Notes under the pieces: generated by a model
Seen by the model: the letters and a program-made list of their open reading frames with translations, nothing else
Databases searched by the model: none
What the model was told of the DNA's origin: nothing
Source: an uncultured Clostridia bacterium
GTDB taxonomy: Bacteria; Bacillota; Clostridia; TANB77; CAG-508
DNA length: 64,000 nucleotides
Assembly (NCBI GenBank): GCA_928721565.1
Contig: OV788638.1
Location: 1,666 to 65,665 of the forward strand
Direction of reading: 5' to 3'
Shown here: in pieces, positions 1-64,000 of the stretch
Position numbering within the stretch: the stretch's first letter is position 1
Layout of the letters: each line of letters opens with the position of its first letter
Made by a program: the position numbers and the translations under genes

Positions 1-3000
1 CTATCACACCTTGAACTAAAATATTCTCTTTAAGCTCTTCATTATAAATCTCTTTAGCAGGAATACTAATATAAAATGCTTTTTCTCTTTGTACCACATG
101 GGCATTGATCATTTCCTCCCATATTTTGGATTTTGTAAATTGATATATTTTATTAATATTAATTGCTTCAGCTTGTTTTTTCGTTATTATTTTTTGCATT
201 TCCAACTTTGCAACCAATTCTTTTATATCATTATATGTATAAATTTTTTTAGTCAGATCTAGCTTTTGCATGCACAAATGTATTAATGTCCCCTTTTCAG
301 CATTAGTTATACCTATTTCTTCATCATTTGCAAGAAATTTCGGAGTCGGTATTTCTGCTTTCTTAAGATCACTATCTTTTCTCTTTTCCTTTTTCTTAAT
401 TGCTTTTATCTCAGTTACAGATGTTTTTGTTGGTATTGTTGTTGAAGCTTGATATTTATATTGATATTCTAAAATTTTGGATATCTTATTTTTTTCTTCT
501 TCATCTATTTTAATTGTTGATATTTTTTCTAAAATTTGCTTTTCTGTATTTTCCTTTTCTGTTTCTTCTGTTTTACACATTTTTAGTACTTCTTTTTTAG
601 TGTATGTATTTATAGTAGAAAGTTCTTTCATCTTTTCTTGATTATAATTGTATACTAATTCTATCCATTCCAAATATGTTTTACATTTTTTCAACAAAAT
701 CGAATTTAGCTCACTGTATTTTTCACTCATTTCATTTAAATTTTTTTGTTTATCTAATGTAGAATATCCTGTAATGATTAGTTTTTCTTTTGATCTTGTT
801 AGTGCAACATATAAAACTCTCATTTCTTCTGACAAAGTTTCTAACATAATCTGATTTCTCATTGCTTGTTTTGATAGTGTATCATATTCGATTTGTCTAT
901 TATAATCAATGTATTTTACACCTATCCCAATCTCTGGATGTAGTAAAATTTTATTATTTAAATCTTGCATATTGAATTGTTTTCCTGTTCCTGACAAAAA
1001 TACCACTGGAAATTCCAGTCCCTTGCTCTTATGAATGCTCATTATTCTAATTACATCATCATTTTCTCCTATAATCCTTGCAGAGTCCATATCTTTACTA
1101 CTTGTTTTTATTTTTTCTATATAATTTATAAAATTGAATAATCCTTTAAAACTGATGCTTTCACACTGTTTTGCTCTTTCAAATAACATCTTCAAATTTG
1201 CCTGCCTTAATTCTCCATTAGTCATTAATCCAACATAGTTATAATATCCTGTATCATTATATATCTTCCAAATCAGCTCATCTAAACTTAAATATTCTTG
1301 CTCTTTTCTCCACATTTCCAAACTATTCAAAAATCCATCAATTTTAGTGCGTAATTTGACATCTACAGTCTGCTTAGATTTTAAAATGGTATTATAAAAA
1401 TTGTCATGCCTATCACTTAACCTAATTTCTACTAATTCATTATCTGTGAATCCTCCTATCATAGACCTCATAACAGATACTAATGGAATTTCTTGTAATG
1501 GATTATCTATAATTTTTAGTAAACTCATTATAGTTTGAATTTCTATACTTTCTAAGTATTCTGCTGATGAATCACTAAATACTGGCATTCCTAAATTCAA
1601 AATTTCTTTTTCAAATATTGGTGCTGGCTCTTTTGTTGATCTTAATAAAACTACAATGTCCTTATATTTAATATCTCTTTTTTCTTGTTTTTTTGCATCA
1701 TATACTTGAAATTTGTTTTCTACTAATTGTTTAATTCTATTGGCTACAAATCTTGCTTCTAGTTCTATGTTCTCTACTCTTTCAATTTCTTCTTCTGAAT
1801 CATTTTCATCTTCACTTGTTTCTTTCCATGTTAATTTAGTTGTTGCACTTGCCTTTTGCTCTGTTGCTAAGTTTTCTTTATCTATATCATCTGTAAGCAA
1901 TATATCTATTTCTGCTTTTAGATCTTGGTTTGTATCTTCATAATTTGCTCCTAAATTCAAATATTCCTCCTCTGTATAGTTCAACTCTCCAAGTTCCTCG
2001 CTCATTATACTTGCAAATATTTGATTTGAAAAATCTAATACTTCTTTTCTACTTCTAAAGTTTTTAAATAGTTGAATTTTCAAATCATCATCATTGCACC
2101 TATTCGTTTTTGTTTGATATTTTTTATATTTTTCTAAAAACAACTCCGGCCTTGCTTGTCTGAACTTGTAAATACTTTGTTTTACGTCTCCTACCATAAA
2201 AATATTATTTCCCTTTGAAATTGATGTTAAAATATACTCTTGAACCAAGTTGCTGTCTTGATATTCATCAATTGCAATTTCTTCATATTTTTCTTGATAT
2301 TTTTTTGCTATTTCTGATGATGTGCCATCTTCATTTAATAATATTTTTAATGCGAAATGTTCAACATCACTGAAGTCTACAATATTTTTGTCTTTTTTTC
2401 TTTTTTCAAATCTTTGTCCAAATTCTAAAATAATATCTTCTAATTTTTTTAACACATCATACATATTATTTATATCTTCATTTGCTTCTTTTGAATTAAA
2501 TATTAATATTTTTTCTGTTACTTTTTTCAAGTTTACTTTTACTGTATCTCTTACTGATTTTGCAATATCTTTGGCTTCTAATGTTATTTTTTTATCTGTT
2601 GCCCAAGTTTTAAATTTTATATTTGATGCTATTTCATAGGCCTTTTCCCATGAATCCAAATTCATTTTCAGCATTTCTAATTGTTCTATATCGTCGTTTA
2701 TAATTAAAAAATATTTTTCTAATTCTGGATATTTAGCTAAACTCTTTTTCTCTGTTTCTAACTTTAATATCGAATCTTCTATTATTTCTTTAACTTGTTT
2801 TAATAATAATCTACCCCAAATAGTATTTGAAAAATCCTCTTCTATTTTGTTCGATAAATTAAACATTTCTGTTTTTTCTTCTAACCATTTTTCTGGAAAT
2901 GGATTACTTTGAATATATGTATGAATTTTTAAAATTAGTTCTTTTAGTGGTGTATCATCTTTGTAACTCGTATATGTATTTATCAATTTTGTAAAATCTT

Positions 3001-3457
3001 CATCTTCTGCTTCATATTTTTCTTCAAACAAGTCTTCAAGCACATCTTGTTTTAATATTTCAATTTCTGTAGTATCACCTATTCTAAAGTTTGGAGCTAT
3101 ATCTATCTCGAAAAAATTATTTTTTACAACATCTAAACAAAATGAGTCTATTGTACATATACTTGCTCTATTTAGTAAAGTTATTTGTCTCTGTAATTTT
3201 TCATTTTCCGGATTTTTATCTATCTCTTTATATATTGCATTTAATACTCTTTCTCTCATTTCTGACGCTGCCGCATTTGTAAATGTTACTACTAATAGTT
3301 TGTCTATATCTATATTTTCATTTATTATTTTGTTTATTATTCTTTCTACCAATACTGCCGTTTTTCCACTTCCTGCTGCTGCTGCAACTAATATATTACT
3401 ACCTTTTTCATATATTGCTTGCTTTTGTTCTTCTGTCCATTTTACTTCATTTGCCAT
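1..3457 (-). CDS. addA: ATP-dependent helicase/nuclease subunit A (AddA/RexA), 3' end runs off the window start; about 1152 codons present
   Basis: Minus-strand translation from ATG at 3457 (alternative in-frame ATG at 3469) gives MANEVKWTEEQKQAIYEKGSNILVAAAAGSGKTAVLVERIINK...LLVVTFTNAAASEMRERV, the AddA N-terminal UvrD-like helicase signature. The frame stays open to position 2 (tail ...ENILVQGVI). It is absent from the ORF track only because no stop lies inside the window. Confidence 0.85.
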   Translation of the reverse strand, partial: MANEVKWTEEQKQAIYEKGSNILVAAAAGSGKTAVLVERIINKIINENIDIDKLLVVTFTNAAASEMRERVLNAIYKEIDKNPENEKLQRQITLLNRASICTIDSFCLDVVKNNFFEIDIAPNFRIGDTTEIEILKQDVLEDLFEEKYEAEDEDFTKLINTYTSYKDDTPLKELILKIHTYIQSNPFPEKWLEEKTEMFNLSNKIEEDFSNTIWGRLLLKQVKEIIEDSILKLETEKKSLAKYPELEKYFLIINDDIEQLEMLKMNLDSWEKAYEIASNIKFKTWATDKKITLEAKDIAKSVRDTVKVNLKKVTEKILIFNSKEANEDINNMYDVLKKLEDIILEFGQRFEKRKKDKNIVDFSDVEHFALKILLNEDGTSSEIAKKYQEKYEEIAIDEYQDSNLVQEYILTSISKGNNIFMVGDVKQSIYKFRQARPELFLEKYKKYQTKTNRCNDDDLKIQLFKNFRSRKEVLDFSNQIFASIMSEELGELNYTEEEYLNLGANYEDTNQDLKAEIDILLTDDIDKENLATEQKASATTKLTWKETSEDENDSEEEIERVENIELEARFVANRIKQLVENKFQVYDAKKQEKRDIKYKDIVVLLRSTKEPAPIFEKEILNLGMPVFSDSSAEYLESIEIQTIMSLLKIIDNPLQEIPLVSVMRSMIGGFTDNELVEIRLSDRHDNFYNTILKSKQTVDVKLRTKIDGFLNSLEMWRKEQEYLSLDELIWKIYNDTGYYNYVGLMTNGELRQANLKMLFERAKQCESISFKGLFNFINYIEKIKTSSKDMDSARIIGENDDVIRIMSIHKSKGLEFPVVFLSGTGKQFNMQDLNNKILLHPEIGIGVKYIDYNRQIEYDTLSKQAMRNQIMLETLSEEMRVLYVALTRSKEKLIITGYSTLDKQKNLNEMSEKYSELNSILLKKCKTYLEWIELVYNYNQEKMKELSTINTYTKKEVLKMCKTEETEKENTEKQILEKISTIKIDEEEKNKISKILEYQYKYQASTTIPTKTSVTEIKAIKKKEKRKDSDLKKAEIPTPKFLANDEEIGITNAEKGTLIHLCMQKLDLTKKIYTYNDIKELVAKLEMQKIITKKQAEAININKIYQFTKSKIWEEMINAHVVQREKAFYISIPAKEIYNEELKENILVQGVI

Positions 3458-3591
3458 GCTTCTTTTCATTCCTTTCCTGGTTTCTGCATTTGTTCTGTTC
3501 TAATAATTATATGCATTGTATCATATAGCCCCAAAAAAGTACACATATTCAAGTGAATATATGTACTTTCTATTTTAGTATGGCTTGATTT

Positions 3592-4893
3592 TTAATTTTT
3601 TTGACATATTAATTCGTCTCTTACCTTTTCTATTTCTTCTACACTAGCACCAGTTAATTGTTCTATTGTATCATATGTTAATTGTATTCTTAGCATTCTT
3701 ATAATTACTTCTTTTAATGTCTCTCTTTTCGCTTCTTTTATTGCCTTTTCTTCTTTTTCTTCTTTCTCTTTAATTTTCGCTTCTGCTTTATTTAGTTTAG
3801 CCTCCATCTCATCTGCTCTCGCTACTGCTTTATCAGCCATTTCTATAGCTTCGTTTCTATTCGCTTCTGCCTCATTAAACCAATCTCTTACTCTTTCCTG
3901 AATCGTACTCATATTATCTTCCTCCTTTTCTTCAATGATACTTATAATTTTTTTCAAATCATTTACTTCTATTTTTTCATATAAATATTTTAATAATTCT
4001 CTCACTTCTTCTAGTTCTGTTTTAGTAATTGAACTATTTATTATTTTATTAAAACATTCAAATAACTCTTTTGGATTTTTACACTTTTCTAGAACCATTG
4101 CTTTAGCTAGATTCGTATTTTTTCTTAATAATTCATCAATTTCAAATTCATTTATATCAATTACTTTATACTCTATATCTATTCCTTTTATATAATTTTC
4201 TGGTATTTTTGCCACTTTATCTGAGTACTTAGTAGATACTGACCATTTTCTATTTCCCGTATAAATCACTATTGGTAAAATTAGCGGATATTTGTATTCT
4301 TCATGATGTTTGCTCATATTTTTTATAGCTCTTCTACTTATTTCAATACTATATTCTAGCATTCTAAATGGCATATTATAATCAATTTTTGTTTGATGTT
4401 CTATTAAAAAATAAATATCCTCTTCTTTTACTCTATAAAGTATATCTACTAATTTTTCATTTCCGGATTTAGTAATATATTCCCCATTTTGTAATTCTAA
4501 TTCTCCATTAAAATCACATAAAATAAATTCTTTTATAAATTGTTTCATTTCTTCTTTGTTGTGCAATATTTCTTTAAACATTTTATCATGTTTTTTGTCT
4601 AATATGTATTCTGCTGATTCCTCATTACATTGTAACTCATCTTTAAGACGATATTCTTCTAATTGTCTTTCAACTTCATCTTTTACTCTTTTATATTCTT
4701 CTATTTGTCCTGTTACTAACAAATAATCAGAATATGTAAAAATGTATTTTCGCTCTGGTAATTCGATACTATCTACCTCCTTTTTATTTATTTTTTCAAT
4801 GTTCTTTTCTATTCTACGATTTTTTACTCTGATATAAATAATTTGAATTTTTGAAATAAATTTCTTAACCATACTAAAATAGTACACATCCAT
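3592..4893 (-). CDS. Rpn-family (YhgA-like) recombination-promoting nuclease / putative transposase, with N- and C-terminal extensions
   Basis: The internal segment DKKHDKMFKEIL ... DILYRV ... IYFLIEHQTKIDYNMPFRMLEYSIEI ... PLILPIVIYTG matches the conserved PD-(D/E)XK core of the Rpn/transposase_31 family (HDxxFK, LIEhQs, MPlRMLxY). The true start is uncertain because the ORF begins about 95 aa upstream of the usual family N-terminus. Confidence 0.7.
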   Translation of the reverse strand: MDVYYFSMVKKFISKIQIIYIRVKNRRIEKNIEKINKKEVDSIELPERKYIFTYSDYLLVTGQIEEYKRVKDEVERQLEEYRLKDELQCNEESAEYILDKKHDKMFKEILHNKEEMKQFIKEFILCDFNGELELQNGEYITKSGNEKLVDILYRVKEEDIYFLIEHQTKIDYNMPFRMLEYSIEISRRAIKNMSKHHEEYKYPLILPIVIYTGNRKWSVSTKYSDKVAKIPENYIKGIDIEYKVIDINEFEIDELLRKNTNLAKAMVLEKCKNPKELFECFNKIINSSITKTELEEVRELLKYLYEKIEVNDLKKIISIIEEKEEDNMSTIQERVRDWFNEAEANRNEAIEMADKAVARADEMEAKLNKAEAKIKEKEEKEEKAIKEAKRETLKEVIIRMLRIQLTYDTIEQLTGASVEEIEKVRDELICQKN

Positions 4894-4924
4894 TCTAACA
4901 CACTACTCTCGTAAAATCAAGTAT

Positions 4925-4949
4925 TTTTAGATAAGAGTTTATTTAGAAC
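4925..4949. repeat. Left copy of the 25-bp direct repeat TTTTAGATAAGAGTTTATTTAGAAC flanking the IS
   Basis: Identical 25-mer at 4925-4949 and 6065-6089, directly abutting the IS terminal inverted repeats. Confidence 0.8.
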
Positions 4950-6063
4950 TGTAGGTTTGTCAAACATATGTCACACTTTATTGATGAATCTAGTGTTTCG
5001 TATACCAAATATGATATGTTGGCTCTACAATGCTTGAAATTCCTCATATTTCTCATTTGGACTTTTCCATCCTAATGGTTTCATTGGAAAGTTATTATAC
5101 TCTCTTGACCAATGCCTTAATTTTTCTTTAAAATCTTCAAAACTTACAAATATTCTCTTGTAATAAAATCTTTCTTGATCCTTTCTATGACTTCTTTCTA
5201 CTTTTCCGTTATGCCTTGGTGTCCTTGGTTTTATTAGTTTATGCTCTATTCCCATTTCTTCCATTCTCTTTTCAAACATTGTCTTCTCTTTTGCTTTTCT
5301 CGAATTTAGTCTATTTGTAAATTCAAATCCATTGTCTGTTTGTATACATTCTATTTTATATTTGAATTTCTTTATTATTATTTCTAAAAATTGTGTTGAT
5401 GCATAGGTACTATGTTCTTTGCTAGCCCATAATACTCTCTGCCTTGTATACTCATCTATTGCTGTATATTGATAATATTTCTCTTCTAGCTCTTTCAATT
5501 CATTTGACATACATTTCTGTGGCACATATTTTACATCTATTTGTATTCTTTCTCCTGGATGACTCATTTTCTGATATGGTTTTGGTTCATATTTTTTCTT
5601 TTTACTTGGTGCTTTTTTATATATTCCTAGTCTTTGCATCACCCTATACAAACTCGTTATTTGCCTTGTATATCCGTTTCTCATCAATTTTATCCACAAT
5701 ACCACTAACCCTGCGTCTGGGTTTTGAGCTTTATATTTCTTTATCATTTTTATTTCTTCCTGTGTATGTTGATTTGGGTGTGAATGTGGTCTTCTTGATT
5801 TATTCACTAATGATTTTCTACTTCCATCATATTTTTCTCTCCATCTATATATTGTTTTTCTATGCTGTTTATATCTTTTCGCTGCTTCTGTCACTCCGTG
5901 TTTTAATGAATATTCTACAACTGATTGCTTAAATATTATATCTTGTGTTATACTATTCATAGGAAATACCTTCTTTCGATATTAGTTTTGTGGTAAAAAC
6001 ATTATATCATATTGGTATTTCCTTTTTTTATTCTTTAGTGTGACATATCTATTGTAAACCTAT
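4950..6063 (-). mobile_element. Compact IS481-like insertion sequence (about 1.1 kb) with imperfect terminal inverted repeats
   Basis: A single transposase ORF is bounded by IRL TGTAGGTTTGTCAAACATATGTCACACT (4950-4977) and IRR, read on the opposite strand, ATAGGTTTACAATAGATATGTCACACT (6063-6037). The inner 12 bp (ATATGTCACACT) and the AGGTTT block are identical. A 25-bp direct repeat lies immediately outside both ends. Confidence 0.6.
5025..5960 (-). CDS. DDE transposase, IS481-family-like (HTH plus rve integrase core)
   Basis: 311 aa with an N-terminal HTH region (TIYRWREKY) and the DDE/rve motifs IQIDVKYVP, YQYTAIDEYTR, TDNGFEF and KPRTPRHNGKVERSHR, as in IS481/IS3-superfamily transposases. 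Confidence 0.8.
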   Translation of the reverse strand: MNSITQDIIFKQSVVEYSLKHGVTEAAKRYKQHRKTIYRWREKYDGSRKSLVNKSRRPHSHPNQHTQEEIKMIKKYKAQNPDAGLVVLWIKLMRNGYTRQITSLYRVMQRLGIYKKAPSKKKKYEPKPYQKMSHPGERIQIDVKYVPQKCMSNELKELEEKYYQYTAIDEYTRQRVLWASKEHSTYASTQFLEIIIKKFKYKIECIQTDNGFEFTNRLNSRKAKEKTMFEKRMEEMGIEHKLIKPRTPRHNGKVERSHRKDQERFYYKRIFVSFEDFKEKLRHWSREYNNFPMKPLGWKSPNEKYEEFQAL

Positions 6064-6064
6064 A

Positions 6065-6089
6065 TTTTAGATAAGAGTTTATTTAGAAC
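6065..6089. repeat. Right copy of the 25-bp direct repeat flanking the IS
   Basis: Identical to 4925-4949. Confidence 0.8.
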
Positions 6090-6192
6090 AAATAAGAAAA
6101 ATTTTCAATTTTTCTTTGATTTGTTCTCGCCCGATTTGAGTTTTCGACTAAAAGGAGAAAATCTCAAAGGGCTAGCGATTGTAGCTTTTTAT

Positions 6193-6253
6193 ATAATAGG
6201 AAAGTATCACTTTCCTATTATATAAAAAAAGAGCTTTAATAAAAGCTCTTTTT
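6193..6253 (-). terminator. Tandem hairpins immediately downstream of pnp; the distal one is a rho-independent terminator
   Basis: GAGCTTT-aataa-AAGCTC (6231-6248) is followed on the minus strand by a run of T. It is preceded by a perfect 13-bp stem ATAATAGGAAAGT-atc-ACTTTCCTATTAT (6193-6221). Confidence 0.7.
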
Positions 6254-8410
6254 TTAGTCTTCTTTATTATCTTCTTCAATTTCTTCTTCTAAGATTTTTT
6301 CTTTGCTTAAATCAACTAAGTCTTTCATAGTAAGATTAATTTTTCCTTGATCATCAATTCCAATCACTTTAACAGGAACCTTATCACCAGGTTTAACATA
6401 ATCTTCAACCTTATTAACTCTTTCTTTAGCTATCTTAGAAATATGAACTAAACCTTCTTTACCTCCACCAATATCAACAAAAGCTCCAAATGAAGTAGTT
6501 CTAGTAACTGTTCCATAATAAATTTGTCCAACTTCAAATTCTCTAACAATATCTTCAATCATATCTAAAGCTTGGTAAGCCTTGTCTTGATCTGGTGAAT
6601 AGATCATAACTTGCCCATCTTCTTCAATATCAATTTTAACACCTGTCGCATCAATTATTTTGTTAATCGTTTCTCCGCCTTTACCAATTACATCTTTGAT
6701 TTTTTCAACTTTAATTTGAGTTGTAACTATTTGTGGTGCATATGGAGAAAGTTCTTCTCTTGGCTCAGCAATAACTGGTTTCATAATATCATCTAATATA
6801 TGTTGTCTTGCTTTTCTAGTTCTAGCAAAAGCTTCTTCAATTATTTTATATGATAATCCATCAACTTTGATATCTACTTGAATAGCTGTAATACCTTTTT
6901 CTGTTCCACCAACTTTGAAATCCATGTCTCCAAAGAAATCTTCAAGTCCTTGGATATCTGTTAACATTACATAATCATCTGGATTTTCTGGGTTTGTTAC
7001 TAAACCTGTAGAAATACCAGCAACTGGTCTTTTAATTGGAACACCTGCATCCATCAAAGATAATGTACTTCCACAAATACTTGCTTGTGATGTTGAACCA
7101 TTTGAAGATAATACTTCTGATACAACTCTTATAGCATAAGGAAATTCTTCTTTTGATGGAAGTACTGGAACTAATGCTTTTTCTGCTAAAGCACCATGTC
7201 CAATTTCTCTTCTTCCTGGTCCTCTTGATGGTCTAGCTTCTCCAACACTATATGCTGGGAAGTTATATTGATGCATATATCTTTTTGATGTTTCTGTATC
7301 AATTCCATCTAAGTCTTGTTCTTCGCTTAGCATTCCTAATGTTACTATTGACATTACTTGAGTTTGGCCTCTTGTAAATATAGCACTTCCATGTGTACGA
7401 GGTAATACTCCAGCTTCGCATGATAATGGTCTTATTTCGTCAATTGCTCTTCCATCAACTCTTTTATGTTCATAGAATATCATATCTCTAACACATTTTT
7501 TCTCTAATTTGTAAATTGCTTCTCCAATTTCTTGAGCTCTTTCTGTTACAGCTTCTTCTCCTAATTTTTCTGTAACAGCTGCTGTTATTTCATCTGATAA
7601 TGCCGCTACATTATTATCTCTAGTCTCTTTATCAACTTCTTGAACAGCAACTTTCATTTTTTCTGTGAAATTGTTTTCTAAAAATTCATATAAATCATGG
7701 TCAACTGCAAATGATTTGTACTCAAATTTTGGCTTTCCAATTTCATCTTTCATTTTTTGAATAAATTTACATATCTTCTTGATTTCAGCATGTCCTTTTT
7801 TGATTGCTTCTAGCATTACATCATCTGGAACTTCATTAGCCCCAGCTTCAATCATTGCAACTTTCTCAACTGTTCCTGCAACTGTTAGAGTTAAATCACT
7901 TTTTTCTCTTTGAGCTTCTGTTGGATTTATAATAATTTCTCCATCAACTAAACCTACATTTACTGCTGCTGTTGGTCCACCAAATGGAATATCAGAAATT
8001 GATAATGCTGCTGAAGCTCCTATCATAGCTGCTACTTCTGGTGAATTGTCTTGTTCTACACATAAAACTGTTGCAACAATTACAACATCATTTCTAAAAT
8101 CTTTTGGGAATAATGGTCTTAAAGGTCTATCAATTGCTCTTGATGTTAATATTGCTTTATCACTTGGTTTTCCTTCTCTTTTTTGATAAGATCCTGGAAT
8201 TTTTCCAACTGAATATAATTTTTCTTCATAATCTACTGATAATGGAAAAAAGTCTATTCCCTCTCTTGGTTCTTTTGAAGCTGTAACATTTACCATTACT
8301 ACAGTATCTCCATATTTTACAACTACACTTCCATTTGCTAGTCCACATAGTTTGCCTGTTTCTATTACAAGTTTTCTTCCTGCTAATTCTGTTTCATAAC
8401 TTTTAAACAT
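6254..8410 (-). CDS. pnp: Polynucleotide phosphorylase (polyribonucleotide nucleotidyltransferase)
   Basis: 718 aa. N-terminus MFKSYETELAGRKLVIETGKLCGLANGSVVVKYGDTVV, two RNase PH domains, and KH plus S1 domains at the C-terminus (GQIYYGTVTRTTSFGAFVDIGGGKEGLVHISKI). Confidence 0.95.
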   Translation of the reverse strand: MFKSYETELAGRKLVIETGKLCGLANGSVVVKYGDTVVMVNVTASKEPREGIDFFPLSVDYEEKLYSVGKIPGSYQKREGKPSDKAILTSRAIDRPLRPLFPKDFRNDVVIVATVLCVEQDNSPEVAAMIGASAALSISDIPFGGPTAAVNVGLVDGEIIINPTEAQREKSDLTLTVAGTVEKVAMIEAGANEVPDDVMLEAIKKGHAEIKKICKFIQKMKDEIGKPKFEYKSFAVDHDLYEFLENNFTEKMKVAVQEVDKETRDNNVAALSDEITAAVTEKLGEEAVTERAQEIGEAIYKLEKKCVRDMIFYEHKRVDGRAIDEIRPLSCEAGVLPRTHGSAIFTRGQTQVMSIVTLGMLSEEQDLDGIDTETSKRYMHQYNFPAYSVGEARPSRGPGRREIGHGALAEKALVPVLPSKEEFPYAIRVVSEVLSSNGSTSQASICGSTLSLMDAGVPIKRPVAGISTGLVTNPENPDDYVMLTDIQGLEDFFGDMDFKVGGTEKGITAIQVDIKVDGLSYKIIEEAFARTRKARQHILDDIMKPVIAEPREELSPYAPQIVTTQIKVEKIKDVIGKGGETINKIIDATGVKIDIEEDGQVMIYSPDQDKAYQALDMIEDIVREFEVGQIYYGTVTRTTSFGAFVDIGGGKEGLVHISKIAKERVNKVEDYVKPGDKVPVKVIGIDDQGKINLTMKDLVDLSKEKILEEEIEEDNKED

Positions 8411-8682
8411 ATTTTTCCTACCTTTCTTTTTTCACGGCTAAAGAATTGTTTTATTGTAGTTATTATTCTCAGCCTTATTTTAATTTACACCTATTTTTGT
8501 ATTTTTAATTTGTACTTATAGTCTGTATTTACAACTTGTATCTACGGCAAACTAGATATAGATTGTAACCTCTATAATACTTTAAATTCTAATTTAAAAC
8601 ATTATACAAGCTACCTTTCTAATCTTAGTTTACCGCTCTTATCTTGATAATCACCATAATTTCAAACTATAATTAACCTAAT

Positions 8683-8716
8683 AAAAGGACGTCGCATGTC
8701 GCAAACGCCCTTTTAC
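8683..8716 (-). terminator. Probable terminator or attenuator hairpin between rpsO and the pnp leader
   Basis: On the minus strand, AAAAGGGCGTTTGCGACATGCGACGTCCTTTTATTAGG. The 5-bp stem GGGCG/CGTCC contains one G-U pair and has a 14-nt loop, followed by only four T. This is a weak, low-confidence hairpin. Confidence 0.3.
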
Positions 8717-8730
8717 ATACAACTTATCAA

Positions 8731-8994
8731 CTATTTTCTTAGTCCTAATCTTTTAACTAATTCTTTATATGCATTTTCGTCTTTTTTAGCTAAGTAGTTT
8801 AATAAATTTCTTCTTTTACCAACCATTTTTAAAAGACCTCTTCTTGAATGGTTGTCTTTTTTATGAACTTTTAAATGCTCTGTTAATTCATTAATTCTTT
8901 CTGTTAAAAGAGCGATTTGAACCTCTGAAGATCCAGTATCTTTTTCATCTCTTCTATATTCATTAATGATTTCTTGTTTTCTTTCTGCTGTCAT
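8731..8994 (-). CDS. rpsO: 30S ribosomal protein S15
   Basis: 87 aa, [68 protein letters not shown]. It sits upstream of pnp, the classic rpsO-pnp arrangement. Confidence 0.95.
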
Positions 8995-9244
8995 AATAAC
9001 ACCTCCTATTTCTTTTTCTCCTTATACCGAGCCACAATAATAGGTGTTTTTTATTGCGCTAAGTTTAAGGAACATTTTTTTACATAACTATTGTACTATA
9101 CTTTACATGAAAAATCAAGCATTTATGGAAAATTTTTGGTACTTTAGTAACTGATTCTTTGTCTTACCCTTTTCACAAAAAATATCACAATAATGATATT
9201 TCTATCAAAATTGTGATATTCTCACTTATATATCTTTCGATTAA

Positions 9245-10678
9245 TTAAATTCTTACAATTCCTCCAAGAACTTTTTTATCTAATCCTTGTGTAAATGTTT
9301 GAGCTCCACCTAATAGAACTACAACATCACCTTTTTCAAGTATTTCTTGTTCTTTTAATTTTTGAATTCCCTTTTCAACTGTCTCTTCAATTGTTTCTTC
9401 ACTTTCAACAAATACTGGTGTTACATTCCAAGCTAATGCTAATTGATGGAATGTTCTTCTGTTATCTGTTACAGCTAAGATTGGGCATCCAGCTCCAAGT
9501 CCTGATAATATTCTAGCAGAATCACCTGTATGTGTATATACAACAATTGCATCTGCATTAAAGTTTTTAGCTGTTACACATGAAGAATAAGCAATTTTAG
9601 CTTCATCATCAGACAAATCTAAATATTCATTATTGTCAAATCTCTTCCAGTAATGAATTTCTGGTTCTACTCTATTAGCTATTTTAACCATTGTTTGAAC
9701 ACATTCAACTGGATAATCACCTTGTGCACATTCTCCTGAAAGCATTATTGCACTTGTTCTATCATAGATAGCATTTGCAACGTCACTTGCTTCAGCTCTT
9801 GTTGGTAATGGTTGATGTGTCATTGATTCTAACATTTGTGTAGCTGTTATAGCTGGTTTAAATAATTTATTAGCTGTTCTAATAATTCTCTTTTGAACAA
9901 CTGGTGGTTCTGTAAAGTCTGTTTCTGTAGCCATATCTCCACGAGCGATCATTTGAGCATCTGCTTCGTTAAGAATATCATCTAAGTTTGATAAACCTTC
10001 AATATTTTCGATTTTTGTAACAATTTGGATATCTTTTCCACCATTTTCGTCTAATACTTTTCTTACTTGTCTTATATCATCTAAATTTCTAGCAAATGAA
10101 ATTGCAACAAAGTCATAGTCATGTTCACAAGCAGCTTTTAAATCTGCAATATCTTTTTCAGCTAATCCTGGTAATCTGATAATTGTTCCAGGTAAGTTCA
10201 TTGTTTTTCTACTTCCTAAACCGTTTCCATGAACAACTGTTGTAACTATATCTTTTCCAACAACTTCGTCAACTTTTAATTCTATTGCACCATCATCGAT
10301 TAATATTTTTGTACCTGGTTGTACATCTTTATATAATTCTTTATATGTTACAGAAACTTTTTCTTCGTCTCCTGTAATATCTTCATTAACTAATGTGAAT
10401 TTTTGTCCATCTTTTAATTGGATTTTTGTATTCTTTCCTGTATATAACATTCCTGTTCTAATTTCAGGTCCCTTCATATCTAATAGCAATGCGATTGGTA
10501 AATCTTTTTCTTCTCTTAATTTGATTATTGCTTCTGTTTTTTCTGATTGTTCATCCCAACTTCCATGTGAATAGTTGATTCTGCAAACGTTTAATCCTGC
10601 CTCGAATAATTCTTCTAATTTGTTTTCACTTGCTGGACCGATTGTTCCTACAATTTTAGTTTTTCTTAAATTTTTCAC
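9245..10678 (-). CDS. pyk: Pyruvate kinase
   Basis: 477 aa, MKNLRKTKIVGTIGPASENKLEELFEAGLNVCRINYSHGSWDEQ ... MLDMKGPEIRTG. A K+/Mg-binding core typical of pyruvate kinase. Confidence 0.95.
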   Translation of the reverse strand: MKNLRKTKIVGTIGPASENKLEELFEAGLNVCRINYSHGSWDEQSEKTEAIIKLREEKDLPIALLLDMKGPEIRTGMLYTGKNTKIQLKDGQKFTLVNEDITGDEEKVSVTYKELYKDVQPGTKILIDDGAIELKVDEVVGKDIVTTVVHGNGLGSRKTMNLPGTIIRLPGLAEKDIADLKAACEHDYDFVAISFARNLDDIRQVRKVLDENGGKDIQIVTKIENIEGLSNLDDILNEADAQMIARGDMATETDFTEPPVVQKRIIRTANKLFKPAITATQMLESMTHQPLPTRAEASDVANAIYDRTSAIMLSGECAQGDYPVECVQTMVKIANRVEPEIHYWKRFDNNEYLDLSDDEAKIAYSSCVTAKNFNADAIVVYTHTGDSARILSGLGAGCPILAVTDNRRTFHQLALAWNVTPVFVESEETIEETVEKGIQKLKEQEILEKGDVVVLLGGAQTFTQGLDKKVLGGIVRI

Positions 10679-10814
10679 TTTGAATTCCTCCTTAAATTTT
10701 TACAATTATTGCTATTATACCATTTTTGTTGATGTTTTATACAATTCATATCATACAATAGCTTTTTCACATTTTTGATTTTAGTTGCTACTACTTTAAA
10801 ATCAAAAAATTCAG

Positions 10815-10840
10815 CACAAAAACGCCTTAGCGGCGTTTGT
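10815..10840 (-). terminator. Rho-independent terminator downstream of rpmF
   Basis: Stem AACGCC-ttagc-GGCGTT followed on the minus strand by TTTTGTG. Confidence 0.6.
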
Positions 10841-10846
10841 CGTTTA

Positions 10847-11032
10847 CTATTCTTCTACTTTTTTTGCAACTACTTCTTTTCCATCATAGTAACCACAGTT
10901 TGAACATACTCTATGTGGTAATACTGGTTCATGACAATGTGGGCAAGTAGCAAATTTAGGTTGTTCTACTTTCCATGTTGATCTTTTTGAATGTGTTCTA
11001 GCTTTTGACCATCTTCTTTTTGGTTGTGCCAT
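10847..11032 (-). CDS. rpmF: 50S ribosomal protein L32
   Basis: MAQPKRRWSKARTHSKRSTWK...CPHCHEPVLPHRVCSNCGYYDGKEV. The start is trimmed to the ATG preceded by GAGGAGGG (the ORF-track start lies 6 codons upstream, inside the RBS). Confidence 0.9.
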   Translation of the reverse strand: MAQPKRRWSKARTHSKRSTWKVEQPKFATCPHCHEPVLPHRVCSNCGYYDGKEVVAKKVEE

Positions 11033-11277
11033 CTTAATCCCTCCTCGCATAAGATATATGTATATATCTGTTCATTTTTTACTTATTTATTATTGCCTTT
11101 ATTAGCAATTTATAACTGATTTTGTCACTTTAAGATTATACAAGCATTTTTGTAATTTGTCAACAGCTTTTGGAAATTTTGTACAACTTTTGCACAACTT
11201 TTATGTAATTTTTATAAAAATACTGAATATATTATAAAATGAGTAAATAAATTTATTTGATTGGAGGCTTTATTTAT

Positions 11278-13210
11278 ATGTGTGGAATTGTTGGTTTTGT
11301 AAATTATAAGCAAAACGTCTCAAAATATAAAAATATTTTATTAAATATGAATAACTCTCTTTCACGAAGAGGCCCTGATGAAGACGGTTATTACACAAAA
11401 GATCATGTTGCATTTGGACACAAAAGATTAATAGTAATTGATCCTGAAGGAGGAAAACAACCAATGACATCAATTGTTCCTTTAAGAACCGGTCCCGAAC
11501 GGTCACTTGTTCAAAACAGAACCGGTCCTTAATGAACAAATGCACCAAAGAGAACCGGTCCCTAATGAGCAACACTGTTCAATTGTGTACAATGGTCAAA
11601 TTTATAATACTAAAGAATTAAGACAAACTTTAGAGGAAAATGGATTTACTTTTGAAGGTCATAGTGATACAGAGGTATTATTAAAAAGTTACATTTTTTA
11701 CGGAAAAGATGTAGTTCACCATCTAAATGGTATTTTTGCTTTTGCTATTTGGGATTCTAAAAATGAAGAACTTTTCATGGCTAGGGATCATTTCGGTGTT
11801 AAGCCTTTATTTTATACTATGCAAAATAATTCTTTTATTTTTGCCTCTGAGATTAAGGCTATATTTCAATATCCTGGTGTTCAAAAAATTTTAGATTCTC
11901 AAGGTGTAGCCGAATTATTTGGTATTGGTCCAGCTCATACTCCTGGAACTACTATTTTTAATAATATTTTTGAATTGAAACCTGCTCATTTTGCAGTTTT
12001 CAACCGTTCAGGTCTTCATCTTGAAAGATATTGGAAATTAAAAAGTGCTCCACATACTGAAAATTTCGTCCAAACTTGTGACCATTTAGAATTTCTTCTA
12101 AAAGATGCAATTACTAGGCAGTTGGTCTCTGATGTCCCTTTATGTACCTTTTTGTCTGGTGGATTAGATTCAAGTATTATTACAAAATATGCATCTGATT
12201 ATTGTTTTGAACATAATCTACCACCACTTGATACTTATTCTATTGACTATGTTGATAATGATAAAAATTTTGTAAAGAGTGACTTTCAGCCTAATTCTGA
12301 TAATTACTACATAAATTTGATGGTTAATAAACTTCATACCTCTCATCATCCTATTGTAATTGATACTCCTGAACTTGCAGAATATCTAGAAGATGCAATG
12401 CTTGCTAGAGATATGCCTGGAATGGCTGATATTGATTCTTCTCTTTTATTATTCTGTAAATATGTTAAGCCTACTGCAACAGTTTCTCTTACAGGGGAAT
12501 GTGCTGATGAAATCTTTGGTGGATATCCATGGTTTTTCCGCGAAGATGCTCTTCAAAGTGGAACTTTCCCTTGGTCTATTGCTATTGATGAACGTCAAAC
12601 TTTACTTAATCCACGCATTGCTCAAAAAGTTAATCTTAAAGATTATATAAACTATAGATACACTGAAAGCCTTGACCAAGTTGAAATTCTTGATACTGAT
12701 TCTTTAGAAACTGCTGAAAAAAGAAAAATTTCACACCTTACACTTAATTGGTTTATGCAGACTCTTCTTGACAGATCTGACAGAATGGCTATGTACAATG
12801 GTTTTGAACTACGTGTTCCATTTTGCGATTATCGTTTAGCTCAATATGTTTGGAATATTCCTTGGGAAATAAAAGCTCTTAATGGTAGAGAAAAAGGATT
12901 GCTTCGCTATGTTTCTCGTAAGTTTTTGCCTGCTGAAATTGTGGATAGAAAAAAGAGCCCTTATCCAAAGACTCATAATCCAACTTATTTGGCAAAGGTA
13001 AAATCAATGCTTTCAACTATTATGGCTAATCCTCATGCTCCTATTAATTATCTTTTAAATAAAGATTATATTTTGAGTATTCTTGAAACTGATGGTAAAG
13101 CTTTCTCTAGACCTTGGTTTGGTCAGTTAATGACTGGTCCTCAATTGATGGCGTATTTGTGCCAGGTTAATATGTGGCTTGAAAGGTATCAGCCTAAAAT
13201 CATTTTCTAA
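11278..13210 (+). pseudogene. asnB: Asparagine synthetase (glutamine-hydrolysing) interrupted by a 101-bp repeat insertion after codon 67; the reading frame is broken
   Basis: The N-terminus MCGIVGFVN (catalytic Cys2; RBS GGAGG 10 nt upstream) continues to ...GGKQPMTS and then into repeat sequence, with a stop at 11530-11532. The remainder of AsnB (CSIVYNGQIYN...HSDTEVLL...LSGGLDSS...) continues in a different frame from 11507. Removing 11478-11578 plus one copy of TCAATTGT restores an in-frame ...KQPMTSIVYNGQIYN. Confidence 0.75.
11478..11578. repeat. Three-unit array of the GAACCGGTCC palindromic repeat inserted inside asnB, flanked by an 8-bp direct duplication TCAATTGT (11470-11477 and 11579-11586)
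   Basis: Cores GAACCGGTCC at 11486-11495, 11519-11528 and 11552-11561. The flanking 8-mers are identical, consistent with a target-site duplication. Confidence 0.8.
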
Positions 13211-13245
13211 AATAATAGAGGTCACAAATTGTGACCCCCTTTTTT

Positions 13246-15475
13246 CTATTTTAATGTAAATGTATCTGATAATAAATTTTCTTCATTTGAACTACCGCCA
13301 ACAAAAACTTTAAACTCTCCCTCTTCTGCTTCAAATTTCATGCTTTCATTCCAAAACTTAAGCATCTCTTCAGATATTTCAAATTTCACACCAATTTCTT
13401 CTTTTGGTAAAATTTTCACCTTTTTAAAGGCTTTCAGCTCTTTTACAGGTCTAACTACGCTTCCTACTAAGTCCTGAATATATAATTGAATAACTTCCTC
13501 TCCTACTACATCACTAACATTTTTGACTTTTACATTAACTACTATTTGAGAATGTTTATCCAAAATTTTATTACTTAGTTTTATATCAGAATAAACAAAT
13601 TTAGAATATGATAGTCCAAACCCAAAAGGATAGTAACTTTCCGCTGGAATATCTTGGTAACGTGAAACATATCTCATATTCTTTTTATACGGTCTTCCTG
13701 TATTATAATGATTATAATAAATTGGGCATTGTCCTACAGCTTGAGGAAAACTCATTGTTAATTTTCCTGATGGATTAGTATCACCAAAAACTACATCTGC
13801 AATTGCATTTGCACCTTCTGTTCCGGGGAACCATACCTCTAATAAACCATCTACTTTTTCAGCAATTCCTCTTAATACTATAGGTCTGCCATTAAATATA
13901 ATAGCTACTATCTTTTTGTTTAATTTTGATAATTGTTCTAACAATCTCTTTTGTATATTCGAAATTTCTATATTTGTTCTTGAACACGCCTCACCTGTTT
14001 GCTTATAATGTTCTCCTATTGCTAATACAATTACATCTACACCTTTGGCTATTTTTACTGCCTCCTCTAAGTATTCCTCTAATTTTTCTTTTTCATTTTC
14101 TAAATGAATTACATTTTCTCCATCGGCTTTTAAAATTTCATTTATCTCTTTTTCTTCTAAAATCTCACTGCCTTTTGCATATAATACATTATCTTTTCCT
14201 ATTTTTGATTCAAAAGCTTCTCTTAAAGTTGTAATTTTTGATTTATCTGAAAACATTGACCATGACCCTAATATAGCAATATTGTCAGCATATGGACCTA
14301 TTAATGCGATTTTTTGATTTTTGCATAATGGCAATATATTATTTTGATTTTTTAACAATACAAATGTTTTTGCAGTTAATTCTCTCGCCTTTTTAAAATT
14401 TTCTTCACTTAATAGAACTTTCTTTTCTAAATAGTAATCCATATTTTTATATGGATTTTCAAATAATCCTAATTTATTTTTTAATTTTAAAACTCTTAAA
14501 ACTGCTTCATCAATTATATCCTCAGAAACTAATCCTTCTTCTACTAATTGTTTCAAATTATTTGAATAGACATTTGACATCATATCAATATCTACTCCAG
14601 CAGTAATCGCTTTATAAGCTGCTTCTTTTTTATCTTTGGCAACACCGTGTTCAATTGTTTCTTCAATTGCCGAATAATCTGAAATAACTATTCCTTTAAA
14701 TCCAAGTTCTTTTCTTAGTAAATCTGTTAATAGCCATTTGTTTACAGTTGCAGGAATTCCATTAATAATATTAAATGATGTCATTATCATTTCTGCACCA
14801 CTATCAATTGCTGATTTATATGCCGGCAAATAATATTGTCTAAATTCTCTTTGCGACATGTCAACTGAGTTATAATCTTTTCCCGCTTCTACCGCTCCAT
14901 ATGCCGCAAAATGTTTTACACACGATATAATTCCATCATCCTTATTGCCATTAACTTCTTTATGTGCTTTAACCATATCTTGAGCAAATATTTGCCCTAA
15001 ATATGGGTCTTCTCCTCCAATAGATTCCATAACTCGTCCCCATCTTGAATCTCTAACTAAGTCTACCATTGGCGAAAAATTAACATTTGCTCCGTGCTAC
15101 TTGTGCCTCTTTTGCAGCTAATTTAGTTGATTCATAAACAACTTTGCTATCCCATGAACATCCTTGAGCAAGTGGTATTGGTAGAACAGTTTTATATCCA
15201 TTTATAATGTCTGCCATAAATAGTAATGGTATTTTTAATCTATTTTTGGCTAAATAATTTTCTTGTATTTTTCTAATTTTTTCAGTTCCAACTACATTTA
15301 ATATTGAACCTACATTATACAGCATTTCATTTGAAATTTCTAAATCTTTTAATGGGCCTGTTGAAACTTCAATATCGTCCATCAAAAAAATTTCTCCTGC
15401 AACCTGCACAAGTTGTCCAATTTTCTCTTCTAAAGTCATTTTTTGTATCAATTCATATAATTCTTTTTCTTTCAT
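13246..15475 (-). pseudogene. Glycoside hydrolase family 3 beta-glucosidase (BglX-like), split by a +1 frameshift near 15092-15096
   Basis: The upstream ORF (131 aa) ends ...AKEAQVARSKC*. The downstream ORF (607 aa) starts MVDLVRDSRWGRV... The alternate frame across the junction reads GANVNFSPMVDLVRDSRWGR, which reconstitutes the GH3 motif. One extra nucleotide in 'gcacggagc' accounts for the shift. Confidence 0.8.
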
Positions 15476-16710
15476 ATTTTTATTGATGCCTCCACTTTTG
15501 TAAATTCTAGAATCTCTAATCCTTTTTTCACATATTTATTTTTCATAAAATACTCCCAAATAACTCCAGATAAGTAGTTTTCAATCATTATCATAGAAAT
15601 ACCTTTATCTATTCCTATACACTCTTCTGAAATCCAAGGTTCTGTATTTTCTAAATTATATGCATCTTTAAAACCATATTTTCCCCAAAGCTTATGAAAA
15701 TTATTGTAGTAATTTTCTACTGCCCTAATACTTATATCTGGTGTAAACACTATCGAACCAATTGCACCACAAGGTGCAACAGTTCCATCATTTTGATTAT
15801 CTAAATCTGCCAGTGCTGGCATTGCACCATATCCTCCAGAATATCCTTTTGGACCTACACATGCAGTAAGTCCCCATGAGTTTTCACCATATGTTTTAAA
15901 TCTATTGCTATTTTTTATACAAAATTTTCTATTAGCAAGAGTCGCTCTTCTGGAATTTTCAAACCAATCAATCCCATTCTTATCTTTTAGCCCTCTAAAG
16001 TCAATCCATGCATGAGAATATTGATATGTAAATAAAGTTCCACAATATGTATAAATTATATTTTTTTCATCTAAGTAGTCTTTTTTATCCTTTTTAAAAA
16101 AATCATATAAAACTTTATTAATCGGATAAGTTGGAGATGCCACTCCTAAAATATATAAAATTAATTGTTCTGCATACATATCCCAATGACCTTCAAATCC
16201 TTTTTCTTTAGAATATCCCATATAAAATTGATTAACCTTTTTGTCTACATACCAATTCCAATTTATTTGTTTATATAATAGCTCCGCCTTTTCTTTAACT
16301 TTTCCTCCAAAATATTCACCAGCAAAAATTGCACCACAAATAAATATAGCTGTATCTATAATTGAATTTTCTGAATTCCATTCTCTTTGTGCAGTTTCCA
16401 TATTAATAAAATGATAAAAAAAACCATTTATATTTTCCAAACTATTTAAAAATGTATCTAATGTCCCCTCTACTCTTTCATTAGCTTTTTCATAAGTAAT
16501 CCAATTTCTTTCCACCCCTATTGCTAATGCAGCTAGCCCATATCCAACAGACGCAATACTTGCAATTTCTGGTGCAAAAGCACTTTTGTCTCTAATCAAT
16601 CCATATCCTTTACTTTTTTTATTATTATTTGCTTCTTTTGTAAAAAAATTATAATCCCCTTGTAACTCTTTTTTTAATATATCTATACCTGTAAGAAATT
16701 TTTTCTTCAT
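15472..16710 (-). CDS. Six-hairpin glycosidase-like protein (glucoamylase/GH144-DUF3131-like; possible endo-beta-1,2-glucanase partner of the adjacent GH3)
   Basis: 412 aa from the ATG at 16710 (RBS GGAGGA 5 nt upstream). Motifs YSHAWIDFRG, WGLTACVGPKGY and GYGAMPALADLD resemble the glucoamylase-like (alpha/alpha)6 fold. Family assignment is from memory and uncertain. Confidence 0.45.
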   Translation of the reverse strand: MKKKFLTGIDILKKELQGDYNFFTKEANNNKKSKGYGLIRDKSAFAPEIASIASVGYGLAALAIGVERNWITYEKANERVEGTLDTFLNSLENINGFFYHFINMETAQREWNSENSIIDTAIFICGAIFAGEYFGGKVKEKAELLYKQINWNWYVDKKVNQFYMGYSKEKGFEGHWDMYAEQLILYILGVASPTYPINKVLYDFFKKDKKDYLDEKNIIYTYCGTLFTYQYSHAWIDFRGLKDKNGIDWFENSRRATLANRKFCIKNSNRFKTYGENSWGLTACVGPKGYSGGYGAMPALADLDNQNDGTVAPCGAIGSIVFTPDISIRAVENYYNNFHKLWGKYGFKDAYNLENTEPWISEECIGIDKGISMIMIENYLSGVIWEYFMKNKYVKKGLEILEFTKVEASIKI

Positions 16711-17060
16711 ATTTTCCTCCATAACATAATTATAGTACATTTCTTTTATTATGTTCAATGGAAATTTTTGAGCATAATTTGCTACCACTTGATATTTATT
16801 CTATAGACTATATTAATAAAAGCATACACTTAGTATGTTTTTCCCCTCACAGGGTAAGCCGTTTAACTTTCCTCATTTACTCGCTTGATTTACTATACAA
16901 GGTTACGTATATCTTTTGGGCTTCGACTTGTTAGGTAGCCTTACCCTTTTGCATAGCATTAATGGCGATATATACCTCCAGTACGGACTTTCACCGATTA
17001 GCTAAACAACATGCCTGTCGCACCATATATAAAAGACTAATATGTAATCTTTTTATTTAA

Positions 17061-17366
17061 ACATTCCTGTCTGGTGGATTAAATTTTTGTAAAGAGTGAT
17101 TTTCAGCATAATTCTGATAATTACTACATGTTTGGAATATTCCTTGGGAAATAAAAGCTCTTAATGGTCGAGAAAAAGGTTTGCTTCGATATGTTTCTCG
17201 TAAATTTTTGCCTGCTGAAATTGTGGATAGAAAAAAGAGTCCTTATCCAAAGACTCACAATCCAACTTATTTGGCAAAGGTAAAATCTATGCTCTCAGAA
17301 ATAATGGCTTACCTTTGCCAAGTTAATATGTGGCTTGAAAAGTATCAGCCTACAATGCATATATAA
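17061..17366 (+). pseudogene. Mosaic remnant of a second asnB copy carrying three internal deletions
   Basis: Near-identical to asnB segments 12140s, 12270-12308, 12846-13010 and 13150-13196 joined head to tail. It translates as ...LRYVSRKFLPAEIVDRKKSPYPKTHNPTYLAKVKSML..AYLCQVNMWLEKYQP. Confidence 0.75.
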
Positions 17367-17554
17367 AAATATGCATATAGAACAAAAGCGGACATTAATA
17401 ACTTTTGTACTTATTAAAACATTTTGAAGTCCGCGTCTTTGTTCGTGCGCGAAATTTGCAAAGCAAATTTCTGTGCAATATATTTATATTATAGGAAGTT
17501 CAGAGAACTTTCCTATAATATAAAATAAGTGGGATATAATGTCCCACTTATAAC

Positions 17555-17896
17555 TTACATATAATATATTAATATTCCTAACAGAATAAGCCCATTGCCT
17601 AAGATTTTCTTTTTAGTAATCTTTTCGCCAAGAATTCTATTACTTAAAATCATTACAAAAAGATAACCCAAAGATTCTATTATTGGCTCGTTTTTATAAG
17701 GAACCCCTTTTAGTCCAAACACTACAAGCACAGTTGAGATTACCATTAAAATATAACCTGTTATTACATATACATTTAAATATTCTTTTAAAACTGAATT
17801 ATAAGATTTGGAAGCACTTTTTTTCAAAATAATTTGAGATATTGAGCTTACCAAAACTGCCAAAATCAATAATACTACATATTTATTCATCTTCAT
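17555..17896 (-). CDS. Small 4-TM DMT/SMR-like membrane protein (GtcA/ArnE-ArnF-like lipid-linked sugar flippase subunit)
   Basis: 113 aa with four predicted TM helices. It is paired with a second small DMT protein and lies downstream of the GT2/GT-C cluster. Confidence 0.5.
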   Translation of the reverse strand: MKMNKYVVLLILAVLVSSISQIILKKSASKSYNSVLKEYLNVYVITGYILMVISTVLVVFGLKGVPYKNEPIIESLGYLFVMILSNRILGEKITKKKILGNGLILLGILIYYM

Positions 17897-18281
17897 TATT
17901 CACTATAATTGTTCCTATTATTACAATTAATACTCCTATTACATTTTTTATTGTTATTGTATCATTAAATATTAGAATTGCCCATACAATTGACCAAAGT
18001 AATCCCATAGCTTTATTTGCATACGCTATTGAAATATCAAATTTTTTTAATAATTGTTGCCAAATAATTGCATATACACCTAAAATCATCATTTCTATTC
18101 CATAGTATAATATAAATTGAAATGACATAAATTCTTGGCCTGATGCAAATTTAGCACAAACAGTTGATAATGTATATATTGCAATAACAATCTGAAGAAT
18201 ACATATATCTTTTAACTTTGTTTTCTTCTTTTTTTCGTTATCTAACTTTACTAATTTTGTTTTATCTACTTCTTCATTCAT
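17883..18281 (-). CDS. Small 4-TM DMT/SMR-like membrane protein (second flippase-like subunit)
   Basis: 132 aa with a hydrophobic EamA-like half-domain. It overlaps the next gene by 14 nt. Confidence 0.5.
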   Translation of the reverse strand: MNEEVDKTKLVKLDNEKKKKTKLKDICILQIVIAIYTLSTVCAKFASGQEFMSFQFILYYGIEMMILGVYAIIWQQLLKKFDISIAYANKAMGLLWSIVWAILIFNDTITIKNVIGVLIVIIGTIIVNNEDE

Positions 18282-18301
18282 TAGAAATTAATTCTCCTTT
18301 T

Positions 18302-19429
18302 CTAAATTGCTAAAATATAATATCCATATCTTGTTGAGCTATCAACAATTTTATGAGAATTTATTTTTTCTATTGGACTCACATAATAAATATATTCCGG
18401 ATGCTCTTTTTTTACTTTTTCTAGTTCTTCTATATCTGCTTCTGTAAAAATGAATTTGATAACCGCCTTTTTAGGTTCTACAACTTTTGTAAAATCTGGG
18501 GCATTTCCTAAAGCAACATCTATAACCATTTTTAAAAAATCATATCCTGTTGAAATTTTTACTAAATCTGAGCCTATGCAATCTCCACCCATTCTAGCCC
18601 CAATTTCAATTATCTTTACTTTTCCATCAGATGTAATTTTAAATTCTGCATGTGATGCTCCATTTGTAATTTGTAAACTATTTAATCCTGCAAAAACTTC
18701 TTTTTTTATTTTCTCTAACATTTCTGAATCTAATCCTGCCGGTTGAGTATGTCCTGTTTCTATAAAATGTGGTGCACCTGTTGTTTGCTTTCTAGTTACT
18801 GTCAACAATGTATGTTTTCCTTTATACGAAATACTTTCAGCACTAAACTCATCTCCAGTTATATATTCTTCTATAATAGCCATTTTTTCAAATGAAACCT
18901 CAACAGCTGTTTCTATTGCTTCTTTTAACTTTCCAGATTTTACTTCTTCCCAATTCTCTATTTTATTGATTGATCTGCTTCCAGACCTATCTGTTGGTTT
19001 TACAATAATTGGCATTGAAAAATCACTTATTTTAGATATTTCTTCTTTTCCTGTACCTGTAACTTTTGCAAATTTAGGAACTGATACTCCATTTGTTAAA
19101 AATGCATTTCGCATTTCATATTTATTTGTAGATAATTTTGTACATTCAAGGCTATTTCCTACAAGTCCTAATTTATCTGCCAAATAGTTTACTGTTAATG
19201 TGGCCAAATCTGATGCAACTGAAATAACCGCATCTGGCTTTATTTCTTTACATTTATCTAATATCTTATCTTTTTCTACTATACTTATTGGATAAAAATA
19301 ATCTGCAAAGTCAGCACCAACAGCACCTTCTACCCAAGCAAATACATGCGTTTCATACCCTAGTTCTTTAGCTTTTATTATGAGTGGCATCTGAAAATTA
19401 TTTGCTCCTATAATAACAATTTTTTTCAT
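18302..19429 (-). CDS. ATP-grasp domain ligase
   Basis: 375 aa with an ATP-grasp fold (MPIIVKPTDRSGSRSI...IEEYITGDEFSAESI...HFIETGHTQPAG...IIEIGARMGGD). Confidence 0.7.
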   Translation of the reverse strand: MKKIVIIGANNFQMPLIIKAKELGYETHVFAWVEGAVGADFADYFYPISIVEKDKILDKCKEIKPDAVISVASDLATLTVNYLADKLGLVGNSLECTKLSTNKYEMRNAFLTNGVSVPKFAKVTGTGKEEISKISDFSMPIIVKPTDRSGSRSINKIENWEEVKSGKLKEAIETAVEVSFEKMAIIEEYITGDEFSAESISYKGKHTLLTVTRKQTTGAPHFIETGHTQPAGLDSEMLEKIKKEVFAGLNSLQITNGASHAEFKITSDGKVKIIEIGARMGGDCIGSDLVKISTGYDFLKMVIDVALGNAPDFTKVVEPKKAVIKFIFTEADIEELEKVKKEHPEYIYYVSPIEKINSHKIVDSSTRYGYYILAI

Positions 19430-19463
19430 TTAGAAACTTCCTTTCTTCCACTTGATTAGTGAA

Positions 19464-20600
19464 TTAATTAGTTTTTTCATAAAATTCTTTTATTGCTTTT
19501 ATTACTTTATCTTGTTCTTTTTGAGTTAATCCATAATACATTGGCAATCTTACTAGCTTTTCACTCTCAGCTGTTGTATATTTATCTTCTCCATTAAACC
19601 TTCCAAATCTCTTTCCTGCAGGAGAATCATGTAATGGAATATAATGAAATACAGATTGTATTTCATTTTCTTTTAAGTATTTAATCAGTGCTGTTCTTTC
19701 TTCTAGATTTTTCGCTTTTATGTAAAACATATGTGCATTATGAGTACTATATTCTGGAACATATTGTAATGTTATTTTTCCACTATTTTCTAGTTCTTGT
19801 AAATTTTCTTTATAATACTCCCATGCAGATAATCTTGCATTATTAATTTCTTCTGCCATTTCAAGTTGAGGATATAAATATGCACAATTTAATTCGCTTG
19901 GCAAATATGATGAACCATAATCTACCCATGTATATTTATCAATTTCTCCTCTAAAGAATTTATTTCTGTTAGTTCCTTTTTCTCTTATTATTTCAGCTCT
20001 TTCTATCAATTCTGGATCATTTATTACAATAGCTCCACCTTCTCCCATGCTGTAATTTTTAGTTTCGTGAAAACTATAACATCCAAGATCTGCAATTGTC
20101 CCTAAATATTTTTCTTTGTATTTAGACATAAAACCTTGTGCTGCATCTTCTACAACTTTTAAATTATGTTTCTTAGCAATTTTCATAATTTTATCCATAT
20201 CTGGTGAAATTCCTGCATAGTGAACTACTGCAATCGCTTTAGTTTTAGGCGTTATTGCTTCTTCAATTTTATTTTCATCAATATTCATTGTTTTAGGATT
20301 TATATCTACAAAAACAACTTTTGCCCCAACCATAATAAATGCATCTGCTGTTGATACAAATGTATATGATGGCATTATTACTTCATCTCCTGGTTGTAAA
20401 TTCAATAAAATTGCAGTCATCTCAAGAGCATCAGTACAAGATGTTGTTAATAATACTTTTGTGGCATTAAATTTATCTTCCATCCATTTACTACATTTTT
20501 TTGTAAATTCTCCATCTCCACAAATTTTTCTACTTTTTATTGCTTTTTTTATACAATCTAATGAACCTTCTACATAAATTGGTATATTAAATCCTATCAT
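19464..20600 (-). CDS. DegT/DnrJ/EryC1/StrS-family PLP-dependent sugar aminotransferase (ArnB-like)
   Basis: 378 aa with motifs TTSCTDALEMT, VIMPSYTFVSTA and SFHETKNYSMGEGG (PLP-lysine region). Confidence 0.85.
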   Translation of the reverse strand: MIGFNIPIYVEGSLDCIKKAIKSRKICGDGEFTKKCSKWMEDKFNATKVLLTTSCTDALEMTAILLNLQPGDEVIMPSYTFVSTADAFIMVGAKVVFVDINPKTMNIDENKIEEAITPKTKAIAVVHYAGISPDMDKIMKIAKKHNLKVVEDAAQGFMSKYKEKYLGTIADLGCYSFHETKNYSMGEGGAIVINDPELIERAEIIREKGTNRNKFFRGEIDKYTWVDYGSSYLPSELNCAYLYPQLEMAEEINNARLSAWEYYKENLQELENSGKITLQYVPEYSTHNAHMFYIKAKNLEERTALIKYLKENEIQSVFHYIPLHDSPAGKRFGRFNGEDKYTTAESEKLVRLPMYYGLTQKEQDKVIKAIKEFYEKTN

Positions 20601-20621
20601 TTTTATCCTCTTCTTTCTATT

Positions 20622-21965
20622 TTAGTTATAAGCCGGTATTACATATGAGAATATCGCTTTAAATGATATTGCAATAATTAATAACATTATCATTATAATT
20701 ATAATATTTCTTATTTTTTCTGACTTTATAAATTTTTCTAGCATTGTCTGAATTCCATTTACCACAAAATACATAAATGGTATTATAATTCCCATTATAT
20801 ATCTACCCTGTGGTTGAAAATCACTTGTATATGAATATATAATACTTAAAAGTATTGGTATAATAATTGCTATTACAAAAATATAATTTAAAATATATTT
20901 ACTTTTTTCCTCTTTTTTATAAATAAATAAATCTTTAAATTTTAATAAACATCCAAGTCCTCCTATTGACCAAAGGCTCAAATATGAATAATATATTTTA
21001 TTTGACGTTAATATACTCTGATATCCGAATATTCCCACAAAACTTTTGACTGTTGTCTTAGCCCATGCATCTTCATTTAACATGTGCCAAATGCTTTCAT
21101 TACTACTTTCTGGTGTTTTTCTTACTGATGGCTTATATTGTTCTAAAGCATATTTATCTCCATATTCATTTTGTGTCTTGGTTCCTAATATATCTCCATC
21201 ATAAATTATTGCATTCCTTACAAACCACCAACCAGCAACTGCAAAAGCTACACTTGCTACTATTAAAGCTTTTTTTGCAATTTCTTTTGCATCCATTTTG
21301 TTCAAAACAGCTGAACTTAAGCAAATTAATACACTACATAGAATATATCCATATGCATTGTAATATGTTAAAGCACAAAAACCAACTGCTCCACCTAGTA
21401 ATATACAATGTTTTGTTTTCCAATTGCTTTCCAATCCTAATATCCATAAATAAATTATCATAGATATTGCTAAAATTGCAGTTGAATCATTATTTATATA
21501 CGAAGCTAAAAATGCAGTTATTGGCTGAAATGCAATAAATACTATAAATAAATATTTGTAAATTCCTTTATCTTTAAAAAGTTTATTCGCAATCTTTATT
21601 ACAAAGTATATTGTCAATGTCATACTTATTGTACTTACAAGCCTTGCCGCTACTACTAATGCAAATTGTTGTGTAGTAAAAATTGATGCTATCTTTACAA
21701 ATACTGCACAAATCATATATGTAAGAATTGGTTGAAACGCATACGAAATTCCCCAAGCTGAATCTCGTATACTTTCATCTCTTCCATCTGGTATTGAATT
21801 ATGTTCTGCAATATATTTACAAATATCCCATTTCATTTTTTCGTCTGGGCATGAATTATATGGTTGTGATACTGTCCATATTAAATAATAACAAAATAAA
21901 CCAATTAAAAATATAGCCATTACAATTTTCTTATTTTTTTTGCATATTTCTAAAATTTTATCCAT
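20622..21965 (-). CDS. GT-C fold membrane glycosyltransferase (ArnT/YfhO/PMT-like)
   Basis: 447 aa and more than 10 TM helices. An N-proximal periplasmic loop carries a DE motif (SCPDEKMKWDICKYIAEHNSIP), as in GT-C enzymes that use polyprenyl-phosphate sugar donors. Confidence 0.6.
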   Translation of the reverse strand: MDKILEICKKNKKIVMAIFLIGLFCYYLIWTVSQPYNSCPDEKMKWDICKYIAEHNSIPDGRDESIRDSAWGISYAFQPILTYMICAVFVKIASIFTTQQFALVVAARLVSTISMTLTIYFVIKIANKLFKDKGIYKYLFIVFIAFQPITAFLASYINNDSTAILAISMIIYLWILGLESNWKTKHCILLGGAVGFCALTYYNAYGYILCSVLICLSSAVLNKMDAKEIAKKALIVASVAFAVAGWWFVRNAIIYDGDILGTKTQNEYGDKYALEQYKPSVRKTPESSNESIWHMLNEDAWAKTTVKSFVGIFGYQSILTSNKIYYSYLSLWSIGGLGCLLKFKDLFIYKKEEKSKYILNYIFVIAIIIPILLSIIYSYTSDFQPQGRYIMGIIIPFMYFVVNGIQTMLEKFIKSEKIRNIIIIMIMLLIIAISFKAIFSYVIPAYN

Positions 21966-22908
21966 TGTTAGTTTTTTCTCCCTTTTCCACTTTTTCTATA
22001 ATATATGGTGGTCTTTTTCTTGCTGCATCAAAAGTTCTCCATAAATACTCTCCAAGTATTCCAATTGATAACATTATAATTCCAAATCCCACTAACATAA
22101 TTATAATAATCGATGCATATCCCTCAACATCAATTATTCCTGTCATTTTTTTATAAATTATAATTACCAACCAAATTAGTGCTATAAAAAAGCTTAAAAT
22201 TCCTACTGTAGTTATCATTTTTATAGGAAAATATGAAAAACTTAATAGAGAATCATATACTAATTTGATTTTTTTAGATAATGTCCATCTTGATTTTCCT
22301 ATTTCTCTTTTTTTTCTAACATATGAAACAGTTGATGTTTCAAAACCTGCCCATAAAATTTGACTCATTAATGAAGTATTGCTTTCTTGAATTTTTACTA
22401 AAAAATCTATAACCTGTCTATCTATTAAAAATGAATCAAATCCTCCTTTTGGCATATTGTGTAATGCTAGTTTTCTCATTAAAAATGCATATAAGTTTGA
22501 AAATGCTTTTTGCGTAACAGGCTCATCTCTATCTGCTCGTACAGCTAAAACAACTTTACTTCCTTCAATATATTTTTTAATCATATCTAATATCATTTCT
22601 GATGGCTCTTGCAAGTCAGCAGCTTTCCTTACAGCGCAATCTCCAGTGCATTGAGACAATCCTGCCAAAATTGCAGAATGTTCTCCAAAATTTCTTGATA
22701 ATCTTATTGTTTTTATATTAGAATCAATTTTTGCTAGCTCTTTCATTACTTTATACGAATTATCTTTTGATCCATCATCAACAAATATTAATTCATATTC
22801 TATTCCTTCTGGTAATTTTGTAAGTACTTTTTCCTTTAAGTCAGCATATAATGGCAAAAGATTGTCTTGATTATAATATACTGGAACTACTATTGAAATT
22901 TTTTTCAT
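21958..22908 (-). CDS. GT2 polyprenyl-phosphate sugar synthase (CsbB/ArnC/GtrB-like)
   Basis: 316 aa. GT-A signature SIVVPVYYNQDNL...IFVDDGSKDNS, two C-terminal TM helices, and an 8-nt overlap with the GT-C gene. Confidence 0.85.
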   Translation of the reverse strand: MKKISIVVPVYYNQDNLLPLYADLKEKVLTKLPEGIEYELIFVDDGSKDNSYKVMKELAKIDSNIKTIRLSRNFGEHSAILAGLSQCTGDCAVRKAADLQEPSEMILDMIKKYIEGSKVVLAVRADRDEPVTQKAFSNLYAFLMRKLALHNMPKGGFDSFLIDRQVIDFLVKIQESNTSLMSQILWAGFETSTVSYVRKKREIGKSRWTLSKKIKLVYDSLLSFSYFPIKMITTVGILSFFIALIWLVIIIYKKMTGIIDVEGYASIIIIMLVGFGIIMLSIGILGEYLWRTFDAARKRPPYIIEKVEKGEKTNNG

Positions 22909-22988
22909 ATTTTTATTTCATTTCCCTTCTTTTAATTTTATCACAATATATCAATCACAATATATCAATTTAGTTAAATGCATTTTAT

Positions 22989-25823
22989 TTACGAAATAAA
23001 ATGTTTTAAAAATTTTCCTGTATAACTTTTCTCGTTTTTGCAAATTTGTTCAGGAGTTCCTACAGCAATGACTTCTCCTCCTGCGTCTCCGCCCTCTGGG
23101 CCTAAATCAATTATGTGGTCTGCTGTTTTAATTAAGTCTAAATTGTGTTCAATAACTATAATTGAATTTCCTGTATCTACTAATCTTTGTAGAATATCTA
23201 CCAATCTGTGAACATCTGCAATGTGTAATCCTGTTGTAGGTTCGTCCAAAATATACAAAGTCTTGCCAGTAGCACGTTTAGACAATTCTGTTGCAAGTTT
23301 TACACGTTGTGCTTCTCCACCTGATAATGTTGTTGATGGTTGTCCCAATTTGATATATCCAAGTCCTACATCATATAATGTTTGGATTTTGTTTTTAATC
23401 TTAGGAATATTCTCAAAGAATCCTAATGCCTCTTCTACTGTCATATCTAATACATCTGCAATATTCTTTCCCTTATATTTTACTTCTAGAGTTTCTCTAT
23501 TGTATCTCTTTCCTTTACATACTTCGCAAGGCACATAAACATCTGGTAAGAAGTGCATTTCTATTTTATGAACACCATCACCATTACAACTTTCACATCT
23601 TCCACCAGCAACATTAAAGCTGAATCTGCCTTTAGCATATCCACGCATTTTCGCTTCATTTGTTCCAGCAAATATATCTCTTATTAAATCAAATGCCCCT
23701 GTATATGTTGCAGGATTTGAACGAGGTGTTCTACCTATTGGAGATTGATCAATATTGATGATTTTGTCTATATTATTCAATCCTTTTATTTGCTTGCACT
23801 TTCCTGGTTTTTCACTTGCACCATTTAATTGTTGTGCTATATTTTTATATAAAACTTCATTTACTAGTGTACTCTTTCCAGAACCAGATACACCCGTAAT
23901 ACAAGTAAACACTCCTAATGGAAATTTCACACTAATATTTTTCAAATTGTTTTCTGTTGCTCCAACAACTTCTATACACTTTTTATTTCCTTTTCTTCTT
24001 TTTGATGGTACATGAATCTGCTTTCTGCCACTTAAGTAATCACCTGTAATTGAACCTTTAACTTGCTTGATTTCTTCAGCAGTACCTTGTGCCATAACAT
24101 TTCCACCATGTACACCAGCACCTGGACCAATATCTATAATTTGGTCTGCTGCATACATTGTATCTTCATCATGTTCTACAACAATTAATGTATTTCCTAA
24201 ATCTCTTAATTTTTTTAATGTTGCAATTAACTTGTCATTATCCCTTTGATGAAGCCCTATACTTGGCTCGTCCAAAATATATAAAACTCCTGTTAATCCT
24301 GAACCTATTTGAGTTGCTAAACGAATACGTTGAGCTTCTCCTCCTGATAATGTTCCAGCACTTCTTGATAATGTTAGATATTCTAGTCCAACATCAATTA
24401 AGAATTGAAGTCTTGCATCTACTTCTTTTAAAATCATTTCTGCAATCATTTTTTGAGAATCTGTCAATTCTAGATTTCTCAAGAATTGTTGAATTTGTCT
24501 AATTGACATATCTGTCAACTCATTGATATTTTTTCCTCCAATTTTGATGCACAAAATCTCTTTTTTCAATCTTGCCCCATTACATTCATCACAATGCATA
24601 TTACTCATATACATTTCGTAAAAATCTCTCATGCCTTGAGATTTTGTTTCATTATGACGTCTTTCAAGTGTAGGAATCACACCTTCAAATGGTGCCGTAA
24701 ACTTACGAACTCCAGCATATGATGAATATTCAAAATCGATTTCTTCATCGCCAGTTCCATAAAGAATTTTATCAAGAAAATCTCTAGGCAAATCCTTTAT
24801 TTTCTTATTTTTAATATCAACTCCATAATGTTCTCCAATGCTTTCAAAGTACATTCTTGCCATTGTGTCGCCCTTTTTCATTGTACTTGAACCAAAAGCT
24901 TTTACACCATCATATAAAGTCTTATTTTTATCAGGAATAATTAAATCCTCATCCATTTTCATTAAATATCCTATACCTGAACACTTTGGACAAGCTCCAT
25001 ATGGATTATTAAATGAAAACATTCTAGGTGTTAATTCTGGAAAACTGAAACCACAATCAGGACATGCATAATTACAGCTATATAAAATTGTTTTATTTCC
25101 TACAACATCAATTAAAACCAGATTATCTGCATGTTTTAATGCTACTTCAATTGACTCTGTAAGTCTTGCTGTAATCTCTGACTTGATAACTAACCTATCA
25201 ACAACAATTTCAATTTCATGTTTTTTCTTTTTATCTAGTTTAACATCATCCATTTCTGTTAAATCATATATTTCGCCGTCAACTCGAACTCTTGCAAAAC
25301 CATCTTTTTGTAAATCTTCAAATAGTTTAGTATACTCACCTTTTCTACTGCGAACAACTGGAGCCAAAACTTGTATTCTAGTTCCCTCTTTTAGTTTCAT
25401 AACATTATCAACAATTTGGTCAATTGACTGTTTTTCAATCCTTTTACCACAATTAGGACAATATGGCACACCAACTCTTGCATATAAAAGACGAATATAA
25501 TCGTAAATTTCAGTAACTGTTCCAACAGTAGAACGTGGATTTTTAGAAGTCGTCTTCTGATCAATTGAAATAGCAGGAGAAAGTCCCTCAATAGATTCAA
25601 CATCAGGTTTTTCCATCAATCCCAAAAATTGGCGAGCATATGAAGATAAGCTCTCAACATATCTTCTTTGTCCTTCTGCATACAATGTATCAAAAGCCAA
25701 AGAAGACTTTCCAGAGCCTGAAAGTCCTGTAATCACAACTAGTTTATCCCTTGGTATCTCTAAATTTATATTTTTCAAATTATGTTCTTTTGCACCTTTT
25801 ATTATTATTTTGTCATTCATCAT
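22989..25823 (-). CDS. uvrA: Excinuclease ABC subunit A
   Basis: Start trimmed to the ATGATG preceded by AAAGAGGTG. Two ABC ATPase modules ([18 protein letters not shown]), zinc fingers ([13 protein letters not shown]) and LSGGEAQR signatures. Confidence 0.95.
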
Positions 25824-25880
25824 TTTCACCTCTTTGTCTCTCAACATTTTTATTATACAATATTTTTATTTTTTTGGCAA

Positions 25881-26004
25881 TGATCATTTGTGATCATTTG
25901 GGATCATTTGGGACCGGTTCTCTTTTGAACAATGTTCATTGAGGACCGGTTCTCTCTTGACCAGTGTTCATTGAGGACCGGTTCTTAAACGAACAAAATG
26001 AACA
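25881..26004. repeat. Array of about 4 tandem units of the 31-bp palindromic repeat (GGACCGGTTC cores at 25911, 25943, 25975) preceded by degenerate TGATCATTTG copies
   Basis: tgttcattgaGGACCGGTTCtct..tgaaca units spaced about 32 bp apart, lying between the uvrA start and the upstream gene's terminator. Confidence 0.85.
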
Positions 26005-26007
26005 TAT

Positions 26008-26048
26008 AAAAAAGCTATTATACTAAAAGATAGTATAATAACTTTTTT
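26008..26048 (-). terminator. Rho-independent terminator of the 26062-27747 gene
   Basis: Perfect 10-bp stem TATTATACTA-aaaga-TAGTATAATA, followed on the minus strand by GCTTTTTTAT. Confidence 0.8.
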
Positions 26049-26061
26049 TGTTTATTAATGT

Positions 26062-27747
26062 CTAGAATATTGTTACCCTAAATCCAATACTCCAATATGC
26101 TTGTGTGCTAGTATTATTGCTCCTACTGTTTACACTAATATCAGTTGAATCACTACTTTCATATGCTCCACCTCTTATAACACAAGGTTGCCTACTAACA
26201 TTTGAATTTTCAAGAGTCCACTCCCATACATTTCCTCCTAAATCAAATATACCTTGTTTTGCAAATCCTACAATTGTTCCTGTTGTTAATAATGTAGACC
26301 CTGCAGCCGATTTATCATATGGTGCCTGCAACCATGTTGAGCCATTGTTTAATGAATATTGAGCACTTGTATTTGAAATATTATATTTGCTTGCTTTATA
26401 ATTTCCCCAATCTGTACTATTTGTCTTTAATTGTGATTGAATTGTTCCTATTGCCGTTCCTTCTGCAACTGATTTTACTTCTATATACTTTTGTACTAAA
26501 TCCCATTGTATACCGAACATTAAACTTCCAGAATGTCCATTTGTACTTGCTTTACTTGCTAATGTTTGAGCTTCTGTACAAGTTACCCAATTTAATGGAT
26601 ATTGATTTGCTTTAGACATTGGCACTAGAGTTGCAGTTGAAGTATTACTGTTTCTCTTTGTATCTGTTCCAGCTTCATATCTAGCTATATAAAATCCTCC
26701 ATTCTGATATACACTCTTTAACATTTTTCGTTTCAATTCGGTATATGCACTATCTGACAATCCTATTGAATTACTAGTCGAATAAGTATCAGTTGCTGAT
26801 GTTCCATTTCTATAAGATGCTGTATATTCTTTTAAATCACTTTCAATCTTTGTATACTCCTCATCCGAAAAATCTTTAATACTTATTCCTGCATTCGGAT
26901 ATACATTTGCTAATCTAGGCACTTCTACCCATACATATTGATTCTCTGAATCATCTTGAATTATCAATCCAGTCTCCAAATTTGTTCCTTCAACTTGTTT
27001 AAATTCTGAGCTTGGCAAATATGGTCTGGTTCCTGGTCCACTTGGCAAATTTCCCGTTCCACCTTGAATTTCCTCATTAGCTTGATAAGAATCAATACTC
27101 AAAGTTATGCTCATTGCAGAAACAGCATCTGGATTATCGTTAAAATATTTTCCTACTATATATCCCCATTGTGAATCCAAATCATCATTATCACCAATCC
27201 AATTGGCAGTTACTTTTAAATACGCCTTATCTTTTGCAGCAACCTGTAAAGAATGTTTTACTTTTAATGAAAACGGAAATCTCGTTGTATCACTAATTAT
27301 TGTTCCAACAGATACAAGTTCTCCAGTTTCTTCATCATTTTCAAGTGTTGGGTTTGATATTATGATATAGTTTTCAGATGTTGGTTGCTTTCCTTCATGA
27401 ACCACTTCATATTGTACGCCTGCTATTGATATTGCCTGTATATCATAACTTAAATCAACTAAAGCTTCACCTTTATTCAATATATCAACTGTTACTGTCT
27501 GTTCTGGCATTTGTGGATATAATGTTGGAAAATCAATTCCTATAGGATTTTCTTTTTTCTCATCTCCAATATAATACTCCATATCCCAAGCAGCCACATG
27601 TATATTCAAATGTGTATTCAATATTTTGGAATATGCCAACCATGCAAATGTAGTCATTATAAGGGCAAAAATAACCAACACATATTTTCGAAATTTATTT
27701 TTTTTATTTTGATTTGATTTTCTGTGTTTACGTAATAAATTCTTCAC
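26062..27747 (-). CDS. Secreted protein with a SipW-cognate-type signal peptide and a C-terminal FGE-sulfatase (SUMF1/DUF323)-like domain
   Basis: The N-terminus has a basic stretch plus TM ending TTFAWLAYSKILNT (YAWF-class motif). The C-terminus has GGNVWEWT...VIRGGAYESS...SIGFRV, the hallmark of the formylglycine-generating-enzyme fold. Confidence 0.6.
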   Translation of the reverse strand: MKNLLRKHRKSNQNKKNKFRKYVLVIFALIMTTFAWLAYSKILNTHLNIHVAAWDMEYYIGDEKKENPIGIDFPTLYPQMPEQTVTVDILNKGEALVDLSYDIQAISIAGVQYEVVHEGKQPTSENYIIISNPTLENDEETGELVSVGTIISDTTRFPFSLKVKHSLQVAAKDKAYLKVTANWIGDNDDLDSQWGYIVGKYFNDNPDAVSAMSITLSIDSYQANEEIQGGTGNLPSGPGTRPYLPSSEFKQVEGTNLETGLIIQDDSENQYVWVEVPRLANVYPNAGISIKDFSDEEYTKIESDLKEYTASYRNGTSATDTYSTSNSIGLSDSAYTELKRKMLKSVYQNGGFYIARYEAGTDTKRNSNTSTATLVPMSKANQYPLNWVTCTEAQTLASKASTNGHSGSLMFGIQWDLVQKYIEVKSVAEGTAIGTIQSQLKTNSTDWGNYKASKYNISNTSAQYSLNNGSTWLQAPYDKSAAGSTLLTTGTIVGFAKQGIFDLGGNVWEWTLENSNVSRQPCVIRGGAYESSDSTDISVNSRSNNTSTQAYWSIGFRVTIF

Positions 27748-27902
27748 GTTTTATTGTATTCTCCCTTCTTTTGTTACTTTATACATTTCTCTTTTGTTTT
27801 TATATCTCTTTTTTTCATTACAATTCATACATTTATATTTTACACTAATTTGATAATTAGCGCAATATTAAATTTAAAAGATTTGCAAATTATCAAATTT
27901 CC

Positions 27903-27968
27903 TGTTCATTTGGGACCGGTTCTCTTTTGAACAATGTTCATTTGGGACCGGTTCTTAAATGATCACTT
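27903..27968. repeat. Two tandem units of the palindromic repeat (cores at 27914 and 27945)
   Basis: tgttcatttGGGACCGGTTCtcttttgaaca a tgttcatttGGGACCGGTTCttaaatgatca. The second unit supplies the last 10 codons and the TGA stop of the bofA-like ORF. Confidence 0.85.
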
Positions 27969-28213
27969 TTAAGATTATTAAAAAAATTGCCCCTGGTATG
28001 CCCAGTAAACCGTACTAAAACTGAAGTAAGTAAATTTAACCCTATATGAAATCCCCATATACCACCAATTAAATTAATAGCATAAATAAGTACTCCTCCT
28101 AAAATTGAATTAAAAACTAACTTCAAAATTTTCTTTATTGGAATTATAAAAATTCTTCCAACGATAAATAAAATACATATACAAGATATTATTATAAGAA
28201 CATTTATGTCCAT
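27938..28213 (-). CDS. bofA: BofA-like small membrane protein (pro-sigma-K processing inhibitor family); C-terminus derived from a repeat unit
   Basis: 91 aa and 2 TM helices. LGGVLIYAINLIGGIWGFHIGLNLLTSVLVRFTG resembles BofA. It is adjacent to a yaaL-like gene, as in the Bacillus yaaL-bofA arrangement. The tail ...KSDHLRTGPK* is encoded by the repeat. Confidence 0.5.
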   Translation of the reverse strand: MDINVLIIISCICILFIVGRIFIIPIKKILKLVFNSILGGVLIYAINLIGGIWGFHIGLNLLTSVLVRFTGHTRGNFFNNLKSDHLRTGPK

Positions 28214-28304
28214 AATATTTTCACCTCAACAATAAAAAATAGTAGCAATAATTACTACTATTTTTATGTTACAATCAGGACAAATATTCTCTATATTTTT
28301 AACA

Positions 28305-28592
28305 TTATCCAGCTATATTCTTGTTGTTAAATATTCTGTTTCTTATTTCATCTATTCTACTAAGCTCAATGCCTTTGTTCTTAGCAATTCTTATTAAATA
28401 ATTTAATTTTGCTTGATTAGCCTTTATTTGATATATATAGTAATCAATCAAATCATCTTCAGCATACTCAAAATTTTTTCTAGAAACTTCCAATATTCTT
28501 TTGGTTTCAATTATTTTTTGTATAATTTCCATTTCTAGTTCTTTATCACTCTTAACTTTCAACATTTTTTCTATCAAATATTCCTCTTGCAT
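28305..28592 (-). CDS. DUF2508/YaaL-like protein
   Basis: 95 aa. NFEYAEDDLIDYYIYQIKANQAKLNYLIRIAKNKG resembles the YaaL family. The synteny with bofA supports the call. Confidence 0.5.
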   Translation of the reverse strand: MQEEYLIEKMLKVKSDKELEMEIIQKIIETKRILEVSRKNFEYAEDDLIDYYIYQIKANQAKLNYLIRIAKNKGIELSRIDEIRNRIFNNKNIAG

Positions 28593-28704
28593 CTTTGTAT
28601 GCCCCTTTCAAAATAAAATTCAATAATCTTTTACTTATAACTTTCCAATATTATTATATGCAATATATAACAAAAATATCCCCTGCGTTCCAAAGCACCA
28701 AAGA

Positions 28705-28768
28705 GCACCAGAAAGAACCGGTCCCAAATGAACATGGGTCAAAAGAGAACCGGTCCCTAATGAACACT
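28705..28768. repeat. Two units of the palindromic repeat (cores GAACCGGTCC at 28715 and 28746)
   Basis: gaaaGAACCGGTCCcaaatgaaca tgggtcaaaagaGAACCGGTCCctaatgaaca, immediately downstream of the cation antiporter gene. Confidence 0.85.
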
Positions 28769-29663
28769 ATGATATTCCCGTAAATAAAACTATTCCTATA
28801 GATTGAATAATAAACAGATTCATCATATTAGACATAAGTAAATTATTTGTTGCTTCAATAACCCCCAACATATCATTATTAGAATTCTTATGATGGTGCT
28901 GTGCTTCAAAAAACGTTATTAGTTCTGGAATACTTGTAACAAATCCAAGTACTATGCCTATAACTATTTCTGGCACACCAAACCTTCTGCATAAAATATC
29001 TAATGTATTACCTAATAAATCTCCTATTATGAATAAAAGTATTCCTGTCACCAATAAAATCATAATATCTTTAAAAATTTTCCATCTTTTGTTTGATTTT
29101 ATATCTTTATCTCTAAACATCTGATTTTTCTCGATATCATTCTTTACTTCATTTTTCTCAGCATAAGGTTCATCTAAATACAATTCATGTGCATTGTTAT
29201 TTATTTTCTTGCATCCCAAGTAAAGTATAATTAATAGAGGAACCATTGCTAGTTGAAACTCACTTTTTACCGCACTAAACATTAATGGCAAAATAATAGT
29301 TATAATAACTAAAGCTATATCTACTTTTATAGCTTGATTTTTTAATGCCTTTTGATTTTTATTTAATGCAATAGATCCTGCATATTGAATCAGGTTGATT
29401 ACATTGGAACTTAATACATTATAGATACTTGCACCTAACAATCCATTCAAACTAGCTGCACCAATTGTTAATAGCTCCGGAACTGAAGTCGCCACACCTG
29501 CAATATCTCCTACCGTTTTTGACTTTAAGTTTAAATTTTCAGCCAAACTTCTTAATGCTCTGACTAATATATATTTAGATATCAAAACTATCAATCCTGA
29601 ATAAACTATGAATTGGACTACTTCCCTTAATAATTCCATGATTTTATCATCACTCCTTAACAT
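28767..29663 (-). CDS. Ca2+/cation antiporter (CaCA, YrbG-like)
   Basis: 298 aa and about 10 TM helices. Two alpha-repeat signatures are present: GVATSVPELLT and GFVTSIPELIT. Confidence 0.75.
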   Translation of the reverse strand: MLRSDDKIMELLREVVQFIVYSGLIVLISKYILVRALRSLAENLNLKSKTVGDIAGVATSVPELLTIGAASLNGLLGASIYNVLSSNVINLIQYAGSIALNKNQKALKNQAIKVDIALVIITIILPLMFSAVKSEFQLAMVPLLIILYLGCKKINNNAHELYLDEPYAEKNEVKNDIEKNQMFRDKDIKSNKRWKIFKDIMILLVTGILLFIIGDLLGNTLDILCRRFGVPEIVIGIVLGFVTSIPELITFFEAQHHHKNSNNDMLGVIEATNNLLMSNMMNLFIIQSIGIVLFTGIS

Positions 29664-29706
29664 CTTTGGGACTTACACCTATTATTTACAAATTATGTGA
29701 TTTTTA

Positions 29707-29735
29707 TTGATATTTATTGATTTTTGTTATATAAT
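29707..29735 (+). promoter_or_regulatory. Sigma-A-type promoter for serS
   Basis: TTGATA-17 nt-TATAAT, about 40 nt upstream of the serS ATG. There is no room for a T-box leader. Confidence 0.55.
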
Positions 29736-29775
29736 ATCAACATTAATATATACTTTTAGAAAGGAATTGATAAAT

Positions 29776-31065
29776 ATGATAGATATTAAATTAATTAGAG
29801 AAAACCCAGAATTAGTAAAAGAAAATATTAGAAGAAAATTTCAAGATCAAAAACTAGTTTTAGTTGATGAAGTATTGGAATTAGATAAGAAAAACAGAGA
29901 AGCCAAATTGAATGGTGATAATTTAAGAGCTGACAGAAAAAAAACTAGTGAACAAGTTGGACAGCTTATGAAATCTGGTCAAAAAGATGAAGCAGAAAAA
30001 TTAAAACAAGAAGTTCAAAAAATTAATGTTGCACTTGAAGAAAATGAAGCACTTGAAGAAAAATATTCAAATGAAATTAAAGAAAGAATGATGAAAATTC
30101 CAAACATTATGGATGCAAGTGTTCCTATTGGAAAAGACGACAGTGAAAATGTAGAAGTTCAAAAATTTGGAGAACCAACCAAACCTGATTATGAAATTCC
30201 TCATCATGCTGACATAATAAATACTTTTAACGGTTTAGATAAAGACAGTGCTGGAAGAACTAGTGGAATGGGATTTTATTACTTAATTGGAGATATTGCA
30301 AGATTACATGAGGCAATGCTTGCTTATGCTAGAGATTATATGATAAATAATGGATTTACTTATTGTATTCCACCATTCATGATTCGTTCAGACGTTGTTA
30401 AAGGCGTTATGAGTTTTGAAGAAATGGATGCAATGATGTATAAAATTGAAAATGAAGATTTATTCTTAATTGGTACTTCTGAACACTCAATGATAGGAAG
30501 ATTCAAAGACCAAATTATTAAAAAATCTGATTTACCAATAACAATGACTTCATATTCTCCTTGTTTTAGAAAAGAAATTGGTTCACATGGTTTAGAGGAA
30601 AGAGGATTATATCGTGTTCATCAATTTGAAAAACAAGAAATGATAGTTCTTTGCGAACCAGAAGATTCTATGAATTGGTATAATAAGATGTGGAAATTAA
30701 GTGTAGACTTATTTAGAAACTTCAATGTTCCAGTCAGACAACTTGACTGTTGTTCTGGTGACTTAGCAGACTTAAAAGTAAAATCATGTGATATAGAAGC
30801 TTGGAGTCCACGTCAACAAAAATATTTTGAAGTTTGTAGTTGTTCTACATTAGGAGATGCTCAGGCTAGACGTTTAGGAATTCGTGCTAAAGGAGAAAAA
30901 GGAAACTATTTTGTTCATACTTTAAACAATACAGTTGTTGCTACACCTAGAGGTCTAATTGCAGTTATTGAGAATAATTATAATGAAGATGGAACTGTTA
31001 CTGTTCCAGAAGTTTTAAGACCTTATATGGGAGGAACTGCAAAATTAATACCTGTAAATAAATAA
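29776..31065 (+). CDS. serS: Seryl-tRNA synthetase
   Basis: Start trimmed to MIDIKLIRENPELVKENIRRKF (RBS AAAGGA). An N-terminal coiled coil is followed by a class II core (FRKEIGSHGLEERGLYRVHQFEKQE...GRTSGMGFY). Confidence 0.95.
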   Translation: MIDIKLIRENPELVKENIRRKFQDQKLVLVDEVLELDKKNREAKLNGDNLRADRKKTSEQVGQLMKSGQKDEAEKLKQEVQKINVALEENEALEEKYSNEIKERMMKIPNIMDASVPIGKDDSENVEVQKFGEPTKPDYEIPHHADIINTFNGLDKDSAGRTSGMGFYYLIGDIARLHEAMLAYARDYMINNGFTYCIPPFMIRSDVVKGVMSFEEMDAMMYKIENEDLFLIGTSEHSMIGRFKDQIIKKSDLPITMTSYSPCFRKEIGSHGLEERGLYRVHQFEKQEMIVLCEPEDSMNWYNKMWKLSVDLFRNFNVPVRQLDCCSGDLADLKVKSCDIEAWSPRQQKYFEVCSCSTLGDAQARRLGIRAKGEKGNYFVHTLNNTVVATPRGLIAVIENNYNEDGTVTVPEVLRPYMGGTAKLIPVNK

Positions 31066-31130
31066 TCCATTTAGGACCGGTTCTTTTTTGATCATTGCAC
31101 ATTTAAGAACCGGTCCCAAATGATCAAAAG
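31066..31130. repeat. Inverted pair of palindromic repeat units (GGACCGGTTC at 31074; GAACCGGTCC at 31107)
   Basis: tccatttaGGACCGGTTCttttttgatca ttgcacatttaaGAACCGGTCCcaaatgatca, between serS and engB. Confidence 0.85.
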
Positions 31131-31146
31131 AAAGGAATTATAAGTT

Positions 31147-31728
31147 ATGATAGTAAAAAATCCAAGATTTGAAATATCTGCAGTAAGAGAAAATCAATAT
31201 CCCAAAAATGGACTACCAGAAGTTGTTTTAGTTGGAAAGTCTAATGTTGGAAAATCTAGTTTTATAAATACTATGATTAATAGAAAGAAACTCGCTCGTA
31301 CAAGCAGTGAACCTGGAAAAACTCGTCAATTAAATTTTTATAATATTGATGACAAGTTTTATTTTGTTGATTTGCCTGGTTATGGTTATAGTAAAATGTC
31401 AAAACAAGAACAAGTTAAGGTCGGAGAATTTATTGAACATTACTTAAAACATCGTCAAGAAATTTGCCTTATTATATTTTTAGTTGATATTAGACATGAC
31501 CCTACTTCTAATGATTTTTTAATGTATGATTATGTTATAAGAAGTGGTCTTCCTTGTATGATTTTAACTAACAAGGCCGATAAAATTGCAAAAACTAAAG
31601 TGGATGATGCCACAAAAAATATTCAAAAACAGCTTAATCCTATTGGAGATATTACTACTCTTCCTTTTTCTTCTGAAAGAAAAATTTATAGTGATGATGC
31701 TTGGAATGTTATTGAATCTTATTTATAA
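31147..31728 (+). CDS. engB: Ribosome biogenesis GTPase YsxC/EngB
   Basis: 193 aa, G1 VVLVGKSNVGKSS, G3 DLPGYG, G4 TNKADK. It sits downstream of serS. Confidence 0.9.
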   Translation: MIVKNPRFEISAVRENQYPKNGLPEVVLVGKSNVGKSSFINTMINRKKLARTSSEPGKTRQLNFYNIDDKFYFVDLPGYGYSKMSKQEQVKVGEFIEHYLKHRQEICLIIFLVDIRHDPTSNDFLMYDYVIRSGLPCMILTNKADKIAKTKVDDATKNIQKQLNPIGDITTLPFSSERKIYSDDAWNVIESYL

Positions 31729-31749
31729 AATCAAAATCAATAAACTTTA

Positions 31750-31782
31750 AAAGAGCAAACTCTATGAGTCTGCTCTTTTCTC
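31750..31782. terminator. Bidirectional terminator between engB (+) and the DUF951 gene (-)
   Basis: AAGAGCAAACTC-tat-GAGTCTGCTCTTTTC. The stop codon of the minus-strand gene lies in the loop. Confidence 0.6.
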
Positions 31783-31950
31783 TATTTTAGTTATAGCTTT
31801 CAATGCCTTAGGTCTTTCAAGGACTACAATATGGCCACACCCTTGGCATTTTAGTTTAAAATCAACACCAACTCTGGTTATTTCCCATAGTTTACTTCCA
31901 CATGGATGTGGCTTTTTCGTTCTAACTATATCTCCAATGTTGTAATCCAT
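31762..31950 (-). CDS. DUF951-family small protein
   Basis: 62 aa with paired CxxC/H motifs (HPCGSKLWEI...CQGCGHIV). Confidence 0.55.
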   Translation of the reverse strand: MDYNIGDIVRTKKPHPCGSKLWEITRVGVDFKLKCQGCGHIVVLERPKALKAITKIEKRADS

Positions 31951-32029
31951 ATTGAATTCCTCCTCTTATATTCAATAATTTATTTGCGTATCTTTTTATT
32001 ATCACAACTTGAAACATATAGTATTATTT

Positions 32030-33691
32030 TTATTTCAAGTTTTCCTTAGCAAATTCGAAACGCTTAGTAATTCTGTCTTTTCCAAGAACTTGCATAATTT
32101 CGTACATATCAGGAGTATTAGTTCTTGAAGTTAATGCAACTCTTAAAACTGTACTAACATCACCAACATGAGCCTTGTACATTCCTGGATTTGCCTTGAA
32201 TTCTTTAACTTCTTTAGCATATCCCATCTCTCCTGCTACTTCTTTTATTTTATTAAACCAAGTTTGTTTATCATCATTTTCATCATAATATTTTTCAATA
32301 TATAAATCTAATATTTTAGAAATATCTTCTTTATCTGAAATTGCTGGTTGATATGGATATTCTTGATTATTATTGTAAAATTCAGCATCATACATATATG
32401 AGATGTTTTCTTTTACATCTGACCATTTCGCAATATCTTTTCTTGGCTTTTTGTTTCCTCTTTCAATTCCGAAAACTTTTAAAGCATATTCTTTATCTTT
32501 TAATAAATCTGCAAGTTCATTGTCATACTCTTGAGCCCATTCTAAAGCTTTTTCGTATACATCTTCTGCAGTCATTTTAGATATTACTGTTTTTCCAATA
32601 TCCAATAATTTCACCATATCAAATAATGCTCCACTTACACTCATCTTATTTAATATGAAATCAAATTCTTCCATCTTTTTATCTGGATTTGCTCTTCTCC
32701 AATTTTCAAATGTAGAATTTGCAATATTTAATAGATACTCTTTTACTGCATCTGTTGGAACACCTTGTTCTTTATAATACGAAACAGCCGCCTCTGGATC
32801 TTTTCTCTTACTTAATTTACGTTTTCCACCATTATCATTTTTCATAATTGGTGATATATGTGCATATTTAGGAGCTTTAAACCCTAGCTCATGGAATAAT
32901 TGTAAATGTAATGGAACTGATGATAGCCACTCATCACTTCTTATTACATGTGTTGTATGCATTAAATGATCATCAACTGCATGTGCAAAGTGATACGTTG
33001 GAAGTCCATCTGATTTAATTATAATTATGTCTTGGTCATTTTCTGGGAAATCCACATTACCTTTTATAACGTCTTTATGTTTGATTTTCCTATCTTCTCT
33101 TCCTGGTGATTTAAATCTGATTATATATGGTTCTCCTTCTTTAATTTTTTCTGCCATTTCTTCAACAGATAAATTTCTACATTTTGCCCAAGCACCATAA
33201 TATCCTGTTCTTAGTTTTGCAGCTTCTTGTTTACTTCTTATTTCTTCTAAGTCATCCGGTGTACAGAAACATGGATATGCTTTTCCTTGTTCTAACATAT
33301 ATTTAGCATATGCTTGATATATTTCTTTTCTCAAACTTTGCTTATATGGTCCGTAATTTCCAATTTCTTCTGTATCTGAAATCATTCCTTCATCTGGTGC
33401 CATATCAAAGTCTTTTAAAGAATTTACTATTCCTGTTACTCCATTTTCTACTTCCCTTTTTTGGTCTGTATCTTCAACTCTTAAAAAGAATACTCCACCT
33501 GTTTTTTCTGCAACAGTTCTTGCTACTAATGCTTGATATAGACCTCCTATATGTACAAACCCAGTTGGGCTAGGAGCAAATCTTGTTACTATTGCTCCTT
33601 CTGGTAAATTTCTTTCTGGGTATTTTTCTTCATAATATGATATTTCTTTCACATCTGGAAAGATTAAATTTGCTAAATCTTTGTAATCCAT
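32030..33691 (-). CDS. gltX: Glutamyl-tRNA synthetase (long form, 553 aa)
   Basis: RFAPSPTGFVHIGG (HIGH-type) and KLSKRK (KMSKS). The GluRS-type catalytic core is followed by an extended anticodon-binding C-terminus. Confidence 0.8.
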   Translation of the reverse strand: MDYKDLANLIFPDVKEISYYEEKYPERNLPEGAIVTRFAPSPTGFVHIGGLYQALVARTVAEKTGGVFFLRVEDTDQKREVENGVTGIVNSLKDFDMAPDEGMISDTEEIGNYGPYKQSLRKEIYQAYAKYMLEQGKAYPCFCTPDDLEEIRSKQEAAKLRTGYYGAWAKCRNLSVEEMAEKIKEGEPYIIRFKSPGREDRKIKHKDVIKGNVDFPENDQDIIIIKSDGLPTYHFAHAVDDHLMHTTHVIRSDEWLSSVPLHLQLFHELGFKAPKYAHISPIMKNDNGGKRKLSKRKDPEAAVSYYKEQGVPTDAVKEYLLNIANSTFENWRRANPDKKMEEFDFILNKMSVSGALFDMVKLLDIGKTVISKMTAEDVYEKALEWAQEYDNELADLLKDKEYALKVFGIERGNKKPRKDIAKWSDVKENISYMYDAEFYNNNQEYPYQPAISDKEDISKILDLYIEKYYDENDDKQTWFNKIKEVAGEMGYAKEVKEFKANPGMYKAHVGDVSTVLRVALTSRTNTPDMYEIMQVLGKDRITKRFEFAKENLK

Positions 33692-33736
33692 TTTTTCCTC
33701 CTTGTGGGTAATTTGATTTTAGCCCATTTTATTTTT

Positions 33737-35605
33737 CTAAACTTCCATAATAATTGGTATAATCATTGGATTTCTTTTTGTTTTAATAAATAAATAATCA
33801 CGTAAATTTTCTTTAACAGTTGATTTTATAGTTGACCAATCACGAACTCCTCTTTCTTCGCATTTAGCAACCTCATGTCTAACAACACTCTTTACATCAT
33901 CCATTAAGTTTTCTGATTCTCTAACATATACAAATCCTCTAGAAATTACATCTGGACCTGCAACAACCTCTCCAGTTTGAGAGTCCATTGTTAATACAAT
34001 AACTATAAGTCCATCTTGTGCAAGATGTTGTCTATCTCTTAAAACTATGTTTCCAACATCTCCAACACCTAATCCGTCTACTAGTACTCTTCCACTTGGT
34101 ACTGAACCATTGAATTTTGCTTCTTCTTCGTTCATCTCTAGCACTCTACCATTTGTCAACATAAATATATTATCTTTGTCTATTCCCATTAATTCTGCAG
34201 TTTCTTGATGAGCTCTTAATTGTCTGTATTCACCATGAACTGGTATAAAATATTTTGGTTTAGCTAAAGCCATTATCAATTTTTGTTCTTCTTGACAAGC
34301 ATGTCCGGAAACATGAACATCTGCTAATGCACTATATACAACTTCTGCACCTAATTGCATCAAATCGTCAATTACTTTTGAAACATATTTTTCATTACCT
34401 GGAATTGGCGTAGCTGATATTATAATTAAGTCATTTGGCGTAATTTTTACTTTTCTATGATCTCCTGCAGCCATTCTTGTTAAAGCTGACATAGGTTCGC
34501 CTTGGCTTCCTGTTGTTATAATTACAAGTTGGTCATCTGTATAACTTCCAATCATGTCAATATCAATAAACAAATTTTCTGGACAATCTATATATCCAAG
34601 TTCAACTGCTGTTGATATCATGTTTATCATACTTCTACCACATACAGCTATTTTTCTTCCATATTTTACTGCTGAATTTACAATTTGTTGGATTCTGTGT
34701 ACATTTGAAGCAAATGTTGCAACAACTATTCTTTTAGTACAATTTAAAAATAATTTTTCAAATACTTCTCCAACTGAGCTTTCAGACATTGTAAAACCTT
34801 TTCTTTCAGCATTTGTACTATCTGCCATTAACGCTAAAATTCCTTGTTGTCCTAATTCTGCAATTCTTCCAAAGTCCATAATTTGTCCATCTATTGGAGT
34901 ATAATCTACTTTGAAATCTCCTGTGTGTAAAACAGTTCCAGCTGGTGTAGTAATTGCTAACATTACTGAATCTGGAATACTGTGTGAACTTCTAATAAAT
35001 TCAACTTTGAAATTTTGTCCAAGTTTAATTGTATCACCTTGGTTTACTATATTCATATCTGTACTTCTTAGTAATTTATGTTCTTCTAATTTATTACAAA
35101 TTAGTCCAGCAGTTAATCTTGTTGCATAAATAGGTACATTTATTTGTTTCAAGAAATATGGGATTCCTCCTATATGATCTTCATGTCCATGTGTTATAAC
35201 CATTCCTTTTATTTTCTCTTGATTTTTTACTAAATAAGTTACATCTGGTATTACTAAGTCTACTCCTAGCATATCATCCTCTGGAAAAGATATACCGCAA
35301 TCTACTATTATTATTTCATCTTCATATTCAAATACTGTTATATTCTTTCCTATTTCATGTAATCCTCCTAATGGGATTATCTTTAATTTTGATTTTTTAA
35401 ATATATCTTGATTTTTTGATTTTTTTGAAGATCCTGTCTTTCTTGTTCTTGATGTTTTCTTTTTTTCTTCAATTTTTACTTCTTTTAAATCTTTTTCATC
35501 ATTTTTACTATAATTTTTTCTAACTGTATTTTTTCGTGTTGTAGTTTTTCTTTTTGATTTTTTTGTTTGCTCTTTCTCTTTTAAAGCATTGTTTTCATCT
35601 GTCAT
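33737..35605 (-). CDS. rnj: Ribonuclease J with a lysine/arginine-rich N-terminal extension of about 70 aa
   Basis: KIIPLGGLHEIGKN...ITHGHEDHIGGIPY (metallo-beta-lactamase), beta-CASP and a C-terminal domain ending PMIIPIIMEV. There is no alternative start between the ATG at 35605 and the conserved core. Confidence 0.9.
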   Translation of the reverse strand: MTDENNALKEKEQTKKSKRKTTTRKNTVRKNYSKNDEKDLKEVKIEEKKKTSRTRKTGSSKKSKNQDIFKKSKLKIIPLGGLHEIGKNITVFEYEDEIIIVDCGISFPEDDMLGVDLVIPDVTYLVKNQEKIKGMVITHGHEDHIGGIPYFLKQINVPIYATRLTAGLICNKLEEHKLLRSTDMNIVNQGDTIKLGQNFKVEFIRSSHSIPDSVMLAITTPAGTVLHTGDFKVDYTPIDGQIMDFGRIAELGQQGILALMADSTNAERKGFTMSESSVGEVFEKLFLNCTKRIVVATFASNVHRIQQIVNSAVKYGRKIAVCGRSMINMISTAVELGYIDCPENLFIDIDMIGSYTDDQLVIITTGSQGEPMSALTRMAAGDHRKVKITPNDLIIISATPIPGNEKYVSKVIDDLMQLGAEVVYSALADVHVSGHACQEEQKLIMALAKPKYFIPVHGEYRQLRAHQETAELMGIDKDNIFMLTNGRVLEMNEEEAKFNGSVPSGRVLVDGLGVGDVGNIVLRDRQHLAQDGLIVIVLTMDSQTGEVVAGPDVISRGFVYVRESENLMDDVKSVVRHEVAKCEERGVRDWSTIKSTVKENLRDYLFIKTKRNPMIIPIIMEV

Positions 35606-35899
35606 AATCTAACTTTTCTCCTCTCTATATCTAATCTTATTATTAAATTTCATTTTACGTACATCATTAATAAATAATTAGAAATAAAGTTCATTAATAC
35701 ACATGAATGCTATTATATTTTCATCCATGTTATTATTCAAACTTTTTTCTATTTATTCCCGCTCTTTTAATTATTCGCTTTTTCTCTCTCTTTAATACAT
35801 TAAAATAAAATCTCTTCTTTGCCCTTTTGGCAATCTGATATAGATTATAGCAGATTATGATAATGTTGTCAAGTCAACCACATTATGTAATTTTTATTA

Positions 35900-36352
35900 C
35901 TATTTTATTTTTGATATATCAATTACATTTTTCATTTTCTCTACATTTGGATCTCCTAACTTTTTAGATATTGTAAGATCAAATTGCATTAATATATCAA
36001 GTAGTTCATTGTGATCAGTTTTTCTATCAATTCTATATTGTCTCCAAGCTTTTCTATTTTCTTCCCAAAGCATTCTGTTTTCTTTCCAACGTCTGTCATT
36101 TTCTTCCCAACGCTTCTCGTTTTGTTCCCAACGTCTGTCATTCTCATCCCAACGCTTCTTATTTTCTGCCCATAATCTTTTATTCTCTTCCCAATGAGCA
36201 TTCTCAATCTCTCTACTCTTTTGTATTTCTTTCTTATTTTCTTTAATTTCAGCTCTTAATTCATTAAAAGAAGCTGTTGTTTGCAATTGAAAAGTATTTA
36301 ATGCTTGTCCTAGTTGTAATACTTGTTCTAATATTTCGTTATTATCAACCAT
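35900..36352 (-). CDS. Hypothetical coiled-coil protein with a Trp-containing heptad array (RWEENxKRW repeated more than 7 times) encoded by 21-bp tandem DNA repeats
   Basis: 150 aa: ...HWEENKRLWAENKKRWDENDRRWEQNEKRWEENDRRWKENRMLWEENRKAW... The DNA at 36040-36200 consists of repeated 21-mers. Confidence 0.5.
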   Translation of the reverse strand: MVDNNEILEQVLQLGQALNTFQLQTTASFNELRAEIKENKKEIQKSREIENAHWEENKRLWAENKKRWDENDRRWEQNEKRWEENDRRWKENRMLWEENRKAWRQYRIDRKTDHNELLDILMQFDLTISKKLGDPNVEKMKNVIDISKIK

Positions 36353-36544
36353 GTTATAACCTCCTTAAAATTTTGATTCAATCTAAAAATAGATTTAATT
36401 ATGTTTTGATTTAAAATCTCATATTGAAAAAACAATAAAAATTTGAATATAAAAATAATCTTTATAAAAAATCTGTCTACATTATACCTTCTCATTTAGC
36501 CATTGTCAAGAAGTTTCTTTCGACAAATTTCGACTCAATTGCAC

Positions 36545-36571
36545 AGAACAGAACCGGTCCCTAATGAACAC
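36545..36571. repeat. Single palindromic repeat unit (GAACCGGTCC at 36551)
   Basis: acagaacaGAACCGGTCCctaatgaaca, preceded by CAATTG, just downstream of the last gene of the SipW locus. Confidence 0.8.
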
Positions 36572-36624
36572 AAAAAAGACTGATTTAAAATCAGTCTCTT
36601 TCTATCTATAATTAAACCTTTATA

Positions 36625-37803
36625 TTAATGTTCTGGTTTGCTTAATCCAAGATTCAAAGTTAAACCTTGTCCAAGTGAAGCATAGTTGATACAGTCAGGA
36701 TCTTGACCTTCTATCCATACATATACTCTTACTTTTTGATATTGGTTTGCTATCATTTGAATAGGAGTAGTTCCATCTTTAACACTCATTAAATCTATTG
36801 AATCACTTCTTGTATCAGCTGCAGTTGTTTGAGTTGTATTTTGTTTAGTTAATCCTGCTGCAGGTGTTTTCCAGTCATATACATCTGCTATAGTTCCAGC
36901 TGTTTTTGAAGCTGCTGTTAAAGCATATGTAGGTAATTTTTTTCCATCAGTGAATGGTGATATTCCTGCTGCATTAGCAGTTAATCCATATGTAGTATTA
37001 TCATTAGCTAATAATTTAAGAGAGTTTGCTTTAGAGTTTACTATGTTAGCAACGTGTTCTTCAGCATTTGGTTCCCAAATAGCTACATCTGATATATTTT
37101 TTCCTGTTGATGTTCCTGCTATTATTGCTGCTTGATCTGGTTCTGTTGTTTGACCAATTTTCATTGTCTCTCCTGCATTTTCATATAAAGCAAGTCCAAT
37201 TCTTGCAGTATTTTGAATACCTGTTGCTTCATTTACACCTAATAAATCAGATGTTGCATCTAATTGAAGTTTATCTGAAGTAACTCCTGTTGTTGAAGTA
37301 TTCATCAAATATAAATCAAAAGCAAAATATCCTGAAGCTTTTTCTTCTGCTGCTGTAGCGATTTCTTTTAAACCTGCTGAATCTGTATATTTACCATTAT
37401 ACATTACTAAACCTGTTGTTCCTATTCCTTCATTTGTAGCTCCTGTTGTTGAAACTGGTAAATATTCTGCTGGTACTATATTTGTAATTCCTTCTGCTGG
37501 TGATTGGAATGTTTTTTCATCATCTAAATATGTTGTAGTTGCAGTTGTGCTTACTGTCCAATTGTCTGCATCTGTTTGAACAAAATCATCAAATTTAATT
37601 GAATTTACCCAGTGTTTTGCATCTAGTGAAATTTGCAAACCTTCTGCTACATTTACTTGACCTTTTAGTCCACTTAGCATAACATTTCTCTGTGTAGAGA
37701 ACCATGCATATGTTGATACTATCAATAAGATAGCTGTAAATGCTACTAATAAAATTAAAGCATTTAATCTTTTTCTTGAGTTTCTTTCATTGTTTTCTCT
37801 CAT
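36625..37803 (-). CDS. Secreted protein with a SipW-cognate signal peptide (TasA/camelysin-class substrate), 392 aa
   Basis: N-terminus ...ALILLVAFTAILLIVSTYAWFSTQRNV (YAWF motif). It is Thr/Ala-rich and predicted beta-rich. The C-terminal motif is VYVWIEGQDPDC. Confidence 0.6.
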   Translation of the reverse strand: MRENNERNSRKRLNALILLVAFTAILLIVSTYAWFSTQRNVMLSGLKGQVNVAEGLQISLDAKHWVNSIKFDDFVQTDADNWTVSTTATTTYLDDEKTFQSPAEGITNIVPAEYLPVSTTGATNEGIGTTGLVMYNGKYTDSAGLKEIATAAEEKASGYFAFDLYLMNTSTTGVTSDKLQLDATSDLLGVNEATGIQNTARIGLALYENAGETMKIGQTTEPDQAAIIAGTSTGKNISDVAIWEPNAEEHVANIVNSKANSLKLLANDNTTYGLTANAAGISPFTDGKKLPTYALTAASKTAGTIADVYDWKTPAAGLTKQNTTQTTAADTRSDSIDLMSVKDGTTPIQMIANQYQKVRVYVWIEGQDPDCINYASLGQGLTLNLGLSKPEH

Positions 37804-37964
37804 TTTTTCTTCCTTCCTTTTCTTTTATTTTCTTTTTTATATTTGTAAATTTTATAAACATATTTACTCTTTTGTACCTATTTCTTGTTGCACAAAAGTT
37901 TTAGTTTGTAAATTGTTCATTTGAGAACCAATCCCTAATGACTCAAATGGCACAAACTTGAATT

Positions 37965-38750
37965 TTATCTTTTGTTTTGTGGAACTTCATCATTTTGCAA
38001 GATATGTTCTTCAGTTAGAGTCATATGCATTTTTATTTCTCCACCTATTAAATCATCTTTGCATTCTGGGTCGTCCCCTTCTACCCAAATAACAACAGTC
38101 CATTTATCAATGTCACCAACTTTGAAGTTCTCTGATAAATCTAGCATTACGGTATCATCATTTTTGAATGCCACTGTATCTGGTTCAGGTTGTCCTGTTT
38201 CTCTGTTGTTTTTTGCGTAAATAACTTTGTTGTCATTTTTGAAAACCATAACTCTGATTGCTTCATCAACATTTTTTACTACATCATCTATTTTTATGGT
38301 TGTCCAATAGTTAATAGTATCTTGCCCCATATTTTCTGCATAAAATGTATATGCTATGTAGTTTCTACCATTATGTGAGCCATCACCTTCGTTGTTTATA
38401 TTTTCTGGTAGCCAGTTAACTGATATATCTGTAAAAAAGTCTATATCTTTTGATCTTAAAAATGTTCTTGTATATTTATTAGTTTGATCTTCGTATATTA
38501 CTAAGCCACTTTCTCTTCCATATTCACTATCAAGTGTTACTGTAAAATTTTCGCCCCTATAAAATATTGATAAGATAATATATATATTTATCAAAAATAT
38601 TACTATTATCCCTAATATTACTCTAAAAGCTATTTGCCTGGTCTTTTTTCTTTTTTCCTTTTTTGCCTTTTCTTCTAATTTTTGACCGGCTGTTGTTTCA
38701 TCAATTTGTTTTTCAAGTGTTTCTTCGTTTTTTGTTGTTTCATTTGCCAT
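37965..38750 (-). CDS. Membrane-anchored protein (type II topology) with a possible SipW-type cleavage region and a C-terminal W-V-E-G-D-D-P-E-C motif
   Basis: A K/E-rich N-terminus, one TM helix (ILGIIVIFLINIYIILSIF), then YRGENF. The C-terminal VVIWVEGDDPEC is paralogous to the motif in the 36625 gene. Confidence 0.5.
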   Translation of the reverse strand: MANETTKNEETLEKQIDETTAGQKLEEKAKKEKRKKTRQIAFRVILGIIVIFLINIYIILSIFYRGENFTVTLDSEYGRESGLVIYEDQTNKYTRTFLRSKDIDFFTDISVNWLPENINNEGDGSHNGRNYIAYTFYAENMGQDTINYWTTIKIDDVVKNVDEAIRVMVFKNDNKVIYAKNNRETGQPEPDTVAFKNDDTVMLDLSENFKVGDIDKWTVVIWVEGDDPECKDDLIGGEIKMHMTLTEEHILQNDEVPQNKR

Positions 38751-38894
38751 AATCTCACCTGGTTCTTCAAAAAATATTTTTTTTCAACAATTTCTATTAA
38801 TATTATACTTAGTCTTTATTTCTTTGTCAACGATTTTTGTATTACATTTATATTACAAAAATAATACATTTTCATTACATTTTCGTTACACCTC

Positions 38895-39593
38895 TTATGT
38901 TGAATCACGTAACATTTCACTGGTTATTTTTACTGTAATTTCTATCGCTTTTGAAATATCATTTTCTTCATTTTGGTAATATGTATATGCATCTTTTCCA
39001 AATTTTGTATCTAATATATCTTTAGCCAAATTTTCGTCATCAGTACCAGCTCCTTGATAAGTCCAATTAACATTAAACTTAACAGATGCTTCTGCATCTG
39101 GAGTTGTATCATCATCTACATATTTGCCATTAATTCTTGCTTTATCATATGTATAACTTACATTAAATGGGTATGTTGTATCATCTGCAAATAAACTTAC
39201 TGTGTTACCATCAGTTTTTATTCCTCCATCAGCTTGTAACTGTGTTAGCACTTCTTTGCCAAAAACTTTTACCGAAGTTATTTCATAACTTATTTTTGAA
39301 CTTGTTGTACTCAAATTACGTATATGTACAGTATCCTCTCTATTAGGCATTCCAGGATACAATTCATCTATGGTAAATGTATAATCTTGATCTAATACTT
39401 CTTTTCCATCAACATAATATGTAACATCCCAAGGGGTTATATCAGCAGTTAACCCCTTTATTTGTACTTGTTGGCTTATATTAAACCAGGCATAGGTATT
39501 TACTATTAATATTACAGAAAATATCATAATTAATCTAACTCTAGACGCAACACTTCGTTTTTTCGCTCGTCTGAATTCACGTAATATATTCAT
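38895..39593 (-). CDS. Secreted protein with a SipW-cognate signal peptide (TasA-class), 232 aa
   Basis: N-terminus ...LIMIFSVILIVNTYAWFNISQQVQ. Confidence 0.6.
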   Translation of the reverse strand: MNILREFRRAKKRSVASRVRLIMIFSVILIVNTYAWFNISQQVQIKGLTADITPWDVTYYVDGKEVLDQDYTFTIDELYPGMPNREDTVHIRNLSTTSSKISYEITSVKVFGKEVLTQLQADGGIKTDGNTVSLFADDTTYPFNVSYTYDKARINGKYVDDDTTPDAEASVKFNVNWTYQGAGTDDENLAKDILDTKFGKDAYTYYQNEENDISKAIEITVKITSEMLRDST

Positions 39594-39624
39594 AAATCCT
39601 CCATTCTATCTTTTGTCAACTTAT

Positions 39625-40323
39625 TTATTCATCATCAGTTTCATCATCATCTTCATTTTCTTCTAGTTCCTCATCTTCTTCACTTTCTTCTTCCAAAGAC
39701 TCATCATCATCTGATATTTCTTCTTCAGAATCCTCCTCAACATAAACAGGTTCATTTAGTTGTTGAACTTTTTGCTTTTTTCCACTTCTAAAAGATATAA
39801 ATACATTCAACACTAAAACTGTGATAATTACAAATACAGAATATATGTTAGTTGCCAATTTATACAAAACTGTCAACAATTTTGATTTATATTTAACAAC
39901 TCCATATATTTGATCAGCTTTAATTTGCGGATCTTCAACACTGCTACTGTTTAAACCTTTAGCATGGAAATTTAAATTGCCACTAGCATCAGTTTCTATA
40001 GCAACAACATTATGCATAATTATTTTTCCATTATAGTCCCCATATTTACCAAGATAAACGATATCATCTCCAACTTTAATATTTTTAGGATCTATTTGTT
40101 TACTTATTACAACTTCCCCAACATCATATGCAGGCTCCATACTTCCTGTAATTACTCTAAACATTCTGTATCCAGCAACAGATCTATTACTGTCTGTAAT
40201 TTTTTGTAATATAATAACTGCTGCTAATATCAAGCATAATATAACAAGTATTTGATATAATATCTTTAATATTATTTTAATTACCTTCTTGGAATCTTTC
40301 CTTTGCTTAATATTATTTTCCAT
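39625..40323 (-). CDS. sipW: SipW-type (archaeal/ER-type, S26B) signal peptidase I paralog 1, with a poly-acidic C-terminal tail
   Basis: One N-terminal TM helix, then the Ser box ITGSMEP, the His box IMHNVV, AKGLNSSSVEDP in place of the canonical KGDNN, a C-terminal TM helix, and then about 45 residues rich in E/D/S. Confidence 0.75.
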   Translation of the reverse strand: MENNIKQRKDSKKVIKIILKILYQILVILCLILAAVIILQKITDSNRSVAGYRMFRVITGSMEPAYDVGEVVISKQIDPKNIKVGDDIVYLGKYGDYNGKIIMHNVVAIETDASGNLNFHAKGLNSSSVEDPQIKADQIYGVVKYKSKLLTVLYKLATNIYSVFVIITVLVLNVFISFRSGKKQKVQQLNEPVYVEEDSEEEISDDDESLEEESEEDEELEENEDDDETDDE

Positions 40324-40337
40324 AATTCTTACCTCTT

Positions 40338-40946
40338 TTATATATTGTAATTATCTCTAAGCTTTTTAATCTCATATTTTTTTCTTTTTATTTTTCTGTT
40401 ATTTTTTTGGTTATCTCTAAAATTCATTAAGAAATAAACAATAATAACAAAAATAAAAATATTAATAAACCCCCTAACGTTTTGTATATAATGAACTACT
40501 TTTCCCAATTTAGGGACAGTGCATAATACTTTACCATAAATATTTTTGCTTTCCACTAAATCTTTATCTTGAACTTCATTGTTATCACCTTTAGTAATAA
40601 ACCTAACATCTCCCTTTTCATCTGTACTTTTTACTATTCTATGTGAAATCACCCTGTTTTCCTGTTTAAATGTTATAATATCACCTATTTGCAAATCACT
40701 AATTTTGCACTTTTTAACAATTGCCAAATCATCTTTATAAAACGTAGGCTCCATACTTTCAGAAATTATATTAAACATATATATTCCCAAAATATGTGTA
40801 TTTTCTTCAAATGACAAAATTAGATTTATTATAAAAAGTACTATTAAGATTACAAGTATTATACACTTAAAAATTTTTCTTGTCACTTTTTTATTTCTAA
40901 TTTTACTAGAAATTTTTTCAACATCATATTCCAATTTTGCTCTCAC
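40338..40946 (-). CDS. sipW: SipW-type signal peptidase I paralog 2, with a basic C-terminal tail
   Basis: ISESMEP (Ser), ISHRIV (His), ITKGDNNE (Asp) and a C-terminal TM helix, followed by a K/R-rich tail. Confidence 0.8.
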   Translation of the reverse strand: MRAKLEYDVEKISSKIRNKKVTRKIFKCIILVILIVLFIINLILSFEENTHILGIYMFNIISESMEPTFYKDDLAIVKKCKISDLQIGDIITFKQENRVISHRIVKSTDEKGDVRFITKGDNNEVQDKDLVESKNIYGKVLCTVPKLGKVVHYIQNVRGFINIFIFVIIVYFLMNFRDNQKNNRKIKRKKYEIKKLRDNYNI

Positions 40947-40968
40947 CCTATATAATTTTCTTTTGCAT

Positions 40969-42585
40969 TTACTTTTTAAGCATTTCTTTTACAGTTGTAA
41001 TATATTCTAAATCTTCAATAGAATATTTGCTTTTTTTAATATTATTATAATTACTTATAATTTTAACTTTTTTAATTAAGTCTTCTATATTATCCTCTTG
41101 AAAATTCTCTTTAGAAACTTGCATTCCAAATAATTTATATTTGTCTTTAATTATAACAGCCAACTCTTTGGTATCACTAATTTTTATATAATTTATAACT
41201 GAAAAGTTAGAAAAATTAATAAAATCTCTAATCTTTTTAGCAGTTTGTCCAATTTCTTTATCTGTTATTTCCTCATTTTTCTTTATCATTGCTTTAGCCA
41301 TAAACCAATAATAGTTGCTTGCAAGTTTTAATACATCTAATAATGATGAAGTTTCATCTATATTTTCTACTATTTTCTTCTTCAAAATTTCTTCATCTAA
41401 TTTCATATAAGCCTTTTTTAATTCTAATATCAAATTATTTCTTTGCAAAATAGATGCACTATCTTTTTTATTATTCTTCTTTTTTCCAAAAAGTCCCATT
41501 TTAGGCTTATCTATTTTTCCATTCAATTTAAAAATTTCAGACTTTAATTTCTTAATATTCTCTCTAGTCAAATCATATTCTGTTTTTTTAACTTTTTTAT
41601 TTTTATTTTCTTCAATCTTTTTTAGTTCCTCATCTTTAATTTGTAATATTTCATCAACTAAAAATTTATATTCAGAATATTTAGCATACTCATCTAAATT
41701 AGCATTCAATTTTTCAATGTTTTCATCCATCTCAGCTTTTTCAAGATCTGACATTTTTGAAACTTCTTTAGAAGTCAACTCAAGATATATCTTTTGATAA
41801 TTATCGCCTTTATAATCATTTATATTTAAAGCTCCTGTATAAAATTTATCAAGTATAATCTTATTATCTGTTGCTTCAATAGATTTCTTTTTCTTAATCA
41901 GCTCTGATTTCTTCTCCTCAACACCATCTGTTGTTAACTTAAATTCTTTTAAAATCTCCTCTGACTTATTCTCATAAAATTTATCAATTTCATTTTCATA
42001 TTTATCATAAATATATCTAATATTCGCATACAAATGTGCTACAACATCAGAACATTCCCAATAAACCTTTTCAAAAGTATTTTTAATTTTTTCAGAGTTG
42101 ATATTTCCATCATAAGCCTCTTGCAACAAAACAATCATATATTTTTTAGAATATTCACTTATATCAAAATCATTTTCATTTAACTTAATTCCCACATTCT
42201 CAAACTGTTTAACACAATCAATTAACTCTTTATTTAATCTCTCCAAATTACTTTTGTAATATCCATTTATATTATATGTAGCTCGATCAAGCCCCATTTT
42301 TTCAAATGATGAACGAGTATCAGTATTTTTTACAGCAACATCATATCTCATAATTTCTGTTTCAATCTGAGGAATTTCTTGATTCTCCTCAACAGCAGTG
42401 AGTTCGTTGAATCTGGTTTCTATTTCTTTTAATAGCATTTCATTTACTTCATCATATTTATCAGTCATATCTTTTATTGTCTGTGCTAAAGTTTTTATAG
42501 CTTTAATCCCATTTCTTGGCAAAACTGAAATAACTTCTTTATCTGTTGTTATTTGTTTTTCTACATTTTCAACTAATTCTTTCAT
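40969..42585 (-). CDS. Hypothetical 538-aa coiled-coil protein (no recognisable domain)
   Basis: Lys/Glu-rich, predicted helical, no TM or signal peptide. It lies inside the SipW locus. Confidence 0.45.
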   Translation of the reverse strand: MKELVENVEKQITTDKEVISVLPRNGIKAIKTLAQTIKDMTDKYDEVNEMLLKEIETRFNELTAVEENQEIPQIETEIMRYDVAVKNTDTRSSFEKMGLDRATYNINGYYKSNLERLNKELIDCVKQFENVGIKLNENDFDISEYSKKYMIVLLQEAYDGNINSEKIKNTFEKVYWECSDVVAHLYANIRYIYDKYENEIDKFYENKSEEILKEFKLTTDGVEEKKSELIKKKKSIEATDNKIILDKFYTGALNINDYKGDNYQKIYLELTSKEVSKMSDLEKAEMDENIEKLNANLDEYAKYSEYKFLVDEILQIKDEELKKIEENKNKKVKKTEYDLTRENIKKLKSEIFKLNGKIDKPKMGLFGKKKNNKKDSASILQRNNLILELKKAYMKLDEEILKKKIVENIDETSSLLDVLKLASNYYWFMAKAMIKKNEEITDKEIGQTAKKIRDFINFSNFSVINYIKISDTKELAVIIKDKYKLFGMQVSKENFQEDNIEDLIKKVKIISNYNNIKKSKYSIEDLEYITTVKEMLKK

Positions 42586-42755
42586 GAATTTTCCTCCTCT
42601 AATTTCTTAACCGTATCATATTCGCTATTTAAAAACTTTAAAAAACTTTCAACTTGTTTTTGGACATCCAATAATTCTCTATTTTCTAATTTTGATGTTT
42701 TTATATTTTTTATTTCCATTAAAACTCACTCCCTATCTTATTTTTTTATAAGTAA

Positions 42756-43403
42756 TTATACTGTACTATCTGGTATATATTGATTAAATTTCATAGTTGC
42801 TCTATATTTTAAAGTTGTATGTAAATCATTTGAATCACTATTAGTCTCTCCTCTGAACTGAGTATCTTCTTTATTATTCATTGTATTTTTATCTCCATCA
42901 TTCCATCTAAACAAAACCCTAATCTCACGTTTTTTCTCTCCAGCACTATTAACATCAGTATCTGGATCAATTACTCCTGTTATTGTATTTGTCTCAGTTA
43001 TAGTAGAAGTATCTCCATCAATCACTTCATAACCATAAATCTCAAAATCAGTTAGTTTTGTAGTATTTAATTGCTCTATAGAAAAATCATACTCAAAAGC
43101 CACATCAACATAAGTATAATCTATTAACATTTCAAAATAACCCTCTCGTCCCGGAACCAAAGTATTATTACTATTCATATTTTCATTTTCAACAAATATT
43201 GGTTGCATAACTTCAGTAAGAGATGATTCTTCATGTATAGTGTGATCATTTACCTTAATCAACCATCTTTTAATATGTGTATCGTAAGTAGTATCAACTT
43301 TTTCAAAATATCTAGCATATGTTCTTTGTATTGATATAATAGTAATAAGTAAAGAAATAATGCATAATATTTGTAAAGCTCTTAATTTAGTTTTCTTTTT
43401 CAT
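42756..43403 (-). CDS. Secreted protein with a SipW-cognate-like signal (TasA-class), 215 aa
   Basis: N-terminus ...ILCIISLLITIISIQRTYARYFEKVDT. It overlaps the downstream sipW paralog by 4 nt. Confidence 0.55.
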   Translation of the reverse strand: MKKKTKLRALQILCIISLLITIISIQRTYARYFEKVDTTYDTHIKRWLIKVNDHTIHEESSLTEVMQPIFVENENMNSNNTLVPGREGYFEMLIDYTYVDVAFEYDFSIEQLNTTKLTDFEIYGYEVIDGDTSTITETNTITGVIDPDTDVNSAGEKKREIRVLFRWNDGDKNTMNNKEDTQFRGETNSDSNDLHTTLKYRATMKFNQYIPDSTV

Positions 43404-43975
43404 CTACTTTCCCTTTCATATCTATCTTGTCTTTCTCTAAAAATTCTAAATCCTATATATATAGATAATGGTACTATTGCTCCAAAATAAAATACATATT
43501 TATTATTTAGCAATCTACAAATAAATGACAAAATGTACATTTTACTTTGAACCACTCCATTTATTTGATGTGCATATACAACAGGATCTTCTAAGTTATT
43601 AGCAATACCCTGAGTATGAAAAACTCTTTGTCCATCAATTTCTTCAATATCTTTTACTCTATGTGTTACCAAAATTCCATTTACAGCCCCAGTTTCACCT
43701 TGATATGTTACATCTTCACCGACCTGTATTTTATTAGTATCTGTTTCTTTTACTAAAATAACATCACCAACTTGGTATTTAGGAATCATACTTCCTGTTT
43801 GAACTCTAAAAATTCTATATCCAAAAAATGATTGTTTATTATTTGTTACTTTTTGTATAACTATTACTATACAAATTAAAATAATTATAGCAGTTATTAT
43901 CTTTGATATCACTTTCCATGCAATATGTAATATTTTCTTTATCTGGTCATTTGGGACCGGTTCTCTTTTGTCCAT
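43400..43975 (-). CDS. sipW: SipW-type signal peptidase I paralog 3; the first 10 codons, including the ATG, are encoded by a palindromic repeat unit
   Basis: VQTGSMIP (Ser), VTHRV (His), QGIANNLEDP. The N-terminus MDKREPVPNDQ is the translation of a GAACCGGTCC unit (43944-43975). Confidence 0.75.
   Translation of the reverse strand: MDKREPVPNDQIKKILHIAWKVISKIITAIIILICIVIVIQKVTNNKQSFFGYRIFRVQTGSMIPKYQVGDVILVKETDTNKIQVGEDVTYQGETGAVNGILVTHRVKDIEEIDGQRVFHTQGIANNLEDPVVYAHQINGVVQSKMYILSFICRLLNNKYVFYFGAIVPLSIYIGFRIFRERQDRYERESR
43944..43975. repeat. Single palindromic repeat unit that forms the 5' end of the sipW paralog 3 ORF
   Basis: On the minus strand, ATGGACAAAAGAGAACCGGTCCCAAATGACCAG, which sits two nucleotides downstream of the preceding gene's stop codon. 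Confidence 0.8.
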
Positions 43976-43977
43976 TT

Positions 43978-45102
43978 TTATTTTAACCTCACTTCTTTTA
44001 CTCTTCCCATATATTTATCTATTCTTTCTTTAAATTTATCTTCAATAGGTTTTAAAGAAATCAATTTTCTAGTTTTCATAACTATCAATTTGTCTGCAAT
44101 CATCTGTTTTAACTCTTTATCTGACATTTCAGGATTAAGTTCAATTATCCTCTCTATCAAATTATCTGTCAATTCTTTTCTTGCCTTTTTATCCTCTAGC
44201 GCACTCTTTTTTTGTCCCTTCATTTTTTCTTCAAGATTATTGTTTTTAAAAATCAAATGCATTAGATACATATTTTCATCAACTAATTTTTTTGCTACTC
44301 CTTTTTCCTCATAAGTTTTGTTTGACTTTACAGACTTATCTTTTATTTCTAATTGATCACTCAAATAATTCCATAATTTTACTGCATATTGAAAATGTAC
44401 ATTTTTTAACAATACATTAGTCATTTTTAAAGGAGATTTAACAAGTGTAACTCGCTTAGCTTGTAATAATTGATATACATTAGTTGCTTTAAGGTCTTTT
44501 ATCTGCTTTTTTATTGCCTGAATTCTTTCTGCTGTTCCAGCAGATTTTTTAACACCTATGTTACTTTCTGTTGAATAGTTAAAATTAACTTTTATTTTTT
44601 CTTTTTTGTATTTAATTTCTGCTTCATAATCTGCTTTTTGCTCATTTTTACCTTTATATTCAGTTTGTTCATCTTTTTCACGTAAATACATATAATCTTC
44701 AATCAATTTTATAAGACTGTATAAAAATCTATTTTCATATGTAATAAATGTTTCTTCTTTATAAGCATTTAATATCTTTTTAGGTATAACTTCTCCTGTA
44801 TTTTGGTTAAATCTATCAACATAATTTACATTTTTAGACAAATGTTTTACACTTTCCACAGTTACTTTTTTGATTAATTCTATTTTAATTATCTCTTCTT
44901 CTGTAACAATATTCTTTATTTCCTTTGTTAAAGCCCTTTCTATATGTGGAAGTGAAAATTCAAGCATATCAATCCATTCATCATTTTCAACAATTTGACT
45001 CTTATTAACATCTAGCATTAATTTTGAATCAACTTTGCTAAGAAATTCCTGTGATGACTGTCCACTCTCCATATTGGCAAGTTTCATTACATTTAAGTCC
45101 AT
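43978..45102 (-). CDS. Hypothetical 374-aa protein, candidate McrC-N-terminal/DUF2357-like partner of the adjacent McrB-like NTPase (no nuclease motif seen)
   Basis: Its position is immediately downstream of the McrB-like gene. The internal TYENRFLYSL segment is reminiscent of DUF2357. No PD-(D/E)xK motif is visible in the C-terminal third. Confidence 0.35.
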   Translation of the reverse strand: MDLNVMKLANMESGQSSQEFLSKVDSKLMLDVNKSQIVENDEWIDMLEFSLPHIERALTKEIKNIVTEEEIIKIELIKKVTVESVKHLSKNVNYVDRFNQNTGEVIPKKILNAYKEETFITYENRFLYSLIKLIEDYMYLREKDEQTEYKGKNEQKADYEAEIKYKKEKIKVNFNYSTESNIGVKKSAGTAERIQAIKKQIKDLKATNVYQLLQAKRVTLVKSPLKMTNVLLKNVHFQYAVKLWNYLSDQLEIKDKSVKSNKTYEEKGVAKKLVDENMYLMHLIFKNNNLEEKMKGQKKSALEDKKARKELTDNLIERIIELNPEMSDKELKQMIADKLIVMKTRKLISLKPIEDKFKERIDKYMGRVKEVRLK

Positions 45103-45128
45103 TTACTTTTTCTATCCTTTCCAAATTA

Positions 45129-46682
45129 TTATGACATTTTCTTCAATCTTAATAAAAATTCTGTACATTCAGCCATTTTTCCTTTTCCAAAATTCTTATC
45201 CAAAAACTCTATATACCCATCAATTTCATCTCTAATTAAAGCTAAGTTAAGAGCTTCAAATTTTCTTAAAACTTTTTTAGCCATAAAATAATCTACAGCC
45301 TCAGTTTCATCTCCACCGCAAGCTACATAAACAGGTACGAATTTTCTCATATGTTTTACAATACGGTTACCAAAAGCAACTCTAAAGTGTTTTATTGTAT
45401 AGTTATCCATATCATCAATTTTCTTTAAAGTAGCTGGTGATATGGCATAATCAACCATTGCTTTTTCAAATAAGCCATTTAAGTATGAATAATTTACATC
45501 AATAGCATCTACATCATCTGGTTCAAATGCAATACCTTTTTCATTTATATCTATAGGCATAGCTCTATCATATACCTTATCTGTTACCATGAAAGTAGAA
45601 TCATCATTATTGATTGTTCCTATGTACCAAGCATTTGGTGGAATTTGCAATTTTCCTCTCATTAACTTCTTTGGATCTGTTGGCCATGAACTTTGTACAA
45701 CTTCAATCTTCCAATCTTTTGTACTATGCATTTCTAGAATTGACAACATTTCTGCAAAATAGTACTCAACACGTGCCAAGTTCATCTCGTCCAAAATTAC
45801 TGTAAATATCTCATCTGTATATCCTGCTTCATACAAATATGCTAAAAAATCTGTTTCATTAAACTTCTTTGTAAATTCATTTAAATATCCAAATATATCT
45901 GTTCTATCTCTCCAAGAGGGCTGTACAGAAGCAACACAAGATGGATGTTTTACAAAGTTACCCCATGCAAGAGATATAGATGTTTTACCAGTACCAGAAA
46001 TACCCTGTAATATAACTAATTTGGTTGATGCAATTGCTGATACAAACAATCTTATCATTTTCTCACTATAATATAATTTTAATTTGCTTGCAGCAAAATT
46101 TCTAAACATATAACAAAACTCTGGTAATGAAAAACTATCATGATAATCTTTTTGTTTATATTTTGCATATTCTTGATCTATTAAAGTCAACTTAGAAAAT
46201 CTGCTTTGACTACTAGGATCAATCTGTTCTTCATTATTAGCTTGTGATTGAGCTGCTGCTAATGCTGCCTTATCTGCACCAGTACTTATTCCATTTGGGT
46301 TTACACCTAATTCTGGAGTTTTCATAGATAATAATTTCAACTTTTCATCAACCAGTTCTTCAACTTGATCATTTAAAGTATCAATCTGTTTTAACAATTC
46401 TTCTTGGTCAATAATCTTCTTTCTCCACTTCATATGTCTTTTTAAAAACATTGCTATTATACCAATAATTCCACCAATAACTACAATCATACAAATAATA
46501 GCTAAACCTGTTAAAAACCACTCTGACATTTTAAAATCATTTGCATAACTTTGAATTATATAATAATATTCAGGAATATTAAAAATACTAAATATTCCCT
46601 TTCTTAATCCTCCAAATATCTCTCCAAATCCAGAAAAGAATTGGTGTAAAAATTCAAATAAAAATCTTCCGTATGTTTCCAT
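45129..46682 (-). CDS. Membrane-anchored McrB-like AAA+ (AAA_5) GTPase/ATPase
   Basis: An N-terminal TM helix (WFLTGLAIICMIVVIGGIIGIIAMFL) and a coiled-coil linker are followed by Walker A LQGISGTGKTS and an McrB-type Walker B/sensor VILDEMNLARVEYYFAEMLSILE (compare McrB IIDEINRAN..FGE). Confidence 0.6.
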   Translation of the reverse strand: METYGRFLFEFLHQFFSGFGEIFGGLRKGIFSIFNIPEYYYIIQSYANDFKMSEWFLTGLAIICMIVVIGGIIGIIAMFLKRHMKWRKKIIDQEELLKQIDTLNDQVEELVDEKLKLLSMKTPELGVNPNGISTGADKAALAAAQSQANNEEQIDPSSQSRFSKLTLIDQEYAKYKQKDYHDSFSLPEFCYMFRNFAASKLKLYYSEKMIRLFVSAIASTKLVILQGISGTGKTSISLAWGNFVKHPSCVASVQPSWRDRTDIFGYLNEFTKKFNETDFLAYLYEAGYTDEIFTVILDEMNLARVEYYFAEMLSILEMHSTKDWKIEVVQSSWPTDPKKLMRGKLQIPPNAWYIGTINNDDSTFMVTDKVYDRAMPIDINEKGIAFEPDDVDAIDVNYSYLNGLFEKAMVDYAISPATLKKIDDMDNYTIKHFRVAFGNRIVKHMRKFVPVYVACGGDETEAVDYFMAKKVLRKFEALNLALIRDEIDGYIEFLDKNFGKGKMAECTEFLLRLKKMS

Positions 46683-46728
46683 ATATTTTTCTTCCTTTCG
46701 AAAATTACATCATCACATTTGTAGCACT

Positions 46729-47772
46729 CTATTGAAAAATAACATTACTTAATGAATTATCTTTCTTTAATTCTTTGTATAATACTAATTCTTTTGGCGC
46801 TATAACTAATTTAAACATCTTTAATTTTTCTACATCCTCAACACTTTTTACTAAATCATCTAATGTAATGACAAAATTATAACCTAATTTAGTATAATCA
46901 AGTACACTCTTTTGATTTTTAATATAATCTGAATATTTAATATTCAGATTAATTTTTTCTTGTAAAGCCTGATTACTAATTAACGCTAGAATACTATTCA
47001 TTTTTTGTTTTTTCTTAAATAAAGAACTTGTAAATTCCGCTATGTAAGAATCTTTAAAATTACCATTTATAATATCTCTTATTGAAACTACACTCAACAA
47101 AATATACTCAATTTGTAGTTTATCTTCTGCAATAATTCCTTCTTCAAAAACTTTTTCTATTGCAGATTCACTATACTGCATTGGCATTCTAACATCATGT
47201 TCTAAACTCACATAATAAACATCTTCTGAAAAATCTGTATTTTCAAATTTTAGTGCAAATTCATCTGTTTCAAATTTTTCTAAAAAAACATCTTTTTCTA
47301 TCATATCACTATTAACTTCTTTATAAAGTTTATTTTCAGCATCTTGTGGTACTTTAATATTTAATGAAGAACTAACTAACTCAAAAATTTTTTCAACAAT
47401 TTCTTTTACACTATCAATTGTTTTAAAATTTTCAACATTTCTTACATTATCAAAAAATAATACATAACCAAAAACTTCTTTTATAATATGAATTAAATTC
47501 AATTTAGCTTGTTTTTCATCTAATGACTCAGATTCTTCTTCACATTTTTCCATCAAGATATCCTCTTTGTATTCGAGCTCATCTAATATTCTTAAATAAA
47601 ATGCTCTAGCAGGCTTATCTGTATTTTTAATATTATAATATCTAGCATTTATATATGTTCTTAAATACTCATTTACCAAGTCTTCATCATAATATGTGCT
47701 AAATATTATCTTCATATATTTTTTGATTTTTTTCTCTGTAAAATTCAAATATGTGTCCATTAAATTGTTCAT
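46729..47772 (-). CDS. Hypothetical 347-aa cytoplasmic protein
   Basis: No recognisable domain. It is co-oriented and tightly spaced within the SipW locus. Confidence 0.45.
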   Translation of the reverse strand: MNNLMDTYLNFTEKKIKKYMKIIFSTYYDEDLVNEYLRTYINARYYNIKNTDKPARAFYLRILDELEYKEDILMEKCEEESESLDEKQAKLNLIHIIKEVFGYVLFFDNVRNVENFKTIDSVKEIVEKIFELVSSSLNIKVPQDAENKLYKEVNSDMIEKDVFLEKFETDEFALKFENTDFSEDVYYVSLEHDVRMPMQYSESAIEKVFEEGIIAEDKLQIEYILLSVVSIRDIINGNFKDSYIAEFTSSLFKKKQKMNSILALISNQALQEKINLNIKYSDYIKNQKSVLDYTKLGYNFVITLDDLVKSVEDVEKLKMFKLVIAPKELVLYKELKKDNSLSNVIFQ

Positions 47773-47787
47773 TTTTTGTCTCCTTGA

Positions 47788-48375
47788 TTATTCAATTATC
47801 TGTTTAGCATTCAAATCTAATTTTATGTATTCAATCAAATCTGAATATTCTGCATTTGTATCATTAGCCTTTGGAAATGTTACTTTTATAACAAAGTTAT
47901 CAGTAATATCTGTCCCTTGATTCATCTGATCTGCATCTAATGATATTCTTCTATAATATGTTCCGTCATCATCTGTAATTATCTCTTGCTTTGCATTAAG
48001 AATTGTTCCATTTTTAACTATTTGATATTCTAATGGTAAATTTGTTGTAGTTTTTAATACAATTTCATACTCCAAATCAGTTTCTGCCCTTTTGCTTATA
48101 GTACCATCATCTTCTTTTTTAAAGTTTGATACTGAAAATGTATAATCAAAAGAATCATTTGAAGGATATATATCTTTTATTAAAATTGTTCCAGATTTAA
48201 AATCATTATCTAATATCCAAAATGCAACATCTACATCTTTATCAGATTTAGCAGTAGTTTCATATCTTGCCAGTGTCCTTCTTAATAAAATAATTGCTAT
48301 AATTATTATTGCTATTAAAATAAGTACTATAAGACTCTTTTTTATCTTTTTTTTATCAAACATCTTTTTCCTCAC
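47788..48375 (-). CDS. Secreted protein with a SipW-cognate-like signal (TasA-class), 195 aa
   Basis: N-terminus ...LILIAIIIIAIILLRRTLARYETTAKSD. It overlaps the downstream sipW paralog by 20 nt. Confidence 0.55.
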   Translation of the reverse strand: MRKKMFDKKKIKKSLIVLILIAIIIIAIILLRRTLARYETTAKSDKDVDVAFWILDNDFKSGTILIKDIYPSNDSFDYTFSVSNFKKEDDGTISKRAETDLEYEIVLKTTTNLPLEYQIVKNGTILNAKQEIITDDDGTYYRRISLDADQMNQGTDITDNFVIKVTFPKANDTNAEYSDLIEYIKLDLNAKQIIE

Positions 48376-48889
48376 CTATTTTTTCTTTATATGAAACTAG
48401 TAGTATAAATAAGATAACTGTTATACTAATTGGTATTATTACATGCATATCTGAAAATACTTTTTTCCAAACCTCAACATTATTTATAATTGCAACTTCT
48501 TTTCCTATAATCTCATTTTTAGTTATAGGCTCATCTTCTGTATTATTATAATCACCTTTTGTTATTATAGTATCTCCATCTATACTTACTATTCTATGTG
48601 TAATTAACACATTGTCCTTTTTGTATGTTATAATATCATTTTCCTTTATTTCATCACCTATTTTGATTATTACAATATCACCTTTTTCCATTGTTGGTGA
48701 CATACTTCCAGTTTCTGTGCTAAATACTGAATAGCCAAAAATATCAATATACTCTTTATTTTGCACATTTAATTGTACCAAACCCCATATTACAATAATA
48801 GCAATGATACTTAATACTAATATTATCAAATTAACTATAACTTTTTTTATAACCTCAAATATTTTATTATGTTCCATTGCCAATTCCAT
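48356..48889 (-). CDS. sipW: SipW-type signal peptidase I paralog 4
   Basis: TETGSMSP (Ser), ITHRIV (His), ITKGDYNN (Asp) and a C-terminal TM helix. Confidence 0.8.
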   Translation of the reverse strand: MELAMEHNKIFEVIKKVIVNLIILVLSIIAIIVIWGLVQLNVQNKEYIDIFGYSVFSTETGSMSPTMEKGDIVIIKIGDEIKENDIITYKKDNVLITHRIVSIDGDTIITKGDYNNTEDEPITKNEIIGKEVAIINNVEVWKKVFSDMHVIIPISITVILFILLVSYKEKIGEEKDV

Positions 48890-49508
48890 CTCCTGTATAT
48901 TGTTTCAAATTTATTTCTAATGGTATAGATATTTTAGCATCAACAGTTTCTCCTAATTCTGAATCACTAGCATTATTTCCCTCATCATTTTCCCACTCAA
49001 AATATAATTTTAGGTGGTTTAAATACTTGTCATTTATTTTTGATATTGGTATTAGTGCTTGATGTTCATGTAAATCTATATTTGTATTTACATCTGCATT
49101 AGTAATTTGTTCTGTTTCACCATCTTTTTGAAAATAATTTTCTACTTTAACTAATTTCATCTTTGCTTTTGTTATATCATCAAACTTCATATTAAGTGTA
49201 TACATAATAGAAACATCTGTATTGGTTGGATCTATTATTATATCAAAACATGCCTGAGTTCCAGGTGCTATTTTTTGACTCTTAACATGATTAGAATCAA
49301 TATATGTAAGATTGTCTTCTGTCATGTTAAAAGTCAAATTTTCGTCACCTGAAGAAATGTCTGAGCCATTTACTTTTATTGCCCATACACCTAATAAATC
49401 TGTATAATCTCCTTGTAGCTGATCTTTGTATAATGCATACATTCTAGCTATTTGGAACAAAGATATAATTAACATTATTAATACTAAAATTCTTAATAAT
49501 TTCTTCAT
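48867..49508 (-). CDS. Secreted protein with a SipW-cognate-like signal (TasA-class), 213 aa
   Basis: N-terminus ...LVLIMLIISLFQIARMYALYKDQLQG. It overlaps sipW paralog 4 by 23 nt. Confidence 0.55.
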   Translation of the reverse strand: MKKLLRILVLIMLIISLFQIARMYALYKDQLQGDYTDLLGVWAIKVNGSDISSGDENLTFNMTEDNLTYIDSNHVKSQKIAPGTQACFDIIIDPTNTDVSIMYTLNMKFDDITKAKMKLVKVENYFQKDGETEQITNADVNTNIDLHEHQALIPISKINDKYLNHLKLYFEWENDEGNNASDSELGETVDAKISIPLEINLKQYTGDGIGNGT

Positions 49509-49511
49509 TTA

Positions 49512-64000: not shown

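Follow-up and report, generated by a model that had tools for sequence, protein, structure and literature searches.

Background

REP, BIME and REPIN sequences are short imperfect palindromes that occur in many copies per genome and lie mostly outside genes, as singles, in clusters or as inverted doublets. REPINs are REP doublets which can form a long hairpin and are mobilised by RAYTs, HUH Y1 transposases that are usually encoded by one gene per genome with REPs beside it. REPINs have been described as specific to a lineage, as persisting at the same sites across species and as having an own master sequence in each genome (bioRxiv 10.1101/2021.07.10.451892). Rickettsia palindromic elements (RPEs), which are single elements of about 100-150 bp, are palindromic repeats found in unrelated metabolic genes, where they are translated in frame as an extra peptide (PMC10969869, section 4.2). 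MITEs such as Correia, ERIC and RUP are small, non-autonomous, dispersed and palindromic, possess terminal inverted repeats and a target-site duplication of fixed length, and can enter genes and create fusions. In MIRU-type repeats small ORFs overlap the neighbouring genes, and prfB is an example of +1 frameshifting, in which an in-frame stop comes after a conserved slippery codon and an SD-like stimulator lies a few nt upstream. Annotation routinely treats repeat-broken genes as pseudogenes, from which auxotrophies of uncultured gut bacteria are then deduced.

Here we analysed a repeat array within the asparagine synthase gene asnB of an uncultured Clostridia bacterium (GenBank: OV788638.1). 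The window, by which we mean the whole stretch of DNA that was analysed, is 64,000 nucleotides long. In our best overall explanation, to which we assign a probability of about 0.6, the array is an old REP-like resident of a hairpin of the enzyme and asnB would still be expressed.

Organisation of the repeat family

The core of the repeat, AGAACCGGTCC, is found in 15 exact copies in the window, where 0.02 are expected, and by our reading ten of them lie between ORFs. Among 81 sequences the exact core occurs only in the window, L001, L012 and L016, which are the genomes with a frame-broken asnB. A metagenome scan for contigs containing both the core and YNGQIYN yielded four. Each unit extends over about 31 nt as an imperfect palindrome with ACCGGT at its centre, and the outer arms differ between species (TGTTCA/TGAACA, TGCAC/GTGCA and TGCGCA/TGCGCA). 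Units are present as singles, as tandem arrays of two to four or as inverted pairs, mostly in intergenic positions. A tandem array starts and ends differently, with TGNNCNTTTA on the left and CWAATGANCA on the right in place of inverted termini, and each unit within it is palindromic. Besides the array in asnB, the following copies were located in the window:

about 9141-9166, plus strand: decayed unit (GGTACTTTAGTAACTGATTCTTTGTC) 3' of the S15 gene
25911-25985, minus strand: three-unit intergenic array with a period of 32, between UvrA and an FGE-sulfatase-like gene
27913-27955, minus strand: two-unit array adjoining the BofA-like ORF 27938-28213
28714-28756, plus strand: two-unit intergenic array
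31074-31116, no strand assigned: inverted unit pair between the seryl-tRNA synthetase and GTPase genes, with cores at 31074 and 31106
36550-36560, plus strand: single intergenic unit
43954-43964, minus strand: single unit, translated in the EPVPN frame as N-terminal sequence of ORF 43400-43975
51874-51884, minus strand: intergenic unit with an adjacent decayed inverted unit

Read by eye, the BofA-like ORF apparently takes its final codons (..RTGPK) and its stop from the first unit at 27913-27955.

The family shares with REP sequences and REPINs the short imperfect palindromes in many, mostly extragenic copies, the occurrence as singles, clusters and inverted doublets (L012 5084/5121 and 5953/6018, window 31074/31106), the restriction to a lineage with the same sites occupied across species and an own master sequence per genome, and the lack of a target duplication. 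It differs from them in its commonest form, which is a head-to-tail array with a fixed period of 32-38 nt, in its host, a low-GC gut Clostridia lineage, and in the asnB array being intragenic and in coding sequence. A further difference is that single units fold no better than shuffled sequence, and with z-scores of -0.95 to +0.9 we rejected the hairpin of a single unit, as RNA or DNA, as the functional core. The inverted doublet at L012:5070-5145 folds at -67.3 kcal/mol with z = -16; inverted doublets are a minority of the copies in the window. No RAYT or Y1_Tnp domain was detected by Pfam in the scanned ORFs of the window, which represents 64 kb of a genome that measures at least about 1.55 Mb.

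Similar to RPEs, palindromic units are translated in frame in the asnB hairpin of L096, L098 and L099, and in the window the unit at 43954 lies in frame at the start of its ORF. Unlike RPEs, the units measure 31-38 nt and stand in arrays, the host belongs to a different phylum and the asnB array in the window is out of frame. The small size, the dispersal, the palindromic form and the apparent lack of autonomy recall MITEs. An assignment to MITEs is not supported by the target sites: a long flanking repeat is present at the asnB array only (p of about 0.1) and at the boundaries of none of 17 other arrays, and the family is modular. The units abut at their 32-38-nt period without unique spacers, which is not the organisation of a CRISPR array. 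No Rfam family matched the repeat at its gathering score, and in the literature searched the core motif appeared in primers and cloning sites only, not as a bacterial repeat. Judged by its sequence organisation, the family is a REP-like, clade-specific repeat not in Rfam.

The array in the asparagine synthase gene

Except for the broken frame, the gene is an asparagine synthase of the class II (Ntn) amidotransferases. The N-terminal Met-Cys of the glutamine-hydrolysing enzymes (MCGIVGF) and the FLSGGLDSS motif are both present. For the family tests we used the repaired gene, as a 607-aa reconstruction and as a 615-aa version with a consensus hairpin. PF13537 covers residues 48-160 and PF00733 residues 235-599, TIGR01536 is hit with 498 bits (cut-off 267), and the PDB entries 7ylz and 1ct9 are matched at 2e-120 and 1e-36. 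The features of the locus are as follows:

11278-11466, plus strand: native N-terminal part of asnB, 63 codons (MCGIVGF..GGKQPM), with the Cys2 nucleophile and a start equipped with a Shine-Dalgarno (SD) sequence
11467-11587, plus strand: variable segment between QPM and YNG, 121 nt (1 mod 3) here and 36 nt in array-free relatives
11470-11477, plus strand: left octamer TCAATTGT, its last 3 nt part of the left arm of the array
11475-11583, plus strand: repeat array, which begins with the left-end signature TGTTCCTTTA and ends with an incomplete fourth arm, TGTTCAA
11486-11529, plus strand: stretch of 44 nt open in both the N and the C frame, in which one +1 shift anywhere would fuse the two parts
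11530-11532, plus strand: TAA stop of the N-terminal ORF (11278-11532, 84 aa), following core 2, which is read R-T-G-P
11540-13210, plus strand: C-terminal ORF of 556 aa, its ATG 7 nt past the TAA
11579-11586, plus strand: right octamer TCAATTGT, its TCAA the end of the arm-like TGTTCAA

The sequence-only reading had described two identical octamers, three cores, a stop at 11530 and a deletion that restores the frame, and all of these are confirmed, as is its view that the gene is interrupted and its frame broken by an array of three units from a dispersed repeat family. The octamers are separated by 101 bp (11478-11578), and the cores (11485-95, 11518-28 and 11551-61) start at 11485, 11518 and 11551 with a period of 33. 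Removing 109 bp (11478-11586) opens an asnB ORF of 1824 nt and 607 aa that reads ..GGKQPMTSIVYNGQIYN.. at the junction. As the gene stands, the C part is in the +1 frame relative to the N part and there is no single uninterrupted reading frame.

A separation of the glutaminase from the synthetase domain had also been described. Instead, the gene is broken at residue 63, inside GATase_7 (residues 48-160), and Asn_synthase begins only at residue 235. The C-terminal ORF accordingly codes for the remaining glutaminase domain, from the NG oxyanion strand onwards, and for the synthetase domain (Pfam). The array lies in the DNA for a surface beta-hairpin of the glutaminase domain and replaces the first approximately nine of the hairpin's 12 codons. 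The start of the N part has an SD duplex energy of -9.3 kcal/mol, compared to a median of -6.15 for the genes of the window; the SD of the C-terminal ORF is weak, at -2.4 kcal/mol. Gene calls in four independent contigs include this ORF, and the exact protein is also found on a public contig of 1,549,218 bp.

Short-read assemblers can miscount tandem 33-bp units, and an artefact of assembly or sequencing at the repeat would be a trivial explanation for the insert. However, four contigs, which come from four other samples and pipelines, contain the exact 84-aa N-terminal ORF and an identical insert in a gene of 99.5-100% identity, and since the period is 33, the frame would stay the same if units were miscounted. 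We therefore regard an artefact as next to impossible. Within species the samples are uniform, and the L012-type allele is present in 10 contigs.

Age of the array

The array had been interpreted as a recent transposition of a mobile three-unit element which duplicated the 8-bp target TCAATTGT and knocked out asnB, so that another source of asparagine would be needed. Several observations fit this reading. The direct repeat of 8 bp is exact, its copies stand 16-17 nt beyond the two outermost cores, and removal of the 109 bp restores the frame. A shorter, 5-bp duplication (TCAAT) would agree with a left end of the family starting at 11475. Moreover, the right octamer copy covers native codons: TCA ATT GTG corresponds to the x-I-V codons before YNG, which are TCA ATT GTA in the array-free L003.

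Other comparisons argue against it. The site was located in 79 species, and in 69 of them exactly 36 bp (12 codons, IEKYSYGEYVIV-like) lie between QPM and YNGQIYN. The reconstruction leaves only 12 bp, and the resulting link of four residues is shorter than in any homologue seen, the shortest of which has eight; a clean empty site is not supported. Relatives do carry extra residues at this position, which agrees in part with what had been named as refuting the insertion, though these do not match the inserted sequence. None of the 17 other arrays from four genomes has a duplication flanking its boundaries. The octamer itself occurs eight times in the window, which is the chance expectation, and about 10% of random placements of two 45-nt flanks at the octamer spacing share a word of at least 8 bp. 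Both copies also overlap the arms of the array: the conserved left end begins within the left copy, which includes 3 nt of it, and the right copy includes the last 4 nt of TGTTCAA. As evidence the two octamers are far weaker than had been assumed, and a family that transposes with target duplication is not supported.

Furthermore, the three sister species L012, L016 and L001 have arrays at the same asnB site, which lack such octamer repeats. Other sites are held in common as well. The site 3' of the S15 gene has one unit in L016, an inverted pair in L012 and four tandem units in L001, and the UvrA/FGE-sulfatase spacer of L096 carries L096's own unit variant. At each shared site the array is made of the host genome's own variant. 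Since the sister arrays stand at the same site, each in the version of its own genome, the asnB site has probably long been occupied, and from these comparisons its occupation probably predates the divergence of the four sampled species. Independent insertions at a hot spot may also account for same-site arrays in sister species. Together with the purifying selection on both gene parts across the frame-broken clade, described below, these results leave a recent insertion very improbable, and we are confident that the array is an old resident and not a fresh insertion with target duplication. Where sites are shared, the arrays follow the changes of the remaining copies in the same genome, which bears on the persistence of such repeats. 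The arrays of the window, L012 and L016 align by position only. Alleles with an in-frame array are scattered among relatives with ancestral loops.

Selection on the frame-broken alleles

The frame-broken asnB alleles form one clade. In all of them the N part of 63 codons and the C part of 540 codons are intact, with the exception of L100, whose C part has 527 codons. The dN/dS is 0.026-0.084 for the C part and 0.04-0.19 for the N part, at a dS of 0.2-1.3. For comparisons between lineages of a sub-clade with homologous +1 architecture, omega takes values of 0.05-0.17 (p of 1e-4 to 1e-27 versus neutrality), and the sub-clade with the shared +1 array has no other lesion at a C-part dS of 0.15-0.27. 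A neutral simulation at K = 0.05 yields about five stops, with a probability of 0.002 that there are none. Strong purifying selection on both parts among the frame-broken alleles does not agree with the loss of function implied by the sequence-only reading. More distant relatives have intact AsnB proteins of 630-643 aa in which two to three units are translated in frame, from which we conclude that the loop tolerates insertions. Judged from these patterns asnB is likely to be still functional, and the inference of an auxotrophy from this gene is probably wrong.

The frame-broken alleles might instead be non-functional, the arrays mutating fast with recent and independent breaks or switching the gene on and off by unit number, and the selection signal dating from times when the gene was in frame or from recombination with intact alleles. 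Unit number does vary (L090 +36, L001 +38), and by a hand reading of the frames the gain of a 32-nt unit would put an L016-type array in frame. L001, with a segment of 141 nt (0 mod 3), three in-frame stops and no canonical start in the C frame, looks null, so that by sequence at least one allele has this appearance. The second copy of asnB in the window is plainly decaying, and a recombination mosaic exists. Against this reading, the frame-broken alleles are monophyletic, and the array of the sub-clade is homologous in its +1 state at a C-part dS of 0.15-0.27. The best hits in a search of 5.8 billion proteins included no unbroken allele of the clade closer than 90%, and samples within a species are uniform. 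Frame cannot be regained through unit number in the window (period 33) or in L012 (period 36), and switching by unit number was rejected as it is possible only for arrays with a 32-nt period. We judge non-functional alleles to be quite unlikely as the general explanation.

The mosaic is that of L088, which is identical to the remaining L012-type contigs in its N part and loop, with no more than one difference from L012, and has a pS of 0.11-0.13 in its C part. Recombination is evident here, and imported segments could mimic purifying selection.

Possible routes of expression

In the reading that we prefer, a REP-like repeat became resident in a tolerant hairpin of asnB, and after the site was occupied the arrays would have turned over in place. 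In the frame-broken clade the array would set the two gene parts in a +1 relation. That a protein is produced, and by which route, we infer. The route that we consider most likely is that abutting or overlapping ORFs give two polypeptides, an 84-aa N-fragment ending at the TAA at 11530 and a C-fragment restarting at the ATG at 11540, which would reassemble across the hairpin. In the window the ATG 7 nt past the stop has the geometry of translational coupling. An independent start of the C-terminal ORF driven by its own SD was rejected, as the start candidates in the C frame are weak in all alleles except L095 (-2.4 to -3.3 kcal/mol compared to the median of -6.15 for real genes; L095 -5.5). 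To our knowledge there is no natural two-piece class II amidotransferase. Two-piece expression specifically is a tentative proposal, to which we give less than even chances.

The main alternative is a +1 ribosomal shift within the dual-open stretch, programmed in the array, which would yield one full-length enzyme with a repeat-encoded loop of 25-40 residues; shifts at CCC-N or CCT-TAA, where the core reads R-T-G-P, are examples of sites. Seven out of eight distinct arrays have segment lengths of 1 mod 3 (88, 88', 97, 103, 106, 121 and 124), the differences among these seven all being multiples of 3, and each of the seven has a stretch of 44-134 nt in which neither the N nor the C frame is closed by a stop. 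The N frame of the window ends in CCT TAA, with the stop after a proline codon, the SD sites of the C-terminal ORFs are weak, and the relatives with in-frame arrays show that the loop is tolerated. However, the mod-3 pattern is also expected if the array lies mostly inside a separately initiated C-terminal ORF. No +1 slippery site is common to all alleles: the N frame of L095 stops before any R-T-G-P core, and L100 has CCT-A. An upstream SD stimulator of the prfB type is absent, and in L104, if real, the C-terminal ORF lies apart from the N part. We consider a programmed +1 shift unlikely, and less so than non-functional alleles.

Compared to prfB-type and coupled split genes, the locus likewise has a frame break that is shared between species, with low dN/dS before and after it and with ORFs that abut or overlap. 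It differs in that a search for a conserved slippery site, stimulator or SD was negative and that the break is on a mobile repeat inside a single domain. A programmed frameshift of the prfB type was rejected, as the CCT TAA of the window has no SD and other alleles end in TTA TAA or CGG TAA. Ribosomal hopping or precise excision between flanking direct repeats was rejected too: only the repeat of the window restores the frame, L012 has none of at least 5 bp, and the flanks of L016 and L001 share words of 5-6 bp only. The A-runs in the dual-open stretches are only 4-5 nt long, which speaks against transcriptional slippage. No conserved expression signal was found in the alleles examined.

The odds are about even that a stable, repeat-made frame break is decoded by the cell, either through a portable +1 recoding core or as a two-piece Ntn amidotransferase split in its catalytic domain. 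That selection has kept such a decoded break over a synonymous divergence of about 0.2 to more than 1 substitution per site is, in our estimate, equally balanced. If the product is confirmed, it would be a rare case of bacterial +1 recoding on a mobile repeat, or of an enzyme split within a catalytic domain by selfish DNA. The sister lineages with the same repeat in frame are natural controls.

A second asnB remnant

No AsnA or GatCAB domains were detected by Pfam in the larger ORFs of the window, a set without the 4015-aa ORF and ORFs of less than 90 aa. A second, heavily deleted asnB had been reported at 17061-17366. It does exist, and its position needs correction as it starts upstream at 16766:

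16766-17360, plus strand: second asnB remnant, in pieces at 16766-16819, 17077-17129, 17128-17297 and 17304-17360
16859-17021, minus strand: group II intron fragment, between asnB nt 981 and 983

The pieces match nt 928-981, 983-1035, 1569-1738 and 1871-1926 of asnB, respectively. The intron fragment is the sole Rfam match in the window, and the remnant lies at the edge of a 4.3-kb insertion.

An array inside the glutaminase domain of asnB

The asnB gene lies in a window with a G+C content of 29% and is interrupted by three tandem units of a palindromic repeat. The sequence at 11470-11586 is exactly as the sequence-only reading had described it: TCAATTGT is found at 11470-77 and again at 11579-86 with 101 bp between the copies. 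Three AGAACCGGTCC cores, the central motif of the unit, start within the array at 11485, 11518 and 11551. The frame from ATG 11278 (MCGIVGF..) ends at the TAA at 11530 and deletion of 109 bp yields an open asnB frame of 607 codons, both as claimed, so the observation itself is confirmed. The features are:

11278-11532, N-ORF, 84 aa, with the N part (63 codons up to QPM)
11467-11587, variable segment between the N and C parts
11540-13210, C-ORF, 556 aa, in the +1 frame relative to the N frame, with the C part (about 540 codons from YNG on)

Once repaired, the gene encodes a glutamine-hydrolysing asparagine synthase (TIGR01536, 498 bits, cut-off 267) with GATase_7 at residues 48-160 and Asn_synthase at residues 235-599. 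Its best solved relative is 7ylz (2e-120), and E. coli AsnB (1ct9) aligns with it over the N-domain. The glutaminase domain had been described as severed from the synthetase domain; the break is at residue 63 and therefore inside the glutaminase domain, not between the two. It falls between the strand aligned with the E. coli HERLSIVD segment and the NG(E/Q)IYN strand. The affected segment corresponds to E. coli residues of about 59-70 in the 1ct9 alignment, which we take to be a surface beta-hairpin.

The insert is no assembly artefact. The exact 84-aa N-ORF with an identical insert is present on contigs from four other samples (gene identity 99.5-100%), on which gene callers predict the 556-aa ORF with its start 7 nt past the N-ORF stop, and the 556-aa protein is also found on a public contig of 1,549,218 bp. 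A recombination breakpoint lies at the 3' end of asnB between the window and L081/L082, strains of the same species. These are 99.6% identical to the window through asnB, part from it at the last codons (13198-13210) and continue with different genes (a 198-aa ORF, GreA and NADAR).

A second, degraded asnB copy

In L012, L016 and L001, the loci of three sister species, asnB is directly followed by EamA genes. The window has 4.3 kb extra at 13211-17517, in which the following were annotated:

13246-15069 and 15080-15475, minus strand, GH3 beta-glucosidase broken into two ORFs
15472-16788, glycoamylase gene
16859-17021, minus strand, group II intron D1-D4 fragment (Rfam RF02001, 35 bits, gathering score 32)

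A second asnB copy in this block is reduced to four pieces. The remnant had been noted before and is real, with its start placed too far downstream, as it reaches up to 16766. The intron fragment is positioned exactly between nt 981 and 983 of this copy, which was thus once invaded by the intron. No AsnA or GatCAB domains were detected in the larger window ORFs scanned.

Three other species match the adjoining stretch at 17518-22000 (EamA, ATP-grasp, DegT aminotransferase, DUF2142) at 97-98% identity but the asnB of the window at only 87-91%, suggesting a recent exchange between species. Elsewhere in the window, a 4015-aa ORF (51922-63969, minus strand) holds an 87-bp tandem repeat (61853-62535, 7.9 copies), and the ORFs from 36.6 to 51.8 kb are mostly without a Pfam match.

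The proposed empty site and target duplication

The comparison covered asnB and its 10-kb flanks in 80 species representatives, all of them uncultured gut Clostridia or "Clostridium sp. CAG" genomes. Of the 79 species in which the site could be located, 69 have a QPM-to-YNG segment of exactly 36 bp (IEKYSYGEYVIV-like), and the shortest loop among all asnB homologues seen has 8 residues. The proposed clean empty site keeps only 12 bp (TSIV); it lacks about 24 bp of the native sequence, and this excision product is therefore not the ancestral state.

The flanking octamers had further been taken as a target-site duplication and as direct evidence of transposition. The octamer is not unusual in the window (8 copies, 8 expected), and an 8-mer common to the 45-nt flanks arises in about 10% of random placements. 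When all units of the window are listed in register on their core, a conserved left end, TGNNCNTTTA, directly precedes the core in the first unit of each array; in asnB this signature starts at 11475, i.e. within the left octamer. Past the third unit the sequence runs CAC-TGTTCAA, a match to the CAC-TTGTTCAA that separates units 1 and 2, so an arm-like sequence ends in the TCAA of the right octamer. The ATTGT(G) of the same octamer represents native I-V codons, where the array-free relative L003 has TCA ATT GTA. With no boundary repeat at any of 17 other arrays in four genomes and a chance match of about 10%, transposition with target duplication is not supported. A short duplication of 5 bp or less may have occurred at the asnB site alone; it is not a property of the family, nor would it be direct evidence of transposition.

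A REP-like repeat family

The core is a dispersed repeat with 15 exact copies per 64 kb, 0.02 being expected. Among 81 sequences the exact core GAACCGGTCC is confined to the window (15), L001 (10), L012 (7) and L016 (4). Units are imperfect palindromes of about 31 nt with ACCGGT at their centre and species-specific outer arms: TGTTCA..TGAACA in the window, TGCAC..GTGCA in L012, TGCGCA..TGCGCA in L016 and GTGAC..GGTAC in L001. The more distant L096 and L098 have the core variants GAACCGACCCC with GGGCAA arms and GAACCGGTACC with TGTACA arms, respectively. ACCGGT occurs 16 times in the whole window, 15 of them within repeat cores, and is almost missing elsewhere. Units are mostly intergenic and in both orientations; inverted pairs give very strong hairpins, and single units fold no better than shuffled sequence. 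No matching Rfam family was found, nor was the core motif found as a bacterial repeat in the literature searched.

Units are present in several species at three sites, always as the host species' own variant:

asnB hairpin
spacer 3' of the S15 gene: a decayed unit in the window, one unit in L016, an inverted pair in L012, four tandem units in L001
UvrA/FGE-sulfatase spacer: window 25911-85, L096 10223

This occupancy fits the pattern described for REP/REPIN populations, which persist over long times by vertical inheritance, each genome having a single master sequence (bioRxiv 10.1101/2021.07.10.451892). No RAYT-type enzyme was seen in the ORFs scanned from these 64 kb, the only such genes being an unrelated Transposase_31 and an rve integrase. 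Their genes (3592-4893 and 5025-5960, within 3550-6231) have no counterpart in relatives and no evident connection with the repeat family.

One further unit is intragenic, at 43954-43964 on the minus strand: it forms codons 4-9 of an ORF (43400-43975, MDKREPVPNDQ..) without a Pfam match and is translated in the E-P-V-P frame that is also used in asnB. Read by eye, a BofA-like ORF (27938-28213, minus strand) appears to end within the unit at 27938-27955 (..RTGPK, then stop), so its last codons and stop would come from the repeat. Between the S15 and pyruvate kinase genes, L012 (5068-7812) and L001 (4978-7862) carry a block of 2.7-2.9 kb with two genes, whose ORFs have 256 and 569 aa; it is missing from the window and L016 and has units at its left edge and between its genes.

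Related asnB alleles

The three closest species have arrays at the same asnB site and a likewise broken frame, and further alleles were found in public assemblies.

Arrays at the asnB site
L012, 88 nt, period 36
L016, 97 nt, period 32
L001, 141 nt, period 38
L090, public assembly, 124 nt
L094 and L102, public assemblies, 106 nt
L095, public assembly, 103 nt
L100, public assembly, 88 nt, sequence unlike that of L012

More distant relatives (83-87% identical) have an intact AsnB of 630-643 aa whose reading frame runs through two or three units, e.g. ..KKEPVPNCTFEKCAKREPVPNCTF.., matching the in-frame translation known for Rickettsia palindromic elements (PMC10969869). Some relatives have odd loops of 42-84 nt at the site, at least one of which, in L005, resembles a decayed unit. 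Neighbour-joining on the C part groups the frame-broken alleles in a single clade, and the in-frame arrays are dispersed among relatives with the ancestral loop, which may reflect either several insertions into the hairpin or loops moved by recombination. The contig L104 (1000-1140) lacks the N part: its C-ORF and array adjoin an acyl-ACP thioesterase gene, and the breakpoint coincides with the array's left edge. Either the repeat was the site of a genuine rearrangement or the metagenome assembly is chimeric.

Selection on the interrupted gene

Taken together, the array is probably a long-resident REP-like repeat in an insertion-tolerant coding hairpin of asnB, and its clade-wide +1 frame break appears, from the comparison of alleles, to be kept under selection. 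All frame-broken alleles have an intact 63-codon N part and all but L100 (527 codons) an intact 540-codon C part. Pairwise Nei-Gojobori dN/dS among the window, L012, L016 and L001 is 0.026-0.084 for the C part (dS 0.19-0.87) and 0.04-0.19 for the N part (dS 0.37-1.3). In the sub-clade of L016, L094, L100, L095 and L001 the arrays are visibly homologous in order (decayed unit, core 1, core 2), and all are +1 except L001, which equals L095 plus one 38-nt unit. Between these lineages omega is 0.05-0.16 for the N part (p 1e-4 to 1e-10 versus neutrality) and 0.05-0.17 for the C part (p 1e-16 to 1e-27). Under neutrality, simulation predicts about 5 new stops for K = 0.05 and about 15 for K = 0.19, with a probability of 0.002 or less for none; no stops were observed outside the array. 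The proposed knock-out of asnB, with both parts intact, low dN/dS and no such stops, is therefore probably wrong.

No unbroken allele of this clade was found among the best matches in 5.8 billion proteins, where any at about 93% identity would rank above every match listed. Array length is 1 mod 3 in seven of eight distinct arrays, the sole exception being L001 (103 plus one 38-nt unit), with three in-frame stops. By our own binomial estimate, which assumes six independent length changes, five or more of the six are multiples of three with P of about 0.02. Homology of the arrays in the window, L012 and L016 is suggested by their position only. As a caveat, recombination at asnB is visible in L088, whose N part and loop equal those of other L012-type contigs (at most one difference) with a C-part pS of 0.11-0.13.

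Candidate expression routes

The array is a variant upon REP/REPIN, Rickettsia palindromic elements and conserved frame-interrupted genes, and the question raised by the frame-broken asnB is open to experimental settlement. Both frames are open across 44-134 nt in every 1-mod-3 allele, and two candidate routes fit expression: two separate polypeptides, which we place slightly above the other, and a +1 shift.

For a +1 shift, slippage of the proline tRNA at the core would fuse the two parts, since the last core met by the N frame reads R-T-G-P (AGA ACC GGT CCC/T) in the window, L012, L016, L094 and L100, and the C frame reads the last core as E-P-V-P in all cases. The codon after this proline is a stop in the window (CCT TAA). 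There is no universal shift site, because L095 stops before any R-T-G-P core and the sequence in L100 is CCT-A. Two further mechanisms considered, hopping and excision between direct repeats, are feasible in the window only.

For two polypeptides, the N-ORF would end within or just beyond the array and the C-ORF would start inside it. In the window ATG 11540 lies 7 nt past the TAA, which is the geometry of termination-reinitiation. L095 has a candidate TTG start with a fair SD (-5.5 kcal/mol); the other candidate starts are weak (-2.4 to -3.3 kcal/mol), the median of real genes being -6.15. If it is not a chimeric assembly, L104, with its C-ORF abutting an unrelated gene, would favour two polypeptides.

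Follow-up and report, generated by a model that had tools for sequence, protein, structure and literature searches.

What does a compact cluster of six genes, which combines a lipid-carrier glycosyltransferase with an aminotransferase and an ATP-grasp ligase, build in a Clostridia bacterium, and where is its product placed? The cluster lies in a window of 64 kb, the whole stretch of DNA that was analysed. Six open reading frames on the minus strand span positions 17555-22908 from end to end, in the 5'→3' order GT2, DUF2142, DegT, ATP-grasp, EamA-1 and EamA-2 (Table 1). The first two genes overlap by 8 bp and the last two by 14 bp; the three junctions between them are gaps of 21, 34 and 20 bp, in that order, a spacing that is operon-like. 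A terminator-like hairpin with a stem of 10 pairs, 4 of them G-C, lies directly 3' of the EamA-2 stop codon. The answer favoured here, at a probability of roughly 0.6, is an Arn-like three-component operon that would deliver an N-acylated 4-amino-4,6-dideoxyhexose via a lipid carrier onto an extracytoplasmic acceptor in the envelope.

Table 1. Features of the six-gene cluster, with positions in the window
Feature	Position	Strand	Basis
GT2 polyprenyl-phosphate glycosyltransferase, GtrB/ArnC/PgfS-like, 316 aa, 2 C-terminal TM helices	21958-22908	-	PF00535, phmmer
GT-C-fold polytopic glycosyltransferase, DUF2142, 447 aa, ~9 or more TM helices	20622-21965	-	PF09913, AF2/Foldseek
WecE-type PLP aminotransferase (DegT), 378 aa	19464-20600	-	PF01041, NF008687, TIGR02379
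ATP-grasp carboxylate-amine ligase, L-amino-acid-ligase type, 375 aa	18302-19429	-	PF13535, PDB relatives
EamA-1, half-size EamA/DMT, 132 aa, 4 TM, Lys-rich N-terminal tail	17883-18281	-	PF00892
EamA-2, half-size EamA/DMT, 113 aa, 4 TM	17555-17896	-	PF00892
Terminator-like hairpin and T-run, operon end	17525-17551	-	Consensus match only

The proposed pathway would begin with the WecE-type enzyme, which would transaminate dTDP-4-keto-6-deoxyglucose to dTDP-Fuc4N or its gluco epimer (Qui4N). The precursor is assumed to come from rmlA/rmlB-type genes outside the window, within whose 64 kb neither rmlA nor rmlB was found. The ATP-grasp enzyme would then amidate the 4-amino group with a small carboxylic acid that it activates through an acyl-phosphate, with an amino acid, 2-oxoglutarate and a hydroxy-acid as candidate acids; this step would pull the transamination forward and create the donor for the next enzyme, and would correspond to formylation by ArnA, acetylation by WecD and 2-oxoglutaryl ligation by Pyl. 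The GtrB/ArnC-type GT2 would transfer the sugar to undecaprenyl phosphate, the half-size EamA proteins would flip the lipid-linked sugar as an ArnE/ArnF-like heterodimer, and the DUF2142 GT-C would transfer it, outside the membrane, to a wall polysaccharide, teichoic acid, glycolipid or protein. To single out teichoic acid as the acceptor, or to propose effects on surface charge, cationic-peptide resistance or phage masking, is speculation.

The identity of the sugar is set by the aminotransferase. Its DegT family (PF01041, 2.7e-90) is as the first-pass annotation had it, and the Arn-like assignment made there gives way to WecE, with 623 bits against NF008687 (cut-off 375) and 612 bits against TIGR02379 (cut-off 435). 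The ArnB profile NF008658 reaches 189 bits, far below its cut-off of 631. By these profiles the enzyme is a WecE equivalog, the type predicted to convert dTDP-4-keto-6-deoxyhexose to dTDP-4-amino-4,6-dideoxyhexose; the predicted sugar is therefore this 4-amino-4,6-dideoxyhexose and not Ara4N. Related clusters lend support to a putative dTDP-sugar precursor: RmlA (TIGR01207, 448 bits) is among the clustered genes at 6 loci, and an SDR dehydratase/epimerase at 17.

The ATP-grasp protein (PF13535, 5.5e-24) has 4DIM, 3VOT and BacD as its closest PDB sequences, and its AF2 model (pLDDT 86.6) gives Foldseek matches ranked as in the sequence search. Its nearest structures are L-amino-acid ligases, and its motifs H260-x-E262 and E275-IGAR279-MGG align with the 3VOT ligase motif 'VIEVGARIGG'. 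The housekeeping identities that the first-pass annotation had held open, PurT and PurK, score 39 bits against a cut-off of 339 and 20.5 against 326. Pairs of DegT and ATP-grasp genes also occur in polysaccharide loci of Enterococcus hirae and Bacteroides finegoldii. The protein is proposed to be the N-acylase of the 4-amino sugar. The acyl group need not be an amino acid, because Pyl uses 2-oxoglutarate and PglB2 makes a glyceramido sugar; the amino acid suggested earlier thus stands as one option among several.

Fusions within the family tie it, by sequence, to sugar and carrier-lipid chemistry, and they also bear on the order of the steps. The ATP-grasp domain is joined to EamA subunit 1 in P0179 (EamA part at residues 400-497) and L060 (507 aa, 3 TM), to a phosphoglycosyl transferase in P0258, to an SDR epimerase/dehydratase in P0192 and to a hexapeptide acyltransferase in P0167. 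The enzyme might act after GT2, acylating undecaprenyl-phosphate-linked Fuc4N at the cytoplasmic face just before flipping, in the place that ArnD holds in Arn. The two EamA fusions fit acylation at this lipid-linked stage equally well, and the flippase genes adjoin the ATP-grasp gene in nearly all loci. Other fusion partners, however, are soluble nucleotide-sugar enzymes (SDR, hexapeptide transferase), and the characterised or genetically defined precedents act on nucleotide sugars: Pyl works on UDP-4-amino sugars and the PglB2 ATP-grasp domain lies upstream of its PGT domain. If the nucleotide sugar is the substrate, its acylation would moreover account for the pull on an unfavourable transamination; the later timing is judged unlikely.

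The two glycosyltransferases point to the lipid-carrier route. GT2 carries PF00535 (4.3e-23 in the Pfam domain search) and in phmmer matches GtrB (5EKP, 5e-51) and ArnC (9HWJ, 2e-39) over its full length, with DPMS (5MLZ) also among its matches. Every NCBIfam equivalog cut-off lies above the GT2 score. The enzyme is of the type expected to make polyprenyl-phosphate sugars, which bears out the CsbB/ArnC-like enzyme of the first-pass annotation. The 447-aa polytopic protein passes the DUF2142 threshold (PF09913, 4.6e-10, 39.3 bits against a cut-off of 30.1), and Pfam assigns its orthologues to PMT_2 (PF13231) in 11 of 23 and to DUF2142 in 10 of 23. Its AF2 model (pLDDT 94.2, pTM 0.93) has a GT-C fold: nearly all of the best 43 PDB matches in Foldseek are GT-C glycosyltransferases at probabilities of 0.99-1.0, and two of the 43 are PIG-U, a GPI-transamidase subunit with the same fold. 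The structural neighbours include OST, ArnT, PMT, ALG and Emb enzymes, each at probability 1.0; ArnT 5F15 superimposes with a TM-score of 0.53 on the query and an rmsd of 5.9. The residues P40-D41-E42, in the first extracytoplasmic loop, are near-invariant, and invariant in smaller orthologue sets.

The acceptor of the GT-C might instead be a protein that is secreted or displayed at the surface, for example an adhesin or S-layer protein, as in Pgf-like protein O-glycosylation, and not a wall polymer or lipid. The best NCBIfam match of GT2 is S. mutans PgfS (202 bits; ArnC, 162 bits), some related loci encode a polytopic partner like PgfM2/PgfM1 (85 and 56 bits), and the protein glycosyltransferases OST, PMT and DPY19 are among the GT-C neighbours. 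All Pgf scores, though, fall far below their cut-offs (500-1500 bits). Structurally, ArnT, Emb and Aft are just as close to the GT-C, and their acceptors are lipids or polysaccharides; DUF2142 proteins occur in the rhamnose-polysaccharide (rgp) loci of streptococci (PMC9746298). This Pgf-like alternative, which is rather improbable, differs from the main reading in the acceptor only.

The EamA pair are candidates for ArnE/ArnF-like flippase subunits 1 and 2. EamA-2 exceeds the PF00892 cut-off of 28.2 (6.4e-10, 39.9 bits) and EamA-1 falls slightly below it (6e-06, 27 bits). In NCBIfam, EamA-1 scores 32.6 bits for ArnE, 23.7 for ArnF and 23.5 for SMR EbrB, all below cut-offs, and EamA-2 scores 29 bits for ArnE and 18 for ArnF; the ArnE/ArnF scores of both are weak, at 18-33 bits against cut-offs of 92-99. 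EamA-2 accompanies EamA-1 in about 68 of 81 loci. The two proteins might export a different substrate instead.

The core logic of three-component glycosylation, as first annotated, holds across these assignments, and the profiles and the fold revise three identities. ArnB is replaced by WecE; the flippase candidates are two small 4-TM proteins as described, of ArnE/ArnF-like EamA type and not GtcA/GtrA; and the polytopic enzyme has the GT-C fold and the ArnT neighbour expected, as a DUF2142/PMT_2-type protein and not YfhO. Among the Pfam domains suggested, PF00535, PF01041 and PF13535 were recovered, none of the window proteins matched PF04138 (GtcA) or PF02222, and PF13231 was found in orthologues of the GT-C and not in the window protein itself.

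The cluster is kept as a unit in many gut Clostridia, a point on which its reading had been made to depend. Gut MAGs from Hadza and Nepal carry the identical six-gene order with 61-100% identity; a clade at 67% identity keeps all six genes with GT2 divergently oriented. Cultivable carriers include Laedolimicola, Hominiventricola and Anaerosacchariphilus. WecE lies immediately upstream of ATP-grasp in 59 of 80 species representatives. Among 50 loci that are flanked by 5 kb or more on either side, WecE is present in 45, GT2 in 47, the EamA genes in 41 and 43, and a polytopic protein of 400 aa or longer in 48. This partner differs by lineage: DUF2142, a 630-aa DUF2142-like protein, unannotated families of ~570 and ~590 aa, or a PgfM-like protein of 800-1000 aa. 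Such swapping would be expected of a constant donor module that serves differing acceptors. That the aminotransferase and ATP-grasp enzyme form a separate metabolic pair, for instance in purine or dipeptide synthesis, or that the EamA pair exports their small molecule, is very improbable: dipeptides are the usual product of ATP-grasp_4 and LAL-type enzymes and EamA proteins are frequently metabolite exporters, but the PurT and PurK scores, the strong WecE equivalog (a nucleotide-sugar enzyme), the co-travel of WecE, ATP-grasp, GT2, EamA and polytopic genes across Clostridia orders with differing flanks, and the RmlA and SDR genes added in some loci all speak against it.

A comparison of the cluster with known systems places the N-acylated amino-sugar pathway among familiar relatives. 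Arn (PmrHFIJKLM) modifies Gram-negative lipid A with 4-amino-4-deoxy-L-arabinose. Like Arn, the cluster as proposed couples a 4-aminotransferase and an enzyme that N-acylates the amino sugar to a GT2 acting on undecaprenyl phosphate, two small DMT/SMR-like flippase subunits and a GT-C outside the membrane; ArnC matches GT2 over its full length, ArnE and ArnF are the best NCBIfam matches of the flippase pair, and ArnT is among the top structural matches of the GT-C. In contrast to Arn, the WecE type points to a dTDP-6-deoxyhexose rather than a UDP-pentose, the ATP-grasp ligase would take the place of the ArnA formyltransferase, and the GT-C is a DUF2142 protein without ArnT's periplasmic domain. 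The six-gene cluster contains no ArnA-like gene, including its dehydrogenase, and no ArnD-like deformylase, as first annotated; the acyl group is therefore presumably retained. The host belongs to the Clostridia, and lipid A is probably not the acceptor.

The Gram-positive three-component systems (B. subtilis CsbB/GtcA/YfhO, Listeria GtlA/GtlB, L. lactis CsdAB/CflA and S. mutans Pgf) share the succession of a GT2 that makes an Und-P-sugar, a small membrane flippase and a GT-C that transfers to a wall polymer or protein. They differ in using common UDP-hexoses or UDP-HexNAc without sugar-tailoring enzymes, and a single GtrA/GtcA flippase. In ECA synthesis, dTDP-Fuc4N is N-acylated immediately after formation, and the window aminotransferase passes the WecE equivalog threshold. 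WecD, however, is an acetyl-CoA-dependent GNAT where an ATP-grasp ligase is predicted here, and ECA follows a route of cytoplasmic glycosyltransferase on lipid II and Wzx/Wzy.

The closest descriptions of the acylation step come from two other pathways. In B. cereus the ATP-grasp enzyme Pyl ligates 2-oxoglutarate to a UDP-4-amino sugar in UDP-yelosamine biosynthesis (PMC11257628), and Pat/Pyl is also the subject of Hwang et al. 2014, going by its title as cited in PMC8987622. As described, this pair likewise consists of an aminotransferase and an ATP-grasp enzyme, the latter joining a carboxylic acid to a nucleotide-linked 4-amino-4,6-dideoxy sugar at its 4-amino group. It uses a UDP-2-acetamido sugar followed by a phosphoglycosyl transferase (Und-PP route), whereas a dTDP-linked sugar without the 2-acetamido group and an Und-P/GT-C route are predicted for the six-gene cluster. 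Neisseria PglB2, an ATP-grasp/PGT protein, is required for a glyceramido-acetamido-trideoxyhexose (PMC11130364); as described, its ATP-grasp domain replaces the acetyltransferase in C4 N-acylation of a 4-amino-6-deoxy sugar, and P0258, of PglB2-like domain architecture, shares 40% identity with the ATP-grasp protein of the window. PglB2, unlike the window enzyme, is fused to its PGT and serves Und-PP-linked, PglO-dependent protein glycosylation. A literature search found no paper on this combination of parts, and the novelty of the cluster is the recombination of known ones.

The operon is real and conserved. Its six minus-strand open reading frames, listed in the table below, occupy the interval 17555-22908 exactly, as the first-pass annotation had placed them, with overlaps of 8 and 14 bp and otherwise gaps of 20-34 bp between genes. 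The window has a G+C content of ~29%, and its minus strand carries most of the genes. The encoded proteins suggest a five-step pathway, to which we give a probability of about 0.6. A WecE-type transaminase would aminate dTDP-4-keto-6-deoxyglucose to dTDP-Fuc4N or dTDP-Qui4N, an ATP-grasp enzyme would N-acylate this amino sugar with a small carboxylate, and a GT2 enzyme would load it onto undecaprenyl phosphate. An ArnE/F-like EamA heterodimer would then flip the lipid-linked sugar, allowing a DUF2142 GT-C enzyme to pass it to an extracytoplasmic acceptor.

Features of the operon and its surroundings, in window coordinates
Feature	Position	Strand	Remark
GH3 beta-glucosidase	13246-15475	-	two ORFs: 131 aa (start of N-terminal domain) and 607 aa (remainder)
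Group II intron D1-D4 fragment, RF02001 (Rfam)	16859-17021	-	35 bits, gathering score 32
Terminator-like hairpin	17551-17525		directly past final stop codon of operon
Small membrane protein 2 (EamA-2)	17555-17896	-	
Small membrane protein 1 (EamA-1)	17883-18281	-	
ATP-grasp protein	18302-19429	-	
DegT aminotransferase	19464-20600	-	
Polytopic protein, 447 aa	20622-21965	-	
GT2	21958-22908	-	
uvrA	22989-25847		upstream of operon
561-aa protein	26062-27747	-	between uvrA and Na/Ca exchanger gene
Co-directional ORF run	36625-50315	-	Pfam on seven ORFs: six without match, seventh DUF2357 only (43978-45102)
Giant ORF, >4015 aa	51922-63969	-	extends to window end

The aminotransferase scores 623 bits against the WecE model NF008687 (cut-off 375), with its residues 1-374 covering positions 1-374 of the 375-position model, and 612 bits against TIGR02379 (cut-off 435). 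These scores identify the enzyme as a WecE equivalog, of the dTDP-4-amino-4,6-dideoxyhexose transaminase type. The enzyme had been described as an Arn-like DegT aminotransferase; the DegT family holds, but an ArnB identity is ruled out by a score of 189 bits against NF008658 (cut-off 631). RmlB is absent from the 64-kb window, and tblastn detects no RmlA, cluster-associated SDR or alternative GT-C within it. Among related loci, RmlA (448 bits) lies inside the cluster in 6 and an SDR dehydratase/epimerase in 17, which supports a dTDP-6-deoxyhexose precursor. In four loci a second DegT-like protein of ~343 aa, well under every aminotransferase equivalog threshold, adjoins the WecE gene (L040 8965-9996, L052 10332-11366, L055 6582-7610 and L075 10851-11882).

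The ATP-grasp protein matches ATP-grasp_4 (Pfam), and its nearest relatives in both sequence and predicted structure are the uncharacterised 4DIM and the L-amino-acid ligases BL00235, YwfE/BacD and RizA. The fold retains intact carboxylate-amine ligase motifs: conservation extends to both H260-x-E262 and E275-IGAR279-MGG, which can be aligned to the 3VOT segment VIEVGARIGG, and 52 sequences show no variation at K144, E187/E188, H260, E262, E275 and R279. Members of the family are fused to a phosphoglycosyl transferase (P0258), an SDR epimerase/dehydratase (P0192), a hexapeptide acyltransferase (P0167), a second ATP-grasp domain, or an EamA half-transporter (P0179, also L060). The EamA fusions are the evidence for a variant of the scheme, in which acylation is suggested to occur at the lipid-linked stage rather than before the GT2 step. 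In Blautia sp., a close relative with 56% identity is fused to a PLP enzyme of the PALP, D-cysteine desulfhydrase/CuyA/ACC-deaminase family (P0155/P0543, 722 aa); this may hint at the acyl donor of the Blautia lineage, too ambiguously to be used. Automatic cluster names of the ATP-grasp protein, such as 'carbamoyl-phosphate synthase large subunit', are generic or wrong. The first-pass annotation had named membership of a housekeeping family such as PurK/PurT, together with a cluster not kept as a unit, as what would speak against its reading. PurK/PurT and other housekeeping identities are ruled out by the nearest structures and by NCBIfam scores far below cut-off for PurT (NF006766, 39 bits against 339; TIGR01142, 23 against 502) and PurK (NF004679, 20.5 against 326), and well under the Ddl threshold too, so that a housekeeping role is effectively excluded.

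The GT2 is predicted to be an Und-P-sugar synthase of the GtrB/CsbB/ArnC/DPMS class, because it matches PF00535 (Pfam) and resembles polyprenyl-phosphate glycosyltransferases over its full length (GtrB 5EKP, 5e-51; ArnC, 2e-39; and DPMS), which bears out its description as CsbB/ArnC-like. Two hydrophobic segments at the C-terminus of the translation would form the TM helices of this class. Its best NCBIfam scores, to PgfS (202 bits, cut-off 500) and ArnC (162 bits, cut-off 529), are both sub-equivalog. The two small proteins are half-size EamA/DMT proteins with four TM segments and PF00892 matches. Their best named relatives, both weak, are ArnE (29-33 bits, cut-off 92) and ArnF (18-24 bits, cut-off 99). 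A GtcA/ArnE-F-like pair had been proposed; the four-TM topology and the ArnE/F likeness agree with this, but a GtcA/GtrA identity is ruled out, as neither protein has a PF04138 match in Pfam. The pair is a putative stand-in for the GtrA-family flippase.

The 447-aa polytopic protein scores 39.3 bits as DUF2142 (threshold 30.1), and among its orthologues Pfam finds PMT_2 in 11/23 and DUF2142 in 10/23. Sequence searches of the PDB were uninformative, the single sequence giving five chance-level matches at E ~1 and a 23-sequence profile none, so the fold was established through an AlphaFold2 model and Foldseek. A first homologue search gave only 96-99% identical sequences; a second, with a profile of distant orthologues, led to the 122-sequence alignment on which the model is based (pLDDT 94.2, pTM 0.93). 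The best 43 Foldseek PDB matches are nearly all GT-C glycosyltransferases at a probability of 0.99-1.0, including STT3/AglB/PglB, ArnT, DPY19, ALG9/12, Pmt, Emb and AftB/D. PIG-U, a GPI-transamidase subunit, accounts for two of the 43. The modelled structure thus assigns a GT-C fold to this DUF2142 protein. It had been called YfhO/ArnT-like; the GT-C fold is upheld and ArnT (5F15) is a structural neighbour, with a TM score of 0.53 and an rmsd of 5.9 Å, but the family is DUF2142/PMT_2 rather than YfhO. Residues P40-D41-E42 of the first outside loop, R108, N158/D160, R250, D258, D382 and Q386-G-R-Y389 are invariant or near-invariant, a set consistent with the active site of a GT-C enzyme. Smaller orthologue sets show no variation at D41-E42, and across the 122 sequences these two residues are at least 90% conserved.

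The acceptor of this enzyme might be a wall polymer or a lipid; a protein, as in the S. mutans protein glycosylation system Pgf, is the alternative. PgfS is the best-scoring NCBIfam model for the GT2, at the sub-cut-off score given, whereas the window GT-C has no PgfM match, and PgfM-like proteins occur in some related loci only, far below cut-off. Pfam finds unrelated or unknown proteins only among ten further window ORFs, with no polysaccharide or teichoic-acid locus that would name the acceptor.

The ATP-grasp family is large and tight: 7850 of 8000 candidates scored fall at E ≤ 1e-10, and 671 50%-identity cluster representatives at E ≤ 1e-30. With one genome scanned per species, at least 275 species have a relative, and the best 80 of 275 were examined for synteny; all are labelled Clostridia except one Bulleidia and one Alistipes contig. 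The closest relatives of the window are 97% identical, in uncultured Clostridia MAGs from Hadza gut samples, and the closest variants of its genes (94-99% identity) are found in human gut metagenomes, Hadza and Nepali ones among them. The same six genes recur on metagenomic contigs with 67-70% identical ATP-grasp copies. By tblastn and clustering over the 80 loci, WecE lies immediately 5' of ATP-grasp in 59/80 species representatives. Where both flanks reach at least 5 kb (50 loci), WecE is found in 45/50, GT2 in 47/50, the EamA genes in 41/50 and 43/50, and a polytopic protein of ≥400 aa in 48/50, which is of the DUF2142 type in 36/50. By this comparison of genome context, a check that the first-pass annotation had proposed, the cluster is conserved as a unit, and it moves as a unit, because flanking genes vary among lineages. 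The GT-C partner is swapped modularly between lineages, the other polytopic partners being 630-aa DUF2142-like proteins, unannotated 7-12-TM proteins of ~570 or ~590 aa, and PgfM-like proteins of 800-1000 aa.

In Anaerosacchariphilus hominis (L041, 11809-18036), and similarly in L042, L044, L050 and L053, a second glycosylation gene set adjoins the module, encoding a 384-aa GT2 together with a Big/GDPD protein and a protein of the GtrA family. One or two CotH-kinase-like proteins come after this set in L041 and L053, which may provide a link to spore or surface-layer assembly. L044 (CAVFGF010000001.1, labelled Alistipes onderdonkii) and L042 (labelled Bulleidia sp.) have almost the gene order of the Lachnospiraceae locus L041, and the Alistipes label of L044 is probably a binning or labelling error.

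On the 3' side of the operon, a 766-bp gap precedes a glucoamylase-like gene and then the split GH3 gene. The group II intron fragment sits inside this gap, between the operon terminator and the glucoamylase-like gene, and is probably a remnant, since there is no intron-encoded protein ORF near it. The GH3 split is repeated in a 97%-identical MAG locus (L006; 131 + 608 aa) and points to a frameshift, pseudogene or sequencing error. On the other side of the operon, the 561-aa protein has a C-terminal FGE-sulfatase-like domain (3.6e-07) and, at its N-terminus, a basic and hydrophobic stretch resembling a signal or pilin-like sequence. The co-directional ORF run may be a defence or mobile island.

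To our knowledge, the surface glycans of gut Clostridia are mostly uncharted; they determine which receptors are open to phages, how the immune system recognises the cells and how these resist host peptides. A broader and distinctly more speculative reading is that the operon represents an unrecognised envelope-decoration pathway that is widespread among Lachnospiraceae, Oscillospirales and low-GC uncultured lineages of the human and animal gut. An L-amino-acid-ligase-type ATP-grasp would equip a 4-amino-6-deoxyhexose with a charged acyl group, and Arn-like Und-P, ArnEF-like and GT-C components would deliver this sugar to lineage-specific acceptors. Candidates for the acyl group are an amino acid and 2-oxoglutarate, the by-product of the transaminase. 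In Gram-positive commensals, such a pathway would be the counterpart of Ara4N addition or D-alanylation and would tune the charge of the surface, susceptibility to antimicrobial peptides and phages, and host immune recognition. The system is of moderate interest owing to its spread through gut Clostridia, the swapping of its GT-C partner and its direct testability. The modular exchange makes the operon a tractable model for the way in which a donor module comes to serve a new acceptor, and cultivable carriers exist in Laedolimicola, Hominiventricola and Anaerosacchariphilus.

By analogy, the aminotransferase/ATP-grasp pair is a known kind of sugar-tailoring module, because it resembles Pat/Pyl of Bacillus cereus and Neisseria PglB2, and because DegT plus ATP-grasp pairs are also present in Enterococcus hirae loci of the conventional Wzx/Wzy type and in a Bacteroides finegoldii locus. 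PglB2, an ATP-grasp/phosphoglycosyltransferase, accounts for the 4-glyceramido sugar GATDH; in PglB, an acetyltransferase domain stands in the place of the ATP-grasp (PMC11130364). The operon shares with Pyl/PglB2-type ligases its intact ATP-grasp ligase motifs and the genomic coupling to a sugar 4-aminotransferase, and the domain architecture of P0258 resembles that of PglB2. The acyl donor need not be an amino acid. Pat/Pyl and PglB2 supply Und-PP pathways begun by a phosphoglycosyl transferase, whereas the operon encodes a predicted Und-P/GT-C route. Literature searches on DUF2142, on ATP-grasp enzymes in glycosylation contexts and on dTDP/Fuc4N yielded no description of this gene combination. 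Each idea is already known; what appears to be new is the joining of Pat/Pyl-like N-acylation of a 4-amino sugar by an ATP-grasp enzyme with Arn-like carrier-lipid delivery through a GT-C.

The first-pass annotation was right in outline, a conserved glycosylation operon, and wrong in three family assignments (ArnB, GtcA and YfhO). With the Gram-positive three-component type (CsbB/GtcA/YfhO), the operon has in common the GT2 class, a polytopic GT-C and the keeping together of the components, but the GtrA-family flippase is replaced by the ArnE/F-like pair and the GT-C is not YfhO. Of the Arn pathway, ArnB is absent, and all six genes lack the domains of ArnA (UDP-GlcA decarboxylase/formyltransferase) and ArnD (deformylase); the first-pass annotation had already noted that ArnA and ArnD equivalents are missing. 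The relatives of ArnC, ArnE and ArnF are homologous or analogous, under equivalog thresholds, and the likeness to ArnT is one of fold only. The operon works like both the Arn and the Gram-positive three-component systems and is a strict member of neither.

Follow-up and report, generated by a model that had tools for sequence, protein, structure and literature searches.

The stretch of DNA analysed here, hereafter the window, comprises 64 kb of chromosomal DNA from a spore-forming, low-GC Firmicute and encodes BofA, DUF2508/YaaL, UvrA, SerRS, EngB, GltX, RNase J, PNPase, S15, pyruvate kinase, and AsnB. At positions 25881-26004, between the terminator of a gene for a 561-aa protein and the promoter of uvrA, it carries an array of short palindromic repeats. 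Units of the same family are spread over nine loci of the window as singles, head-to-tail arrays with a period of 30-33 bp, and convergent pairs. Eight of these loci are extragenic, the exception being an array within asnB. The loci, their parts, and the starts of the core sequence are as follows.

11475..11571, minus strand: head-to-tail array of three units (cores 11486, 11519, 11552) interrupting the coding sequence of asnB, to which it is antisense
25881..26004, plus strand: array upstream of uvrA, antisense to uvrA
25901-25931, 25933-25963, and 25965-25995: the units upstream of uvrA
25881-25910: three 10-bp left-arm mini-repeats before these units, with one extra arm copy after the units
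25880-25852, minus strand: uvrA promoter, TTGCCA-17-TATAAT
27903..27965, plus strand: two head-to-tail units at the 3' end of bofA, whose ORF continues into the terminal unit
28704-28734 and 28736-28766 (locus 28681..28766), minus strand: two head-to-tail units, sense
28681-28703: degenerate right-arm mini-repeats
31064..31126, no single strand: convergent pair filling the serS-engB spacer, predicted to fold as one long hairpin
36540..36570, minus strand: single unit, sense, directly 3' of an intrinsic terminator (36602-36572)
37914..37944, minus strand: decayed single unit with core GGATTGGTTC, sense, just past the stop of the 37965-38750 gene
43944..43974, plus strand: single antisense unit, some 28 nt before the likely start of a SipW-type signal peptidase gene
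51864..51916, no single strand: convergent pair, one of its units shortened, in the gap from the stop codon of a 4015-aa ORF to the 112-aa ORF start
Core GGACCGGTTC, plus strand: 25911, 25943, 25975, 27913, 27945, 31074, 43954, 51874
Core GGACCGGTTC, minus strand: 11486, 11519, 11552, 28715, 28747, 36551, and 31107
Decayed core GGATTGGTTC, minus strand: 37925, arms recognisable
Decayed core GGACCGGTCT: 51897, inverted partner of 51874

The earlier note on this DNA had proposed a palindromic repeat family of about 16 copies at nine or more loci, and our counts bear this out. The exact core GGACCGGTTC occurs 15 times in 64 kb compared with 0.07 expected from dinucleotide-preserving shuffles, so it is more frequent than composition predicts; none of 100 shuffles reached 15 copies, the shuffle maximum being 2. 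Versions with exactly one mismatch are absent from the 64-kb window, and a search allowing two mismatches adds two decayed copies with recognisable arms, which brings the total to 17. The degenerate copy described earlier is one of these and is real. The listing of single, tandem, and inverted copies was right about their arrangement and accurate to within 1 nt in its coordinates (27913 instead of 27914, and 28747 instead of 28746), and the proposed placement at gene boundaries holds for eight of the nine loci and not for the 11475-11571 array inside asnB.

Every core in the window lies within a recognisable hairpin unit of 31-33 bp, in which a fixed GGACCGGTTC centre stands between two arms. 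The consensus of the 15 copies, T-G-(T)-T-C-A-T-T-n-G / GGACCGGTTC / T-n-T-T-T-T-G-(A)-n-C-A, fits the previously proposed 31-bp formula TGTTCA-N4-core-N5-TGAACA; the left arm and the T immediately after the core are near-invariant in these copies, and the right arm is looser. The contrast between a GC-rich core and AT-rich surroundings, also pointed out before, is clear, with 70% GC in the core and 23-33% in the window. The arms themselves have been multiplied locally, at 25881-25910 and 28681-28703, and the terminal unit at 27903-27965 is a TTAAA variant that forms a near-perfect 31-nt palindrome.

The unit is a hairpin with a fixed apical core. The structure.(((((((..((((.....))))..))))))) was tested on an ungapped alignment of 74 distinct units, in which paired cells account for 86%. 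Double, compensatory changes were found in 73 cells, compared with 31.7 in shuffles (none of 500 shuffles reached 73), and the co-variation score was 0.258 compared with at most 0.137 for slid partner columns. Four pairs of the outer stem alternate among UA, CG, AU, and GC, the conserved parts of the stem being the outermost T-G...C-A, whose TG...CA termini are nearly invariant across units, and one C:G pair. A related species carries the arm type TGCACCG...CGGTGCA where the window has TGTTCA...TGAACA, with an identical core, and further arm types (TGTACCAAAA/TTTTGGTACA, TGTCCTT/AAGGACA, TGCTCG/CGAGCA, and TGTACCA/TGGTACA) likewise keep their complementarity. Two arm types can occur together in one array (contig L157).

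The two strands of the unit are not equivalent. In the apical stem GGGA/TTCT, pair 12:22 is G.U in 72 of the 74 units and never G:C or A:U, and this unrepaired wobble means that the full hairpin is available on one strand only. Predicted RNA fold energies reflect the asymmetry, with -8.2 kcal/mol for the plus strand vs -3.2 kcal/mol for its complement in the window type and -14.1 vs -10.6 kcal/mol in the TGCACC type; DNA folding gives the same strand trend. Convergent pairs are predicted to form long hairpins of -15 to -34 kcal/mol. We read the unit as one that would act in single-stranded form, since a double-stranded dimer site would conserve the arm bases and would give no reason for a fixed wobble.

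A second regularity concerns placement. Units were oriented with GGACCGGTTC on top, and the neighbour of the left arm was scored. At about 17 independent loci the unit is antisense and its left arm lies 14-31 nt upstream of a start codon that carries a Shine-Dalgarno sequence, with the gene pointing away from the unit; the sense arrangement upstream of a start was seen at one locus (L173; binomial p ~1e-4). The antisense leader loci include the following.

Window: engB, the 112-aa ORF, sipW
Relatives: uvrA, an AAA-ATPase/PD-(D/E)XK gene
Metagenome: clpB, smc, parA, mnmE, fabZ, htpG, pheT, a fabG-like gene, and others

The convergent pairs of the window illustrate both ends of this arrangement. 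In the serS-engB spacer, the plus-strand unit (31064-31094) adjoins the serS stop and the minus-strand unit (31096-31126) stops 20 nt short of the engB ATG; at the other pair, 24 nt separate the end of the plus-strand unit (51864-51894) from the ATG of ORF 51501-51839 (112 aa), and the partial inverted unit (core 51897-51906) begins 5 nt past the stop of the 4015-aa ORF. For the SipW-type signal peptidase, the probable true start is Met21, at ~43915, while the longest ORF would translate the 43944-43974 unit as ...REPVPN.... In the metagenome loci, a CIRCE operator and a TTGCAA-17-TATAAT promoter end 7 nt before the clpB array, and a TTGAAA-17-TATAAA promoter lies upstream of the smc array. 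From these recognisable promoters we infer that arrays at leader loci would be transcribed as part of the 5' leader.

Sense units in the window lie at 3' ends, with the left arm facing a stop codon or terminator (28766, 36570, 37944, 31064, 51916). The left arm at 28766 adjoins the stop codon of a Na/Ca-exchanger gene, and the 36540-36570 unit is followed downstream by a perfect sigma-70-like promoter (36509-36481). Across all sequence examined, adjacent cores form 28 tandem pairs, 11 convergent pairs with the left arms outward (about 5 independent loci), and no divergent pair. A strong rule emerged from these comparisons, namely that the left arm faces the nearest gene end. Within the window, 8 units lie on the plus strand and 7 on the minus strand; there is no replication-strand bias, and the placement rule is therefore tied to the local genes. 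Most simply, the orientation bias may reflect a survival filter, in which a stable hairpin in the mRNA beside the ribosome-binding site would be lost. The units were not called as intrinsic terminators by terminator prediction, so the case for this filter is made by the difference in fold energy. Alternatively, the copying machinery may itself select such targets, inserting units, for instance, 3' of a T-rich run. The earlier note had missed this main regularity of the family, in how units are oriented and placed relative to start codons.

Exact look-ups of the window UvrA and EngB returned no match, and relatives were reached through UvrA and EngB homologues. The closest ones all come from human-gut metagenomes, including samples from the Hadza and from Nepal. 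Six syntenic contigs from a related species (L119-L124), with EngB 96% identical and DNA 68-90% identical to the window, each hold 2-7 exact cores in their 17-21 kb. Scanning metagenomes with TGTTCATTNNGGACCGGTTCT recovered 31 loci, 27 of them low-GC and none overlapping the window, which places units at many other sites in related genomes. A scan of genome contigs with TCATTNNGGACCGGTTC proved too unspecific, with at least 118 chance single matches in high-GC genomes; among the matches listed, the only true relatives were L066 and L096, both uncultured Clostridia MAGs from the Hadza gut. Full-unit patterns found no copy in 2.9 million viral contigs, scans of the viral contigs for tandem or convergent core pairs returned only unrelated high-GC matches, and blastn with a two-unit array found no match among plasmid and phage records. 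A literature search for the core sequence retrieved only unrelated eukaryotic primers.

Comparison among these relatives shows copying, in-place amplification, and decay of units. The evidence consists of empty spacers, a decayed orthologue, copy-number change between strains, shared junction blocks, and the multiplied arms. The spacers corresponding to the 27913 and 28715 arrays are free of units in relatives, and L119 and L123 have a decayed orthologue of the 36551 unit. At the clpB locus the number of units is 2 or 3 depending on the strain, and at clpB and smc the single-base core mutations found in the unit proximal to the ribosome-binding site differ between strains. Exact blocks of 32-37 nt across the unit junction are common to unrelated loci. 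In the orthologues of the engB pair in L119-L124, both cores are intact and the arms and flanks have diverged, which fits either homogenisation within the genome or selection on the core. Cores are missing from 20 kb of a more distant relative (EngB 91% identical), which does carry a related perfect hairpin with a different GC-rich stem. Among the relatives, no filled site could be cleanly paired with an empty one at high flank identity.

The array within asnB is a special case. The gene starts at 11278 (MCGIVGF...) and runs for 64 codons up to the three-unit array, after which the downstream part resumes in the +1 frame; an 8-bp direct repeat, TCAATTGT, flanks the array (11470-11477 and 11579-11586), and deleting 109 nt restores one frame. 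The number of units is three in the window, two each in L184, L185, and L186, and none in L183, where the loop is empty. In L184 the two units are in frame and read ...KKEPVPNCTF..., and the asnB genes of P0128 and P0129 contain two or three decayed in-frame units. L185 and L186, the clade closest to the window, have their two units out of frame, and the loop lengths in the window (121 nt), L185 (88 nt), and L186 (97 nt) all equal 1 mod 3. Between these three lineages, at a dS of ~0.6-1.3, dN/dS is 0.11-0.16 over the first 63 codons and 0.03-0.06 over the remainder, values in line with those between intact genes. Every one of these lineages has at least one unit that gives ...ACC GGT CCC R... 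in the upstream frame, and the +1 frame is open thereafter.

Because the frames of the two parts differ by one nucleotide in three diverged lineages and strong purifying selection nevertheless acts on both, the out-of-frame arrays suggest either recoding or a two-piece enzyme. Excision of equal-length units was rejected as a means of frame repair, as removing 3n nt from the 121 nt of the window leaves 1 mod 3, and phase variation by unit number was likewise discarded because it repairs the frame in neither the window nor L185 (periods of 33 and 36 nt). As a counter-point, in L187 the first part of asnB is missing and the breakpoint lies within a decayed unit; either the DNA was truly rearranged there or the assembly is chimeric. 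When proteins were searched with the peptide for in-frame arrays, four tiny ORFs were all that matched.

In function and behaviour, the closest match among known systems is the REP/BIME/REPIN group. REPs, like the units described here, are short imperfect palindromes (21-65 nt, compared with 31-33 in this family), high in copy number and almost always extragenic; they occur as singles, clusters, and inverted pairs that form long hairpins, and they constitute genome-specific families that are homogenised within the genome and occasionally have in-frame genic copies (PMC6006769, PMC2817692). However, REPs are defined as imperfect palindromes with a conserved 5' GT[AG]G at the foot of the hairpin (PMC6006769, PMC2817692), and this foot, the feature that marks a canonical REP, is absent here: neither GTAG nor GTGG occurs at either foot in 74 units, where the foot is instead T-G-N-N-C (TGTTCA, TGCACC, TGTACC, TGTCCT). 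The fixed part of the unit is the apex of the hairpin, whereas in REPs it is the foot. Clusters are mostly head-to-tail (28 pairs), in contrast to the alternating arrangement of BIMEs, although 11 convergent pairs exist, and units are strikingly concentrated just upstream of ribosome-binding sites. The host, a low-GC Firmicute lineage, also differs from the hosts of REPs with their RAYT (TnpA-REP) transposases, such as E. coli, Pseudomonas, and Stenotrophomonas.

To our knowledge, repeats of the REP type, like their transposases, are hardly known outside Proteobacteria and a few further phyla, and a literature search on REP and RAYT in Firmicutes found no paper. For the association with a RAYT/IS200-like transposase envisaged in the earlier note, no RAYT was found in the 444 kb searched (the window plus related loci), and tblastn with IS200 and IS608 TnpA for Y1/HUH transposases was negative in the same sequence. 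This is a weak negative, as RAYT genes are single-copy genes flanked by the repeats (REPtrons) and such a gene could easily lie outside 444 kb. No mobilising enzyme was found there.

Other systems share individual traits with this family. The subterminal hairpins of IS200/IS605 elements and of their non-autonomous derivatives, the PATEs, are likewise strand-specific, of similar size, recognised as single-stranded DNA, and free of target duplication, but here no transposase, guide, or target tetranucleotide was found and there is no replication-strand bias. Rickettsia palindromic elements are palindromic selfish DNA translated in frame within housekeeping genes (PMC10969869), and in asnB orthologues the in-frame units encode ...EPVPN...; these elements are the best analogue for translated in-frame copies, although they measure ~100-150 bp and are commonly intragenic, while intragenic copies here are rare. 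BOX, RUP, and SPRITE of Streptococcus and the Correia elements of Neisseria are also small intergenic repeats in transcribed spacers that can alter the expression of neighbours; unlike the present units, they are 100-200 bp long, modular or bounded by inverted repeats with duplications, and have neither a fixed 10-bp apical core nor 32-bp arrays. ToxI-like arrays similarly consist of tandem direct repeats of ~34-40 nt transcribed immediately upstream of a gene, but here the genes that follow are housekeeping genes instead of ToxN/AbiQ-type nucleases, and there are probably dozens of loci per genome, with single and inverted units as well.

Several further candidates were considered and set aside. 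A type III toxin-antitoxin system does not agree with downstream genes such as uvrA, engB, clpB, smc, parA, pheT, and fabZ, none of them of the ToxN/AbiQ type. A LexA box at the arm junction (GAAC-N2/3-GTTC) would have the wrong and a variable spacing, and in centromere sites of the ParB/Noc/RacA type the arms would be conserved instead of co-varying. A CRISPR array is at odds with cores that lie 30-33 nt apart with only two arms between them and no unique spacers. As for known RNA families, Rfam 15 gave no match at the gathering threshold at the repeats of the window, and the region 25850-26060 yielded only noise (E of 0.07 or worse, far below gathering scores).

Taken together, our findings make it probable, at moderate confidence, that the unit is a lineage-specific, structurally distinct, REP/BIME-like selfish hairpin repeat of uncultured gut Clostridia. 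One strand folds into an outer stem (6-10 bp) that may take any sequence as long as pairing holds, followed by a small internal loop and an apical GGGA/TTCT stem, which includes the obligatory G.T wobble and closes a CCGGT loop. A trans-acting protein would recognise the fixed, asymmetric apex, with the arms supplying structure alone. Units would be copied to new sites as singles or as blocks of two or more, most plausibly through recognition of a single-stranded DNA hairpin, and slippage or unequal exchange would then expand them locally into head-to-tail arrays, which would become homogenised within the genome and later be lost to decay. They would survive where they are tolerated, that is, at gene 3' ends, in terminator-promoter gaps, and chiefly in transcribed leaders upstream of the Shine-Dalgarno sequence, where nearly all persisting units would be oriented so that the mRNA carries the weakly folding strand. 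The regular distance to the Shine-Dalgarno sequence could, as a counter-point, reflect function or target choice instead of a survival filter.

A cis-element of the host under selection is a less expected explanation, which we hold to be unlikely while keeping it in view. In the leader orientation, a co-varying stem of 6-10 bp in the mRNA would show the fixed GAACCGGUCCC in a loop of ~19 nt just upstream of the Shine-Dalgarno sequence, where binding by a protein or by a self-complementary ACCGGU loop-loop contact would tune the translation or mRNA stability of many housekeeping genes; in another variant, the core would be a double-stranded site for a nucleoid or regulatory protein. Such an element would be in keeping with a core that stays fixed as the arms co-vary, with a constant distance and orientation relative to start codons, and with arrays that lie downstream of promoters and are hence transcribed. 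The 15 perfect cores of the window, with none at one mismatch, and the engB pair, whose cores are intact in both the window and diverged relatives, form a further counter-point that could mean host selection on the core. However, the downstream genes (clpB, smc, parA, mnmE, fabZ, htpG, pheT, engB, uvrA, sipW) have no common theme, presence varies between close relatives at orthologous spacers, and strains differ in the point mutations that their cores bear at the same locus. Copies also occur at 3' ends in the opposite orientation, in a terminator-promoter gap, and inside a coding sequence, the position relative to the promoter is not fixed, and the strand favoured by the conserved G.T wobble is the one absent from the mRNA. 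For the fixed core itself, a binding role at the protein or RNA level may be entertained, at a fairly small chance.

The remaining explanations concern mobility of another kind, drive, or error. Had the units been classical MITEs, that is, two abutted terminal inverted repeats with TG...CA ends of a DDE-type IS, moved in trans with target-site duplications, then the nearly invariant TG...CA termini, the 8-bp direct repeat around the asnB array, and the presence of an rve-type IS and a Transposase_31 gene in the window would find a ready place. We nevertheless think this very unlikely, because the asnB repeat is the only one seen and units at leader, terminator, or stop-codon loci have no duplications around them, 31-33 bp is below known MITE sizes, several arm types per array are a misfit with one transposase per end sequence, and the wobble asymmetry would be meaningless for double-stranded ends. 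The rve IS of the window was rejected as a MITE parent, since neither of its ends (4947-4977, 6037-6067) resembles the arms. An exact 10-bp core at about one copy per 4 kb, common to related species and in some cases forming inverted pairs after genes, recalls a DNA uptake signal or another site enriched by drive through biased uptake or recombination, as with Neisseria DUS and Pasteurellaceae USS. Uptake would need neither co-varying hairpin arms nor head-to-tail arrays with a 32-bp period, DUS and USS are common inside genes whereas the copies here are almost all extragenic, whole units instead of bare cores are gained and lost, and the relative with 91% identical EngB lacks the core in 20 kb, so that this explanation is extremely improbable. 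An assembly or adaptor artefact, which has nothing but the odd composition in its favour, can be considered negligible, as the core occurs with lineage-specific arms, and in decayed and in-frame translated copies, at orthologous positions in independent assemblies from different projects.

These results refine the interpretation offered in the earlier note. Its label of a MITE/REP-like mobile element stands as regards REP-like expanding behaviour, which is visible in gain and loss, the asnB insertion, copy-number change, arm co-variation, and recurring junction blocks; it does not stand as regards MITEs, given the size, the lack of duplications at leaders, and the unrelated IS ends, or as regards canonical REPs, given the missing GT[AG]G. 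The uptake-signal alternative that it mentioned is hard to square with arms that co-vary as a hairpin, with tandem arrays, and with copies that are nearly all extragenic, and its own reservation about assembly artefacts fails, since the core is found with different arms at orthologous and non-orthologous sites in many independent assemblies. Of the checks it had suggested, the look for empty sites in relatives was successful (the 27913 and 28715 spacers and the L183 asnB loop are unit-free), and hairpin prediction shows that the unit folds in a strand-specific way. A bolder combination of these elements, which we regard as quite doubtful, is that the family represents a new class of strand-specific hairpin replicator, whose non-RAYT enzyme would read the wobble apex and place units left-arm-first at gene ends, and that ribosomes would pass the asnB arrays by recoding, perhaps through a +1 shift at the CCC-R codon present in frame in each of them, or the gene would function in two pieces.

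A dense family of such distinct structure, in human-gut Clostridia that are abundant but uncultured, would extend the range over which persistent intragenomic replicators are known. Its units would provide a strain-typing marker and a cause of assembly breaks in these MAGs. Those within the leaders of core genes such as clpB, smc, pheT, engB, and uvrA may shape expression, and the fixed apex points to a specific protein partner. Finally, asnB offers a natural test of how a hairpin repeat is tolerated or bypassed inside an essential-type enzyme.

The asnB gene is divided by a repeat array, and the 3' portion of the gene lies in the +1 frame. The following loci were compared:

Window 11278-13210: asnB
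L185 318-2217 and L186 1019-2927: asnB on contigs from the clade closest to the window
L187 1089-2756: asnB on another contig

In three diverged lineages the array forms a loop of 121, 88 and 97 nt, each 1 mod 3. Every asnB array contains CCC-R as an in-frame codon, and the +1 frame is open from that point on. Despite the split, both portions show dN/dS values of 0.03-0.16, as in intact orthologues. In L187, the first asnB portion is missing and the breakpoint falls within a decayed unit. At another gene, the bofA frame (window 27938-28213) runs on into the terminal repeat unit, within which it stops (...LRTGPK*), so that the repeat now stands in place of the gene's original 3' end and stop.

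Gene content also varies at the following sites:

Window 13211-17500, including 16859-17021: stretch of ~4.3 kb downstream of asnB, missing in L186, that holds a GH3 gene truncated at its N-terminus, a glucoamylase-like gene and fragment D1-D4 of a group II intron
L119-L123 about 1800-3250, versus L122 3126-3302: variable AAA-ATPase-like / PDDEXK_9 gene adjoining uvrA
Window 31065-31147, versus L119 8353-10000: serS-engB spacer

The ~4.3-kb stretch is bordered by duplicates of the asnB 3' end (12846-13027 and 17128-17309; 182 nt, 93% identity), and L186, which lacks it, is elsewhere 98% identical to window 17518-21558. In the related contig L122, uvrA immediately adjoins asnB, and three repeat units lie where the two meet. 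Repeat units or doublets stand on both sides of the AAA-ATPase-like / PDDEXK_9 gene in four relatives, whereas L122 lacks the gene and retains one doublet at the site, which suggests that exchange between units leads to gain or loss of this gene cassette. Between serS and engB, relatives carry purA (adenylosuccinate synthetase), whereas the window has only a convergent repeat pair; in the more distant relative L125 the site is occupied by a purA fragment, three additional genes and a complete purA.

Other mobile-element and repeat-bearing features of the window are as follows:

3570-4893: Transposase_31 (YhgA/Rpn-like PD-(D/E)XK) gene, between perfect 14-bp inverted repeats CTATTTTAGTATGG / CCATACTAAAATAG (3570-3583 and 4869-4882)
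4927-6091: rve-type (IS481-like) insertion sequence with imperfect 31-bp ends (4947-4977 and 6037-6067), with a direct repeat of unusual length (24 bp), TTTAGATAAGAGTTTATTTAGAAC, on either side
38895-63969: 4015-aa ORF, containing 87-nt tandem repeats (61766-62635), and an unannotated gene cluster upstream
40338-40946, 43400-43975 and 48356-48889: three SipW/S24-S26-type signal peptidase genes scattered among the unannotated genes of that cluster

The region of the 4015-aa ORF and signal peptidases may serve in the assembly of surface fibres or appendages.

Two further features concern the unit arms and a set of sister hairpins:

Window 25881-25910 and 28681-28703, and L180 1400-1430: arm mini-repeats (GATCATTTGK, three copies; TGGTGCTCTT, two; TTAAATGTGCA, two)
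L155 7011-7086, L096 730-784 and L125 about 5105-5185: sister hairpins

Beside arrays in the window and in L180, the unit arms themselves recur as mini-repeats of 9-11 bp, a pattern consistent with hairpin-induced slippage. The first sister hairpin is a perfect palindrome, GGGACCGTTTCTTTTCG/CGAAAAGAAACGGTCC, and the second reads GGGGTCGGTCC-T7...A6-GGACCGACCCC, preceded by TGTTCATTTG. These hairpins, whose GC-rich stems are related, occur in the same genomes, a hint of a broader superfamily or of an origin from terminator hairpins.

Follow-up and report, generated by a model that had tools for sequence, protein, structure and literature searches.

A membrane-anchored McrB-like GTPase and its nuclease-less McrC-like partner are linked to SipW-type signal peptidases in an uncultured Clostridia bacterium

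The window analysed here, a stretch of 64,000 nucleotides from an uncultured Clostridia bacterium, contains a tightly packed locus (intergenic gaps of 2–46 nt) in which a gene pair encoding an McrB-like GTPase and an McrC-like protein lies among genes for signal peptidases and exported proteins. Both open reading frames of the pair were confirmed on the minus strand, at 45129–46682 (517 aa) and 43978–45102 (374 aa), and a purine-rich ribosome-binding site precedes each of them. The two genes are separated by 26 nt, and 2 nt separate the 374-aa gene from the next one, which encodes a SipW paralog. Because the family of the 517-aa protein has 8242 representatives (E ≤ 1e-3) and its synteny is conserved, the ORF pair is not due to chance. 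The genes of the locus are the following:

36625–37803, minus strand: T392, exported beta-sandwich protein with a conserved signal-anchor and STYA↓WF site (cleavage predicted after A33) and the C-terminal motif W.EGQDPDC
37965–38750, minus strand: Y261, single-pass membrane protein (TM residues 44–62) with a charged cytoplasmic tail
38895–39593, minus strand: T232, small exported protein, NTYA↓WF signal site
39625–40323, minus strand: SipW-type paralog, 232 aa, acidic tail (TIGR02228, 61.6 bits)
40338–40946, minus strand: SipW-type paralog, 202 aa (TIGR02228, 109 bits)
40969–42585, minus strand: CC538, K/E-rich helical cytoplasmic protein of 538 aa, frequent locus member
42582–42719: 45-aa ORF preceding CC538, a called gene in loci L001–L005
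42756–43403, minus strand: T215, small exported protein, RTYA↓RY signal site
43400–43975, minus strand: SipW-type signal peptidase I paralog of 191 aa, archaeal/ER-type (TIGR02228 cut-off of 51.85 exceeded with 79.4 bits)
43978–45102, minus strand: McrC-like partner of 374 aa that lacks a nuclease active site
45129–46682, minus strand: McrB-like GTPase, 517 aa, CoCoPALM-type, NxD clade (phmmer, PADLOC, conserved residues)
46729–47772, minus strand: X347, cytoplasmic protein of 347 aa, directly upstream of the McrB-like gene
47788–48375, minus strand: T195, small exported protein, RTLA↓RY signal site
48356–48889, minus strand: SipW-type paralog, 177 aa (TIGR02228, 69.6 bits; Peptidase_S24 and S26 above gathering score)
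48867–49508, minus strand: T213, small exported protein, RMYA↓LY signal site
49512–50315, minus strand: divergent SipW-like paralog, 267 aa, T/K-rich tail (SipW_Bacil, 4.5e-11; DDSLEP motif)
51922–63969, minus strand: giant DUF285/PARCEL-repeat surface protein of at least 4015 aa, frame open to the window end

The 517-aa protein carries a membrane module at its N-terminus and a GTPase domain at its C-terminus, arranged as follows:

46518–46682, minus strand: amphipathic Gly-rich N-terminal segment, residues 1–55, conserved in alignment A7
46443–46514, minus strand: TM helix, residues ~57–80 (Kyte-Doolittle 19-residue mean 3.05)
46317–46421, minus strand: short coiled-coil stalk, residues ~88–122 (A7 profile against PDB sequences)
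45132–46199, minus strand: McrB-family AAA+ GTPase domain with a conserved N-terminal lead-in, residues ~162–517

The N-terminal 160 residues consist of the amphipathic segment, the TM helix, the coiled coil and a low-complexity linker. Within the amphipathic segment, F7, G18, G29, F34 and Y39 are kept in at least 90% of the A7 sequences; its top Kyte-Doolittle window reaches 0.87, and relatives have a true first TM helix at this place. The TM helix that follows is kept in all 1-TM relatives and leads into a basic stretch on the cytoplasmic side (KRHMKWRKK), the net charge being −1 before the helix and +3 after it. When A7 profile positions 78–120 were compared with PDB sequences, only coiled coils were matched (designed, NEMO, geminin and GCN4), and L97, E99, L103, N104, L110 and E113 of the stalk are conserved in the same alignment. 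The TM helix and the coiled-coil linker, both proposed previously from the sequence, are thereby borne out, and both are conserved in 25 orthologues. Soluble relatives with long coiled coils are also present among the homologues found.

The McrB-type P-loop and the Walker B/sensor signature that had been recognised by eye were located as well, LQGISGTGKTS occupying residues 225–235 and VILDEMNLARVEYYFAEMLSILE residues 295–317. Walker A spans residues 227–234, Walker B comprises D298-E299, and the NxD motif (N358-D360) is followed by R373. The catalytic residues are invariant: in 18 sequences covering all four architectures, K233, D298, N358, D360, R373 and R440 never vary, and E299 is found in at least 90%. 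The signature at residues 357–363 reads INNDDST, a shortened NxD(D) form; in alignment A1, N358 and D360 are invariant and the residue after them is D, E or Q.

The sequence-only reading had held that its McrB assignment would fall if profile searches failed to support AAA_5 or McrB homology, and the 517-aa protein gave no match to the Pfam AAA_5 or NCBIfam McrB models at E ≤ 0.1. Since Pfam and NCBIfam were silent on this protein, homology was established through phmmer against PDB sequences, PADLOC and relatives. A phmmer comparison with E. coli McrB (6hz4) aligned residues 203–375 (173 residues) at E = 1.1e-4. Furthermore, the PADLOC profile PDC-M26A matched residues 202–321 at 8.6e-36 (121.7 bits) over profile positions 314–434 of 724, and relatives at 30–45% identity exceed the Pfam AAA_5 gathering score. 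McrB homology thus stands by other profile, sequence and transitive evidence, despite the AAA_5 miss. Judged by its sequence, the 517-aa protein is an NxD-clade McrB-family GTPase in which the amphipathic segment, the TM helix and the coiled-coil stalk take the place of the usual DNA-binding N-domain.

Two regions were delimited in the 374-aa partner:

44584–44970, minus strand: DUF2357 (McrC N-terminal domain), residues 45–173 (Pfam)
43996–44298, minus strand: C-terminal helical (coiled-coil-like) region, residues ~269–369 (AlphaFold2 secondary structure)

The DUF2357-like stretch suspected earlier passes the Pfam model with 37.2 bits against a cut-off of 23.3, and PF09823 is present in all of the best 120 homologues of the protein. 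This region contains a loop with invariant K109 and L111 and a helix bearing Y122-E123-N124 (YENRF); the loop (residues 107–116) has low confidence in the monomer model. AlphaFold2 places the C-terminal helices at residues 269–286, 301–322 and 328–369. In Clostridia-type loci this C-terminal region is swapped for a K/E/A/R-rich helix of about 400 residues, and in 4-TM-type loci for a zinc ribbon. The suggestion that the partner lacks a PD-(D/E)xK nuclease agrees with the absence of a conserved triad from the 374-aa protein, and PDB sequence and profile searches with it returned coiled-coil noise only and no McrC match. The partner is an McrC homologue that keeps the DUF2357 N-domain, the part by which McrC inserts in the McrB ring and activates it, and has no nuclease active site.

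The genomic setting is that of an ordinary chromosome. The pair lies between SipW-type genes, at 43400–43975 and 48356–48889, as the sequence-only reading had it, and outside any defence or mobile island. Part of the chromosome and syntenic across genera, the locus has housekeeping genes on its flanks and no mobile-element genes within 30 kb. A mobile or defence-island origin was rejected because the locus has no tRNA gene, integrase or GC anomaly and is flanked by those housekeeping genes. Pfam scans of 20 locus proteins detected no nuclease, HEPN, helicase or methyltransferase, and in a PADLOC scan of the pair, X347 and CC538 the sole match was the partial one of the GTPase to PDC-M26A. X347 and CC538 have no TM helix and no Pfam, NCBIfam, PADLOC or PDB match; homologues of CC538 occur in many related loci.

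Four of the five SipW paralogs pass TIGR02228, the 267-aa protein falling below its cut-off with 35.9 bits, and all five carry the Ser motif and a His. The 191-aa paralog, whose gene starts 2 nt after the McrC-like gene, has the serine motif TGSMIP and His105. Linkage was counted in 94 related loci whose flanks reach 4 kb or more. The McrC-like gene lies directly downstream of the McrB-like gene in 93 of these, and a SipW-like gene is found within 5 kb on the same strand in 85, with none nearby in the remaining nine; in one sub-clade the neighbours are housekeeping genes and SipW is absent. Gene order is kept among relatives of 95% to about 47% identity, whose MAGs carry Bacilli as well as Clostridia labels. 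Moreover, the triad of SipW, McrB-like protein and partner is also kept in a 4-TM subfamily, whose partner proved to be a homologue of the 374-aa protein in hhalign (97.8% probability, E = 8.6e-13), so that the SipW linkage spans 1-, 2- and 4-TM subfamilies.

Gene fusions connect the same components. SipW is fused at its C-terminus to the 347-aa protein in nine loci (fusions of 633–756 aa), and the McrC-like protein is fused to SipW in one locus, L087; both kinds of fusion have a coherent membrane topology. These fusions make SipW, X347 and the McrC-like protein likely physical partners. Genome neighbourhood thus couples the pair to SipW, X347 and exported proteins with SipW-like cleavage sites, and in some lineages fusion makes the coupling physical.

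Among the exported proteins, T392 and Y261 are conserved core partners of the McrB/McrC-like pair. The outer domain of Y261 ends in W.EGDDPEC, and the protein is present in both Bacilli- and Clostridia-type loci. Of three look-ups seeded with T392 homologues, two arrived at the pair again; one locus with T392, Y261 and SipW lacks the pair in the 10 kb upstream and the 5 kb downstream. Some loci, L072 and L170 among them, are split. The cleavage-site motifs of the exported proteins, T-x-A and then an aromatic residue, resemble the TasA site. In none of these proteins did the likeness to TasA go beyond a generic beta-sandwich, and we do not call them TasA-like.

The architecture described above is already known. 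Bell et al. 2024 (eLife, PMC11090510) named a CoCoPALM class in three sentences that give no mechanism and defer it to later work, defined its clade by the NxD(D) form of the signature motif, in which D or E usually comes next, and reported, using HHpred, that the N-terminal module is homologous to FtsB. No follow-up work on the class was found in the literature, and searches for SipW with McrB or DUF2357 with signal peptidase gave no further work. Like CoCoPALM, the present system has an NxD McrB-like GTPase fused to a TM helix and a coiled coil, an adjacent McrC homologue with a helical/coiled-coil extension, and signal-peptidase-family genes; nothing found contradicts membership. New with respect to the CoCoPALM description are the SipW fusions, the conserved X347, Y261 and T392, the quantitative linkage, and the 4-TM relatives with zinc-ribbon partners.

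With canonical McrBC (E. coli, 6hz4; T. gammatolerans, 6ut5) the pair shares the AAA+ GTPase core with Walker A and B, the sensor Asn, the Arg after the signature, a DUF2357 partner and the gene order B then C. It differs in having a membrane anchor instead of the DNA-binding N-domain, NxD instead of NxxD in the signature, Ser in place of the Arg of MNTADRS, a partner without the PD-(D/E)xK triad, and a surface-protein rather than a defence context. The CoCoNuT proteins CnuB and CnuC are similar in their NxD clade, in coiled coils on both B and C and in frequent loss of the McrC nuclease; however, the pair is membrane-tethered, whereas CoCoNuTs are soluble, carry extra nucleases, helicases or HEPN domains and are predicted to be an RNA-targeting defence. 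The likeness to PADLOC PDC-M26, on which no publication was found, is confined to the GTPase core (about 120 of 724 profile positions), and the partner, X347 and CC538 do not match it. On the export side, the tapA-sipW-tasA operon of B. subtilis and the sipW-bsaA operon of C. perfringens likewise place a SipW-type peptidase beside exported substrates, but those operons have no NTPase, whereas the present locus has one together with five SipW paralogs.

Read from gene neighbourhood and fusions, the most likely function of the pair lies in surface-protein biogenesis. It is a CoCoPALM-type McrBC derivative that probably faces the cytoplasm, docks on SipW and takes part in the processing or assembly of SipW-dependent surface proteins. 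In such a scheme, six McrB-like subunits would assemble into a ring that their stalks hold beneath the membrane, and, as canonical McrC does, the McrC-like subunit would insert in the ring and stimulate GTP hydrolysis. The complex would dock on SipW at its cytoplasmic tails, either directly or by way of X347. GTP turnover would power or gate the steps by which membrane-anchored precursors (the small T proteins, T392, Y261 and perhaps also the giant adhesin) are processed, released or polymerised into a surface structure. The proposal made from the sequence, a repurposed motor for a membrane process tied to its exported neighbours, gains from the SipW linkage over 1-, 2- and 4-TM subfamilies and from the fusions. 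Despite this near-universal linkage and these fusions, the repurposing of the motor is something that we infer.

By analogy, this scheme would resemble the logic of type IV pili, in which an NTPase, a membrane peptidase and subunits work together, built from unrelated parts. Type IV pilus and Tad systems combine, in one operon, a hexameric cytoplasmic NTPase, a membrane peptidase and small subunits with a hydrophobic N-terminus. There is no homology: the NTPase here is McrB-type and not PilB/VirB11-type, a Ser/His type I signal peptidase cutting on the outer face stands where pili have an aspartic prepilin peptidase, and the subunits are beta-sandwich proteins. A bolder version, which we put forward tentatively and consider rather doubtful, would make the locus an NTP-powered machine of a hitherto unrecognised kind that assembles surface filaments or layers in monoderm gut bacteria, with a membrane-tethered, SipW-docked GTPase ring and an McrC-derived plug. 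Cytoplasmic GTP hydrolysis would then be mechanically coupled to the extracellular release or polymerisation of beta-sandwich subunits upon their cleavage, and a restriction-enzyme motor would have become one for secretion or assembly.

Some observations run against surface assembly. SipW/TasA systems of the B. subtilis type are not known to need an NTPase, so an energy requirement is not obvious. The nine loci of 94 that have no nearby SipW, and the one T392/Y261/SipW locus that has no pair, also count against it, as does the fact that the closest characterised or predicted relatives in the GTPase clade (McrBC, CoCoNuT and PADLOC PDC-M26) are defence systems.

The last point leads to the strongest alternative, an anti-phage or conflict system in which a membrane-tethered sensor and switch would detect infection in the cytoplasm and trigger a membrane or protease effector (the SipW-like or the exported proteins), leading for instance to abortive infection or surface remodelling; we judge it unlikely. 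The NxD clade otherwise consists of predicted defence systems, namely CoCoNuTs and methyltransferase-linked McrBC (PMC11090510), the GTPase matches part of PDC-M26A, and loss of the nuclease is frequent in the McrC homologues of CoCoNuTs too (PMC11090510). However, nuclease-less CoCoNuTs are reported to carry another nuclease in every case (PMC11090510), whereas the 20 scanned locus proteins offer no nuclease, HEPN, helicase or methyltransferase. The synteny across genera, the housekeeping flanks and the surroundings free of mobile-element genes also argue against defence, and five signal peptidases, beta-sandwich exported proteins and a giant adhesin give the locus the look of a surface-structure operon.

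A divisome or envelope role, in which an FtsB-like module of TM helix and coiled coil recruits the GTPase and the SipW context reflects general envelope biogenesis, appears very improbable. The FtsB homology reported by Bell et al. (PMC11090510), the fit of a single TM helix and a leucine-zipper-like coil to FtsB/DivIC and the sub-clade located among housekeeping genes without SipW speak for it. Our Pfam scan, however, gave no FtsB/DivIC match at E ≤ 0.1, and no FtsB chain appeared in the PDB profile search at E ≤ 10. Moreover, no division genes are consistently adjacent, the link to SipW persists in 4-TM and 2-TM relatives despite a different membrane module, and the fusions with SipW suggest that the partner is the peptidase. 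Finally, McrBC-type modules are mobile and may insert at any place in a genome, but the idea that an independent one sits by chance and functionally unlinked inside a surface-protein operon can practically be set aside, given an adjacency kept in at least 85 loci, across several subfamilies and down to about 30% identity, gaps of only 2–46 nt and two kinds of SipW fusion.

McrBC is the textbook DNA-restriction motor, and the family described here is a widespread, membrane-anchored branch of it in which the nuclease has been lost and a connection with signal peptidases exists. If the role in export or assembly is true, the family would clearly exemplify the co-option of a defence motor for cell-surface biogenesis. 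SipW-dependent export is otherwise thought to need Sec and the peptidase alone, and the GTPase would be the first NTPase tied to it. Since the fusions name the likely partners (SipW, X347 and the McrC-like protein), the export hypothesis is directly testable. At least 593 matching stretches occur among species-representative genomes, and the system is common in uncultured Bacillota of the human and animal gut. The giant DUF285/PARCEL-repeat protein is a frequent upstream neighbour in Bacilli-type loci; as the loci encode such giant adhesins, the system may shape the attachment of these bacteria in the gut.

The McrB-like and McrC-like genes lie in a stretch of ordinary chromosome with a non-mobile context. 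The window comes from a Bacillota genome of low GC content (about 29%) and carries the genes for RNase J, GluRS, SerRS, UvrA, PNPase and pyruvate kinase; neither a tRNA gene nor a compositional break was found along it. All genes between about 36.6 kb and the end of the window are close-packed on the minus strand, including the two ORFs of the pair, both of which have good ribosome-binding sites:

45129-46682, minus strand: McrB-like ORF, 517 aa
43978-45102, minus strand: McrC-like ORF, 374 aa

The spacing is 26 nt between the McrB-like and McrC-like genes and 2 nt between the latter and the next gene. The sole mobile-element-like gene seen in the window, a YhgA-like (Transposase_31) gene (3592-4893, minus strand), is about 40 kb from the pair.

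Pfam and NCBIfam scans did not recognize the 517-aa protein, and the AAA_5 support set beforehand as a test was not obtained in the direct Pfam scan. Its McrB homology, proposed in the sequence-only reading, is firm by other routes. phmmer aligned residues 203-375 with the AAA+ domain of E. coli McrB (6hz4, E=1.1e-4) across the Walker A motif, a QxxSY-like segment, the Walker B motif and the signature loop; the PADLOC model PDC-M26A matched at 8.6e-36; and relatives with 30-45% identity reach the AAA_5 gathering score. In an alignment over all family architectures, K233, D298, N358, D360, S362, T363, R373 and R440 never vary, and at least 90% of sequences keep E299. The P-loop and Walker B/sensor sequences originally quoted were located, at residues 225-235 and 295-317. 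In the signature loop, where E. coli McrB has M-N-T-A-D-R-S, the protein has I-N-N-D-D-S-T, a shortened NxD with another acidic residue behind it. The protein is an NxD-clade McrB-like GTPase with an intact active site.

The N-terminal 160 residues begin with a conserved, amphipathic, Gly-rich segment and include the transmembrane (TM) helix and coiled coil that had been noticed by eye: a single strong TM helix at residues 57-80, followed by KRHMKWRKK, and a leucine-zipper-like coil of roughly 35 residues whose PDB matches were coiled-coil chains only. A low-complexity linker completes the region. Because KRHMKWRKK comes after the TM helix, the GTPase domain is predicted to be cytoplasmic. HMMER, run in full against 1.84 billion representatives, returned 8242 relatives at E<=1e-3 (735 at E<=1e-30), and the best 150 of these 8242 combine one GTPase core with four architectures:

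Architecture 1: one TM helix, about 500 aa, the type of the 517-aa protein
Architecture 2: two TM helices
Architecture 3: four TM helices (4-TM), about 560-700 aa
Architecture 4: soluble, 700-870 aa, long coiled coils

The DUF2357-like stretch suspected in the 374-aa partner passes the Pfam cut-off for this McrC N-terminal domain (37.2 bits versus 23.3), and PF09823 is present in all 120 best homologues, some of which NCBI names 'DUF2357 domain-containing protein'. The AlphaFold2 model (pLDDT 73) comprises an N-terminal alpha/beta region, a conserved loop (107-116) of low confidence containing the invariant K109 and L111, then the YENRF helix and a long beta-hairpin, with the C-terminal third helical. 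As a Foldseek search with the model gave no matches, evidence for the fold is modest. A D...(D/E)xK triad is conserved neither among 16 nor among 56 orthologues; the nuclease, not visible to the first reading, is absent or dead.

Matching stretches numbered at least 593 in a one-genome-per-species scan. The 80 best of them, with 47-95% identity, belong to gut and rumen MAGs whose labels are Bacilli, Erysipelotrichaceae, Tenericutes, Clostridia, Acutalibacteraceae or Ruminococcus. Searching the window proteins against related loci revealed two conserved layouts, in which SipW denotes SipW-type signal peptidase I, T small exported proteins, X347 a 347-aa cytoplasmic protein, and Y261 and T392 exported or membrane proteins:

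Bacilli-type: SipW, T, SipW, T, roughly 300-aa protein, X347, McrB, McrC, SipW, T232, Y261, T392
Clostridia-type: Y261, T392, SipW, McrB, long McrC homologue

Bacilli-type loci may further contain the 538-aa helical protein, a giant DUF285/PARCEL protein or both, and the Clostridia-type McrC homologue reaches 680-1000 aa through an added K/E/A/R-rich helix. Among all 94 loci flanked by at least 4 kb on each side, a biased set of best search hits with some near-duplicates, the McrC-like gene lies directly downstream of the GTPase in 93, and a same-strand SipW-like gene lies within 5 kb in 85.

When 4-TM and 2-TM relatives served as seeds for a metagenome scan, the 4-TM subfamily showed the same core: a SipW-like gene directly upstream, the GTPase, and a 370-475-aa partner directly downstream, accompanied by small exported proteins with GFAAW-type signal ends. 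The Pfam scan did not recognize this partner, but hhalign identified it as a homologue of the 374-aa protein (97.8%, E=8.6e-13); it shares the YENxF and PTN(I/V)LLK motifs and ends in a CPxC...CxxC zinc ribbon. Downstream of this core, 4-TM-type loci (L101:5046-17144, L093, L125) also encode an ABC ATPase, a multi-pass protein of 530 aa, a lipoprotein and an exported protein of about 820 aa.

In one sub-clade (L072, L082, L083, L086), an X347-like protein, McrB, McrC and a K-rich protein are encoded amid housekeeping genes (rlmN, pknB, rsgA, polC), with ATYAYF-type signal proteins near the pair and no SipW within 10 kb of it. Two of three look-ups from T392 homologues reached the pair (L168, L169), and L170 has the 538-aa protein, Y261, T392 and SipW without it. 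Some genomes may have the system divided between two loci, or may be able to dispense with the pair.

The strongest evidence for joint action with SipW comes from gene fusions:

L056, L058, L061, L064, L066, L068, L070, L071, L073: SipW-X347 fusions, ORF ends near 10000
L087:9828-12821: McrC-SipW fusion, single 998-aa ORF, Ruminococcus MAG

In the nine former loci, the SipW upstream of the GTPase carries an X347 homologue on its C-terminus, past the second TM helix (633-756 aa in total), with the McrB-like gene immediately downstream. The L087 protein consists of an McrC-like domain, a charged coil of about 450 residues and a SipW catalytic domain (TGSMEP...THRIV) flanked by two TM helices, followed by a charged tail. 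Both topologies are self-consistent: the X347 and McrC-like domains face the cytoplasm, and the peptidase domain lies outside. These fusions argue that the pair works with SipW and not merely beside it. The fifth SipW paralog of the window (49512-50315, minus strand) is divergent and below the cut-off of the family model TIGR02228, with DDSLEP instead of TGSMEP, a candidate His 54 residues past the Ser, and a long T/K/A-rich C-terminal tail.

The N-termini of T392, T232, T215, T195 and T213 consist of a basic stretch, then a hydrophobic helix, then T-(Y/L)-A, which satisfies the -3/-1 rule, and (W/R/L)-(F/Y). These signal ends resemble the TasA cleavage site. All five proteins are exported, carry SipW-like signal ends and may form a fibre. 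A33, W34, F35 and a C-terminal R.Y.W.EGQD.DC are invariant across the T392 family; the T392 fold, though confidently modelled, had no close solved relative. The C-terminal motif W.EG(Q/D)DP(D/E)C is strictly conserved and common to T392 and Y261; it contains one invariant cysteine and could be a metal-binding or cross-linking site.

A large NxD-type McrB GTPase clade fused to an FtsB-like TM-plus-coiled-coil module, accompanied by signal-peptidase-family genes and with coiled coils on both subunits, has been named CoCoPALM, its detailed treatment being put off to a later paper (Bell, Koonin and colleagues, eLife 2024, PMC11090510). Our literature searches found no later publications on it. The window pair matches on every feature tested except FtsB homology, which a Pfam scan and a profile search of PDB sequences did not reproduce for the N-terminal module. 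The original observation is thus real and was read correctly, and the pair belongs to a class already named and wholly uncharacterized; new here are the SipW fusions, the conserved X347, Y261 and T392 partners, the inclusion of 4-TM relatives and the quantified linkage.

A membrane tether and conserved linkage and fusions to SipW are established for the pair. McrBC, in the accounts cited in PMC11090510 (Nirwan 2019, Niu 2020), forms a hexameric ring into which the McrC N-domain is inserted, stimulating the GTPase. From this established mechanism we infer that a GTPase ring would be held beneath the membrane and plugged by the McrC-like protein, and that the plugged ring would dock on SipW or X347 and drive or gate processing or assembly of the exported proteins. 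We consider the pair probably a SipW-linked biogenesis module. The main rival, a defence or conflict role, finds support in the relatives of the GTPase clade and the partial PADLOC match, but is rather unlikely given the surface-structure type of gene content, the syntenic housekeeping context and the lack of a nuclease among the locus proteins scanned. The pair sits, as initially described, among SipW paralogs and not in a defence island. As for the repurposed membrane motor of the sequence-only reading, the association with SipW stood, through linkage and fusions, while the motor itself stays at comparative inference. An McrBC-like module in SipW-linked biogenesis would be striking if proven, though no longer a surprise to specialists.

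Other genes of the locus merit mention. A 112-aa ORF (51501-51839) and a 153-aa ORF (50963-51424), both on the minus strand, together represent, in two frames, a single gene of which other loci have an intact copy of about 300-310 aa; tblastn assigns residues 1-108 to one frame and 136-289 to another. The split recurs in the closest relatives (L001-L003, L008) and is therefore either inherited, as a frameshift or pseudogene, or the sign of a programmed shift. The giant DUF285/PARCEL-repeat protein (51922-64000, minus strand) is listed at 4015 aa; its frame is open to the window end, so its N-terminus lies beyond, and its homologues (4622-5009 aa) are often the upstream neighbour in Bacilli-type loci. 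A 45-aa ORF (MEIKNIKTSKLENRELL...; 42582-42719, minus strand) shares 4 nt with the start of the gene for the 538-aa helical protein. Genes are called at its position in other loci too, of 45 aa in L001-L005 and L170 and of 40 aa in L168, which suggests a real, translationally coupled micro-protein.
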